Shown here: in pieces, positions 1 through 37,110 of the stretch | Position numbering within the stretch: the stretch's first letter is position 1 | Layout: every line of letters begins with the position of its first letter | Virus record (IMG/VR): IMGVR_UViG_3300020045_006994 | Span: 1 to 37,110 of that record | Reading direction: 5' to 3' (one strand) | Length of the DNA stretch: 37,110 bases | DNA from: a virus | Taxonomy: Duplodnaviria; Caudoviricetes | Position numbers and translations under genes: made by a program | The notes under the pieces: model-generated | Told to the model about the DNA's origin: nothing | Database searches by the model: none | The model's input: the letters and a program-made list of their open reading frames with translations, nothing else

Positions 1-121
1 GGAACAGCTTATACAATGGTTTTGGATTCTGTTTTAGTGAATCAAGGCAGCTGTTATAACACAGGTACAGGAATATTTACCGCTCCAGCTGAAGGAAACT
101 ATCAGATCAATTTTATATGTA
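1..121. repeat. Terminal direct repeat (assembly overlap of a circular or circularly permuted genome)
   Basis: 1-121 is identical to 36990-37110, and the reading frame continues across the join. Confidence 0.97.
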
Positions 122-393
122 CAGTTTCAGATATTGGGGCAGCACACAATAATTTTGTAGCTCAAGTAGATGTAAACTCAAGCGCAAATACATATCGGTT
201 ATTTCAGGTTAACCCATTTCCTATTTCAGTTTCTGGAATGGTTTCTCTCGGTTGTTCTTTGATATTGAATCTTTCAGCTTCCAGCACGGTTTCTATTGTT
301 ATTTATGCCTCTGGAAGCACAAAGACCGTTGATGTTTTTGGAGACGGTAGCTCAAATAGATTCAATTCATTTAGTGCTCAAGAGATAAGCTAA
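1..393 (+). CDS. Tail spike, 3' part: C1q/TNF-like globular domain
   Basis: FSAY...VLDSVLVNQGSCYNTGTGIFTAPAEGNYQINF matches the gC1q consensus (F.kvl.N.g..Ydp.tG.FtcpvpG.Y.F). Confidence 0.85.
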   Translation, partial: GTAYTMVLDSVLVNQGSCYNTGTGIFTAPAEGNYQINFICTVSDIGAAHNNFVAQVDVNSSANTYRLFQVNPFPISVSGMVSLGCSLILNLSASSTVSIVIYASGSTKTVDVFGDGSSNRFNSFSAQEIS

Positions 394-624
394 TTATTTA
401 GGGTGATTCTGTTCTAGTATACGTTTACAATCCTTAAACCCTTTTTGAATACCCCTAAAAAAGACAACTTCTTCGAAGTTCATGCAATGAACGTCTGAGG
501 CTTCCATATCGTATTTAAGAACGACTTCAAGCTGATTTATATTATCGTTGATTTCATCAATACACAATTGACAAGATAGTGCGTAGGCTGGTAGAAGTAG
601 GAAAGTGATAAGTAAACGTTTCAT
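394..624 (-). CDS. Small secreted/periplasmic hypothetical protein
   Basis: Start MKRLLITFLLLPAYALSC resembles a signal peptide, followed by CxxC. The longer 753 start overlaps a plus-strand gene. Confidence 0.6.
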   Translation of the reverse strand: MKRLLITFLLLPAYALSCQLCIDEINDNINQLEVVLKYDMEASDVHCMNFEEVVFFRGIQKGFKDCKRILEQNHPK

Positions 625-632
625 GAGGTTAT

Positions 633-770
633 ATGCCGTTGGTTGCAGGTTCATCAAAGAAAAGTATAACGAAAAATATAGCAACAGAGATTCGATCCGG
701 AAAAAAGCCAGATCAGGCTGCAGCCATCGCTTATAGCGTAGCAGGAAAGTCAAAAAAGAAAAAGAAATAG
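633..770 (+). CDS. Small Lys-rich phage protein (MPL.kG.S...I..NI..E...GK...QA.AIA family)
   Basis: SD GAGGT at 625-629; [45 protein letters not shown]; below the ORF-track cutoff. Confidence 0.8.
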
Positions 771-839
771 CTCTATTATCGAAACGTTAAATAAGCGACA
801 ATAACGACGCTTGCTATTTTCACGTTCTTAAATAGCGTC

Positions 840-905
840 ATGTAAAGCGCGCTTTACATTTTGATCAAACTTGTGTCAACTTCATTGTGACACAATGTTG
901 TGTCA
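840..905. repeat. Palindrome cluster at the late/early convergence point
   Basis: Perfect 20-bp ATGTAAAGCGCGCTTTACAT (840-859), TTTGATCAAA, and three TTGTGTCA/TGACACAA copies. Confidence 0.8.
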
Positions 906-1064
906 TTACTCATCGGCATTCATTTCCTCAAACATCAATTTTGCAAAACAAAAAGCCGACTTTGTTTCATCGTCCCATTTAATAATGTCGTAAATATTGT
1001 CGGCTTCTTCTTTTGTAAGGGATGGAAGTATTTCTTTTAGGAATTTATCGATCTTTGCTTTCAT
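906..1064 (-). CDS. Hypothetical protein (52 aa)
   Basis: SD AGGAG; MKAKIDKFLKEILPSLTKEEADNIYDIIKWD... Confidence 0.65.
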   Translation of the reverse strand: MKAKIDKFLKEILPSLTKEEADNIYDIIKWDDETKSAFCFAKLMFEEMNADE

Positions 1065-1097
1065 ACCAATCTCCTACCAATATCTACCAATTTGGTA

Positions 1098-1256
1098 TCA
1101 ACCATCATAACGATCTAAATCCATAGTCTTATCCAATTCGTCGATCGCTTCATTTTGTTCAGGGCAATTAGGACAAGTTACAAAAAATCCATGTAAAGCT
1201 ATCATTTCACATTCACAAATATCACAAGTCATTACTAATTTTTCATGCGAACTCAT
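1098..1256 (-). CDS. Small zinc-ribbon protein (52 aa)
   Basis: SD AAGGAG; CDIC...CPNC pairs. Confidence 0.7.
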   Translation of the reverse strand: MSSHEKLVMTCDICECEMIALHGFFVTCPNCPEQNEAIDELDKTMDLDRYDG

Positions 1257-1357
1257 ATTTACTCCTTTAAATATGTTACGATATCAGAGCTACATTATTG
1301 GTTATTAATGCTCCTAAAATAGCTCAAAAGATAATGGATCGGATTATGTAGATCATT

Positions 1358-1567
1358 TCAGTTATCCTGTTTTTCTGGACAAGCTGGAAGCAGCATCCAA
1401 TGAGTTACACCTTCTAGTTTTCCCGTACCATCATGAAAATAATATACATCTTTATCCCACCCATGTTGGTTTACATACTTAACCCAATCTCCATTGGATG
1501 CTAATAATTCTTTTCCAAACGGTACGTTGATTTCATAATCTTTTGCTTTAACTTTAATCCATTGCAT
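1358..1567 (-). CDS. DUF551-like protein
   Basis: N-terminal QWIKV and C-terminal VTHWMLLP signatures. Confidence 0.8.
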   Translation of the reverse strand: MQWIKVKAKDYEINVPFGKELLASNGDWVKYVNQHGWDKDVYYFHDGTGKLEGVTHWMLLPACPEKQDN

Positions 1568-1569
1568 AA

Positions 1570-1755
1570 TTAATCCTTTGGACTTGGTGGTAAGGGCATC
1601 CAGTGGGTTACGTTTTGAATCTCATATCCGTTATCATCTATCCAACAAATAGGGGTGTAACCACAATGCCTACCAATTTTTATACCGAAAGTGAAGTAAC
1701 ACAAAACTTCTTGCATAGGAGCAGGAATATGGCTAGAGCATTTAATCCATTGCAT
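1570..1755 (-). CDS. DUF551 family protein
   Basis: QWIKCS..P...VL and VTHWMPLPPSP. Confidence 0.88.
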   Translation of the reverse strand: MQWIKCSSHIPAPMQEVLCYFTFGIKIGRHCGYTPICWIDDNGYEIQNVTHWMPLPPSPKD

Positions 1756-1757
1756 TG

Positions 1758-1892
1758 TTATTCCTTTTCAAGTCGCTTTAACAATTTTGCATTTTCTTCT
1801 CGTAAAGCATTTATCCGGCCTCTTCTAAAGAAAATTCTGACGTTCATTATGTAAATATAAATAGTAAAATAAATAATTCTTAATAGATCCAT
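1758..1892 (-). CDS. Small membrane-anchored peptide (44 aa)
   Basis: Fills the gap between two co-directional genes; MDLLRIIYFTIYIYIMNVRIFFRRGRINALREENAKLLKRLEKE. Confidence 0.55.
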   Translation of the reverse strand: MDLLRIIYFTIYIYIMNVRIFFRRGRINALREENAKLLKRLEKE

Positions 1893-1896
1893 TGAT

Positions 1897-2103
1897 TTAT
1901 TCTTCCTCTTTTTTTGGAGGATTCGGAAGCAGCATCCAATGACTTACGGAATTGGTTGAAGGATTGGGAGGGTTATAAAATACAGGTTTCCCTTCTTCAT
2001 CATCGAACCAATATTCCATTATCTGAGTGTGTTGATTCGAACAATAACAAAGTACTGGACAGTCTACTTCAGGAAGTCTTTCTGAGCACCTAATCCAATT
2101 CAT
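1897..2103 (-). CDS. DUF551 family protein
   Basis: MNWIRCSERLPE...VLCY...VSHWMLLPNPP; SD AAAGGA upstream of ATG 2103. Confidence 0.88.
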   Translation of the reverse strand: MNWIRCSERLPEVDCPVLCYCSNQHTQIMEYWFDDEEGKPVFYNPPNPSTNSVSHWMLLPNPPKKEEE

Positions 2104-2146
2104 TGTCATTCCTTTGGTGGTACAGGCAACGGCATCCAAAGATCTT

Positions 2147-2383
2147 TCATATCAAAACCTCATATTCCTGCTTGTTCTTAAGCTCATTGGAAACGTTTCC
2201 TTTGCATATGCAGGATACAAGCAAGTCGATAGTGTGTTTAAGATCTGCAATGTCCTTAGAATTCTTTCCTAACCTGGCGTAATAACTCTTTCTCATGCGT
2301 TCAAGCTTCTCATCTTGAATAGCTATACGCCTATGCAATATCTGTATGTCGTCATCTTTGAATAAGAGCAGTTGTTCAGTCAT
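2147..2383 (-). CDS. Hypothetical coiled-coil protein
   Basis: 78-aa ORF with ATGA overlap to the upstream gene. Confidence 0.7.
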   Translation of the reverse strand: MTEQLLLFKDDDIQILHRRIAIQDEKLERMRKSYYARLGKNSKDIADLKHTIDLLVSCICKGNVSNELKNKQEYEVLI

Positions 2384-2700
2384 GGTTTTTCACTTTCTTC
2401 TTTATGATCTCTTTCGAGTTTATTTTTTCTTGCTTTGGTGATGTTAAAAATAGCTTCCATTTGTTCTTCTGTAAAGCCAGCGACATAGAGAACGTAAGCT
2501 AAAGCTTCACTACAGAAGTAAGAATACATCATTAACAGTTGGTCTTTTTGTTCCAATGAGCATGAGTTATATTTCTCGCTAAATCTCATAGTGAAATCTC
2601 TGACTAATCGTATTGATTCTTCTTGGTTTTTTTCTAAATCAGTCATATGCAATAACATTTCCTTTACATAAAGTCCAAGCGTGCTAAAATGAAAGCACAA
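2380..2700 (-). CDS. Hypothetical protein (start uncertain: TTG 2700, or ATG 2658/2646)
   Basis: Open frame in the operon direction. Confidence 0.6.
   Translation of the reverse strand: MCFHFSTLGLYVKEMLLHMTDLEKNQEESIRLVRDFTMRFSEKYNSCSLEQKDQLLMMYSYFCSEALAYVLYVAGFTEEQMEAIFNITKARKNKLERDHKEESEKP
2663..2690 (+). promoter_or_regulatory. Sigma70-type promoter for the plus-strand sRNA
   Basis: TTTACA-16-TAAAAT with extended -10 (TGc TAAAAT). Confidence 0.5.
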
Positions 2701-2771
2701 AGGACTCCTTTCTTTGTGTCGTTTCGTTCAAGTGTCGTCAGGTTGTACTTAAAATGTACAGCCTGTTTTTT
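2697..2771 (+). ncRNA. Putative ~75-nt antisense sRNA carrying an anti-SD loop
   Basis: Promoter upstream; hairpin CACAAAG/CTTTGTG with GACTCCTTT loop; ends in an intrinsic terminator; no ORF. Confidence 0.55.
2739..2771 (+). terminator. Intrinsic terminator (plus strand, inside a minus-strand region)
   Basis: CAGGTTGTAC-7 nt-GTACAGCCTG followed by T6. Confidence 0.75.
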
Positions 2772-2780
2772 ATTTCGTTT

Positions 2781-2809
2781 ATTATCAATGATTTAGTCTT
2801 TTAGATCAA
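2781..2809 (-). promoter_or_regulatory. Internal leftward promoter
   Basis: Minus strand TTGATC-17-GATAAT. Confidence 0.45.
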
Positions 2810-3666
2810 TCACTACTTTTTCTTATCGTCCACATTTCAGAAGCAGGTTTACGGTGCTTTTCTAAATCATAGTCTTTTAATATCTCTATGCTTTTGTAAT
2901 CTACGTTGCCTTTACGTATAGTTCTAGTGATCTTGTAACCGCTTCCTTTTGATGATTTACCATCACATAGGGTAACTACTCTATCGCGCCACATTTCCTT
3001 TTCTTGCTCGAGCAAAACAAATTGTTCCACGGTCTTTTCGTATTGAATCAAAGCATAAGCAAGATCAGCGCTTTCATTGTTAACGTAGTCTTTATCTGTC
3101 AATTCAGGCGGAGTCATACTAACAATATTGTCGAAATAGAAGTCACCACCTATCTTAATGATATCGTTAATCATATCCTGATTGCGTGACACTTCGATCG
3201 TTTCGTATTGTCCGTCATACCAAGCCATGTAAGTCATTGATGAAATACAAAGAACCGCCATCGTATGTTGCATTTGAGCTATATAATACGGCTCTATAAC
3301 TCCTAATTGCGCTTGCTTGTATGTCTTTTCGCTGCATTTGATTTCGCAGGCATATCTTCCGCACTTAGAAACTCCATCACATGATGCCATCATCCAATCA
3401 AGCTTAGGATGAATAAATACACCTGGTTCAAAATTGATCTTTGAAACCTTGTTAAGTTCAGTTCTAGCCATTGGTTCGTTTAACGTGCCGTATTCCATGC
3501 GAAAGTTAGACTTTTGCGGTTCGATAAGCTCCATTTTTTCGCTCCACAACTGAAACTTCGTCTTAAATGGATTAAGACCTAGCAGTACGCCACTATCAGT
3601 GCTAGTTATTTTCTGTCGACGTAAGGCCAGCCATTCGGCCGACCCTTGTGTAATATTAAGACTCAA
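2806..3666 (-). CDS. YqaJ/lambda-exonuclease family recombination nuclease
   Basis: QGSAEWLALRR..ITSTD, G...EP.AR, MMASCDG, EIKC, YYIAQMQH motifs; TTG start with SD GGAGG. Confidence 0.93.
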   Translation of the reverse strand: MSLNITQGSAEWLALRRQKITSTDSGVLLGLNPFKTKFQLWSEKMELIEPQKSNFRMEYGTLNEPMARTELNKVSKINFEPGVFIHPKLDWMMASCDGVSKCGRYACEIKCSEKTYKQAQLGVIEPYYIAQMQHTMAVLCISSMTYMAWYDGQYETIEVSRNQDMINDIIKIGGDFYFDNIVSMTPPELTDKDYVNNESADLAYALIQYEKTVEQFVLLEQEKEMWRDRVVTLCDGKSSKGSGYKITRTIRKGNVDYKSIEILKDYDLEKHRKPASEMWTIRKSSD

Positions 3667-3910
3667 CTTTAACCTCCGGTAATTTAGGAAAAGGCATCCA
3701 ATGCGTTATGTTTTTACAAAAATAATCCTGAACTTCATCTATAGATAATCTAAGATCTTTATTTATCTGGTTGTGTAAATAGATTTTATCCAAATACCAT
3801 TTTCTTCCGGTGTATATTGCAACACCCAAAAAATCAGAAGAACTTATAAAAACCTCAGATTGAATCTCGTCAGGCAATCTATCTTTAACAGACACCCATT
3901 CATTCATCAT
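3656..3910 (-). CDS. DUF551 family protein inserted between the recombination genes
   Basis: MNEWVSVKDRLP...ITHWMPFPKLP; SD GGAGG. Confidence 0.88.
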   Translation of the reverse strand: MMNEWVSVKDRLPDEIQSEVFISSSDFLGVAIYTGRKWYLDKIYLHNQINKDLRLSIDEVQDYFCKNITHWMPFPKLPEVKVES

Positions 3911-4694
3911 TTTTAACCTCCGGTTTGCCGGTTTCTTTTTGGTCATTAGCTAATTTAACACGTGCGAATATCTTGTCATACCATGTTGAGGGTAGATCTT
4001 GTAACCTAGAGACATTAAGACTCTTTTTAAGAAATTCTTCAACCTTATCACGTAAGTCTAGGTTTTCACCAATCATGTCGTTTAGAGTTTCAAACTGTTC
4101 TTCCGTAATTGATTTGATTTCCAATTGTTTTGGCGCATCTTGTATCTCAACTTCTGCAAATGCTGGACGTGATCTAGCAATTTCCATAAGCTCGTCTTTA
4201 TCATATCCAGCACCTTTAATTACATCAGGAAATAGCTGACGCGCTAGTGTGGACATGGCTCGGTTGTAAAGCATGATTTCAGGATACTTGTCGAACATGT
4301 TTTTAGCTAAACCAGCTCTCTTGGCATCTTCCCAACTAAAAGAAACTGTCCAAGTATCTCCATTGTCTTTACGTTTACCATGAAGAATGCACTTGGTTGC
4401 ATCGGACTTAGCATCTTTAACAATGCTGTGTCCAGCTTGTCTTATTAACGCCGCCATGCTTTCAGTACTCATGCCCACCTTGCCCTGCACATAGTACAAA
4501 CCACCGTTAAGAGCATCTAGAGGGTCCATTTTCAAGCTTTTCGCCTTCTGTGTAATAGCAAATATCCCAGCTTCTCCCATCGCTTGATAATGTTTAGATT
4601 GCATTAGCTTTCTTGCCATCGTGTACATTTTATCGATGTCATTCAAAATCATGTCATATGATACTTCATCTCTTATCACTACTTCATTGCTCAT
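3900..4694 (-). CDS. RecT/Redbeta-like single-strand annealing protein
   Basis: LDALNGGLYYVQGK, FSWEDAKRAGL, KYPEIMLYNRA...ARQLFPDVIKG pattern; adjacent to the YqaJ nuclease. Confidence 0.8.
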   Translation of the reverse strand: MSNEVVIRDEVSYDMILNDIDKMYTMARKLMQSKHYQAMGEAGIFAITQKAKSLKMDPLDALNGGLYYVQGKVGMSTESMAALIRQAGHSIVKDAKSDATKCILHGKRKDNGDTWTVSFSWEDAKRAGLAKNMFDKYPEIMLYNRAMSTLARQLFPDVIKGAGYDKDELMEIARSRPAFAEVEIQDAPKQLEIKSITEEQFETLNDMIGENLDLRDKVEEFLKKSLNVSRLQDLPSTWYDKIFARVKLANDQKETGKPEVKNDE

Positions 4695-4695
4695 T

Positions 4696-5052
4696 TTATA
4701 AATCCTTGTTTGTGTTTTGTATACATGTGTTGAGAAGTTCTGGTAATAAACCTTCAGAAGCCAATCTTAAACACGCTTTACATTCAATTAATGGTTTTTC
4801 ATCATCATCTAGATATTTACACATTATTCTAGAACCATTCCAAAATATGCATAATTCAATTGCTTCAAAAAACACAGAACTTTCAACAAAACCATGTCTA
4901 AGAAACAATTTTTCCAGATTTTTTATATCTCTAGAGATGCCATCTAATTTTTCATTTCTTAAGTTTAATTCTGAAGTTTTACTGCTTAAAACCTGTTGTA
5001 TATCTTTAGAAAAAGTCAAAACAGCGTATTTGTCCTCTTTCCTTTTGCTCAT
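4696..5052 (-). CDS. Hypothetical protein (repeat-flanked cassette)
   Basis: 118-aa ORF, SD AAGGA. Confidence 0.75.
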   Translation of the reverse strand: MSKRKEDKYAVLTFSKDIQQVLSSKTSELNLRNEKLDGISRDIKNLEKLFLRHGFVESSVFFEAIELCIFWNGSRIMCKYLDDDEKPLIECKACLRLASEGLLPELLNTCIQNTNKDL

Positions 5053-5384
5053 TTTAAAAGTCCTTGATTAATTTGATTGTTATAAGTCTGCCAGTCCATT
5101 AAAATGCGAGGTCTGATATGAACAGGCCTTGCGACATTTGGAGCTCCTACTCGGGGCTTTAATCTCATTTCTAGAAGGTGCGCCATTGAGTCCATGTGTT
5201 CTTCTAATAGAGCAGTGTCTAAATGGTCTTCACTATAAAGCATATCTTGTATGTTTTCTAAGAAATCGCGTAAATCGTCCATTACTTGCTCTTTCTCTTT
5301 GCAACTTTCGCATTGGAAGTCTGGTGCTTCATCGTTATAAGGGCTATCCATTGATTCCCATCGCATGTATCTACTTTGTACCAT
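5049..5384 (-). CDS. Hypothetical protein, first gene of the left operon
   Basis: SD AAGGA; CxxC followed by a helical region. Confidence 0.75.
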   Translation of the reverse strand: MVQSRYMRWESMDSPYNDEAPDFQCESCKEKEQVMDDLRDFLENIQDMLYSEDHLDTALLEEHMDSMAHLLEMRLKPRVGAPNVARPVHIRPRILMDWQTYNNQINQGLLK

Positions 5385-5491
5385 GATATTTTTCCTTTCT
5401 TTAAGTTTCCTATTTCCTATTTAAGCTTTCCAGTCTTTAGCTACAGTCCTCGAAGGTGTCTGCGTTAATCGACGTACTTGCTATATGTCCA

Positions 5492-5520
5492 AATTTAACA
5501 AATCCGTCAATTTAAAGCAA
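5492..5520 (-). promoter_or_regulatory. Leftward early promoter (PL-like)
   Basis: Minus strand TTGCTT-17-TAAATT with TGn extension; a TTGACG hexamer is also present. Confidence 0.55.
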
Positions 5521-5532
5521 CACAAATTTGTG
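5521..5532. promoter_or_regulatory. Candidate operator palindrome
   Basis: CACAAATTTGTG, a perfect palindrome between the divergent promoters. Confidence 0.4.
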
Positions 5533-5546
5533 AAATAAGATCGATA

Positions 5547-5575
5547 TTGTAAAATAATGACGATTTTGGTATACT
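5547..5575 (+). promoter_or_regulatory. Rightward early promoter (PR-like)
   Basis: TTGTAA-17-TATACT with TGn extension. Confidence 0.65.
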
Positions 5576-5604
5576 GGTTTTTTATGCATGATAAGGAGGA
5601 TTTT

Positions 5605-5787
5605 ATGCAACTAAAGCAATGGTTGTTTGAGAACAGAAAAACAATAAGTGAATTTGCTATCCTGACAGGATTCAGTAGAACTTCAGTTACTTCTATCTTA
5701 AGCAAGAAGATCAAACCGAGTGAAAGATTCTTATACGAGATTGATAAAGCTACAAATGGTCAGGTTAAAAAGGAAGATTTGATATGA
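5605..5787 (+). CDS. Cro-like XRE helix-turn-helix regulator
   Basis: SD AGGAGG; MQLKQWL...TISEFAILTGFSRTSVTSILSKKIKPS...ATNGQV. Confidence 0.85.
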   Translation: MQLKQWLFENRKTISEFAILTGFSRTSVTSILSKKIKPSERFLYEIDKATNGQVKKEDLI

Positions 5788-6017
5788 TTAGATGGAATCA
5801 TATAAGGGATAAACAACCTGAAAGAGGGAGATCGATCGTTAAGATTACTCAACATGGAAAGGAATTTTATACGATAAACATCAAGAAATACGACAAATCA
5901 GGACGTTTTGACGCATATATCCAACATTGCCAAGAGTTAAATATTCCTAGTTCTTTCTTTTGGTGGGTTTACGCAGAAGATTTCCCTTTTCCGGATAAGG
6001 TGGTTAACGATGAATGA
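5784..6017 (+). CDS. DUF551-like hypothetical protein
   Basis: WNHIRDKQPE N-terminus and WWVY...FPFP C-terminus. Confidence 0.65.
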   Translation: MIRWNHIRDKQPERGRSIVKITQHGKEFYTINIKKYDKSGRFDAYIQHCQELNIPSSFFWWVYAEDFPFPDKVVNDE

Positions 6018-6345
6018 ATGGATTGATTGTGAAGAAGAGAAAAGACCTGAATCCGTATTCGATGTATGTTTAGTAACAGATGGAAAATTATCATGTCTTG
6101 CTTATTATATAGAAAATCCCATGCAATATTATGAAACACATGAAAATAATGATAAAGTACTAGTTGAATGGGATGATAACGAAGAGTGTTACATTCCTAT
6201 GGGAGAAGATGCTTATGAATCTCATTGGGAGTTTATAACGGATATAGGACCTTTTATCAGAGGAGATCAAGAATGTTTTGGAGCGATTGGAGAAATAACC
6301 CACTGGATGCCATTACCAAAACCTCCGGAGATGAAAGATGAATGA
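6010..6345 (+). CDS. DUF551 family protein
   Basis: MNEWIDCEEEKRPE...CLVTDG...ITHWMPLPKPP. Confidence 0.88.
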   Translation: MNEWIDCEEEKRPESVFDVCLVTDGKLSCLAYYIENPMQYYETHENNDKVLVEWDDNEECYIPMGEDAYESHWEFITDIGPFIRGDQECFGAIGEITHWMPLPKPPEMKDE

Positions 6346-6580
6346 ACATATTCAAATACAAGCGGGTCAAGGAATAACAATTAATAATCCAAAACCAATA
6401 AATAAATTCTCTTTTCGTGTTGAAAATAAATGGTTAATTGAAATATCAGAAGGCAAAGGAATAGTCTTTAACAAAGAAGAATTCCCTAACCTAACGTCTG
6501 ATGATTTCGCAAAAGAATTTTGTGACATATTGGAAAGACAAGTAATTGTTAAATTTGATAGAAGGGTTAACGATGAGTAA
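6338..6580 (+). CDS. Hypothetical protein
   Basis: 80-aa ORF overlapping both neighbours. Confidence 0.7.
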   Translation: MNEHIQIQAGQGITINNPKPINKFSFRVENKWLIEISEGKGIVFNKEEFPNLTSDDFAKEFCDILERQVIVKFDRRVNDE

Positions 6581-6779
6581 ATGGATACTTACAACAGATA
6601 ATGATGTCATTAATTTAGATTATTTTTGGCATGTATTTATAACAGATTGCCCCACAGGGTACTATATACTCGGGGAGAATAAAAATGGTGAAGAAGTATG
6701 TCTATCAAAGGTGTTTGAGAATGAACATGATTGCCGATCATATCTTTTTGAATTGTTTGATAAAGATTTGGGAGTTTGA
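6573..6779 (+). CDS. Hypothetical protein
   Basis: MSKWILT start overlapping the previous stop. Confidence 0.7.
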   Translation: MSKWILTTDNDVINLDYFWHVFITDCPTGYYILGENKNGEEVCLSKVFENEHDCRSYLFELFDKDLGV

Positions 6780-6781
6780 AT

Positions 6782-6943
6782 ATGCCTGACGACATAACAA
6801 TAAAAGTATTCGACAACCAAGAGACCTACATAACGTTCCATTTAGGTTATCGAACTTTCGGTAGGACTTTCACGGTTGAAGAACTTAAGTATTTTAACAA
6901 AATGATTGATGCAGTGTTGGATAACTTTAAGGAGATAGAATGA
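6782..6943 (+). CDS. Hypothetical protein (53 aa)
   Basis: SD GGGAG; MPDDITIKVFDNQETYITFHLG...; below the track cutoff. Confidence 0.6.
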   Translation: MPDDITIKVFDNQETYITFHLGYRTFGRTFTVEELKYFNKMIDAVLDNFKEIE

Positions 6944-6956
6944 AAAGGTATAAGGT

Positions 6957-7781
6957 ATGTTAAATGGGTTGGATCTTTTTTCAGGCATTGGAGGAATTTC
7001 CCTCGCACTCAATGAGTGGGTTAGGCCAGTCGCATATTGCGAAATCGATCCCTATTGTCAAGCGGTCATCTTATCTAAAATGGCTACAGGTGACCTGGTG
7101 CATGCCCCAATTTGGGATGATATTAAAACTTTGCGAATCAGACCCCAAGAAATTGATATTGACATCATTTATGGAGGATTCCCATGCCAGGATATCAGCG
7201 TTGCAGGAAATGGAAAAGGTTTGGCAGGAGAGCGAAGCGGGTTATTTTTCGAGATCATTCGCTTGGTCGCTGAAATCAAGCCCAGATTCATATTCCTGGA
7301 AAACGTTCCAGCAATCACAACCCGTGGGGGATTGGAAGTTGTTAGAACGATTGCCGAAATGGGGTATGATTGTAGATGGTGTGTTATATCCGCTGCGTCC
7401 GTTGGAGCGTTACATCGTCGCGAGAGATGGTTCCTATTGGCCCACTCCACAAGAAAGAGCTCAAACCGATACACCTTCGGAGAGGATGAGACACACACCT
7501 TGCTTAGAAACTCAAGTGTTATTAGCGACACCGACAGCAAGCCAAGCGAACAAACCAATAAGGAAACCGAGTCCAAGCAGGCAGAAAAAAGAACATGGGG
7601 AAGATCTACAAGACAGTATTGGCCGTTCGAATCCCGAGATGATTGGAAAAAAACTGTGTCCGAAATGGGTAAGTGTACTAATGGGATATCCGGAAACGTG
7701 GACAAACTTAGAGCGCTTGGAAATTCCGTCGTGCCTGCTCAAGTTAAAGAAGCATTTCAACTTTTAATGGGGATTAAATGA
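6957..7781 (+). CDS. dcm: C5-cytosine DNA methyltransferase, alpha chain (motifs I-VIII and X)
   Basis: LDLFSGIGG (I), GGFPCQD (IV), LENV (VI), HRRERWF (VIII), LRALGNSVVP (X). Confidence 0.93.
   Translation: MLNGLDLFSGIGGISLALNEWVRPVAYCEIDPYCQAVILSKMATGDLVHAPIWDDIKTLRIRPQEIDIDIIYGGFPCQDISVAGNGKGLAGERSGLFFEIIRLVAEIKPRFIFLENVPAITTRGGLEVVRTIAEMGYDCRWCVISAASVGALHRRERWFLLAHSTRKSSNRYTFGEDETHTLLRNSSVISDTDSKPSEQTNKETESKQAEKRTWGRSTRQYWPFESRDDWKKTVSEMGKCTNGISGNVDKLRALGNSVVPAQVKEAFQLLMGIK
6964..7767 (+). CDS. Nested +1-frame partner (beta chain: target-recognition repeats and motif IX); true start may be internal
   Basis: 267 codons open inside dcm; WPTP and LATPTASQA repeats; LCPKWVSVLMGYPETWT motif-IX-like segment. 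Confidence 0.75.
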   Translation: MGWIFFQALEEFPSHSMSGLGQSHIAKSIPIVKRSSYLKWLQVTWCMPQFGMILKLCESDPKKLILTSFMEDSHARISALQEMEKVWQESEAGYFSRSFAWSLKSSPDSYSWKTFQQSQPVGDWKLLERLPKWGMIVDGVLYPLRPLERYIVARDGSYWPTPQERAQTDTPSERMRHTPCLETQVLLATPTASQANKPIRKPSPSRQKKEHGEDLQDSIGRSNPEMIGKKLCPKWVSVLMGYPETWTNLERLEIPSCLLKLKKHFNF

Positions 7782-8062
7782 ACATCTTTAAAAATGTTTT
7801 AAATAAGTTACAGATAGGAAAAATAAATATTATAGAAAATGATCGGAAAGATAAAAAAATTGCGGAACAGTTAGAGAAAACACTTAATTGGCATGTTGTG
7901 AAGAGCAGATCTGATTCAAACCCATTCGATGGTTGCCCAATGGGTCAAATCTTATGTCGAAATATTGAAGAAGCAAAAGAATATGTTGAAAATTCAACAT
8001 TCAATGATCTTTACATAGAGGATTATTCAAAAATTAACACAAATCTTGATTTGAATATATAA
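7778..8062 (+). CDS. Hypothetical protein (AT-rich)
   Basis: 94-aa ORF starting at the end of dcm. Confidence 0.65.
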   Translation: MNIFKNVLNKLQIGKINIIENDRKDKKIAEQLEKTLNWHVVKSRSDSNPFDGCPMGQILCRNIEEAKEYVENSTFNDLYIEDYSKINTNLDLNI

Positions 8063-8071
8063 GGAATTTAA

Positions 8072-8272
8072 ATGAATAAAGACGATTGGATAAAGATTAA
8101 CCCTATACCTGACGATTATGAAGAGTGTGAAATTCTTTTAAAGTCAGGTAAAATAATAAGTGGATGTAGCTTTGAATTAAATAACAAAATTTTCCATCAT
8201 TTTACAGGTGATTTTTGTGGCGGTTATTCAATTAACTCTGTTGATTCTTGGAGAAGAAAATATCAAGAATGA
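8072..8272 (+). CDS. Divergent DUF551-like protein
   Basis: SD AAGGA; DDWIKINPIP...EILLKSG...VDSWR. Confidence 0.6.
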   Translation: MNKDDWIKINPIPDDYEECEILLKSGKIISGCSFELNNKIFHHFTGDFCGGYSINSVDSWRRKYQE

Positions 8273-8293
8273 AGGAGAATTATTTAGAAAATC

Positions 8294-8322
8294 TTGATTT
8301 GAATCTCTGAGTCAGGTATTCT
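8294..8322 (+). promoter_or_regulatory. Promoter of the replication initiator operon
   Basis: TTGATT-17-TATTCT. Confidence 0.6.
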
Positions 8323-8334
8323 CGAGAAACGTTG

Positions 8335-8420
8335 AACGAATCCCCGGGGTAGGAAATACCCCGGGGACACCATAGGAAATAAGAGCTAGTAAACTTGACC
8401 GGTTTTAGCATCTTAGGAAA
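8335..8420 (-). ncRNA. Putative cis-antisense RNA to the initiator leader
   Basis: Minus-strand promoter TTGTCA-17-(TGa)TACAAT at 8427-8455; GC hairpin 8341-8367 as probable 3' end. Confidence 0.55.
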
Positions 8421-8554
8421 AACTTAATTGTATCATGATCCGCAAATTATGACAACAAGATAACTTAAATCACAATTAAGTTCAAGTCCTAAGAGCAAAA
8501 ATCTTCAAGTACTGATCTATTTTCCTAATTAAACAAATCATTTAATAGGTAAAT
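8341..8554 (+). promoter_or_regulatory. Structured 5' leader of the initiator gene
   Basis: 10-bp hairpin 8341-8367; long imperfect hairpin 8373-8527; alternative SD-sequestering hairpin 8519-8554. Confidence 0.7.
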
Positions 8555-8555
8555 C

Positions 8556-9503
8556 ATGTCAGATCAAACTTTTTCTACTATACACCACACATTCGACATC
8601 TATGTAGCAGCCGTTTATGGTGTAAATGAAGCAATTATTATCAATTATTTCCAATATTGGATTGATTTCAATATGAGGACGGGGAAAAACTTCAAAGAAG
8701 GAAGATTTTGGACATATGACCCTATAAAAACAATTGCCGCTCACTTTCCATACTTCACGGAAAATGATGTTAGAGAAATAATCGAACGATTATGTACAGG
8801 AAAAAGTAGGCGAGGAAAAGGAGAGCCAGAGTTTGAGCCGGTGCTAATGAAGGGTAATTTTAACAAGTTAGCTATGGACAAAACAACATGGTATTCATTT
8901 GTAAATCAAAAAATGTTTACGAAAGGGCATTTGCCCACATCGAAGGGGCATTTGCCCAAAGCTATACCACATACAATAACAACACATGCTTTAGCATGTG
9001 ATAACAATGATAAGGCTTGTTCACCTCTTTCTACAGTTTCTATACAAAAGACATTGTCTTCTAAAAAAAACAATATAGAAAAAAAAGAGGTGGTAAAGAC
9101 TTATAAGCTCAATGCCGAACAGCGAGTAGCGTTTGATTGGTTGAAAACTCAAAACATCGACAGCGACGAACAAACATTGTCCTATTGGGCAAAGACCTAC
9201 GACTTCGATCGCTTGAAGAACGTAGTCGCTTGGGCAAAGCGAGAAGAGAGGCAGAGCATAGGAGCTTATATACAAAATCTACTGAAAAAGAACGCCATCG
9301 TTGAAACTCCTAAGCAAAAAGAAAACAAGCAATTAGCAGTAGACTACAAAAGAGAACATCAATGGCATGATTTAACTATACACGAAAGATTTATGTCATG
9401 TAAGAATGATAGAGGACACGACAGAGAAGCGTTCTTTGACGTTGCGCCGGAAACATTCTTTAAAAAACTTTTGGAAATCCATAACTGGTACCTAGGAAAC
9501 TAA
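8556..9503 (+). CDS. Phage replication initiator (lambda O/replisome-organiser-like, N-terminal winged helix)
   Basis: AAVYGVNEAIIINYFQYWI...N..EGRFWTY...HFPYF...GNFNK...DKTTWY; internal iterons; upstream of RusA. Confidence 0.8.
   Translation: MSDQTFSTIHHTFDIYVAAVYGVNEAIIINYFQYWIDFNMRTGKNFKEGRFWTYDPIKTIAAHFPYFTENDVREIIERLCTGKSRRGKGEPEFEPVLMKGNFNKLAMDKTTWYSFVNQKMFTKGHLPTSKGHLPKAIPHTITTHALACDNNDKACSPLSTVSIQKTLSSKKNNIEKKEVVKTYKLNAEQRVAFDWLKTQNIDSDEQTLSYWAKTYDFDRLKNVVAWAKREERQSIGAYIQNLLKKNAIVETPKQKENKQLAVDYKREHQWHDLTIHERFMSCKNDRGHDREAFFDVAPETFFKKLLEIHNWYLGN
8920..8961. repeat. Two 21-bp iterons (putative origin)
   Basis: CGAAAGGGCATTTGCCCACAT / CGAAGGGGCATTTGCCCAAAG, each with a GGGCA-TT-TGCCC dyad. 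Confidence 0.7.
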
Positions 9504-10202
9504 ATGAAATTCACTATACCAGGCGAACCAATAGCACAAAAAAGAGCGGTTACCAAATTCCGTAACGGTTGCCGATGGGTGATGAACCCTAACGATAGCG
9601 AAAAACAAAACGTGAAGAAACATCTTATGTTTCAAATCCAGCAGTCTTTTGAAGAGAGTGCTAAAAATAAAACAGAAGCGTTTAATTTGACCGAGGCGAA
9701 CAAATTTCATGTAAACGTGGAATTCTACCAACTTGTACCCGATTCGCTTTCTGATACCGAAAAGAACGCGAAATTATGGGGTTTCTGTGATTTACCGCCA
9801 TCGAAAAGAGATCTGGACAACTTTCTAAAGTTTATCTTGGATTGTTGTACCGGCATTCTCTTTTCCGATGATCACTTAATTGTTTCGCTAAATTCGTCAA
9901 AACATTATTCAAATAATCCTAGAACCGAAATTGAAATAATCCCTATATTGGAGAAAAGCATGAGTGACGAAGAAAAAGCTGTGTTATGTCAATTTGATCC
10001 TGATGAATTAAAGGAGCTATTAAATGATATCAAAACTATTACGAATGATTCGGGACTTGATAAAAAAGATGAAGAATCCGTGGAATGGCTCGCCTCCAAA
10101 TCCGGCGACATAGCTAAATTCGCAACAAAATACGCCGATAAGCTTAAAAAGATAGAACGAAAGATAAACAAAATCTCCGGAGAAGGAAAAACATTATGTT
10201 AG
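9504..10202 (+). CDS. rusA: RusA family Holliday junction resolvase with C-terminal extension
   Basis: FTIPGEPIAQKR, KRDLDNFLKFILD, G..F.DD..IV, K.YS..PRTEI. Confidence 0.9.
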   Translation: MKFTIPGEPIAQKRAVTKFRNGCRWVMNPNDSEKQNVKKHLMFQIQQSFEESAKNKTEAFNLTEANKFHVNVEFYQLVPDSLSDTEKNAKLWGFCDLPPSKRDLDNFLKFILDCCTGILFSDDHLIVSLNSSKHYSNNPRTEIEIIPILEKSMSDEEKAVLCQFDPDELKELLNDIKTITNDSGLDKKDEESVEWLASKSGDIAKFATKYADKLKKIERKINKISGEGKTLC

Positions 10203-10585
10203 AAGCAAACACACCCGTTAAACTCGATAACACACCAGCAAACACACCAGTTATTGAGTTAAACACACCAGCAAACACACCAGTAGAGGGCGCAAACACA
10301 CCAGTAGGTTTCAATTTGTCACCGACTGAAGATGTCAAGCCGCTTTACATTGAAGAATGCCCAACATCTTGCAAAGGAGAACTAAGATCTTGCCGAACAA
10401 ACCTAGTAGGCGTTGTACTTATCCTTATCGTTTGCGCTCTAGGTTTAGCATATACTATGTCATCTTGCACAATCTCCGTTAACTGCGTAAGAACACAAGG
10501 AACAGCGCAAGATGTACTAGACGAAGAACAATCACCTGTTAACGATGTAAAGCCAGAACTAACAATACCGGCGGCAGCTTTATGA
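10196..10585 (+). CDS. Membrane/lipoprotein-like protein with N-terminal (A)NTP(V) repeats
   Basis: Six NTP units, then a TM helix LVGVVLILIVCALGLAY followed by SSC. Confidence 0.7.
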   Translation: MLEANTPVKLDNTPANTPVIELNTPANTPVEGANTPVGFNLSPTEDVKPLYIEECPTSCKGELRSCRTNLVGVVLILIVCALGLAYTMSSCTISVNCVRTQGTAQDVLDEEQSPVNDVKPELTIPAAAL

Positions 10586-10746
10586 TAACAACAACGAAAC
10601 CTCCGGAAATGCCAGGAGATTTTAACAAAGTAGAATCCATAATCAATATCCCAAAAGTTAATGGATATGAGAAGCATAATGGATTAGGAAAGATTCTGAC
10701 ATTTCAAAAGCATAAAGAATTAACAATACCGGCAGCGGCATTATAA
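10582..10746 (+). CDS. Hypothetical protein (54 aa) ending ELTIPAAAL
   Basis: ATGA overlap; same C-terminal nonapeptide as the upstream gene. Confidence 0.55.
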   Translation: MITTTKPPEMPGDFNKVESIINIPKVNGYEKHNGLGKILTFQKHKELTIPAAAL

Positions 10747-10762
10747 ATCATAAGGAAACAAA

Positions 10763-10900
10763 ATGGACAAGAAAATTAAGAAGCTAACAGCTGACACTAA
10801 GAAGATCGTTAAAGAAGAAAAGAATCTACTTAAAGCGGATATCAAAAGAGATAAATTCGTAGAAGCCGGGAAAAAAGCCCTAGCAAAAAAGAAAAAATAA
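10763..10900 (+). CDS. Small Lys-rich protein (45 aa)
   Basis: SD AAGGA; MDKKIKKLTADTKKIVKEEKNLLKADIKRDK... Confidence 0.75.
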   Translation: MDKKIKKLTADTKKIVKEEKNLLKADIKRDKFVEAGKKALAKKKK

Positions 10901-10986
10901 CTGTAATTGCCTTTTTTCTTATAGTGTTTCATAGTGTTCAATTGATATTGAACTATGTAAAGTAACGAACACATAAAAAGGAAAAC

Positions 10987-11175
10987 ATGACCTCAATACA
11001 AGAAATATTAAGACACACTAGAAAGATCATTGAGAATCCTGTAAAAGTTTCAGATGATGAAATAAATGAATATGTTAGCAATTATCAAAATAAAATGTTT
11101 TTAATCAATTTTTATATTCGATTAAAATGTTATGTAGATAACAGGAAATATTCCTCAAAAACAGATAGAAAATGA
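10987..11175 (+). CDS. Hypothetical protein
   Basis: SD AAGGA; 62 aa. Confidence 0.65.
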   Translation: MTSIQEILRHTRKIIENPVKVSDDEINEYVSNYQNKMFLINFYIRLKCYVDNRKYSSKTDRK

Positions 11176-11420
11176 CATCAATACCAAATTACATTTATCC
11201 ACAGTGCATTATTTGCCATGAAGAATCTCCAAGAGTTTACGAAACGGACTTCTTAGATGATAAAATAACAGTGTGCTCAACTTCATGCTTCAAAATGTAC
11301 CAATACGCCGAACAACAGAAGAAACGCAAAATCAAACACCTTAAGCATTACGTTAACCATGTTAGAGTAGATGAAGTAAAGCTGGAAATTAAGGGCGATA
11401 AGGCTAAAGAGAATGGATAA
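11172..11420 (+). CDS. TRASH/MYM-like zinc-finger protein
   Basis: CIIC...VCSTSC spacing. Confidence 0.65.
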   Translation: MTSIPNYIYPQCIICHEESPRVYETDFLDDKITVCSTSCFKMYQYAEQQKKRKIKHLKHYVNHVRVDEVKLEIKGDKAKENG

Positions 11421-11530
11421 CGTGACTAAAAACGAGTAGAAATTAAGCATGTTTCAGAAATATACTCACGCATTCAACATATGAAATCTTAGGTTTTGAC
11501 CTAAGATACACCTAAGTTAAAGAGGTCATC

Positions 11531-11659
11531 ATGATAAAAAAACTAATGAATAGGTCACTTTCCTTGCTAGTTTCCTTAGCATACGTTTTATTCATGGCGC
11601 TTTTCCTAGGGTTGTGTGTGGGAGTTTTCATAAAATCAATTATTTGGGTATTCGAATGA
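11531..11659 (+). CDS. Small single-TM membrane peptide (42 aa)
   Basis: SD GAGGT; MIKKLMNRSLSLLVSLAYVLFMALFLGLCVGVFIKSIIWVFE. Confidence 0.65.
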   Translation: MIKKLMNRSLSLLVSLAYVLFMALFLGLCVGVFIKSIIWVFE

Positions 11660-11814
11660 TAAAAACAAAAGAAGAAAAAAAAGAAAGATGTCCTTTAGAT
11701 AAAGGTCATACTCCTAATAAGGAAACTATTGAGTCAATTCAATTAAGCGAAAAAGGGGAAGGCATTAGTCGTTTTAATTCTATGGAAGACCTTTTCAAAG
11801 ATCTGGGTATGTAA
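11656..11814 (+). CDS. Stand-alone RelB/DinJ-like antitoxin C-terminal domain
   Basis: PNKETIESIQLSEKGEGISRFNSMEDLFKDL matches the RelB/DinJ tail PN.eT..ai.e...g.....f.s.edLf.dL. Confidence 0.7.
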   Translation: MIKTKEEKKERCPLDKGHTPNKETIESIQLSEKGEGISRFNSMEDLFKDLGM

Positions 11815-11990
11815 TGACAGGAATAACACTATGCAAAGGCAAAGGATGCCCCGTTAAAGATAAATGCTACCGATACGTAACAAAAGGCAACCATACAAAC
11901 CAAGCGTACTTCACTAGAACTCCATACGAAGATAATGTAGGTTGCAAATTCTTCGTGAAAATTGAAAAGGGTAATGATGATGAAAAGTGA
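11814..11990 (+). CDS. Small Cys-rich phage protein (58 aa)
   Basis: TAATG overlap; ITLCKGKGCPVKDKCYRY...QAYF..TP...C. Confidence 0.75.
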   Translation: MTGITLCKGKGCPVKDKCYRYVTKGNHTNQAYFTRTPYEDNVGCKFFVKIEKGNDDEK

Positions 11991-12384
11991 AATATACGAC
12001 TTCATAGAAATAAATGGTGGAGCAGTTACTTTTGTAGAACTACAAAATAGAATAAAGAACTCGAAAGGAGAATCTACTTTAGAAATAGAAGGTGAACGGT
12101 TTTCTAATGTTCTCTTATGGGCTGGAGTTAGCTCGGAGTTTTTTCAGTGCTTTAATGAATTAATGAACGAAAATAAAATCATATCATATCCAACAACTCC
12201 ATTAGTTTATATGCATGATGGAGGAATGTTAGATTTGCCAATAGCTAAAAAAGCTACTCATTACAAGGAACCGCATTGGCTACCTGTCGTTTTATGGACA
12301 AATAAACAAGCCAAGAAAAGAGGGTTTTTTGAAAAAATGAGCAGAAAAAACAAAAAGGAATGCCATGCCTTGGATAACGATTAA
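11974..12384 (+). CDS. Hypothetical protein (possible winged helix)
   Basis: VTFVEL...NVLLWAGVS.EF...LVY..DG..L.LPIAK...YK.PHWLP. Confidence 0.7.
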   Translation: MMMKSEIYDFIEINGGAVTFVELQNRIKNSKGESTLEIEGERFSNVLLWAGVSSEFFQCFNELMNENKIISYPTTPLVYMHDGGMLDLPIAKKATHYKEPHWLPVVLWTNKQAKKRGFFEKMSRKNKKECHALDND

Positions 12385-12556
12385 GAATTGCTCATATGAC
12401 CTAAAGAACATTAAGAAAATCTATCACGAAGACGAATCGCTTTACATTGATTTTCACATTTCCGAATATGTAGACGATTTCGATTACGGTACTCCTGAAA
12501 AAGCAAAAGAAGCTTTCGAAGACCTAGTTGCTCTAATCAATGGTTTGACGCGTTAG
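12365..12556 (+). CDS. Hypothetical protein
   Basis: SD AAGGA; 63 aa. Confidence 0.7.
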   Translation: MPWITIKNCSYDLKNIKKIYHEDESLYIDFHISEYVDDFDYGTPEKAKEAFEDLVALINGLTR

Positions 12557-12629
12557 TTTTGCGCGTAGAAAAACACTGGTTATTCAGTTTTTTGCTGAAA
12601 TTGGGAATTATAGCCCGTGTTTAAAACAG

Positions 12630-12660
12630 AAAAGGGAAGGATTGATCTGCCTTCCCTTTT
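12630..12660. terminator. Bidirectional terminator between convergent operons
   Basis: AAAAGGGAAGG-9 nt-CCTTCCCTTTT. Confidence 0.75.
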
Positions 12661-12663
12661 GCT

Positions 12664-12891
12664 TCATTCAGCTTTCTTTAATTGTCCTGAATCTTTAATC
12701 ATGCAGCAATCCTTTGAAACAAAGGCACCTTCCAATCTGCATAACCGGCGGTCAACGTCTGTTAGCTTCTCATCTAGTTTATCAATCCTAGTGTCAATTC
12801 TATCGAAACGACTGTTTATATCAGCCCACATAACAAATATTAGACCGCCAATAGCAATAATCATCGTCATTACGATTTGTATATCCGTCAT
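12664..12891 (-). CDS. Single-TM plus coiled-coil protein
   Basis: N-terminal TM helix, then heptads RFDRIDTRIDKLDEKLTDVDRRLCRLEG. Confidence 0.8.
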   Translation of the reverse strand: MTDIQIVMTMIIAIGGLIFVMWADINSRFDRIDTRIDKLDEKLTDVDRRLCRLEGAFVSKDCCMIKDSGQLKKAE

Positions 12892-13034
12892 AATATTTCC
12901 TTTTTAGTTTTTAAATATTCAGTTACCAACCGACATAACAAGTCAGCCATTGTAACACCTTCTTTCACACATTGAAGTTTCACTTCTTTGTGTAAGTTTT
13001 CGTGTATTCTAATTTGTAATTGTACTTTCTTCAT
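12888..13034 (-). CDS. Ribbon-helix-helix (Arc/ParG-like) regulator
   Basis: KVQLQIRIHENLHKEVKLQCVKEGVTMADLLCRLVTEYL. Confidence 0.85.
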   Translation of the reverse strand: MKKVQLQIRIHENLHKEVKLQCVKEGVTMADLLCRLVTEYLKTKKEIL

Positions 13035-13056
13035 GAAATCCCCGGTAGGGCAGCGC

Positions 13057-13278
13057 TTATCGCGCTGCAAGTTCTAAGTCTATTTCTTCATGTACCATTC
13101 TTTCTTCATATCCAGCTTTAAACCATTTGCAAAGATGCAACGCATTCTTCTCATTAAGTAATTTTCCCATGGTTAAATATAATTCAGTTGTTAATGTTGA
13201 GGATACCTTTCTTGCTTCATATCCTTTAATGAAGGCTGATTCTTCGATGCTTTGTATTGCTGGTTTGTATGCTTTCAT
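13057..13278 (-). CDS. Hypothetical protein, first gene of a three-gene minus-strand operon
   Basis: SD AAGGAG; 73 aa. Confidence 0.75.
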   Translation of the reverse strand: MKAYKPAIQSIEESAFIKGYEARKVSSTLTTELYLTMGKLLNEKNALHLCKWFKAGYEERMVHEEIDLELAAR

Positions 13279-13315
13279 TTTGGACTCCTTAAGTCGTTTC
13301 GTTGTTTATGATATC

Positions 13316-13344
13316 AATATATCAAGATACCACATTTAACGCAA
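13316..13344 (-). promoter_or_regulatory. Promoter of the RHH operon with (T)GATAT(C) repeats
   Basis: Minus strand TTGCGT-17-(TGa)TATATT; GGTATC/TGATAT/GATATC repeats overlap the -10. Confidence 0.6.
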
Positions 13345-13434
13345 GCGTTTATTTTCATTTTCTCTAATAAAAATAGAAATCGCGTTTACAAATACGTGTG
13401 AGTTTGGTAACCTTACGAAATAAAAAGGTAATAT

Positions 13435-13569
13435 ATGAAAATCACATGCCCCGAATGTAAATCAGCTGTACACAAAACAGAAATATACTCCGACTGGTGC
13501 TTCTGCACTAACTGCTTCGTTGCTTTCGATATCCCAAAAGAGAAAAAAGAGGTTGCAATTAAAGCCTAG
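13435..13569 (+). CDS. Small zinc-ribbon protein (44 aa)
   Basis: SD AAGGT; CPEC...CTNC. Confidence 0.7.
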   Translation: MKITCPECKSAVHKTEIYSDWCFCTNCFVAFDIPKEKKEVAIKA

Positions 13570-13581
13570 AAAGTGTATAAT
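13553..13581 (+). promoter_or_regulatory. Near-consensus sigma70-type promoter
   Basis: TTGCAA-17-TATAAT. Confidence 0.75.
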
Positions 13582-13587
13582 ACCTCT

Positions 13588-13672
13588 GATTTCATCTGTA
13601 ATCCAACTGTGAAATTTGTTAATTTAAACTCTTAGTGATAAGATTTTCGAACCCCTTGAATGGGGTTTTTTT
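13588..13672 (+). ncRNA. Putative ~85-nt free-standing sRNA
   Basis: Lies between a strong promoter and terminator AACCCC-TTGAAT-GGGGTT-T5; no ORF with an SD. Confidence 0.6.
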
Positions 13673-13746
13673 ATGATTCTAGATTACGTGGGTTGCTTTA
13701 GTTTAAAAGTAAAAACATTGATCGCCTCAAAAATGTTAGCTCAAAT

Positions 13747-13941
13747 CTAACAAGCGCCCACGTTTTTTGTCCTCTTAAATCGACTCATATATAAATTAAA
13801 TTCATCCTCAACTTCCTTGTTAGGGAAACTGAATTCGTAGATCTCATTTTCCTTTCGTGTATTCAGTAAAGTAGCTATGCGCTCCTTAAAATCGGTTTTA
13901 CTAGTGAAAAAGATGATCTTTACTTGCTTATACGACATCAT
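13747..13941 (-). CDS. Hypothetical protein
   Basis: SD GAGGT; 64 aa. Confidence 0.6.
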   Translation of the reverse strand: MMSYKQVKIIFFTSKTDFKERIATLLNTRKENEIYEFSFPNKEVEDEFNLYMSRFKRTKNVGAC

Positions 13942-14050
13942 ACCTCAGAATGTGTTTCCAGCCATCATACCAAATTTCATATTTACATTGCTCAAGTTTT
14001 CCTTTATCTAAAATAAAAATACTCATACTATGAAATCATGCATGAATGAA

Positions 14051-14087
14051 GGGCGACCATCTCGAAACTGTTCGGGATGGCCGTTTT
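14051..14087 (+). terminator. Terminator-like hairpin upstream of the late operon
   Basis: CCATCTCGAA-ACTG-TTCGGGATGG followed by CCGTTTT. Confidence 0.55.
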
Positions 14088-14118
14088 AATTAATTTGTTA
14101 TTAAGGTTAGTTAATTAA

Positions 14119-14514
14119 ATGGGAATTCCTGGCGTTCCAATTAACATTTCTGTTGATACCTTAGATACCTTAATTAGAAAGTATAAAGGTAAAACAAAAG
14201 CAATTGCAGAAGAATTAAAATGTTGTAGAAGAGTAATAAGAGAACAAATAGAAAAAGAACCTTATTTGATTGAACTCCAAAAAGAAATGAGATATCAAAG
14301 AGATGAGGATTTATTAGAGGAATCCGAGGATACTTTAGAGGCTGCTTTAAAGGGTCGCACTGACGATATGAGCAATGCTCTTAAATCGGCCTTTTATGTT
14401 CTAAATCAGAAAGGTAAAGCTAGGGGATATCAAAGACTTAGCAATAACGATAATGACACAAAGCAAATAACTGTTTTTGTTCGGGAAAACTATGCTGACA
14501 ACACCCCAGAATAA
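14119..14514 (+). CDS. terS: Probable terminase small subunit
   Basis: N-terminal HTH-like region and F.L..KGK.RGY motif; immediately upstream of TerL. Confidence 0.7.
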   Translation: MGIPGVPINISVDTLDTLIRKYKGKTKAIAEELKCCRRVIREQIEKEPYLIELQKEMRYQRDEDLLEESEDTLEAALKGRTDDMSNALKSAFYVLNQKGKARGYQRLSNNDNDTKQITVFVRENYADNTPE

Positions 14515-15871
14515 CGTTATTGAAAAAAAACTCCCAGTTAACTTCACACCTCGATCTTATCAAAAAAAGCTACTTAAAGCCTTAGATTCTGGAATCAAAA
14601 GGGCTGTCGTTGTATGGCCAAGACGACATGGTAAAGACAAGACTATCTTAAATTGGTGTATCAAAACAATCGCCGATGGACAGCCTCAAATATGCTTCTA
14701 TTGCTTACCAGAACTCAAACACGGACGTAAGGTTATTTGGGATGCTATTGATAATAGCGGCTTTGCTTTTAAAAACCATTTCCCAAAAGAGCTGATCGCC
14801 AATCTTAATAATAGTGATATGAAAGTAACATTCACTAACGGGTCAATATTCCAGGTGGTTGGTTCAGATACCTATGACTCGCTTATTGGTTCTAACCCTA
14901 AGATCGTTGTTTTCTCTGAGTACGGAGTAACTAACCCTAGAGCGTGGGACTTCCTTAGACCTATTTTAGATAACCCTGAGAACAAGGGAACAGCGATATT
15001 TATCGGAACATGCCGGGGGAAGAATCATTTCTATAAGCTTTTTAAAATGGCTCAGCTAGAAGAAAATAAGGCAACCTGGTTTTCCGAGCTTCTCACTAAT
15101 GACGATACTCATTTATTATCTGACGATGACTTTACTAGAATGCGAAGAGAGGGGATGTCAGAGGAGCTTATTCAACAGGAATTTTTTTGCTCATGGGAAG
15201 GTTTAATTGAGGGTTCTATCTATGGTAATTATCTTGGTGTGGCGGAGCGAGAACAGCGTATTTGTCATGTACCATATGACATAAATTACCTAGTTCATAC
15301 CGCATGGGATATAGGACTTGATGCCACAGCAGTTACCTTTTTCCAGTTGATTGGAAATGAAATACATATTATAGATCATTATGAAACAAAAAATGTTGCT
15401 ATGATAGGGTCTATCAATGAGATCAAATCAAGGCCTTATCAATATGGTATACACTTTTCACCTCATGACGGACGAAATAGATCAGTAACTACCGGATCTT
15501 GTTTCGTTGATCTAGCCGAGCAAATGGGTCTAAATATGGAAGTCATTCCTAACGATAAGTCTATTGCTGACGGAATCGAGATTGTTAAAGGAACTTTTAA
15601 CCGGATGTTTTTTGATAAGGTTAAATGTGAGTATCTAATCAGTTGCTTGCAATCCTACCATACAGAATACGACGAAAAGCTACAGAAATACAGGGCGCAA
15701 CCTTGTCACGACTGGGCTTCCCATTCTTCTGATAGTGTAAGGTATATGTGCTTAGCTATAAAAAATGGAATAAATAGTATACAAGGACGTGACGAATGGT
15801 CTAATATAAAAACTACTAATAATTATTATGGGAATGCTCCAACTCATAACACAAGAGTTACACAATGGTAG
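14492..15871 (+). CDS. terL: Terminase large subunit
   Basis: PRSYQ, Walker A-like WPRRHGKD, Walker B IVVFSE, QQEFFCSW, nuclease TAWDIG and HDWASHSSDSVRY. Confidence 0.95.
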   Translation: MLTTPQNNVIEKKLPVNFTPRSYQKKLLKALDSGIKRAVVVWPRRHGKDKTILNWCIKTIADGQPQICFYCLPELKHGRKVIWDAIDNSGFAFKNHFPKELIANLNNSDMKVTFTNGSIFQVVGSDTYDSLIGSNPKIVVFSEYGVTNPRAWDFLRPILDNPENKGTAIFIGTCRGKNHFYKLFKMAQLEENKATWFSELLTNDDTHLLSDDDFTRMRREGMSEELIQQEFFCSWEGLIEGSIYGNYLGVAEREQRICHVPYDINYLVHTAWDIGLDATAVTFFQLIGNEIHIIDHYETKNVAMIGSINEIKSRPYQYGIHFSPHDGRNRSVTTGSCFVDLAEQMGLNMEVIPNDKSIADGIEIVKGTFNRMFFDKVKCEYLISCLQSYHTEYDEKLQKYRAQPCHDWASHSSDSVRYMCLAIKNGINSIQGRDEWSNIKTTNNYYGNAPTHNTRVTQW

Positions 15872-17901
15872 TTTCAATAGACCCCACGAAGTATCATGAC
15901 AATAAATTATCCACCAAGAAAATGATGGATGATTCTTATTCTTATTCGATACCTCAATTGCAATCATATCAAACACAAGCTCATATTGACAGAAAATTTG
16001 CCTTAGGTGATCAAAGAACACTTGCCGGAACTTATGGTGAGTATTACGAAAACCAGAAGTTTGTTTTTAATATACTCCATGCTCAGCGTCAAATGATATT
16101 AGGACACCAGGCAAAGAATAGAAAGTCATCGATTGTTGTTCCGCGAGAAGATAGAGACCAAGAAACTGCTGATGATTATTCAAAATGCCTTGTGTGGACA
16201 ATGGGACAAGATGAAATGCTTCAACGAATTACGGAGGCATTCGACTGTAGCTTAGTTACAGGTCTTTGTTTTATGCACAGATGGGTAGACTATTCAAGAG
16301 ATCCTACAGACGGAACAGTGAGAATACGCAATTACGCTCCTACTACGGTGATGTTTGATCCATGGTGGAGACAAAGAGACCTTTCAGATTGCCGCTATAT
16401 TTGGACTAGGGATTTCCTTTCCGATAAACAACTTGAACAAGTATTGCCGGACTATGACAAGATCAAAAGCATGATACCTAAATCATATGCTTTGATGACC
16501 CGTTTCAACTTTATGCCAGAGAACTATCGTGTTTTAGCAAGAAAGAAAGGGTCTTACGCCTATGATCAATACTTCTACGCTACAGATAGAGACGCTACTT
16601 TAATTCATAGTTACGACAGGGCAGAAACATACGAAGTAAAAGGCGACAAACAGACACGAGAAAAGTGGATAGATTTAACCTTTAGTCCGGAAGAGAAAGA
16701 GAATCTAGAGGTATACAAAACTAAGTTACCATGTATTCATTTGGCGGTAGCTGTAAACGATAGAGTTATTTATGATGAATATCATAGCGAAAAGATGCCT
16801 TTTACCCCTATGTTAGCTTATTTTGACGCAGACGCTCCGAATTATTCATATCGTTTCCAAGGTATTATCCGCCCTGCTAGAGATACGCAATACCTTTTCA
16901 ATCGTCGCATGCAAACTCAGCTACAGATATTAGAAAGTTTACCGACTAGTGGAATAAATGTTGTTGAAGATGCCTTAATAGATAAGAATGATGCGTTTAA
17001 AACAGGCCCGGGACAAGTCAGAGTTATTAAGAAAGGGTATATTCCACAGCAGGTTATTGAGAATATTCAACCTCCAAATATCGATGCTTCCGCTTTAAAG
17101 ATGACTGACGACCTTAACATGTTATCGAAGTCCATTCTAGGTATTAGCGAAGAACTAATGGGGATGGCTGATGATTCAAAAGCTGGTATTACAGAGATAT
17201 TAAGACAAGGAGCTTCTCTCACAACACTTCAAACTCTATTTGATAACCTTGACTATTCTCAAAAGATGCTTTCTCAAGGTTTACTTGAAGAGATTTCGCT
17301 TTACACACCATCTAAAGTTAGGCGTATAATTGGAAGAGAACCCACCGCAGAATTCTTTAATCTAAATTGGCAGAAGTTCGGTTGTGATATAGAAGATGGC
17401 CTGAACACAGGAACACAGCGTAAGATGGAATTTGCACAAGTTCTAGCTCTTATTAAAGAAGGTGTTCCAATTTCACCTCAGCAGTTGCTAAAAGCTTCTA
17501 CTCTACAAAACAAACAGGAATACATTGACGATGTAGAGAAGCAGCAACAACAGCAGCAACAAGCAGAAAAACAAAAGATGGAAGCGGAAATGATGGCGGG
17601 TCAAGCTAACATGAAGCTTTTGCAATCTCAATCTAATGCTAACGATTCAATGGCCGATGAAAGAAGATCTAGAATAGATGAAAACGAAATGATGGCTATC
17701 GAAAGAAGAGCAAAAGCAATTAGTGACCTTCAAGATGCGCAGGTTAAACGCGAGGAAGCCTCGCTCAAGAAGATAGAAGCATTGAAAAAGCTTGATGAAC
17801 TTGATCTTAATCATATAGAAAAGTTAGTTAAGATTTTAAATGCCGTCCAGAATATGAATCAACCAATAGCCGAGGAGGCACAAAATGGATTACCGCGGTA
17901 A
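15865..17901 (+). CDS. Portal protein (P22-like, C-terminal helical barrel)
   Basis: 678 aa after TerL; FNIL...ILGHQ..NR, GIIRPARDTQ..FN, Q-rich coiled-coil tail. Confidence 0.9.
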   Translation: MVVSIDPTKYHDNKLSTKKMMDDSYSYSIPQLQSYQTQAHIDRKFALGDQRTLAGTYGEYYENQKFVFNILHAQRQMILGHQAKNRKSSIVVPREDRDQETADDYSKCLVWTMGQDEMLQRITEAFDCSLVTGLCFMHRWVDYSRDPTDGTVRIRNYAPTTVMFDPWWRQRDLSDCRYIWTRDFLSDKQLEQVLPDYDKIKSMIPKSYALMTRFNFMPENYRVLARKKGSYAYDQYFYATDRDATLIHSYDRAETYEVKGDKQTREKWIDLTFSPEEKENLEVYKTKLPCIHLAVAVNDRVIYDEYHSEKMPFTPMLAYFDADAPNYSYRFQGIIRPARDTQYLFNRRMQTQLQILESLPTSGINVVEDALIDKNDAFKTGPGQVRVIKKGYIPQQVIENIQPPNIDASALKMTDDLNMLSKSILGISEELMGMADDSKAGITEILRQGASLTTLQTLFDNLDYSQKMLSQGLLEEISLYTPSKVRRIIGREPTAEFFNLNWQKFGCDIEDGLNTGTQRKMEFAQVLALIKEGVPISPQQLLKASTLQNKQEYIDDVEKQQQQQQQAEKQKMEAEMMAGQANMKLLQSQSNANDSMADERRSRIDENEMMAIERRAKAISDLQDAQVKREEASLKKIEALKKLDELDLNHIEKLVKILNAVQNMNQPIAEEAQNGLPR

Positions 17902-18082
17902 GATTGCACCGAATACAACTTCGGGAGAGCATAAAGGTGGAATGAAAACAAAGCATAACGACTCTTTCGAGGCGTCATCTAATGCTTTAGAACATACACC
18001 ATACGCAAAGAAACAAGCTATGTATCGTAATAAAGATACAAAAGTTATGGATAAAAATTTGCGTCACCTAAAACAAGACTAG
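17885..18082 (+). CDS. Hypothetical protein
   Basis: SD GGAGG; 65 aa. Confidence 0.7.
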   Translation: MDYRGKIAPNTTSGEHKGGMKTKHNDSFEASSNALEHTPYAKKQAMYRNKDTKVMDKNLRHLKQD

Positions 18083-18101
18083 AATTTCGGGAGAAAAGGC
18101 T

Positions 18102-18581
18102 ATGTCTAAAATATTAGGTAGCAAACCATTTATTATGGCTGAAACTCAAAAGATTATTCAGCCTAAGAAATCATATGGTACACAGTTAATCGAAAACTAT
18201 CAGAAACAAGATAGGAGCCCTGATAAGCAAGAAGCAGGGGAGACAACCAACGAACTTGGCAAGAAGTTTCTAGATACGTTGAGCGATACAATAAATAAAG
18301 CTAGAAAATGTGGAGTTAAGAAAAAGATATATATTCACATTCTAGAAAAGGCATTGCAACATACAAATGGAGTTCACTGGACATTCGTTTGTAGGGAAAG
18401 TAGGCCAGATCCGGAGCAATCTAGCTATTTATATTCGCATGAGTTTCTAGATGAGCATCCTAAATTCGAATATGCTTTACCGGAGTTAACCCAAGTTCCA
18501 TATATTTTAAGACATCCTGAAAAATATACAAAGAGATACTTGGAAACTCTAGAGTTATGGAGAACTGGACAATTAAAATAA
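18102..18581 (+). CDS. Hypothetical protein
   Basis: 159-aa ORF in the late operon. Confidence 0.75.
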   Translation: MSKILGSKPFIMAETQKIIQPKKSYGTQLIENYQKQDRSPDKQEAGETTNELGKKFLDTLSDTINKARKCGVKKKIYIHILEKALQHTNGVHWTFVCRESRPDPEQSSYLYSHEFLDEHPKFEYALPELTQVPYILRHPEKYTKRYLETLELWRTGQLK

Positions 18582-18713
18582 TGTTCTTTACACCATAATT
18601 AAAATTTAGTAGATTACAAATATAGACTGCCGACCAGTCTTAAACACAGTCGTTAAACAATATTAAACATGTACGGGCTATATTTTGAAATGGAGCCGAT
18701 TTCAAGGGAAACT

Positions 18714-19460
18714 ATGACAACACAAGACGTTAATAATTCGCAAACTGTCGTCGATGCGGAAAAAAATCATAGTGAGCAGAGCGATAAAAGCTTTTCTCAA
18801 GCTGAAAATTGGAAAAGAGCCAATGAAGCATTAAGAGAAGCTCGAGAGCGTGAAGCTCGTCAGAGCCAGCAAATTGAATCGCTTACTAAAACAGTAGAGC
18901 AACTCATACAGTCAAAACAAGCGCCTGAGGTCGAAGATGATCCATGGTTAGGTTTAGATGATGATGAAGCGTTTGAAGTGCGTAAAGCTAAAGAAGTTGT
19001 TTCTAAAGCTATTCCTAAAGCTGTTAAAAAAGCTTTGGAAGAGCATACAAAGAAACTACAAGAGGACGAAAGGAAGGTTAGAACCTCTCCTGACTACTTA
19101 GAAAAGCAAGCGCGTAGTAAGTATGAAGATTTTGATCAGGTAATGACTAACGAAAATATAGATGACATTATCAAAAAAGTGCCGTCCGTACATAAAGCGA
19201 TATTGCAAGGTGAAGATCCGATTGATGCAGCTTATCAATTTATCATTAGTTCGTCAGCTTATGAGCGTAAAAAGCAAGTAAAACAGACAAATATGGTAGA
19301 GAAAGCTAAGTTCGCAGAAAATCAAACTAAGCCTAAGTCACCTAATCAAACGGCTGTGAATCAAAATGCTACAGCCGCTAATAATTTTGGTAGATTAACT
19401 AAAGATCAGCAAAAAGAACTTTGGATAGATCACAATAAGAAGTTAGGGCGCAGAGTTTAA
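18714..19460 (+). CDS. Capsid scaffolding protein
   Basis: Charged coiled-coil directly before the capsid gene; SD AAGGGA before ATG 18714. Confidence 0.75.
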   Translation: MTTQDVNNSQTVVDAEKNHSEQSDKSFSQAENWKRANEALREAREREARQSQQIESLTKTVEQLIQSKQAPEVEDDPWLGLDDDEAFEVRKAKEVVSKAIPKAVKKALEEHTKKLQEDERKVRTSPDYLEKQARSKYEDFDQVMTNENIDDIIKKVPSVHKAILQGEDPIDAAYQFIISSSAYERKKQVKQTNMVEKAKFAENQTKPKSPNQTAVNQNATAANNFGRLTKDQQKELWIDHNKKLGRRV

Positions 19461-19492
19461 CTGTACGACGACACCTTACACAAGGTGTTTAA

Positions 19493-20437
19493 ATGAATAC
19501 ATTAACCAATCTACAGCCGGAAGTAGCAACGCAATTTTGTATGCGTATGTTATCCCGTCCTATGCCTGATTTAGTTGCCGACATTGCTTGCTATAGAGTG
19601 GGCATGGAACAAAATCAAGGTAACATTCTAAAGCAATCACGTTATGACAACTTGCCAACTCAGCCAGTACCACTAGGTCCATCTGGTATTAACCCGCCTG
19701 CGATGGTTTTAAATCGTTTGGATATTGATTCAGAGATTCAATGGTACGGTGGATACGTTGCAATCACCGAACAAGTATTGCTAATCAACCAAGATAAAGC
19801 AATTGAAGAAACGCTTGATTTACTTTCACAGAGTTTAAAAGAAACTGAAGATCAACTAACCAGAGAGCACATGATCTCTGCCAGTCCTTTTGTAAACTGT
19901 GTAAACGGAGTTAATGGCGATAATCCAAGTAATTTAAGTCGTACTGATGTTGACAATATCGTTAAAGTTTTGCGTACAAATAACGCGAAATTCTTAATGG
20001 ATAGCATCGACGGCGAGGATAAATTTGGAACAGGTCCAATACGTAATGCTTTTACAGCCAAAACTAGCACTGATATGATTGGTCAGCTTGAAAAAGTAAC
20101 TGGATTCACCAACTGTGCTAATTATCCTGATACTGCGGATTTAGTTGAGGCGGAATGGGGTTCTATTGGAAATTTACGTTTCTTCCTATCCTCTGTATGG
20201 CCAGTTTCTCCTAACGCATCGTCTTTAGGTGCTGACGTACAAAACATCATTGTACAAGGTCAGGAAGCAGCTTCTATCATTGATCTAGATGGTTATAGCG
20301 CACAATATAGATTTACACCTCCTAGAGTTGCGGGCGGTCCATTGTGGCTTTATGGTACTAGCGGATATGTGTTCGCACAAGTTCCACAAGTAACTAACTT
20401 TACATGGATCTATAACTTGCGTTGCACGATTTATTAA
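19493..20437 (+). CDS. Major capsid protein, N4-gp56 family
   Basis: RY..L....PL...GI.P, QWYGGYV.IT, LR.NNAK, EWGSIGNLRF motifs; position after the scaffold. Confidence 0.9.
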   Translation: MNTLTNLQPEVATQFCMRMLSRPMPDLVADIACYRVGMEQNQGNILKQSRYDNLPTQPVPLGPSGINPPAMVLNRLDIDSEIQWYGGYVAITEQVLLINQDKAIEETLDLLSQSLKETEDQLTREHMISASPFVNCVNGVNGDNPSNLSRTDVDNIVKVLRTNNAKFLMDSIDGEDKFGTGPIRNAFTAKTSTDMIGQLEKVTGFTNCANYPDTADLVEAEWGSIGNLRFFLSSVWPVSPNASSLGADVQNIIVQGQEAASIIDLDGYSAQYRFTPPRVAGGPLWLYGTSGYVFAQVPQVTNFTWIYNLRCTIY

Positions 20438-20448
20438 GGAGTATTATT

Positions 20449-21408
20449 ATGCCTACAGATATGAATATAGATGATGGATATTTCACCTCAACCGGTGAAT
20501 CTGTTATTATCCCTTGTCGTTCTGATTATGATTATTTTGAGATCATGAATTACACGGCAATGGCAACAACTGCGACGCCTGGACGTGTAGTTAGAGCGTC
20601 TGTTCAACGTGGTTTTACAGCTGATTATGCTTTGACAACTACAAAAACAAACGCCACTAACGCGGTTAATGAAACAATCGCTACTAGCGGAGGTTTTACT
20701 TTAGTTAACACCTCTGTTCCAGTCGCTAACGCAGCAGTTGCGTACACAGCAGCTACAGACGCGGCGCCAGTGGTTGTTTCTGCAACCACAACGGGACTCG
20801 TTAATGGTGATATTGTCCGTATGTACAATCCATTAAATTACCAGTTGGCTGGTATGGATTTTACAATTGATAATATTAGCGCGGGTGTTAGCTTTGAACT
20901 TGTTTATATGGATTCTCCAGGTGATGCAGCTCCCGGAGCTGGTACATATAGAAAAGTTGGCGATGTAGGTTTATATAGACCTCGTAAACGTTTTATCACA
21001 AAGATTACATTAGGAAACACAACCCTAGTTCAAATGTCTGTGACAAACGCTTATGTCGTTGGTGAAAAAGTAAACCTTCTCGTACCAGTAGAATACGGAA
21101 CAATTGAGCTTAACAATAAGAGAGGTACAATCCTTTCTATTGATACAGCAACAAATGAAATTGAGTTAGATATCGATAGCTCTGGATATAGTGCGTTCAC
21201 TTTCCCAGCGGCTAGCGATGTTCCATTCACATTTGCTCAAGTGATTCCAAATGGTGAGATCCCTACAATCATTAGCTCTGCAACTTACAATGATTCTGTA
21301 TTAGGAATTAAACTAGGTTCTGCTGTTTGTGGAGTAGAAGGCGATAGAATTTACTGGAAAGGTCATAAAGCTTTCCGTTATTCCGTTGAGATTCCTTTGA
21401 CATCATAA
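20449..21408 (+). CDS. Capsid decoration-type virion protein with two E1-FCCH-like domains
   Basis: SD AAGGAG; repeated I..IT...VV....l..Gd.V...G..ELN....I......idSs.ysaf pattern. Confidence 0.7.
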   Translation: MPTDMNIDDGYFTSTGESVIIPCRSDYDYFEIMNYTAMATTATPGRVVRASVQRGFTADYALTTTKTNATNAVNETIATSGGFTLVNTSVPVANAAVAYTAATDAAPVVVSATTTGLVNGDIVRMYNPLNYQLAGMDFTIDNISAGVSFELVYMDSPGDAAPGAGTYRKVGDVGLYRPRKRFITKITLGNTTLVQMSVTNAYVVGEKVNLLVPVEYGTIELNNKRGTILSIDTATNEIELDIDSSGYSAFTFPAASDVPFTFAQVIPNGEIPTIISSATYNDSVLGIKLGSAVCGVEGDRIYWKGHKAFRYSVEIPLTS

Positions 21409-21421
21409 TAAGTAATAAATT

Positions 21422-21450
21422 AAGGGTTGCCTCTGTTGGCAACCCTTTTT
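21422..21450 (+). terminator. Intrinsic terminator after the head genes
   Basis: AAGGGTTGCC-6 nt-GGCAACCCTT-TTT. Confidence 0.85.
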
Positions 21451-21461
21451 AATGAGGCATC

Positions 21462-21917
21462 ATGGCAAAAAAAAAGATTAACAAGGAAATTGAGATGACA
21501 GCTACGCAAGACGTGCACGAAGTCACTAATTCAACCGATAAACCCGCTGAAATAGTTACTTCCTGTGGAATGAGAGAACTTGAAGAGATTCAAGATAGAA
21601 AGATGGTTACCGGAACATTTCATATTGTGGGTAAGAAATCAGGTGTTGCACGAATCGGTGCGCTTGTTAAATACAAAGGCGATGATTATAAAACGCATTT
21701 CTTTGAGCATGGAAAGACATACACTATTCCTAAATGGAAAGCAGATTGGCTAAACGGATATGATTTGAATGAACCTAAGACATTAGATCGAGGAATGACG
21801 CCAAGATGTCACGTAAAGATTCATACTGAACAATATTCAGACCTAACGCAGAAACACCCATTAGCGGAAGTAAAGACGCAGAATTTATATAGTTTTACTC
21901 CTGTAGCTAGATGGTAG
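21462..21917 (+). CDS. Hypothetical virion-associated protein
   Basis: SD GAGG; 151 aa. Confidence 0.75.
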   Translation: MAKKKINKEIEMTATQDVHEVTNSTDKPAEIVTSCGMRELEEIQDRKMVTGTFHIVGKKSGVARIGALVKYKGDDYKTHFFEHGKTYTIPKWKADWLNGYDLNEPKTLDRGMTPRCHVKIHTEQYSDLTQKHPLAEVKTQNLYSFTPVARW

Positions 21918-22234
21918 AAGTTATCTGGACTCCCTCAATTCAATTGATTGAGGATATAACAAACACGGTTGATGCAGTTGTAACAACTGTGGATGATTTT
22001 GACTTTGAAGATGGTCAATATGTGTTAATAAATGTAGACCCTATTTACGGCATGAGATTATCGAATGCGAGAACTAAAATAGATATATTGTCAGAGAATA
22101 CATTTAGAACAGATTTAGACTTATCGGCACAAGCGGCCTTTTCTCCACCTTTGTCGGGGTTATATACCCCGGCAAATGTTACAGAAATAACCGGACTTTA
22201 TCGCAATTCAACACCTGGCGGGCCTTCCGCATAA
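21911..22234 (+). CDS. Single E1-FCCH-like domain protein
   Basis: IEDITNTVDAVVTT....EDGQYVLI.V...YGM.L. Confidence 0.65.
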   Translation: MVEVIWTPSIQLIEDITNTVDAVVTTVDDFDFEDGQYVLINVDPIYGMRLSNARTKIDILSENTFRTDLDLSAQAAFSPPLSGLYTPANVTEITGLYRNSTPGGPSA

Positions 22235-22241
22235 AGGAAAT

Positions 22242-23240
22242 ATGGCAACATTGCAAGATATCAGAGATAAAGTTAGGCAGCTTACAGGTAGAAAGAGTAC
22301 TGTACAGCTAACAAATAGCCAGATTGACTTTCAGATCAATAACTACTATCTAAATCATTTTCCTTTGCAATTGCGCACTATTGATTTACGGTCGGAATAT
22401 AACTTTACTACACAACCTAACGTAGACGTATACCCATTTGATGGAAACCTAGTTCAGTCATTTGGTCCGACAGCGTATATTGAAGGTTATGCAGCAATGT
22501 TTTTCCAAGACAGAACCGTTTTCCACTCAATGTATCCTTATATTAGAAATGATATATTCATCACTAGAGGAGATGGAACAAATGGAGCGACAACGCCATA
22601 TACAGGAATAATAACACCGCGTCCAATATTGAAAGGTAGTGTTCTTATATATGCTCAAACTGCATTTAGTTCGTCTGTTTCTCTAGTTGATGGTTCTGAT
22701 GGTAATTTATATCAATCATTATCTACAACATTGATTCCTACCGTACCAGTAGGAACAGTAATGGGAACGATAAATTATGAAACAGGTGCTGTTTCCTTTA
22801 AGTTTGGGGACACCATACAATTTAACGTACCTGACGGAGCAGAGATTAGATGTCAATCTAAGCAATACTTTGCAAATAGACCTACTGGTGTACTTTATTT
22901 TGATAACCAAATCGTTTTAAGACCTGTTCCAGATCGATGTTACAATGTTCAGCTGATTGTTTATCTAGTACCGACTGCATTAGCTGGAAATGGAAGCTCT
23001 CCCGTTCTAAATGAATGGTGGGAGACGCTAGCCTATGGAGCATCTAAGAAGATATTTGAGAACCAAAAAGATCTAGAGTCTGTGGAACAAATGGACAAGC
23101 TTTTAAGTGATAGTTTCATTGAGATTGGACGCCGTCAATGGTATCAAATGCAGCCTCAAGGCACTAAAACTATATACAATATGCCTATTTATGGCTTAAA
23201 CAGTCCTTATGCTTTTACCGGACCTTATAACGTACCTTAA
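22242..23240 (+). CDS. Head-tail adaptor (tail tubular protein A-like)
   Basis: TLQDIRDKVRQLTG...IN.YY, LRPVPDRCY.V, LAYGAS; position in the operon. Confidence 0.7.
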   Translation: MATLQDIRDKVRQLTGRKSTVQLTNSQIDFQINNYYLNHFPLQLRTIDLRSEYNFTTQPNVDVYPFDGNLVQSFGPTAYIEGYAAMFFQDRTVFHSMYPYIRNDIFITRGDGTNGATTPYTGIITPRPILKGSVLIYAQTAFSSSVSLVDGSDGNLYQSLSTTLIPTVPVGTVMGTINYETGAVSFKFGDTIQFNVPDGAEIRCQSKQYFANRPTGVLYFDNQIVLRPVPDRCYNVQLIVYLVPTALAGNGSSPVLNEWWETLAYGASKKIFENQKDLESVEQMDKLLSDSFIEIGRRQWYQMQPQGTKTIYNMPIYGLNSPYAFTGPYNVP

Positions 23241-23248
23241 GGGGAAAT

Positions 23249-23842
23249 ATGCCATACACAACAGGAATTCCGACATCTGGCCAGGTTGTAAGCGTTTCAC
23301 AGCCTCAAATTAGAGATAACTTTAATGTTTTGGATACTTATTTAAAAGTGAACCACATAGCATTAAACAACGTTCCTAATCAAGGTAAGCATAATATAGT
23401 CGAGATGGTATCTAGAACGGTAATACCTCCTGGTTTATTAGCCGGTGAAGGTACATTATATGTTAAGACTGATGGTGATGGTTTCGGTCAGATGTATTAC
23501 ACAAATGATAATTCAGGTAATGAATATCAATTAACTAAAGTTTCTACGCCTAATTTTGGTACATTTGGAAGGGATGGAAACTCTGGCTGGACATTTTTAC
23601 CAGGTGGTTTAATAATGCAATATGGTGTTGTAACTGATGGAAATATTTCGGGATCGGTTACTTATCCAATAAAGTTTCCAACGTCACTTATTAGCTTATC
23701 GTTAAATTATTCAAGAGTTGCTTCATCATCTGTTAATAGTGTCGGACAAAACACAGCTGGAACAAATGATACAACTCAATTTTCTTATTTTTTAACTGGT
23801 AATAAAATTGTCAGTTTCTTTTGGCTGGCTATAGGTAATTAA
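23249..23842 (+). CDS. Short fibre protein with gp53-like C-terminal domain
   Basis: GWTFLPGGLIMQYG...VTYPIKFP...FWLAIG. Confidence 0.75.
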   Translation: MPYTTGIPTSGQVVSVSQPQIRDNFNVLDTYLKVNHIALNNVPNQGKHNIVEMVSRTVIPPGLLAGEGTLYVKTDGDGFGQMYYTNDNSGNEYQLTKVSTPNFGTFGRDGNSGWTFLPGGLIMQYGVVTDGNISGSVTYPIKFPTSLISLSLNYSRVASSSVNSVGQNTAGTNDTTQFSYFLTGNKIVSFFWLAIGN

Positions 23843-23845
23843 CCA

Positions 23846-24463
23846 ATGACATATACTTTAGACATGCCAAGTGAAGAAATTAACGGAATACAGGCCGAGC
23901 CTTTATTTCGTGGAAACTTTGGGGCTTTAAATACATATTTAGGTGTTAATCATATTCCATTGAATAAAAGAAATGGTGGAAAACATAATTTCGTCCAAAT
24001 GCCCGGAACCAGTCAACCTACTGTAACAGATAAAACACAGGGTTTATTATACGTTTCTACAACCAATACAAGATTAACTTATGTTCCTGGAGATACTGGA
24101 AATAGATATCGATTAACTTCAACTGACATGGCTAATTTTGCAACGTTTGGAAATGTTACAGAATATCTTCCGACTAGATTCGGAGGTTGGACTTTTCTTC
24201 CAGGAGAAATTTTATTACAATATGGTTATATAGATGCGCCAAATATTGGAGCAGGTGGAACGGTATTATTTCCTAAAGAATTCGTTAGTAAAATGTTAAG
24301 TATTCAATTTGGTTTTATGATTCAAGCGAGCTTGAGAACTATTAATTTTTCAATTGCAAGTGATGGCACAAACGATAAAACTCAATTTACGTATAATTAT
24401 TCTGAGACAACAGATCAACCTTTTGATGTAGATCGATTTTATTGGATAGCAACAGGATTATAG
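23846..24463 (+). CDS. Paralogous short fibre protein
   Basis: NF..L.TYL.VNHI.LN...GKHN, GWTFLPGEILLQYG...YWIATG shared with the upstream gene. Confidence 0.75.
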   Translation: MTYTLDMPSEEINGIQAEPLFRGNFGALNTYLGVNHIPLNKRNGGKHNFVQMPGTSQPTVTDKTQGLLYVSTTNTRLTYVPGDTGNRYRLTSTDMANFATFGNVTEYLPTRFGGWTFLPGEILLQYGYIDAPNIGAGGTVLFPKEFVSKMLSIQFGFMIQASLRTINFSIASDGTNDKTQFTYNYSETTDQPFDVDRFYWIATGL

Positions 24464-27001
24464 ATGACATTTCAACCATTTTTAATTGCTGATGCTAAAA
24501 CAGGGTTACAACTCGACAAACCCCCATTTCTTTTGGCTGATGACGCCTATACGCAATTAAATAACGTTTATCTATGGCGTAGACGCTTTAAGAAAAAGCA
24601 AGGAGTAAAGACGCTTGGTAGATTAAGAAGGGTTATTAATTATTCTTTACAATTCGGTGTAACTCAAGCAAATGGAGGATTTGGTGGATTTCTTAGGATT
24701 CAATATGGTTTAGAGTCAACTGGACAATTAGAACCTGGAACATTTTCAGCTACTGTCGGACCTGAAACATACACGGAGCCTAGCCCACCTGATGGAACGC
24801 TTGTTGGAGATATGGGAGGAGTAGGGACTTTAGATTACGCAAATATGATATTCGTTGTGAATACAATACCTCCAACACCGGGACTTATTGTAACAGTAAC
24901 AGGATTTGCTTATTTTCCTGGATTACCTGTAATGGGTTTACCTTCTAGAGAATTAGATACTATCAACGCTAATGATTCGATGGGTTTTGATACTAAATAC
25001 GCTTATTTGTACAGTAACTTACTTAATAAATATGTTGAAGCTCCAACTAGCGGCCCTCAATTCACTTGGTCAGGTTCAAACAGTAATTTCTTTTGGTCTC
25101 AAAATGCCGATAGTGCTTTATTTACCACAAATTTTACAGCTACTGAATTACCTGGCTACACAATCACAGGGATTTCTCAGGCTGTACAAGCTCAAGTAAC
25201 GATCGGTGCTCATATTCTTCAAATAGGAGATTATGTTTTCTTCAATGGCGTTTTAGGAATGACCGAGATTAATGGTCTAACTGGTCAAGTAACAGCTATT
25301 GGAGCTACAACCATCGATGTAGATATTGATAGTACAGGTTTTACGGCGTACACTTCCGACGGTGTTGTTATTTCTCAAAGTAGGGTAATCCCTGCAATAG
25401 GTGATCCTATTAGGTGGTATGATGGTTCTTTGTGGTCTAACTTTACACCACCTACAAATGCAGGAAATTACCTGATAAGCTCATTAATGATCTTCTTTTA
25501 CCGTGATCGATTATTGTTTTTAAATACAGTAGAAACGTCCGGAGCTTCTTCTACAGCAACAAATCATTATCAGCGTGCAAGATGGTCACAAAACGGAACT
25601 ATATATTATGCTACAAATCCAATCCCTGCTGGACAAAATGGAGATCCATTGGCCTATGATGACGTTACTCCTGGTCGTGGTGGATTTAATGACGCTCCCA
25701 CTTCTGAGAGAATCGTATCGGCTAGCCTTATAAAAGATCAATTGATAGTGTTTTTTGAGAGTTCCACATGGCGTTTAAGATATTCTGGAAATGAAGTATT
25801 ACCTTTCATATGGGAAAGGGTTAATTCTGAGTTTGGATCACGTAGCACATTTAGCACGATACCTTTTGATGTTGGTCCGATAACAGTTGGTTTAAGAGGT
25901 ATAGTACAGAGTGACGGCGTTAACACATTAAGAGTAGATAATATCATCCCTGATGAGGTGTTCAACTTCGAAAATGCTTCTGATGGTCCGATTAGAGTCC
26001 ATGGAATCAGGGACTTTGACGAACAGATAACATATTGGAGTTTCCCTAACGATGATGAAAATGGCACTTACCCAAATAGAGTGCTAAGTTATAACTATCG
26101 CGATCAATCATGGGCTATCTTTCTTGATAGCTTCACTTGTTTTGGAAACTGGCAATCTTTTACAGATTTTAGATGGGGAGATTGGACAACTCCATTTGGT
26201 CAATCTAATTTTACGTGGGGATCTCAAACAAATCAAAGTCTTTATCCAACTGTAATCGGTGGGAACCAGCAAGGTTATGTTTTACAACTACAAAAACAAA
26301 CGACAAACGATCCTACTTTACGAATTGATGCCATAACGGCTTCTGTTGTTGACGTAACACCTGTGATTATTACTTCAAAAGATCACAATCTAAGTTCGGA
26401 TTATGTTGTTACATTTACTGGTATTTTTGATGCGTCTGCAATTGTAATGAATGATGTAAGTTTCCAAATCGATGTGATAGATGCAGATAACTTTGCATTG
26501 TATATTTATAATCCTCAAACATTGACATTTGACATACCATATGAGTTAACACCGATTACTTATTCAGGTAATGGAGAGATCAAAGTAGTAGATAACTTTA
26601 GCATCGTATCTAAAAAGTTTAACCCTCTACTGAAACAAGACACATCTTGCCGATTAGGATGGTTAGACTTCTATGTTGATACGACATCAACAGGTAAGTT
26701 TATTGTTAATCTATACGTCGACGGTAACGATACTGAGCCGGTTAACGCTCCTGTAATTGTTGATCTCCAATTACCTGAGAATATAGAAAGCAATGTTGTT
26801 GAAACATTCTTAAATCAGTATGAAACAGCATCACAAGAAACCGTTTGGCATAGTCTTTATAATGATTGCGTTGGTAACTTTTTCCAATTTGAAATAACTC
26901 TGAGTGATTCACAAATGAATGATGCAGATATCTACGGAAGCGACTTTGTATTATATGCAATCATGTTACATGTAAACGCTGCAAATGATAGGTTAACATG
27001 A
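24464..27001 (+). CDS. Tail nozzle/DNA-stabilisation protein (tubular protein B-like) with inserted FCCH-like domains
   Basis: 845 aa, beta-rich; RARWSQ...LIVFFE.STWRL propeller-like region; position in the operon. Confidence 0.75.
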   Translation: MTFQPFLIADAKTGLQLDKPPFLLADDAYTQLNNVYLWRRRFKKKQGVKTLGRLRRVINYSLQFGVTQANGGFGGFLRIQYGLESTGQLEPGTFSATVGPETYTEPSPPDGTLVGDMGGVGTLDYANMIFVVNTIPPTPGLIVTVTGFAYFPGLPVMGLPSRELDTINANDSMGFDTKYAYLYSNLLNKYVEAPTSGPQFTWSGSNSNFFWSQNADSALFTTNFTATELPGYTITGISQAVQAQVTIGAHILQIGDYVFFNGVLGMTEINGLTGQVTAIGATTIDVDIDSTGFTAYTSDGVVISQSRVIPAIGDPIRWYDGSLWSNFTPPTNAGNYLISSLMIFFYRDRLLFLNTVETSGASSTATNHYQRARWSQNGTIYYATNPIPAGQNGDPLAYDDVTPGRGGFNDAPTSERIVSASLIKDQLIVFFESSTWRLRYSGNEVLPFIWERVNSEFGSRSTFSTIPFDVGPITVGLRGIVQSDGVNTLRVDNIIPDEVFNFENASDGPIRVHGIRDFDEQITYWSFPNDDENGTYPNRVLSYNYRDQSWAIFLDSFTCFGNWQSFTDFRWGDWTTPFGQSNFTWGSQTNQSLYPTVIGGNQQGYVLQLQKQTTNDPTLRIDAITASVVDVTPVIITSKDHNLSSDYVVTFTGIFDASAIVMNDVSFQIDVIDADNFALYIYNPQTLTFDIPYELTPITYSGNGEIKVVDNFSIVSKKFNPLLKQDTSCRLGWLDFYVDTTSTGKFIVNLYVDGNDTEPVNAPVIVDLQLPENIESNVVETFLNQYETASQETVWHSLYNDCVGNFFQFEITLSDSQMNDADIYGSDFVLYAIMLHVNAANDRLT

Positions 27002-27474
27002 GTTTTAGCCCTATTGATAGCAAAGGTAACTTTGTTGATACAAGTATATTGTTTCCTGATGAAGAGAAGCAATTTAAGTATGTTCTAAGAGATAATCACT
27101 TTACGATAGCTACGGCTATCAATAATCGTGAAATATCCATGTATCCACTACAAGAGATTCTTTGTGGTAAATTGTATTATACCGACGGAAACCCACAGAA
27201 ATTTAGGGATGTATTTAGAAAGACATTTAAATTAGGGGCTATTCCGGCAGGAACGACAAAGACAATACCACATGGAGTAAGTGGAATAACAGAGATGTTA
27301 CCGATATTAGGAGATGCAAAATCTTCAACTAGGTTCTTTAACCTTCCATATCCCGCAATTGTTCTCGCTGAAGTGATAGAAGTTTACGCGACTTCAACGG
27401 ATATAATCATAAAGCTAGGAGCGTCAGCACAAGCAATTGTAAGCGGAACAATAGTTTTAGAATATATTAAATAA
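26998..27474 (+). CDS. Tail-associated virion protein
   Basis: ATGA overlap; VFRKTF.LG...IPHG...IVLEYIK. Confidence 0.65.
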   Translation: MSFSPIDSKGNFVDTSILFPDEEKQFKYVLRDNHFTIATAINNREISMYPLQEILCGKLYYTDGNPQKFRDVFRKTFKLGAIPAGTTKTIPHGVSGITEMLPILGDAKSSTRFFNLPYPAIVLAEVIEVYATSTDIIIKLGASAQAIVSGTIVLEYIK

Positions 27475-27514
27475 ATATGTTAATGTATGTTAAAGATTTA
27501 AATATAGGTGAAAT

Positions 27515-28024
27515 ATGGACTTTTGGGACTTTGTGACTGGATCCGAATCAAAACATGACAGATTAAATACTAGATCAGATCAGCAAATTGGCATGCAAAA
27601 TAATATGCTGCAAGGTGTTCAGGGTGGACAATCTAACATAACAGGTATGGATTGGCTACAAAACCTATTTAGTAATGATCCTAGTGCATTTGCAGCCTAT
27701 GAAGCGCCAGCTATGAGACAGTTCAATGAGCAAATTGTTCCTGGAATAGCTGAAAGATTCACAGGAATGGGAGCCGGCGGGAGAAACTCCTCGGCATTTC
27801 AACAGCAATTAGCAGGTGCCGGAGGTAGATTATCAGAAAATCTAGCAGGTCAAAGAGCTAATCTAAGACAAGGCGCATTAAATCAAATTATGCAAATGCT
27901 CCAAATGTCTATGCAGCCTAGTTTTGAAAATGTTATGTATCAAGGTCAACCTGGATTATTACAACATTTTGCGCAAGGTGCTGGAAAAGCAGCTACAAAT
28001 TACGCGACTGGTGGAATGGGTTAA
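27515..28024 (+). CDS. Probable ejection (internal virion) protein 1
   Basis: G/Q/A/M-rich; first of three genes after the tail genes, as in podoviruses. Confidence 0.65.
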   Translation: MDFWDFVTGSESKHDRLNTRSDQQIGMQNNMLQGVQGGQSNITGMDWLQNLFSNDPSAFAAYEAPAMRQFNEQIVPGIAERFTGMGAGGRNSSAFQQQLAGAGGRLSENLAGQRANLRQGALNQIMQMLQMSMQPSFENVMYQGQPGLLQHFAQGAGKAATNYATGGMG

Positions 28025-28037
28025 TAGGAGTTTGTAA

Positions 28038-29480
28038 ATGGTTCAAGTAATAAACAAATATAACCCGTCAGCAGCTCTAGGAGCCGCTTTAGGATCTGGA
28101 ATTGGTCAATCTCTAGAGAAATCTTCAGAAAACAGATTGGATTACTTGAGAGGTAAAGAGCGCGCACGTACTAGCTTGGATGAATTGAAAGAGAAGTTGA
28201 AAGATCCAACATTGACAGATTATGAAAGGTTGATGGAGACTCTTTACGCTGGACAGGGTATTGATAATATAGCTAGGGCTTCTCCGCAAATAGCTGAAAT
28301 GATAATGCGCCAGAATCAAGTAAATCAATTAACTGGAGCAGGTGGGAATGTTCCACAGCAACAAGGTGCGCCGCAACCTCAAAGGCCTGCCGGAATATCT
28401 CAACAAAGACCTGGAGGTGTTCAACAAAATCAAATGGGAGTAAATCCTCAACAGCCACAGGAATCAAATACAGGAATTCCAGGTTTTAACACGCCTAACC
28501 CAGTTGAGGGTATGCCTCAACCTCAACCACAAACGACGTCAGGATTATTTCCGCATTTAAAATCACCGGAAGAGATTGAAAATACTGTTAATCAGGAAAT
28601 GCAAATCTATAGAGATCCTAATAAACGACCTGAGCTTTTAGCCAATCAAGTTGCTTTAAATAAATTAGCGCAAGAAAGTCATAATCGTTTTAGGGAAGAG
28701 TCAAAAATTCTAGGTATTCCAGATAATGAATATAACGACTTTAAAAAGATTGCAGAAACTAAGTATTCATATATGACTGATCCCGTTAAAGCAGCCTCAG
28801 CGACATTAAAAGATTATGTAAAATATAAAGAAAAATTAGATAGCCTTGAAAATACATTTGTTCCGGGTTTATTCACTGGTCTTTTTCAAGGTCCTAAAGG
28901 TAGAGAAAGAGCTTTAAAAAGAATGCAAGGTTCTGTCCAAGATATTATAGAACTGGGCCGAGAAGATATTTTAAGGCCATATCTCACTTCTCCATCGGTA
29001 GGTTTAACACAAACAGAAGCAGAAGGGTTAATTCATCCTTTATCAGATAAAATAGAAGCATCATTAAATAAATTACCTAAAGGAACATTCAATCCTGATT
29101 ATTTTATTCAAGGTGAAGGAAAATTGGGGGGGCATTATACGGGTCCGTCAATGGAAGGCTTAAATAATTATGATGAAGTTTTAGAAAAAAGTCCAAAAAC
29201 AATCGAGAAACAAAATAGTCGGTTAGCTGATTGGTTAGTTAAAAACGTAGACCCTAAAACATCTCTCAGTGTTTTGCGTGATAAATTTGTTAATGATAAG
29301 CATTACGATTGGAGACAATTTGGACCAGCAGTTAGAGAAGCAAAAGCAAAAGGTTTGGTCTTATATGGAGATCAATTAACAGAATTGCCAGAATTAGAAA
29401 CCTACGCACCTATTCAATCACTTTCTAATATCTTTACAGGATGGGGAAGATGGTATGATAAAATACAGGGTAAGAAATAA
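28038..29480 (+). CDS. Probable ejection protein 2
   Basis: LGAALGSGIGQ N-terminus, Q/P-rich linker, helical body. Confidence 0.6.
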   Translation: MVQVINKYNPSAALGAALGSGIGQSLEKSSENRLDYLRGKERARTSLDELKEKLKDPTLTDYERLMETLYAGQGIDNIARASPQIAEMIMRQNQVNQLTGAGGNVPQQQGAPQPQRPAGISQQRPGGVQQNQMGVNPQQPQESNTGIPGFNTPNPVEGMPQPQPQTTSGLFPHLKSPEEIENTVNQEMQIYRDPNKRPELLANQVALNKLAQESHNRFREESKILGIPDNEYNDFKKIAETKYSYMTDPVKAASATLKDYVKYKEKLDSLENTFVPGLFTGLFQGPKGRERALKRMQGSVQDIIELGREDILRPYLTSPSVGLTQTEAEGLIHPLSDKIEASLNKLPKGTFNPDYFIQGEGKLGGHYTGPSMEGLNNYDEVLEKSPKTIEKQNSRLADWLVKNVDPKTSLSVLRDKFVNDKHYDWRQFGPAVREAKAKGLVLYGDQLTELPELETYAPIQSLSNIFTGWGRWYDKIQGKK

Positions 29481-30946
29481 TGAATCCAATAGCTCAAGGT
29501 TTAGCCCTTGGATATTCAGGGCAACAGTTGTTAAGCTTCATAACAAGAATATTTCCTAACATTGTACCTAAAATTACTAGAGCACAAAAAGCCGGTCATT
29601 CAATTGATAGTATATTAAGTTTTCTTCAACAATCAATGGATGCCGAAACAGGAAATAAAGGACAAACAGCGCAAAAAAATTACGCTAAAAACCGTGAAAG
29701 ATCTGATGATATTAGTAAAACTTTAGCTAAAACAGCAATAGCCGGTTTAGGCGGATATGCTGCAAGAAACGCATTATCTGGTTTGATTGGACAAGGAACA
29801 CCTCAACAACAGCAACAACCTCCTCCGATCGCTCCGCAACCTCAGAATCCGACTAATCAAGCTCCTGCTCCTGTTATAGGTGGAGGCGGACAACCTGCCG
29901 GGAATCCAATTCAAACAGCTCCCGGTCAAGCTCCGTTATCTCCTGTTCCACCTTCTCCTAATCTTGCTAATGTTGTCCAACTTATGGGAAGTTCTCCAAT
30001 AGGACAAAGAATTCAATCAATGTTAAAAAACAATCCTCCTCAAGTAGTTGCTCAAGCTATTAAAGGAATGAATAAAAAAGAGATTGAAGAGATTGAGAAA
30101 CAAGCTAGCGCTCCTATTGAACAAGTCGTTGAAGAATTTGCAAAGACGCTAGTTCAATCTAATCCGCAAGAGCAACCGCAGCAAGAGCAGTTACAGCAAC
30201 CAATTCAGCAAGGGCAACCTCAATTACCTATTGAACAGCAGCCAATCGAACCTATTTTAAATCAGCAACAGCCAGTTGAAAATCAATTAGATTTAGAATC
30301 AATGGGATTAAATGCGCCGAAAGAAGAAGTTAAGATTAAAAAGACTGCAATAACACCATCAGGTGATTTTGGAGAAGTAGAGTCCGATAATGGTAAGATC
30401 TCTAAAATTAATGTTGATGGTAAAACAAAAACATTTAATAACGATAAGTTAATTGAGTCTCCAATATCAGAAAAAGATGCCGGTGATCTATATGATGAGA
30501 TGATGTCAAAGATACCCGAAGAAGACCGATCTTCTCAAATATTTTGGGCTGGATATGATGAGAAAGCAAATAAGTTTTCATTCATTCCTCATGGTGGGGC
30601 ACTTTACACATATGAGAAAATTTCTCCTGAATGGGTGGAAAAGTTAAAGCATGGAATGTTTGAAGCAAAAACTACAGGTGAAAAGACAGAGGGTAAATGG
30701 ATTGCCGGCGGTAAATCTAGAGGTGCAGGTTTATTTAAATTGATTCAGGATTTACAGAAAGAATACGGTGGAAAAGGAAAAGAATATGCAGAGAAATTCG
30801 AAACCATATTTGATGCTATAAAACCAGCAAGAGACATGTCACGCGCAAAAGTAAAAGCAGCATCTGAAATAGAACGTGCTAAAAAGAAAGAAGCCACAAA
30901 GAAGGCAAAAGAAGATGAAAAAGCCAGAAAAAAACCAAAAAAATAG
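29480..30946 (+). CDS. Probable ejection protein 3 with KTSC-like domain
   Basis: Q/P-rich linkers; SSQIFWAGYD...GGALYTY..I...KSRGAGLF; basic tail. Confidence 0.6.
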   Translation: MNPIAQGLALGYSGQQLLSFITRIFPNIVPKITRAQKAGHSIDSILSFLQQSMDAETGNKGQTAQKNYAKNRERSDDISKTLAKTAIAGLGGYAARNALSGLIGQGTPQQQQQPPPIAPQPQNPTNQAPAPVIGGGGQPAGNPIQTAPGQAPLSPVPPSPNLANVVQLMGSSPIGQRIQSMLKNNPPQVVAQAIKGMNKKEIEEIEKQASAPIEQVVEEFAKTLVQSNPQEQPQQEQLQQPIQQGQPQLPIEQQPIEPILNQQQPVENQLDLESMGLNAPKEEVKIKKTAITPSGDFGEVESDNGKISKINVDGKTKTFNNDKLIESPISEKDAGDLYDEMMSKIPEEDRSSQIFWAGYDEKANKFSFIPHGGALYTYEKISPEWVEKLKHGMFEAKTTGEKTEGKWIAGGKSRGAGLFKLIQDLQKEYGGKGKEYAEKFETIFDAIKPARDMSRAKVKAASEIERAKKKEATKKAKEDEKARKKPKK

Positions 30947-31060
30947 AGATTTAGAGAAACTTTTATTTATTCTTTCTTCTAAACACAAGAAATCAAAGAA
31001 AAGTGTAGACGTTTCACATAAAAAGTTATAAAGTTTTGTATATCAAACAAAGGATTTCGT

Positions 31061-33559
31061 ATGTCGTTCCCTATTCCAGATCAAAGCGCAATTGTAAGCT
31101 CGTTAAATACAGGTGGAACGAGTTTACAAAATCCAATGCAAGTAATTTATGCTAAAAGAGACCCCGGTAATAATGATAGAAATTATGATGTGGGTTCATT
31201 TTGGATTAATACTTTAACAAATTCGTCATTTCAATTAACCGGCTTTAGTTCTGGTGTGCCTGTTTGGCAATCTGGAGGCAATGAGCAAGCGACAACAACG
31301 GTTGCTGGTATTACAAGATACGCAACAACTGCTGAGGTTATGACTGGTGCGGGAACAGAAAATGCCGCTTTAGCCGCTGATGTTTTTGCTTTAGCTCAAA
31401 GTATTGTTGTGGGGGCAGTTCCGGCAGCTCAAGAAGGTGTTGCGGGTATTGCACAATTAGCAACTCAAGTTGAAACGGATACAGGTACAAACGATACTAA
31501 GATCGTAACACCTCTTAAGTTGTCTACTTTTGTTAGCTCTGGTGGTTTCCCTGGCTCATTTACTGATTTAACAGCAACTGGAGCGGTTTCTTTTACAGGT
31601 GCTACAGGTGCGTTAACAATGACATCGGCCACCGCATCTTCTTTAGGTGTTACTGGTGCGGGTATTGATTTAACGCTAAGTTCAGCAGCTGGTCGAATTG
31701 TTGTTAATGGTGAAGAGGCAGCAGCTGACGCGGTCAGAGTTCTTTCGGCAGCCGGAGGCTTAGATGTTGACGTTGCTTTACAAATGAGCTTAGTTTCAAG
31801 TCAAAACGCAGCTGATGCAATTGTTATTAATGCTTCCGCTGGAGGAATCGACATAACAGCAGCAGGAGCAGCCGGCGAAGATATTGATATTGTTAACACA
31901 GCTGGATCTGTAAATATTACAGCCGGAGAAAGTGGAACCGATGCAATCGTTATCTCTGCTACTATTGGAGGAATTCAGATCAATGCCCCTGGCGCCGCTG
32001 CCGGTGAAGATATTTCCCTAACTGCCACAGGATCTTCAATTCGTCTAGTTTCTACTGAAAACGTAGTTGACTCAATTGTTTTATCTAGTACTAATGGTGG
32101 TATTCAAATTCTTGCCCCTGGTGCAGCAGCTTCTGAGGATATCGTCTTAACTGCTACAGGTTCTAGCGTTAGATTAACTTCCACTGAAAACGTTACGGAT
32201 GCAATTAATATTGAAGCTACTTTGGGCGGTGTTAATATCCTTGCAAGTGGAGCTAGTGCGGGTGAAGACATCAATATTACCGCTACAGGTTCTAGCGTTA
32301 ATGTTAATTCAACAGAAAACGCAGCTTTGGCAATCTATCTTCATGCTAATGGTGGGACTTCTGAAACAATCCAATTGCATGCCGACCAGGGAACTGGAGT
32401 TGCATCAATTAACATATTATCAGATGTTGGCGGTATCACGTTGAGATCTGCCGGCTTAGCCTCAGCCGATGCGGTTAATGTTGAGTCTGTTGTCGGTGGT
32501 GTTGATATTGATGCAGCATTACAAATTAACGTGACATCTTCACAAGCAGCAGCCTCAGCATTAAGACTGTTTGCTAGTGATGCAGCGGGTGGAATTGATA
32601 TTGATTGTGGAACAGGTGGAGCAACACTAGATTCGACAGGTGCAATTTCATTAGATGCGGCAGCGGCTTCAAACTTTACGGTTACTGGGGCTTTTGACCT
32701 TACTGTTTCAACAACAGCAGGTTCATTAAACTTTAGTGCAGGTGAAGCGGCAGCCGATGCGATTAATGTTGATGCCGCAGCTGGTGGTTTAGATGTCGAC
32801 GTTGCATTGCAAATGAATCTTGATTCATCACAAGCGGCAGCTGATGCAGTAAGAATCAGAGCAAGTAATGCTGCCGGTGGTATCGATGTTGACGCAGGGT
32901 CTGGAGGTGTAACAATAGACACAACAGCAGCAATTTCATTAGATTCTGCTACAGCGTCTAATTTTACAGTAACCGGATCAGCAGACTTAACGTTAAGTTC
33001 AACTGCGGGAGCTGTAAAAGTAGTATCTGGTGAAGCTAACGCCGATTCTATCGAAGTTACAAGCGGTGGAGGGATGAGCATCGTCGCGACTGGTGCAGCT
33101 GCAAAAGACGTTATCATTACTTGCACTAGCGGATCGATGACATTAACAGCAGGTGAAAACGTTACTGATGCAATGAACTTTACCGCAAGCGGTGCAGGTT
33201 CTAGAATCAACCTAGCGGCCGGAACCGGAAGCGTTAAAGTTGATTCAGGTTTGGTTGTTAAAGTTAGCGCAAAAGTTGCAGATTATACAGCAACCGGAGC
33301 TGATTACTTTATTCCTGTAGATACAAGCGGAGGCATAGTAACTATTACATTGCCAGCAGCAACGGCGGTTTCGGGTCAAACATTTGTGGTTAGAGATTCT
33401 GGCGGAGCAGCGGCAGCTAATAACATTACTATTAACGGAGGTGGAACAAACCTAGTTGGTGGTGGTGCAGCAGCAGCAACAAAAACGTTATCAGCAGCTT
33501 ATTCAGGTGCGACCATTATTTCAAATGGTACGACTTGGAATTACGCCTATACCGCATAA
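31061..33559 (+). CDS. Long tail fibre
   Basis: T4-fibre-like repeats (AGIAQLATQVETDTGTNDTKIVTPLKL); ~40-aa E...DAI.I.A..GGI repeats; C-terminal VDTSGG.VTITLP...NNITI. Confidence 0.85.
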   Translation: MSFPIPDQSAIVSSLNTGGTSLQNPMQVIYAKRDPGNNDRNYDVGSFWINTLTNSSFQLTGFSSGVPVWQSGGNEQATTTVAGITRYATTAEVMTGAGTENAALAADVFALAQSIVVGAVPAAQEGVAGIAQLATQVETDTGTNDTKIVTPLKLSTFVSSGGFPGSFTDLTATGAVSFTGATGALTMTSATASSLGVTGAGIDLTLSSAAGRIVVNGEEAAADAVRVLSAAGGLDVDVALQMSLVSSQNAADAIVINASAGGIDITAAGAAGEDIDIVNTAGSVNITAGESGTDAIVISATIGGIQINAPGAAAGEDISLTATGSSIRLVSTENVVDSIVLSSTNGGIQILAPGAAASEDIVLTATGSSVRLTSTENVTDAINIEATLGGVNILASGASAGEDINITATGSSVNVNSTENAALAIYLHANGGTSETIQLHADQGTGVASINILSDVGGITLRSAGLASADAVNVESVVGGVDIDAALQINVTSSQAAASALRLFASDAAGGIDIDCGTGGATLDSTGAISLDAAAASNFTVTGAFDLTVSTTAGSLNFSAGEAAADAINVDAAAGGLDVDVALQMNLDSSQAAADAVRIRASNAAGGIDVDAGSGGVTIDTTAAISLDSATASNFTVTGSADLTLSSTAGAVKVVSGEANADSIEVTSGGGMSIVATGAAAKDVIITCTSGSMTLTAGENVTDAMNFTASGAGSRINLAAGTGSVKVDSGLVVKVSAKVADYTATGADYFIPVDTSGGIVTITLPAATAVSGQTFVVRDSGGAAAANNITINGGGTNLVGGGAAAATKTLSAAYSGATIISNGTTWNYAYTA

Positions 33560-33572
33560 TGTAAATAACTAG

Positions 33573-33602
33573 GGCCGTCATCATTAAAAAGTGATGATGG
33601 CC
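33573..33602. other. Intergenic 13-bp hairpin with no clear U tract
   Basis: GGCCGTCATCATT-AAAA-AGTGATGATGGCC. Confidence 0.6.
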
Positions 33603-33619
33603 AAATAAAAAGGTTAAAT

Positions 33620-33955
33620 ATGTCAGGTCAGCTTTTAAAACGTGAAGTCAAAACAATTGACGGGTCAACGCTAACAACTTCTTTGCAGAATTTTGGATCG
33701 GCCTTACAAATTGCCGTAAATAAAGTAGCCATTGTTAACGTCTCAACAACTCAAATAGAGATTAGCGATGGAACAACTCAAAACAACTTTGTCATTCCAT
33801 CCTTTACGACTCTCAGTATCGGTGAAGGGTTTGAAAATATTGGTAATGCTTTGAATGTTTTGAGTCAGTTCAGAAAAGGCACGCAACTTAAGATTAAACT
33901 AACAAGTGGTGCAGCAGGCACTGGTAATGTAATTATTACATTGTTGGGGGAATAA
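33620..33955 (+). CDS. Small beta-rich virion protein
   Basis: SD AAGGT; 111 aa. Confidence 0.7.
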   Translation: MSGQLLKREVKTIDGSTLTTSLQNFGSALQIAVNKVAIVNVSTTQIEISDGTTQNNFVIPSFTTLSIGEGFENIGNALNVLSQFRKGTQLKIKLTSGAAGTGNVIITLLGE

Positions 33956-34527
33956 TGGGCATATATGCTTCTGTACTTAGTAGTTCTTCTGGCTCTCTGC
34001 CTCCGACTGTAGCAACACAATATAATACACAAGACGGAAACGCTTCCCCATCGGCTAATATTCTCATTATAAATGGGATTGACTCCACAGAAAATAACTC
34101 CAATGGAATTATAACGAAAGGTGGAATAGCCGGAACCGGAACGGTAAACGAAGTTGATGTGGTATTGACTAATAGATATTCAGCTACACTGACAACAACC
34201 GATGATACACAAACGGAGTTAGTTTCCGTTCCCATCCCTCTAAGTCCAGCAGTATATAATTTCATAGGTACAGTAAGTTTCTTTGATGTGACAAACTCAC
34301 TAGGATCAGTTGTTAATTATTCTTTTGCGTTTAGAACAACGCCGGCGTTAGGGGCTACAGTTCAATTAACTCCTTTAGATCAAACAACACAAGAAGACGC
34401 AGCAATTGGCGGTATAGTAGAGTTTCAATCTATAGGTGCTTCACAAATATTCCATATTTTAGTTACTGGACCTGCAGCAACAACGTTTAAATGGCAAGTA
34501 ACCGGAACATATACAGTGGTAAGTTGA
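33955..34527 (+). CDS. Tail fibre-related protein
   Basis: T/S/G-rich; TQYNTQDG.A.P.AN.L.I.G motif. Confidence 0.7.
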   Translation: MGIYASVLSSSSGSLPPTVATQYNTQDGNASPSANILIINGIDSTENNSNGIITKGGIAGTGTVNEVDVVLTNRYSATLTTTDDTQTELVSVPIPLSPAVYNFIGTVSFFDVTNSLGSVVNYSFAFRTTPALGATVQLTPLDQTTQEDAAIGGIVEFQSIGASQIFHILVTGPAATTFKWQVTGTYTVVS

Positions 34528-34533
34528 GGAAAT

Positions 34534-35076
34534 ATGACATTTCAATATTCAGGTAATTACAACGGTATTTTCTACGGTAAAAACGTAGACTTTACAGGTG
34601 CAGCGCAAGCCACTGAAACAGTTACAGCCAACGGAGAATTGCTAATAGGAAACGGAGTTTCTCCAAATATTAGAGTCGGTACAATAGTATCGCCATTAGG
34701 AACTATAGACGTTGGATATGCTTCTCCAAATTTAACGCTGGATGTTATTAGTTCCGGGTTTACATGGACAGATATTTCAGGCGCGTTTTTCCCTTTAGCT
34801 TCACATGGTTATTTTATAACAGGTACAGCCACAGGAACGTTGCCAGCTACGCCAAATCAAGGTGATACGGTTAAGTTCATCGTAGATCATGCTTCACAGG
34901 TTTTGACTATTCAGGCTACAGGAACACAGGTTATTAGATTAGGAAGCGTTGTAACTTCTGTGGCTGGGTCAGCTACGTCTACGTCACGCGGTGACTCGAT
35001 TACACTTGTGTATAGATCTACAGGTGATTTATGGGTTTCGGAGTCTTCTGTCGGAAATTGGACGCTTTCACCTTAG
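34534..35076 (+). CDS. Tail fibre-related protein
   Basis: ANGELLIG, GYFIT...TLPATP.QGDTV, GDSITLVY. Confidence 0.75.
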   Translation: MTFQYSGNYNGIFYGKNVDFTGAAQATETVTANGELLIGNGVSPNIRVGTIVSPLGTIDVGYASPNLTLDVISSGFTWTDISGAFFPLASHGYFITGTATGTLPATPNQGDTVKFIVDHASQVLTIQATGTQVIRLGSVVTSVAGSATSTSRGDSITLVYRSTGDLWVSESSVGNWTLSP

Positions 35077-35083
35077 GTTGTAA

Positions 35084-35533
35084 ATGACTACTTCAAATAA
35101 CAGCACAAATATAAGAATATTGCATAAAACTCTTACGCCATCAGAATTAGCAAATTTACAAATAGGCAGTACACCTATTGAAATTATACCCGCTCCAGGA
35201 AATGGATATTTTGTACTCATGCTACAGTTTATTGCTACTGTGGACTTTAATACTACTCCATGGACTAGTAGCGATGCTAACGTTAAGTTTTTATATGATA
35301 TTAATCAATTTGCTCCAGCATTTACCTCATATGTTAAAAACGAGTTGTTAATTGGATTAGATTCGATCGGATTTGGTAATTTATCAGAAAGTGACCAGAT
35401 AAATAGTGGTGATGCAAGTTTTTATAATAATCTTCCTATCATGGCTGCTAATTTAGGTTCTTCTCCTTGGCAAGATGGAGATAGTGGACTCAACTTAATT
35501 ATTACTTATCAGATCATCAAAACAGGGTTATAA
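35084..35533 (+). CDS. Virion accessory protein (paralog 1)
   Basis: L.PSEL..L...PIEIIPAPGNG...GD..L...ITYQII. Confidence 0.7.
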   Translation: MTTSNNSTNIRILHKTLTPSELANLQIGSTPIEIIPAPGNGYFVLMLQFIATVDFNTTPWTSSDANVKFLYDINQFAPAFTSYVKNELLIGLDSIGFGNLSESDQINSGDASFYNNLPIMAANLGSSPWQDGDSGLNLIITYQIIKTGL

Positions 35534-35543
35534 ATAGGAATCT

Positions 35544-35978
35544 ATGGCACTAACAACGACAAATAACGCTATAAATTCCAGGATATCTACTTTAACAGTA
35601 TCATCAGCTCAACTATTGGATTTATTAGCTAACCCTGTTACCATCGTCAATGCTCCCGGGTCAGGGAATGTGATAATCCCTACTAAGTTTGTGTTTTCTT
35701 CTCATTTTAATACAACAGCATATACCATTACATTTGCTCAACCAGTAGTAAGATATCAAGGATCTGCAAATAGTATTGTTATATTTTCCGATGATCTAGT
35801 TACAGCTCCTCAAAGTGTAATATCTATAGCTACATTAGACGGAGATTACTCAATTGAAGACACTACCGATGTTTTAAATAGTCCGATAATACTCTCTATA
35901 AACGTATCTAATCTTACTTTAGGCAACGGTACTGTGACGATTCAATGTTTCTATGATATTCTTCCAATTTCTGTATAA
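35544..35978 (+). CDS. Virion accessory protein (paralog 2)
   Basis: VSSAQLLDL.ANPVTIVNAPGSG...GNGTV....FYDIL. Confidence 0.7.
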   Translation: MALTTTNNAINSRISTLTVSSAQLLDLLANPVTIVNAPGSGNVIIPTKFVFSSHFNTTAYTITFAQPVVRYQGSANSIVIFSDDLVTAPQSVISIATLDGDYSIEDTTDVLNSPIILSINVSNLTLGNGTVTIQCFYDILPISV

Positions 35979-35990
35979 TATAGGTGAATT

Positions 35991-37110
35991 ATGCCTCAAG
36001 CATTAGCAACGAACAATTACGGACCTGCAAAGATTATAGTAGCTAATAATATTTCTAATGGTACGCACTCAACGATAGCCTCTGCAATAACAAGTGCTTC
36101 TTCTGGTGATACGATTTTTATAAGAACTGGAACTTATGCCGAAAACCTGACATTTAAAGCAGGCGTTAACCTGGTAGCTTTTACCGGTGATGACAATAAC
36201 TTTATCGGTTCTGGATATTCTCCAAATGTAACTATTGCCGGTAACCACACTGTTGATATTACAGGACAATGCTCGGTAAGTAATATCAAGTTCACAAATG
36301 GTGGTGGTGGATCTAATGTTTTCACTATATCAGGTACAGGATTGCTAAATTTCTTTATCAATAACTGTTTCTTGGAAGTAGGTGCAACCCAAGTTATCTC
36401 TTATACAAATTCGAATTCATCCTCTTTCGTTTCAGTATCAAATTGCCAAGGAAACATAACAGGGGCTGGATCTAATTTCTTAACGATGTCAAGCCCAGGA
36501 CTTCTATTTTTCCAAGATTGCGATTTTACTAACACAATCTCTTCTACTGTAGCTAATACAATCTCAGCAGGAGTTATTTCAATAAGAAGATCGACGTTTT
36601 CATTTCCCTTGACAACTTCAGGGACAGCTGCTTTAGGATTTACGTATACTTCATTCCTAACAAATCCTCCAAATGCAACCAGTTTGACTGTAGGAGGTTC
36701 AGGGGGAGGATCTGCTCTTTTTTGTCATTTTAATAGCGGTTCTGCATCGGCTATTTCTATTTCTTCAACGTTACAAATACAAGAATCGACGATAGCGAGC
36801 ACCAATACTAATGCCATTACAGGTGCTGGAACTATTACTTACAGTGGTTTATCATTCTTTTCTTCTTCCTCTTTAATGAACGTGACTACACAAACCCCCG
36901 TTTACATGAACCTAGGAAAGTACAAAGCCTCTGGGCAACCTTGCTTCTCTGCTTATAACAGCAATATTATTTCTAATGTAACAGGTGATGGAACAGCTTA
37001 TACAATGGTTTTGGATTCTGTTTTAGTGAATCAAGGCAGCTGTTATAACACAGGTACAGGAATATTTACCGCTCCAGCTGAAGGAAACTATCAGATCAAT
37101 TTTATATGTA
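35991..37110 (+). CDS. Tail spike/receptor-binding protein, 5' part (beta-helix N-terminus; continues at 122-393, 463 aa in total)
   Basis: ATG at 35991 with SD AGGTG. Frame open to the window end by manual translation: MPQALATNNY...HSTIASAITSASSGDTIFIRTGTYAENL (pectin-lyase-like start). In frame with ORF 16-393. Absent from the ORF track. Confidence 0.88.
   Translation, partial: MPQALATNNYGPAKIIVANNISNGTHSTIASAITSASSGDTIFIRTGTYAENLTFKAGVNLVAFTGDDNNFIGSGYSPNVTIAGNHTVDITGQCSVSNIKFTNGGGGSNVFTISGTGLLNFFINNCFLEVGATQVISYTNSNSSSFVSVSNCQGNITGAGSNFLTMSSPGLLFFQDCDFTNTISSTVANTISAGVISIRRSTFSFPLTTSGTAALGFTYTSFLTNPPNATSLTVGGSGGGSALFCHFNSGSASAISISSTLQIQESTIASTNTNAITGAGTITYSGLSFFSSSSLMNVTTQTPVYMNLGKYKASGQPCFSAYNSNIISNVTGDGTAYTMVLDSVLVNQGSCYNTGTGIFTAPAEGNYQINFIC
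36990..37110. repeat. Second copy of the 121-bp terminal overlap
   Basis: Identical to 1-121. Confidence 0.97.

Follow-up and report, generated by a model that had tools for sequence, protein, structure and literature searches.

A predicted phage small RNA complementary to the ribosome-binding site of a distant operon, with an apparent origin from a copy of its target

The window analyzed here, a stretch of 37,110 nucleotides, consists of a complete 36,989-bp tailed-phage genome plus a 121-nt terminal repeat. It encodes RecE-like and RecT-like proteins, a replication initiator, RusA, terminase, portal, and capsid. The host is probably an environmental chlamydia, since 13 of the 16 genome matches of the third protein of the target operon described below were Chlamydiota assemblies and relatives of RecE are present in Chlamydiota genomes (11 of 400). 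For comparison, we used 32 related records with RecE and capsid proteins 25 to 51% identical to those of the window; the RecE relatives found were 31 to 42% identical. The records G001 to G036 and L048 to L063 represent a broad tailed-phage family, mostly of 36 to 41 kb, whose small genes recur in Chlamydiota assemblies. Judging by translations, some of its members appear to have recombinase genes, which the window does not. Among the papers listed in our literature searches, none dealt with this chlamydia-linked phage group.

Within the recombination operon, the plus strand between positions 2663 and 2772 is likely to be a small-RNA gene. It begins with a predicted promoter of the sigma70/sigma66 type with an extended -10 element (2663 to 2690; TTTACA-16-TAAAAT with TG), which attains a consensus score of 10/12 in addition to the TG and would direct transcription from approximately position 2697. 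The predicted product is a 76-nt noncoding RNA (2697 to 2772, plus strand) composed of a 5' hairpin, a single-stranded linker of about 20 nt, and a terminator. The hairpin (2695 to 2719) has at most 10 bp and carries CUCCU in its loop; its energy is -9.6 kcal/mol on the plus strand versus -6.5 on the minus strand. The intrinsic terminator (2739 to 2771), with 10 bp and a U-run, reaches -14.5 kcal/mol on the plus strand versus -9.6 on the minus strand and is one-directional, the minus strand lacking a U-run after the hairpin. Two sequence blocks lie upstream of it. Block 1, GGACTCCTT (2702 to 2710), is exactly complementary to the Shine-Dalgarno (SD) region of a gene starting at 13278, and block 2, GTCGTTTCGTT (2718 to 2728), is mostly unpaired (unpaired probability of 0.6 to 0.9 from 2720 on) and is the predicted toehold. 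The first-pass annotation had located the promoter, both blocks at both loci, the 7- and 2-nt gaps between them, and the terminator, all with coordinates that proved right. Its description of an anti-SD sequence exposed in a loop holds for CUCCU (2705 to 2709), whereas the rest of block 1 lies in the stem.

Taken singly, neither promoter-like nor terminator-like sites were more frequent than expected by chance in positions 1 to 15000 (45 found versus 52.4 expected, and 12 versus 9.1, respectively). Only 2 of the 45 promoter-like sites, one of them the sRNA promoter, scored 10/12 plus TG. A promoter of equal score within 110 nt of a terminator occurred in none of 1,000 second-order Markov genomes, and a weaker one occurred in 5 of 1,000; the combination is beyond chance. 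Among 32 promoter-terminator units from 33 genomes, this promoter ties for the top score. The fold of the predicted RNA (2697 to 2772) has a z-score of -4.35, with none of 200 shuffles folding as well. G.U pairs in both hairpins favor the plus strand, and the greater stability of both on that strand argues for plus-strand transcription. With a promoter, no ORF, an intrinsic terminator, and an exposed seed, the locus is predicted to specify a trans-encoded base-pairing sRNA.

The putative target lies 10.6 kb away, in a self-contained minus-strand operon, in which a likely promoter is followed by a leader of approximately 30 nt and three genes, with a hairpin at the end. The likely promoter (13344 to 13316; TTGCGT-17-TATATT with TG) was read by eye and is absent from the consensus scan; a second possible -10 element, TATCAT, at 13313 to 13308 extends the region to 13308. 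The first gene (13057 to 13278) is an orphan ORF for a predicted two-helix, hydrophilic protein of 73 aa. It is followed by genes for a 48-aa ribbon-helix-helix (RHH), Arc-like protein (12888 to 13034; PHROG 582 at E 3e-6 and Pfam RHH_10 at E 1e-4, the latter below the cutoff) and for a 75-aa protein with a hydrophobic segment and a coiled coil (12664 to 12891), whose family occurs in Chlamydiota genomes and related phages. The closing hairpin (12630 to 12660) is likely a two-way terminator. The leader folds into only a weak 5-bp hairpin. The SD of the RHH gene is part of a weak hairpin, which immediately follows a stronger one located at the stop codon of 13278, and the RHH stop codon overlaps the start of the third gene, which together make translational coupling plausible.

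Sequence searches with the 13278 protein in Pfam (to E 10), PHROGs, NCBIfam, and PDB were empty or at chance level, and no Foldseek match in PDB or BFVD reached E 0.001. A wide structure search returned generic helices only (best Z, 5.7), as did the single-sequence model, which has a pLDDT of 61. Comparison with ribosome modulation factor yielded an Atlas feature score of 0.77 and a TM of 0.60, both under the Atlas bar. Searches for relatives of the 13278 and RHH proteins returned each protein itself alone. No antirepressor family was matched among 62 ORFs in PHROGs, many of which are orphans. The neighborhood of the operon holds further elements. On the plus strand, 13385 to 13426 is a divergent promoter-like site for gene 13435 with the same -35 TTTACA and extended TG as the sRNA promoter, and 12 nt downstream of it match the tail of the sRNA terminator in reverse. 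This third 12-nt match between the two loci (2767 to 2778 with 13426 to 13415) is A/T-rich and lies mostly past the predicted RNA end, and it was set aside. A second promoter-to-terminator unit adjoins the target locus at 13553 to 13675 (plus strand; TTGCAA-17-TATAAT; about 88 nt) and has no clear trans target (best -15.2 versus next -14.1). Directly 3' of its terminator, 13692 to 13759 (plus strand) is a tRNA-like element that scores 36.6 bits with the Rfam tRNA model, above the gathering score; ARAGORN reported none.

The short 13278 leader contains an exact 9+11-nt complement of the two blocks (13282 to 13303, minus strand), which includes the SD AAGGAG. Block 1 is found at 2702 to 2710 and 13282 to 13290 and block 2 at 2718 to 2728 and 13293 to 13303, neither having a third site in the genome; the gap between them is 7 nt in the sRNA unit versus 2 nt at the target. 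The joint two-block pattern, chosen after the fact, occurred twice in the window versus in none of 100 shuffles. Among 63 annotated leaders, the best exact two-block complement was that of 13278 with 20 nt, followed by one of 15 nt. A bipartite match of 20 nt was reached by 1 of 20,000 dinucleotide shuffles of the 42-nt sRNA body, by 11 of 20,000 when the anti-SD core was held fixed, and by 8 of 20,000 when the whole hairpin was, corresponding to a p of 5e-5 to 6e-4 for the match to the 13278 leader. In natural sequences, loose matches of at least 20 nt were found for 54 of 2,526 leaders in the phage family, many deriving from paralogues or terminal repeats, and natural matches numbered 4 among 5,280 windows, 2 of these being starts of DUF551-like paralogues. 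The window itself carries five paralogous small genes of PHROG 924 (at 1358 to 2139, 3656 to 3946, and 6010 to 6345), which we take to be DUF551-like; their common starts and ends amount to natural leader duplications.

The 13278 leader came first among trans leaders in duplex energy (-30.2 versus -22.9 kcal/mol). When the folding of both RNAs was taken into account, its predicted net binding was -21.3 kcal/mol versus -12.8 for the next of 90 leaders, as the first-pass annotation had anticipated for a scan of the sRNA against all phage leaders. This lead of 8.5 kcal/mol is the widest gap among the 32 units from 33 genomes, and none of the other 31 had a comparably clean trans target. Four alternative message starts still gave net values of -18.7 to -21.3 kcal/mol, and the toehold is predicted to be unpaired on both RNAs, that is, in block 2 and at the 5' end of the 13278 message. 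In duplex energy itself, the match stands out only modestly, given that 8 of 600 shuffles reached -30.2 kcal/mol. Genome wide, the 13278 site leads in duplex energy by only 0.3 kcal/mol with the 5' part of the sRNA and takes second place with the full RNA. Several leaders from other phages are predicted to bind the sRNA comparably (-19.6 to -22.9) via G.U-rich pairing. Binding is also predicted for a leader in the recombination operon of G021 (30862 to 30903, minus strand; net -17.6) and for the recT leader of G009 at 20516 (minus strand; net -21.9). Cross-phage repression of these two leaders is conceivable, but their modeled values are no better than chance would give with so many leaders.

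What is new is that the sequence common to both loci extends past the two blocks, into the start-codon region of 13278. For 165 nt around the unit, there are two exact matches of at least 12 nt elsewhere in the genome, both at the target locus. Positions 2686 to 2697 are a 12-nt same-sense copy of the 13278 start-codon region. A 12-nt match arose in 53 of 50,000 shuffles, and of 918 genome windows, two had matches of at least 11 nt, each of them on the target. In plus-strand layout, 2682 to 2685 equal 13270 to 13273, and the following 8 nt (2686 to 2693) are the reverse complement of 13274 to 13281. This flipped segment is enclosed by perfect 5-bp inverted repeats (2681 to 2685 and 2694 to 2698), the apparent scar of a micro-inversion (2681 to 2698), and supplies five bases of the sRNA -10 box. 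Relative to the target, the unit contains insertions at 2694 to 2701 (8 nt) and 2711 to 2717 (7 nt where the target has 2), and the two pair with each other to form the stem of the 5' hairpin. Allowing for the flip, the colinear homology with 13270 to 13303 amounts to 32 nt.

These features suggest descent of the unit from a duplicated 13278 start region, which a micro-inversion would have turned into an antisense gene. The copy would have landed next to an antisense terminator already present in the recombination operon. Through the 8-nt flip, the minus strand would have lost the start codon and the plus strand would have gained its -10 box, and the 5' hairpin would have arisen from two insertions complementary to each other. 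If so, common ancestry, not chance, lies behind the match, and selection on the match is a separate matter. Shared ancestry alone could account for the exactness of the match if the copy is recent, as leaders do get duplicated in this phage family. The match is not that of a paralogous gene start, as the 13278 and 2380 proteins are unrelated. The first-pass annotation had set an sRNA against a mere duplicated leader; this either/or is too sharp because the sequence indicates both, and both likely hold.

The same homology could be read differently, with the locus as an inert relic, a duplicated and rearranged gene start beside a terminator that stops stray plus-strand transcription. Besides the 32 colinear nucleotides, this reading could draw on a single template-switch event, which might make both the flip and one hairpin arm, and on the commonness of promoter-like sites in AT-rich DNA (45 versus 52 expected). 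Counting against it are a correctly placed promoter that is near the best of the region, an arrangement seen in 0 of 1,000 random genomes, and a fold z-score of -4.35, and we consider it improbable.

A stronger challenge comes from the surroundings of the unit. Translation of the 88-aa gene after recE (2380 to 2646, minus strand) probably begins at position 2646 or 2652; the former, an ATG, is the start in the Atlas record. The first-pass annotation took the sRNA to be cis-antisense also to the leader of a gene starting at 2700. That start is doubtful: the TTG at 2700 lies 4 nt from an SD, and its first codons run through the opposite-strand promoter. A GTG at 2698 opens four codons only. What survives of the claim is that some cis action on the message of the recombination operon probably exists, and it provides the main rival to our reading. 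According to this rival, the RNA exists but owes its maintenance to a cis function, as antisense to the intercistronic stretch after recE, acting by cleavage of the lambda OOP kind or by collision of opposing promoters, and the 13278 match is an unselected leftover of duplication. The RNA is complementary over its whole length to the minus-strand message (net -54), and a weak opposing promoter-like site (2781 to 2809, minus strand), with a chance-level score of 9/12 in the consensus scan, would give a transcript wholly antisense to it. The likely real SD of the 88-aa gene (2660 to 2664) is situated under the sRNA promoter and outside the RNA, so a cis effect would be cleavage or promoter collision rather than RBS blocking; no clear RBS is covered in cis.

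Further evidence on the cis function comes from related phages. In the distant phage G025, a strong terminator follows a core resembling that of the sRNA unit, and the element overlaps the ribosome-binding site of recE in antisense orientation. It was the best of 102 terminator-upstream regions (score of 32 versus 22; 44 of 5,000 shuffles), a likeness noticed after the fact, and is a probable homologue of the sRNA unit (p of about 0.01). Without the terminator condition the similarity is not significant, 120 of 200 shuffles reaching the best score and nhmmer giving no match under E 1. The G025 element has no trans target (best -9.5). It differs at 6 of the 20 block positions, and the 13278 leader has the version of the present phage at all 6; the spacer common to G025 and the sRNA unit is missing from the 13278 leader. 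This pattern fits either the fitting-in of a new target or recent DNA exchange. Antisense promoter or terminator units without clear trans targets are also present in the recombination operons of G021, G010, and G005. Together with G025, these elements support an older cis-antisense element and weigh most heavily against a purely trans role. Should the sRNA and the 13278 message both be made, they could hardly fail to form a duplex of -21 kcal/mol at the 13278 SD, and we regard an exclusively cis-acting RNA as possible but rather unlikely.

Searches for closer homologues covered several sequence sets. Neither nhmmer nor Smith-Waterman alignment of the sRNA locus against 45 related sequences (1.2 Mb) gave anything significant, and no relative examined has the target operon or an identical sRNA unit. 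The two-block pattern was found at 0 loci in viral contigs, and a tighter version was found at 0 in metagenome contigs. A pattern built from the sRNA locus and G025 matched 21 viral loci, with the terminator layout and clear family genes in G025 alone, and 1 of 401 genomes of the chlamydial phylum, where no terminator follows. No relatives of gene 2147 were found. Two other candidates were rejected. An early leader in G021 has 19 of 21 nt in common with the locus, but with a blastn E of 2 and no antisense partner in the G021 genome it is a lead only. An element after recE in G005 has GACTCCT and its position in common with the sRNA unit but no trans target (best -10.2). In that phage (L009:3985-4105, minus strand), an antisense terminator lies directly after recE, preceded by GACTCCT and a long hairpin that hides an SD and ATG on the sense strand.

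The shared blocks might also be DNA operators, for example, for the operon's own RHH protein, instead of RNA seeds. RHH proteins commonly repress their own operons, which we counted in favor of this view. AAYGAAA occurs 28 times in the genome, and only at these two loci do three copies of this heptamer cluster within 100 nt (P of 0.0014 for uniform placement, with a motif chosen after the fact), and one copy overlaps the sRNA -10 box. Shared ancestry accounts for these clusters equally well. Moreover, block 1 is the complement of an SD and sits in an RNA hairpin loop, and the block spacing differs by 5 bp between the loci; since this is half a helical turn, an internal loop in an RNA duplex fits better than a rigid DNA site. 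As a sole explanation, operators appear very improbable. They could coexist with RNA pairing in a two-way switch, in which the RNA would block translation of the operon and the RHH protein would repress the RNA promoter via the inherited AAYGAAA motifs. We consider such a switch improbable. If it exists, one duplication and an 8-nt inversion would have given promoter, seed, and operator together.

The reading that we prefer, with moderate confidence, is that the 76-nt RNA is a trans-acting translational repressor of the operon encoding the 13278, RHH, and membrane proteins. Unpaired block 2 is predicted to meet the unpaired 5' end of the 13278 message first. The 5' hairpin would then open and block 1 would close over the SD, so that translation is blocked. 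The duplex is predicted to be long enough for Hfq not to be needed. The downstream RHH and membrane-protein genes would be silenced through translational coupling. Such an arrangement would act as a threshold: the operon, probably harmful or regulatory, would stay off for as long as its transcription does not outpace the RNA. Of the original proposal, repression in trans over the 13278 SD by 9+11 nt of pairing stands as the best reading; its immunity analogy is unsupported, and the 2700 start on which its cis component depends is doubtful.

Several known antisense RNAs resemble the predicted one in part. The c4 RNA of phages P1 and P7 is processed by RNase P. It is approximately 77 nt long, is listed as trans-acting, and blocks translation at the ant RBS (PMC12197685, PMC8201110). 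As c4 does with a phage regulatory operon, the predicted RNA would pair around the RBS of a phage operon with pairing sequences in loops, here 9+11 nt over the 13278 SD. As far as these sources describe it, c4 sits in the immI region with its target, whereas the predicted sRNA has its own promoter and terminator 10.6 kb away; also, no antirepressor, CI-type repressor, or immunity role was found for it. A scan of positions 1 to 15000 with the Rfam 15 models to E 1, including the c4 covariance model, gave three matches, none at the sRNA unit. The RNA likely works like P1 c4 without being a c4 member. The first-pass analogy to P1 C4 and P4 CI immunity is unsupported, because there is no Rfam match, no PF00589 integrase in the window, and no clear CI-type repressor in a PHROGs scan of it.

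The CI RNA of P4 is a small satellite-phage RNA that pairs with separate complementary sequences in the phage transcript; it arises by processing of the transcript under its control and brings about transcription termination at seqA/seqC (PMC4825925). Small size and separate pairing blocks are common to both RNAs. In contrast to P4 CI as outlined there, the predicted sRNA is a primary transcript expected to occlude an SD on a distant message, and its target is not a flanking sequence but lies 10.6 kb off on the other strand. In the par(pAD1) RNA II/Fst system, two direct repeats are read oppositely, and bipartite pairing sequesters a translation start (PMC7472228). The two-direct-repeat geometry is identical to that of the blocks at 2702/2718 and 13282/13293. 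The par RNAs, in the account given there, are convergent neighbors with one terminator in common that pair from terminator loops, whereas our loci are 10.6 kb apart and have no terminator in common, that of the sRNA being one-directional. The par target is a short membrane toxin. The 13278 protein has 73 aa, is hydrophilic rather than short and hydrophobic like Fst/Ldr toxins, and has no Pfam match to E 10.

P22 sar overlaps ant. It and lambda OOP are 68 to 77 nt long, have their own promoters, and are antisense to a phage regulatory message, OOP being listed as cis-encoded and sar as trans in a review table (PMC12197685). Both are models for the cis rival and for the G025 homologue, and neither is described in the available part of that review with a distant bipartite target. 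The same source contains a table of 38 undescribed phage sRNAs that could bear on novelty. Chlamydia lacks Hfq, and its IhtA sRNA represses translation Hfq-free (PMC4355289). IhtA exemplifies, as the predicted sRNA would, Hfq-independent trans repression of initiation via a hairpin loop, in the likely host phylum; unlike the predicted sRNA, IhtA is host encoded, is 107 nt long, and uses a 7-nt seed on the AUG (PMC4355289). We found no sequence relation between the two. Salmonella SesR2 was born via a rearrangement and a newly formed sigma70 promoter (PMC4350180). According to the excerpted account, point mutations gave rise to the SesR2 promoter and SesR2 would have cis targets, if any, whereas promoter and seeds of the predicted sRNA appear to be copied from the distant target itself. 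Among the literature matches listed for sRNA origin by inverted duplication, there were plant and oomycete papers only.

The mechanism, a phage RNA covering the phage's own ribosome-binding site, is already known from c4. It is not settled how the match between a trans-acting bacterial sRNA and its target arises, since evolution usually erases the traces of the origin. In this genome, the individual steps still seem legible: duplication of the start region of the target, a flip that made the promoter, and insertions that made the hairpin. If the RNA works, it would be a small, Hfq-free, one-target repressor and offer an initial view of gene control by RNA in tailed phages associated with environmental chlamydiae. 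Overall, as judged from sequence, we regard it as a real, well-built candidate with an unusually readable origin.

Three further observations concern the genome and its relatives. The palindrome TGTAAA-N5-TTTACA is present in one to four copies in 14 of the 32 related records (G002, G003, G008, G009, G018, G020, G021, G022, G025, G027, G030, G032, G035, and G036), often near gene starts, and is absent from the window; it is a candidate for an operator common to the related phages. Three tandem 33-nt repeats at 10204 to 10304 (plus strand) are possible origin iterons; they lie where gene 10196 starts, downstream of the genes for the replication initiator and RusA. At 6957 to 7781 and 6964 to 7767 (plus strand), nested ORFs of 274 and 267 aa in different frames of the same strand both match DNA methyltransferase PHROGs (E 6e-64 and 2e-16, respectively). 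They recall known two-frame methyltransferases, such as M.EcoHK31I.

Follow-up and report, generated by a model that had tools for sequence, protein, structure and literature searches.

Long same-strand dual-coding genes are rare in the literature on prokaryotes and phages. The locus described here lies in a complete virus record of 37,110 bases that carries direct terminal repeats (the whole of this stretch is called the window below), and it raises the question of whether two almost completely overlapping reading frames encode the two chains of a single DNA cytosine-C5 methyltransferase and, if so, which frame carries the recognition region. The first frame (window positions 6957 to 7781, plus strand) encodes a C5-methyltransferase of 274 aa, referred to as alpha, and the second frame (6964 to 7767, plus strand), which is +1 relative to the first and lies wholly inside it, encodes a protein of 267 aa, referred to as beta; the features located within these two genes below are likewise given on the plus strand. 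According to the original prediction, the locus encodes a two-chain enzyme whose recognition region and motif IX are encoded in the +1 frame. A precedent for such a layout is M.EcoHK31I, from E. coli HK31 (target YGGCCR), for which the accessible parts of the published accounts describe a beta polypeptide encoded inside the alpha gene in another frame, with motif IX in beta and with motifs I-VIII, motif X and the target-recognition domain (TRD) in alpha (PMC2836561, PMC3404938).

Genome context of the locus

Comparison with Pfam and PHROGs identified P22-like portal, terminase and capsid genes, a RecE/RecT-like pair, a replication initiator and a RusA-like resolvase. The methylase locus is located in a rightward run of small genes, with a Cro-like gene on one side and the initiator on the other. 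The absence of a cognate endonuclease, which had been claimed from the start, was upheld among the ORFs that were scanned (40 in PADLOC, 30 in Pfam and 29 in PHROGs, with 88 ORFs listed in the window); the neighbors of the methylase gene encode products of 55-111 aa, and a divergent nuclease could escape scans of this kind. The antisense ORF at 7169-7705 (178 aa) was without a Pfam match. A host search matched the genome to nine MAG contigs whose taxa were mixed, probably through mis-binning; no host was called, and a scan for promoters and terminators stayed at chance level. A search for the target site by word (k-mer) depletion in the phage gave no clear signal, the z values being inflated by counting on two strands.

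Three further features of the window were recorded. Inspection by eye revealed a perfect 10-bp G+C-rich inverted repeat (CCCCGGGGTA, with a 5-nt loop) at 8342-8366, in the intergenic region before the replication initiator gene, as well as a short direct repeat (AAATCTTGATTTGAAT) present at about 7982-7998, at the end of a 94-aa gene, and at 8286-8302, after a 66-aa gene, which is perhaps the scar of a gene insertion. In addition, a virion protein of 845 aa (24464-27001) contains a Pfam E1_FCCH-like domain at residues 249-303.

The alpha chain

Alpha matched PF00145 (E 9.7e-41), TIGR00675 and phrog_363 (E 5.9e-64), and a Rossmann large domain was present along with motifs I, IV (Pro-Cys), VI (ENV), VIII and X, which bears out the claim that the main frame has motifs I-VIII and X. 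The catalytic Pro-Cys of motif IV (GGFPCQDIS, 7173-7199) is uninterrupted in the window, and in motif X (KLRALGNSVVPAQ, 7704-7742) residues G255 and N256 are invariant in 119 sequences. The model of alpha alone corresponded to the large domain of M.HhaI only (E 1.7e-15, 169 columns, rmsd 2.3).

The main frame had also been described as non-canonical where the TRD and motif IX belong, and this agrees with what was found at alpha 170-222, which is unconserved and predicted to be disordered (pLDDT<50). These residues are part of a longer, weakly conserved and mostly disordered stretch (alpha 165-245, 7449-7691; identity 0.06-0.26), in which residues 168-212 are 6-14% identical among homologues and residues 223-244 are modestly conserved (W230, G243) and touch beta in the predicted complex. 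The whole of alpha 165-245 is predicted from the model to be a linker that would carry alpha across the beta-coding DNA as far as motif X. Since alpha is without motif IX and without a folded small domain, it does not have the ordinary single-chain layout, in which the TRD and motif IX accompany motifs I-VIII; it may nonetheless act in the manner of such an enzyme.

The +1 frame and its homologues

The ATG of beta is positioned 7 nt after that of alpha, and the beta ORF ends 14 nt before the end of alpha. Both ORFs were recovered as described, the +1 frame being open for 267 codons with its PTP repeats, and beta containing WPTPQ, LATPTASQA and LCPKWVSVLMGYPETWT in the expected places. When alpha was recoded with synonymous codons at the codon usage of the phage, the +1 frame acquired a mean of 15.9 stops and was open in 0 of 20,000 recodings, ruling out a chance open frame or a GC artefact; at alpha's own usage, 3 of 20,000 recodings left the frame open. 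Among 12 other genes of the window, no alternative frame stayed open for more than 89 codons.

Stops in the +1 frame of close homologues had been held to count against an overprinted gene, and they proved to be scarce. Among 41 distinct homologues with intact alpha, 39 (35/37 found with the alpha query and 4/4 found with the beta query) kept the +1 frame free of stops between motif IV and a point just short of motif X, and in 30 of the 41 it was also open over motifs I-IV. The +2 frame always had at least 4 stops in these 41 homologues. The two exceptions, L028 and L036, have stops in the beta core though alpha is intact. The count of 41 loci leaves out 2 duplicates, 12 loci in which the motif IV pattern was not matched in uninterrupted form and L046, which is without motif X, and the 38-row alignments used below leave out L022 (a near-duplicate), L024 (start not found) and both L028 and L036 (broken beta). 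Beta begins with an ATG at the corresponding place in most homologues; some clades start beta later, and beta 1-70 is missing in some homologues.

The window's beta matched phrog_1008 (E 2.3e-16), as did 137 of 140 beta homologues. PHROG 1008 (beta) and PHROG 363 (alpha) are both labelled 'DNA methyltransferase', and the labels are silent on overlap or on two chains. At E<=1e-10 the beta profile matched 13,327 cluster representatives, a number that rose to 29,756 at E<=0.001; these figures count profile matches and not overlapped loci. The beta family is large and without a Pfam model. Beta had no match among Pfam, NCBIfam or PADLOC families, its profile had none among PDB sequences, and Foldseek returned none; the best VIA Z was 3.6, for a lone helix only, and these blanks do not show a new fold. 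The further claim that standard annotation would discard beta was correct in part: the GenBank record of phage ABMM1 lists alpha only and has the +1 frame open, but on many contigs beta had been picked up by gene callers (154 matches), and PHROG 1008 itself exists.

Organization of beta

A conserved helix at beta 73-94 (7180-7245), which includes the frozen residue W87, is encoded by the same DNA as alpha motifs IV-V and is predicted to pack on alpha. Beta then has, in order, a conserved LPxWGMxVxGxLYPL block, the cassettes and the block KLCPKWVSVLMGYPETWT. In the window there are two cassettes, namely cassette 1 (WPTPQ...PCL, 7438-7521) and cassette 2 (LATPTASQ...EDLQDSIG, 7522-7626, with its start at the predicted interface), each of which is more conserved as beta than as alpha and is likely a target-recognition module. 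Cassettes open with W/L/F-P/A-T-P-x-A, and their type, order and number vary among homologues. A pattern count over 38 beta sequences found one cassette in 19, two in 9, three in 7, four in 2 and none in 1, so that tandem variable modules between motifs VIII and IX are represented by at least one cassette in 37 of the 38; alpha length changes in step with beta length. The cassettes are likely target-recognition domains, and an enzyme with two of them, like that of the window, could have two target sequences.

The block that follows (KLCPKWVSVLMGYPETWT, 7651-7704) has conserved residues M240, G241, Y242, W246 and T247, and its spacing, compared by eye, is the same as that of RKLTPRECxRxQGF in single-chain enzymes. 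Neither this block nor the cassettes, used as profiles, matched any of five single-chain methylases significantly (best E about 0.07-0.4 among the matches listed), and for that reason the motif-IX label rests on spacing and on the model.

Homologues with other layouts

A different layout was found in actinophages. Mycobacterium phage Roksolana gp91/gp90 (L153:1486-2482) is annotated as two methylase genes, and in both Roksolana and phiBT1 (L085:1790-2900) alpha ends after motif VIII and is partially overlapped by a +1-frame protein that contains the beta strand, PTP cassettes, motif IX and motif X. Beta profiles matched Roksolana gp90 (E 7e-11 among 8 sequences). The actinophage cassettes are directly before motifs IX and X, which puts them at the normal TRD position. 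The sequences make it possible that this form is an M.AquI-like evolutionary intermediate.

Some other relatives have an in-frame stop in motif IV (Pro-stop-Pro/Thr/Ser-Cys, with a 6 or 9 nt insert), which is absent from the window. Loci of this type occur among L114-L146 (the pattern loci) and also include L006, L041-L044, L047-L049, L053, L157, L159 and L161. The motif-IV pattern with any codon at this position had 33 viral matches, of which 25 had a stop (21 distinct), all 25 in a methylase-like context, and the 8 sense-codon matches were all in unrelated sequence. In the relatives with the stop, downstream alpha is usually open to motif X, beta is mostly intact, and several have an HNH-like ORF just upstream. 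The pattern is a candidate for a natural in-frame ribosome hop over a stop; the accessible text of a 2016 review knew of no natural hop of this kind (PMC5009743).

Two loci have rearranged copies. In L161 (an Acidobacteriota MAG contig, around the match at 3001-3824), alpha motifs IV-VIII are joined directly, through a change of frame, to the cassettes and motif IX of beta; this locus, which also has a motif-IV stop insert and a broken N-terminal part, is probably a decayed prophage copy. In L084 (2383-3360), a motif-X-bearing frame and a short beta-like piece flank a long unrelated insertion.

Constraint in the two frames

The per-frame conservation check that had been proposed for this locus was run on 38 aligned loci. 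Over motifs I-III the most variable codon position was alpha's third (mismatch 0.57 vs 0.34 and 0.23), whereas over cassette 1 (0.65), cassette 2 (0.58) and the motif-IX block (0.54) it was beta's third position. The wobble position switches to the +1 frame over beta 160-250, indicating that it is the +1 frame, and not the main frame, that is constrained there. Amino acid identity pointed the same way, with values for beta vs alpha of 0.54 vs 0.23 in cassette 1 (19 carriers), 0.65 vs 0.30 in cassette 2 (14 carriers) and 0.51 vs 0.35 in the motif-IX block. For mismatch and identity alike, these three blocks were aligned on beta, which brings some bias toward beta.

These values bear on an alternative in which there are two chains but recognition resides in alpha, beta provides motif IX and structure, and the cassettes serve for non-specific DNA binding or partner binding. 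The accessible accounts of M.EcoHK31I do assign its TRD to alpha (PMC2836561, PMC3404938), which conflicts with the cassette reading if both systems are true homologues, and alpha 223-244, with W230 and G243, is modestly conserved and touches beta in the model. However, alpha 168-212 is disordered and 6-14% identical, whereas cassette carriers show 54-65% identity in the beta translation of that DNA, and the cassettes of the actinophage form are at the TRD position; we regard recognition by alpha as unlikely and prefer recognition by the beta cassettes.

Constraint on beta extends upstream of the cassettes into DNA that alpha also needs. Alpha G136 is GGG in 37/37 sequences, giving beta G134; the third base of alpha L89 is G in 37/37, giving beta W87; and alpha A146 is GCT in 36/37, giving beta L144. 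Synonymous codons of alpha are frozen at these three sites, and beta G134, W87 and L144 are thereby fixed; the sequences are related, and such counts do not represent independent events. Both frames are under constraint on the DNA shared by alpha 76-164 and beta 74-162. Beta 1-70 is open in most loci and loosely constrained (four-fold-site entropy 1.60 of 2). The possibility that beta conservation is a mere shadow of alpha was ruled out by the wobble switch and the frozen synonymous sites.

The doubly constrained region also tells against a single chain made by programmed frameshifting, in which ribosomes would read alpha motifs I-VIII, shift +1 into the cassettes and motif IX, and shift back for motif X. 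There are A/T runs at 7585 and 7647, and the prophage relative L161 fuses alpha I-VIII in frame to the cassettes and motif IX, so that such a junction can occur in DNA. Two shifts would nevertheless be required, and beta 74-162, being separately constrained on the DNA of alpha motifs IV-VIII, could not share a chain with the product of that DNA. In addition, the beta ATG is at a matching place in most homologues, and the precedent enzyme M.EcoHK31I consists of two chains in the accessible part of its description (PMC2836561). The constraint that one stretch of DNA bears in both frames disfavors frameshifting, which we consider very improbable compared with two separately started chains.

Predicted complex

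A structure prediction of the two chains together, the first check suggested for this locus, was run with alpha, beta 60-267 and 3 controls. Beta alone was predicted with confidence only at about 70-90 and 160-250 (pLDDT 70-93 over 160-250). For the alpha+beta complex the score was 0.88, and the best of the 3 controls reached 0.00. The pass shows likeness and not binding, since two parts of one split enzyme may achieve it because they resemble single-chain methylases of solved structure. The score mark, reached by 116/157 solved complexes and 2/215 mismatched pairs, is roughly applicable here, as our own alignments were used. The complex runs shared at least 78% of contacts, and the pLDDT of the partner was at least 62.

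Where the chains are placed is informative all the same. In C5-methylases motif IX sits at motif X, and in the predicted complex beta 236-242, within the motif-IX-like block, was placed on alpha 251-260 (motif X). The lowest-error contacts were those of a predicted mutual pairing between beta 132-137 (KWGMIV, 7357-7374) and alpha 138-143 (DCRWCV, 7368-7385), two segments that are encoded by overlapping DNA and together span 7357-7385. Cassette 1 (beta 160-184) was predicted to be outside the confident interface. That beta instead acts on its own as an overprinted protein, or regulates or inhibits alpha, with alpha working as a stand-alone methylase of low specificity, would fit its want of a Pfam or NCBIfam match and of a significant sequence link to single-chain small domains, but is scarcely credible given that alpha is without motif IX and a small domain, that the conserved beta block is predicted on motif X, and that the actinophage beta homologue also carries motif X.

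Translation starts

Upstream of the two genes, two AAGGT boxes resembling Shine-Dalgarno sequences (6945-6949 and 6952-6956, plus strand) each lie 7 nt before one of the ATGs and presumably act in initiation. A leader ORF of 7 codons in the beta frame (6940-6963, plus strand) has an ATG that overlaps the stop of the upstream gene and a TAA that abuts the beta ATG. Among 24 starts tested, that of the leader paired most strongly with the anti-SD (-9.2 kcal/mol). The leader ORF is absent in most homologues. A tandem AAGGTAT repeat at the leader has a 7-nt period, the same as the spacing of the two starts, and the beta ATG is partly dictated by alpha's Asn-Gly codons. This arrangement of the sequence makes the leader ORF a candidate translational-coupling element and suggests that initiation of the two chains is coupled. 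Within beta, an in-frame TTG at 7339 (codon 126) with a strong Shine-Dalgarno-like box (-8.4 kcal/mol) is located just before the conserved beta core, and this TTG is a possible internal beta start.

Discussion

The locus is best read as encoding an orphan methylase of two chains, of the M.EcoHK31I type, in a complete P22-like phage. We consider it highly probable that the two chains, started next to each other, come together as a single C5-methylase. The original prediction of a two-chain enzyme whose recognition region and motif IX belong to the +1 frame finds support in the per-frame conservation, in an alpha without a folded small domain and in the predicted complex.

In the mechanism that we propose, the two overlapping frames would give two separately started chains that form one DNA cytosine-C5 methyltransferase, and the adjacent starts would likely couple translation so that similar amounts of both chains are made. 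Alpha would be the catalytic domain that binds SAM (motifs I-VIII plus motif X), its parts joined by a floppy linker in the prediction. Beta is predicted to wrap alpha by means of helix 73-94, to add a strand (residues 132-137) to the edge of the alpha sheet, and to supply motif IX against motif X. The PTPxA cassettes would be the TRDs, acquired, dropped and exchanged, as the tandem TRDs of multispecific Bacillus phage methylases are, in units of three bases that leave both frames intact. Phage orphan methylases usually serve to protect against host restriction. By analogy, this enzyme may have an anti-restriction role, methylating the phage's own DNA as a likely shield from host restriction.

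Compared by published description, as far as the accessible parts of the accounts go, the locus resembles M.EcoHK31I in that alpha has motifs I-VIII and X, beta is encoded wholly inside alpha in another frame, and two chains are predicted to be needed. A further possible likeness, motif IX in beta, is based here on spacing and model position, the profile match being not significant. The differences are that here the beta start lies 7 nt beyond that of alpha and beta spans 97% of the alpha gene; that the TRD is in alpha in M.EcoHK31I, whereas here the variable cassettes and the constraint, an indirect test, are in beta; and that the present system is phage-borne, with an endonuclease partner not found among the scanned ORFs. 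None of the matches in the homologue searches was named M.EcoHK31I. M.AquI is a two-polypeptide C5-methyltransferase whose second chain, in the accessible text, has recognition elements and motifs IX and X (PMC3404938). The present enzyme shares with it the two chains and the location of recognition elements (here by inference) and motif IX in the second one; motif X is in the small chain of M.AquI but in alpha here, where the overlap is near-total. Finally, the multispecific Bacillus phage methylases (M.SPR, M.H2I and kin) have tandem TRDs in the part of the account that is accessible (PMC8936443). They too are phage orphan C5-methyltransferases with tandem variable modules before motif IX, and by eye their modules have a similar Thr-centered start (xTLT in SPbetaL3, PTPxA here), but they are single-chain enzymes and the profile match to them is not significant.

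The basic layout is already known from M.EcoHK31I, and this precedent limits the surprise; the near-total overlap and the likely recognition cassettes in beta are what is new here. Our literature search, which covered mainly open-access papers, found no paper on the breadth of the family or on a TRD in beta. A broader interpretation, which could equally turn out right or wrong, is that this is the main architecture of an unmodelled phage methylase family of more than 13,000 clusters. Specificity would then be set by swappable +1-frame cassettes over which the annotated frame is a passenger, the strands that pair would be read from the same nucleotides, and the actinophage forms would preserve an intermediate between an M.AquI-like split and full overprinting. 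The model that places the TRD of M.EcoHK31I in alpha would need revising, and the family would amount to natural reprogrammable multispecific methylases.

M.EcoHK31I was taken up for targeted methylation, as the accessible part of one account relates (PMC2836561), and a natural two-chain, cassette-programmed methylase would, if the reading is true, be useful for that purpose. If the cassettes are recognition domains, target prediction from the annotated frame uses the wrong protein for thousands of phage methylases. Overall, the locus is essential-looking and hugely sampled, which makes it a ready system in which to measure how two frames share constraint.

Follow-up and report, generated by a model that had tools for sequence, protein, structure and literature searches.

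The leader of the replication initiator gene in a tailed phage carries an antisense-switch layout that is a real, conserved regulatory layout, and it is likely that the initiator is controlled by antisense translational attenuation. The window is the whole of the complete 37,110-nt podophage genome IMGVR_UViG_3300020045_006994, which has direct terminal repeats and 37% GC. It encodes a terminase, a P22-type portal, a major head protein, RecE/RecT, a DNA methyltransferase, and RusA. Comparison of 63 ORFs with PHROGs and Pfam searches of the genome revealed no integrase. The gap preceding the initiator gene is 283 nt long and non-coding on the plus strand. The arms of a long helix in this gap, the two predicted folds, and the recurrence of hairpin, promoter, and switch in relatives are observed, and a sense and an antisense transcript are inferred (Table 1).

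Table 1. Features of the leader and the initiator gene, with positions in the window.
Feature	Position	Strand	Remarks
Candidate sense promoter, TTGATT-17-TATTCT	8294-8322	+	weak; start near 8329-8330, leader about 226 nt
Predicted antisense RNA, about 85 nt	8335-8420	-	two stem-loops, loops CGGUCAA and UUUCC
11-bp GC hairpin	8341-8367		arms 8341-8351/8357-8367; likely antisense-RNA terminator on the minus strand
5' arm of on helix	8373-8420	+	covered by the predicted antisense RNA; 8373-8379 is the anti-anti-SD
On-helix arm pair TAGGAAA/TTTCCTA	8373-8379 / 8521-8527
On-helix arm pair ACTTGA/TCAAGT	8393-8398 / 8505-8510
On-helix arm pair TCTTAGGA/TCCTAAGA	8411-8418 / 8487-8494
On-helix arm pair AACTTAATTGT/ACAATTAAGTT	8421-8431 / 8472-8482
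Antisense promoter, TTGTCA-17-TACAAT	8427-8455	-	extended -10 TG; best site of the region, 10/12
3' arm of on helix	8472-8527	+	from folding
Anti-SD	8519-8533	+	CCTA 8524-8527 pairs with TAGG 8373-8376 or TAGG 8546-8549
SD region	8541-8554	+	AGGT 8547-8550; 3' side of off hairpin; from folding
Replication initiator, 315 aa	8556-9503	+	phrog_11233 'replication initiation protein' (E 8.5e-23); phrog_6493 (E 4e-8)
Two iteron-like repeats of 18-20 nt	8920-8960	+	21 nt apart, each with a GGGCA..TGCCC palindrome; at the linker start

Two mutually exclusive folds are predicted for the leader, and the off fold covers the SD. The minimum free energy structure of 8325-8575 (-72.4 kcal/mol) consists of the GC hairpin and the long helix 8373-8431/8472-8527. 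Its z-score of -7.32 was matched by none of 200 shuffles, and the z-score without the GC hairpin is -5.97. An initial annotation had named the arms of this helix, and all of them lie where it placed them. It also proposed an alternative pairing that buries the SD, and this pairing (8519-8533 with 8541-8554) forms in the predicted folds when bases up to 8420 are blocked; the inner stem is retained, and 8543-8549 is then unpaired with a probability of 0.00-0.05. Folding with and without the antisense RNA, the check suggested there, gives the same picture, since cofolding with the 85-nt antisense RNA yields the same off fold as blocking. Opening the SD and start region is predicted to cost 2.9 kcal/mol in the on state and 7.3 kcal/mol in the off state. 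Blocking 8370-8385 alone raises this cost to 7.6 kcal/mol and is sufficient to flip the predicted state, while blocking the GC hairpin alone gives 2.8 kcal/mol. A shift of +4.7 kcal/mol was reached by none of 150 shuffles of the middle stretch. The expectation that the on fold leaves the SD free was borne out in part, as the SD is unpaired with a probability of only 0.1-0.9, depending on the ends chosen.

The layout recurs with different sequence in relatives of this initiator. Homologue loci came from five scans, and three of these each contributed their best 80 confirmed stretches, out of 157, 512, and 205. The first four scans and this phage gave 138 non-redundant proteins, 124 of them with 340 nt of upstream sequence; rows with less than 340 nt were dropped (14/138 and 1/29 non-redundant homologues). 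A quick tree with a support of 86 for a clade of 79 rows puts 68 of the 124 leaders in the clade of this phage and 56 outside, and new rows were assigned by nearest neighbours. A blind script scored each leader for a terminator on the minus strand, for a promoter on that strand at 50-135 nt from the terminator, and for how far the SD-opening cost changes when the interval is blocked. The thresholds of this three-part test, with a shift of at least 3 kcal/mol, were set after viewing the first table and then fixed for 28 new homologues. In the first set, 25 of the 68 clade leaders have the layout and 2 of the 56 outside; with fixed thresholds, it is found in 8 of 19 new clade leaders and none of 9 outside. 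The totals are 33 of 87 clade relatives and 2 of 65 distant homologues, which are not independent events because the relatives share kinship. The test was failed by 54 of the 87 clade leaders. The layout is absent from all 74 other genes with intergenic leaders that were scored in these loci and in this phage. The logic put forward initially, in which antisense binding frees the anti-SD and shuts off translation, holds in predicted folding, and the whole arrangement is present in those 33 relatives.

The terminators of the clade lie mainly on the minus strand. In the first set, 53 of 68 clade leaders have a minus-strand terminator and 16 a plus-strand one, and outside the clade the numbers are 15 and 13 of 56. 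Strong T-tails are found on the minus strand in 34 of the 68 (4 on the plus strand) and in 4 of the 56 outside (6 on the plus strand); over both sets, they occur on the minus strand in 47/87 clade relatives and on the plus strand in 4/87. Among 53 real leaders with a terminator, 28 show a shift of at least 3 kcal/mol and 18 one of at least 5 kcal/mol; the corresponding counts among 318 shuffles are 4 and 0. An antisense promoter at the matching position scores at least 8.5 in 50 of 67 relatives (462 of 1340 shuffles). The predicted antisense RNAs of the relatives are 52-129 nt long, with a median of 89 nt.

Some members and neighbours of the family depart from the full layout. Leaders L006, L010, L044, and L059 show no shift. 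Two others (L147, 2804-2994, and L148, 1328-1524) have a terminator and a counter-promoter, yet their SD hairpin is predicted to be shut in either state, and they may be activated by another route. The three-part layout also scores in a Paraclostridium-labelled contig (L125, 2775-2976) and a Spirochaetes-labelled one (L093, 427-647), which fail the strict test. Among cultured relatives, none of eight regions passes (seven phages and one plasmid, from 94 phage and 47 plasmid records matched). In four Vibrio phages with a distant homologue (L289, L291, L292, and L294, about 1445-1512), the sequence immediately ahead of the SD contains a promoter-like site together with an A-run and a GC hairpin. 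They represent two sequence versions, and the long switch is absent; this is a shorter, possibly OOP-like arrangement in culturable phages.

The anti-SD follows the SD across leaders that are otherwise unrelated in sequence. The leaders are mostly unalignable, and only about five pairs align. Even so, the anti-SD mirrors the SD, with the combinations CTCC/GGAG, TTCCTT/AAGGAA, and ATCCTC/GAGGAT. Direct pairing of the anti-SD with the antisense-covered arm is seen in the on ensemble of 21 of the 39 leaders with terminator and shift and is not seen there in the other 18; it is also present in one of three near-miss leaders added by hand. In one pair (L150/L036) both arms and the SD differ yet remain complementary, and in another (L012/L154) a G-C pair of the on helix is swapped for an A-U pair. 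Over whole folds, six leader pairs have 0-6 both-sided changes and 2-23 broken pairs per fold, so the covariation is suggestive only. These SD-tracking segments would be left unexplained if the palindromes worked as DNA, forming a cruciform or protein sites near the origin with the RNA folds as by-products. Perfect 11-bp inverted repeats are present as that explanation would have it, but G-U pairs and bulges make the long helix imperfect, and the iteron-like repeats are within the gene and not in the leader. We consider a role as DNA very improbable.

The signals for the two transcripts are of unequal strength in this phage. The candidate sense promoter scores 9.2 in a separate scan, below the cut-off of the promoter/terminator scan, which did not flag it; in relatives, a sense promoter is found in 21 of 39 leaders and 156 of 780 shuffles. 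Read-through from upstream plus-strand genes is another possible source of the leader transcript. The minus-strand promoter of the initial annotation is present and is the best of its region, but promoter-like sites number 8 there and 6.1 +/- 2.2 in shuffles, so on its own it is not above chance. Its -10 falls within the inner stem of the on helix. Similarly, the hairpin at which the antisense RNA was said to end is present, but its minus-strand T-tail is weak (4 T in 8) and the scan did not flag it as a terminator. The predicted antisense RNA has a fold z-score of -4.38 and a net cofolding energy with the leader of -88.5 kcal/mol. A look-up of sequencing runs gave no RNA run with this stretch and one DNA run, which covers only 9187-9429. 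YUNR motifs are not enriched in sense loops (15 of 39 leaders, 16.1 expected); they occur in antisense-strand loops in 24 of 39, counted without a matched null. In Rfam, the best match to the window is unrelated (E 0.23), and there were no gathering-score matches in 16 loci, ctRNA families included.

A 23-nt direct repeat (87%) at 8041-8063 and 8289-8311 gives the candidate sense promoter a second copy of its -35 region. It brackets the ORF 8072-8272, as though this ORF had arrived as a cassette.

The weakness of the local signals would also suit a two-state leader that works in cis, without antisense RNA, and is thrown by folding kinetics, a protein, or temperature. The GC hairpin would then merely protect the 5' end or stop read-through from the right. 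The relatives argue against this. Minus-strand promoters of the TTG type that score at least 8.5 and lie 50-135 nt from the terminator are found in 42 of 67 of them and in 226 of 1340 shuffles, and the terminator T-tails sit on the minus strand. In addition, the on fold beats the summed separate parts by about 17 kcal/mol or more, so a strong competitor is needed to displace it. We consider a switch working in cis alone quite unlikely.

Antisense translational attenuation would proceed as follows. A transcript from about 8329, or one reading through from upstream early genes, would carry the leader. The 5' arm would fold first as its own small hairpin and would be captured by the 3' arm once about 8495-8527 has been transcribed. 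The on helix would then hide the anti-SD and leave the SD weakly structured. The antisense RNA (about 8420 to 8335) would bind the 5' part of the leader most readily before this capture; binding therefore probably takes place during transcription. The freed anti-SD would close over the SD and turn initiator translation off. Under constant synthesis and rapid decay, the level of the antisense RNA would follow genome dose, and this would give negative feedback on initiator supply and hence on firing of the origin within the gene. The transcription, kinetics, and decay assumed here are modelled on plasmid systems. The switch most likely serves to limit the number of genome copies, either while the phage is carried without integration or early in infection, and its purpose may be copy-number control rather than lytic timing.

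Control is most likely at the level of translation, because the off hairpin has no U-tail and a leader peptide is not conserved. A T-run (at least 6 T in 8) near the start was found in 3 of 39 switch leaders, and none was flagged here, which does not fit a transcriptional attenuator of the pT181/pIP501 type. A leader peptide of the R1 CopA/tap type is likewise not indicated: this leader has no SD-led upstream ATG, and one is found in 7 of 39 switch relatives, where a common pattern is absent. In pT181 RNAI and pIP501 RNAIII, as described in the part of PMC5703833 consulted, the antisense RNA prevents a pre-emptor helix and a downstream hairpin forms that terminates transcription. The phage leader resembles these in that antisense binding would block one helix and permit a downstream hairpin, but its hairpin covers the SD.

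The antisense RNA could instead act mainly on the message, through RNase III cutting of the 85-bp duplex or through convergent transcription, with the SD hairpin secondary. Terminator and promoter occur together in 50 of 87 clade leaders and the shift as well in 33, so leaders with the first two and no predicted shift are common. There is also a phage precedent in lambda OOP, a 77-nt self-terminating counter-transcript (tO-oop-pO) that overlaps cII at its 3' end and affects CII through RNase III cleavage of the cII-O mRNA, according to the sections of PMC3349717 consulted. Unlike oop, the antisense RNA here overlaps no gene, and decay alone needs neither an anti-SD nor its capture by the covered arm, which are kept across unrelated sequences. 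We consider message decay as the main effect unlikely.

The closest known system to the proposed switch is RNAI/RNA1 control of the staphylococcal RepA_N plasmids pSK41, pSK1, and pSA564, which is nearer than lambda OOP. In the portions of PMC5703833 and PMC8129170 consulted, pSA564 and pSK41 have an RNAI (RNA1) counter-transcript of 83 nt, with two stem-loops of which the second is the terminator, and the pSA564 leader is 197 nt. One CC pairs with an upstream or a downstream GG and so decides between on and off, and the antisense -10 lies inside the on stem. The phage leader has about the same length (about 226 nt), a putative counter-transcript of about 85 nt, and a long on helix that encloses the antisense -10. 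Sequence signals for a counter-promoter and a terminator bound a 50-130 nt RNA over the 5' arm, and the CC at 8524-8525 pairs with 8375-8376 or 8548-8549. Both systems have origin repeats in the linker of a winged-helix initiator of about 315 aa. The differences are that the element here is a tailed phage with a P22-like portal, that its leader has no sequence likeness to the plasmid leaders, that its initiator has no RepA_N Pfam match and it is not a RepA_N replicon, and that the off structure of pSA564 has, in the same sources, a proposed second role as a terminator. The open-access literature searched yielded no account of a pSK41-type switch in a tailed phage.

Other phage systems share fewer features with this one. 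The initiator gene repL of the P1 lytic replicon is reportedly controlled by an antisense RNA, a finding ascribed to Heinrich et al. in 1995. In both cases the antisense RNA is directed at a phage initiator with the origin inside the gene, but P1 has kilA upstream of repL and a C1-controlled P53, as far as PMC9948254 covers the region, and the initiators are unrelated. Lambda OOP is also a short self-terminating counter-transcript, and it lies just ahead of a phage initiator gene that contains an iteron origin. The antisense RNA here lies wholly in a non-coding leader, cII and CI are absent, and no anti-SD switch is described for OOP in the part of PMC3349717 consulted. The lambda oop class was rejected, since the leader is non-coding on the plus strand, RusA follows the initiator, and the S24 repressor domain was found in none of 15 complete switch-bearing records.

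The ORF following the leader appears to be an initiator-like winged-helix protein with iteron-like repeats in its linker. Its cultured homologues are annotated as replication initiation proteins. In the structural model (pLDDT 75), a winged helix at the N terminus is joined by a disordered linker (124-180) to a C-terminal part that is helical. No Pfam family matched at E <= 0.01, which includes the RepA_N domain (PF06970), and Foldseek gave no match to the model at E <= 0.001. The fold resembles chain 4pta_D, 'MDR initiator' (Z 8.0, rmsd 4.3, 100 aligned), tied with CRP-type domains. We take 4pta and 4pql to be RepA_N structures. The linker repeats are likely to belong to the origin, and in 23 of 37 switch-bearing relatives repeats are found in the middle of the gene, compared with 1 and 2 of 37 in the gene ends. 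The initial annotation called the initiator lambda-O-like; the internal repeats agree with this, but no helicase loader follows the gene, which is followed by the RusA gene.

Gene content of the family fits either a multicopy plasmid prophage or a lytic phage that limits early replication, and we judge these near even, as absence of an integrase also fits a lytic phage. The portal type of this phage is common to 28 of 32 records tested. Among 15 complete switch-bearing records, 13 have neither a tyrosine recombinase nor a serine resolvase, and the exceptions have one 306-aa tyrosine recombinase and one small serine resolvase. Short HTH matches are present in 10 of the 15, while ParA was found in none of the 10 switch-bearing complete records tested. 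Of 46 records searched, 8 have a small resolvase. One clade member, L059 (record G026), has ParA, a small resolvase, and a short leader without the long switch, and it is likely to be a phage-plasmid. Extrachromosomal mycobacterial prophages with RepA or RNA-based origins are known, and a switch of this type is not described for them in the portion of PMC7157519 consulted. Open-access literature on a chlamydial host gave nothing relevant among the matches listed.

Antisense copy-number switches are a plasmid hallmark. Here the full pSK41-type parts list is found on another initiator family, with its structure kept in tailed phages that mostly lack integrase and CI. A speculative reading, which we think rather doubtful, is that this 34-41 kb podophage family persists as plasmid prophages without repressor or integrase. 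The antisense RNA alone would set copy number and, as it differs per lineage, would be the incompatibility or immunity determinant against close relatives, and lytic growth would begin once the RNA is outpaced by read-through from the upstream early operon. The layout offers a sequence-level route to candidate plasmid prophages that gene-based screens miss, and it provides about 40 naturally orthogonal candidate RNA switches that can be tested in reporters without the host.

Several other genes of this genome have unusual features. A divergent promoter region (5385-5787) has a single 76-aa Cro-like HTH protein and no CI gene on the opposite side. An Arc/ParG-like ribbon-helix-helix protein (12891-13070, minus strand) is encoded in a small leftward operon ahead of the packaging genes and could be a regulator or a plasmid-type maintenance gene. 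A 52-aa ORF (11656-11814) is similar to RelB antitoxins over their C-terminal half (E 0.003, below the cut-off) with no adjoining toxin match, and may be an anti-defence decoy. A lysine-rich 45-aa ORF without a family match (10763-10900) is histone-like in composition. Five small phrog_924 paralogues are found at 1358-2139, 3656-3946, and 6010-6345. Two overlapping plus-strand frames, 6957-7781 (274 aa) and 6964-7767 (267 aa), both match DNA methyltransferase PHROG families and form a two-frame methyltransferase.
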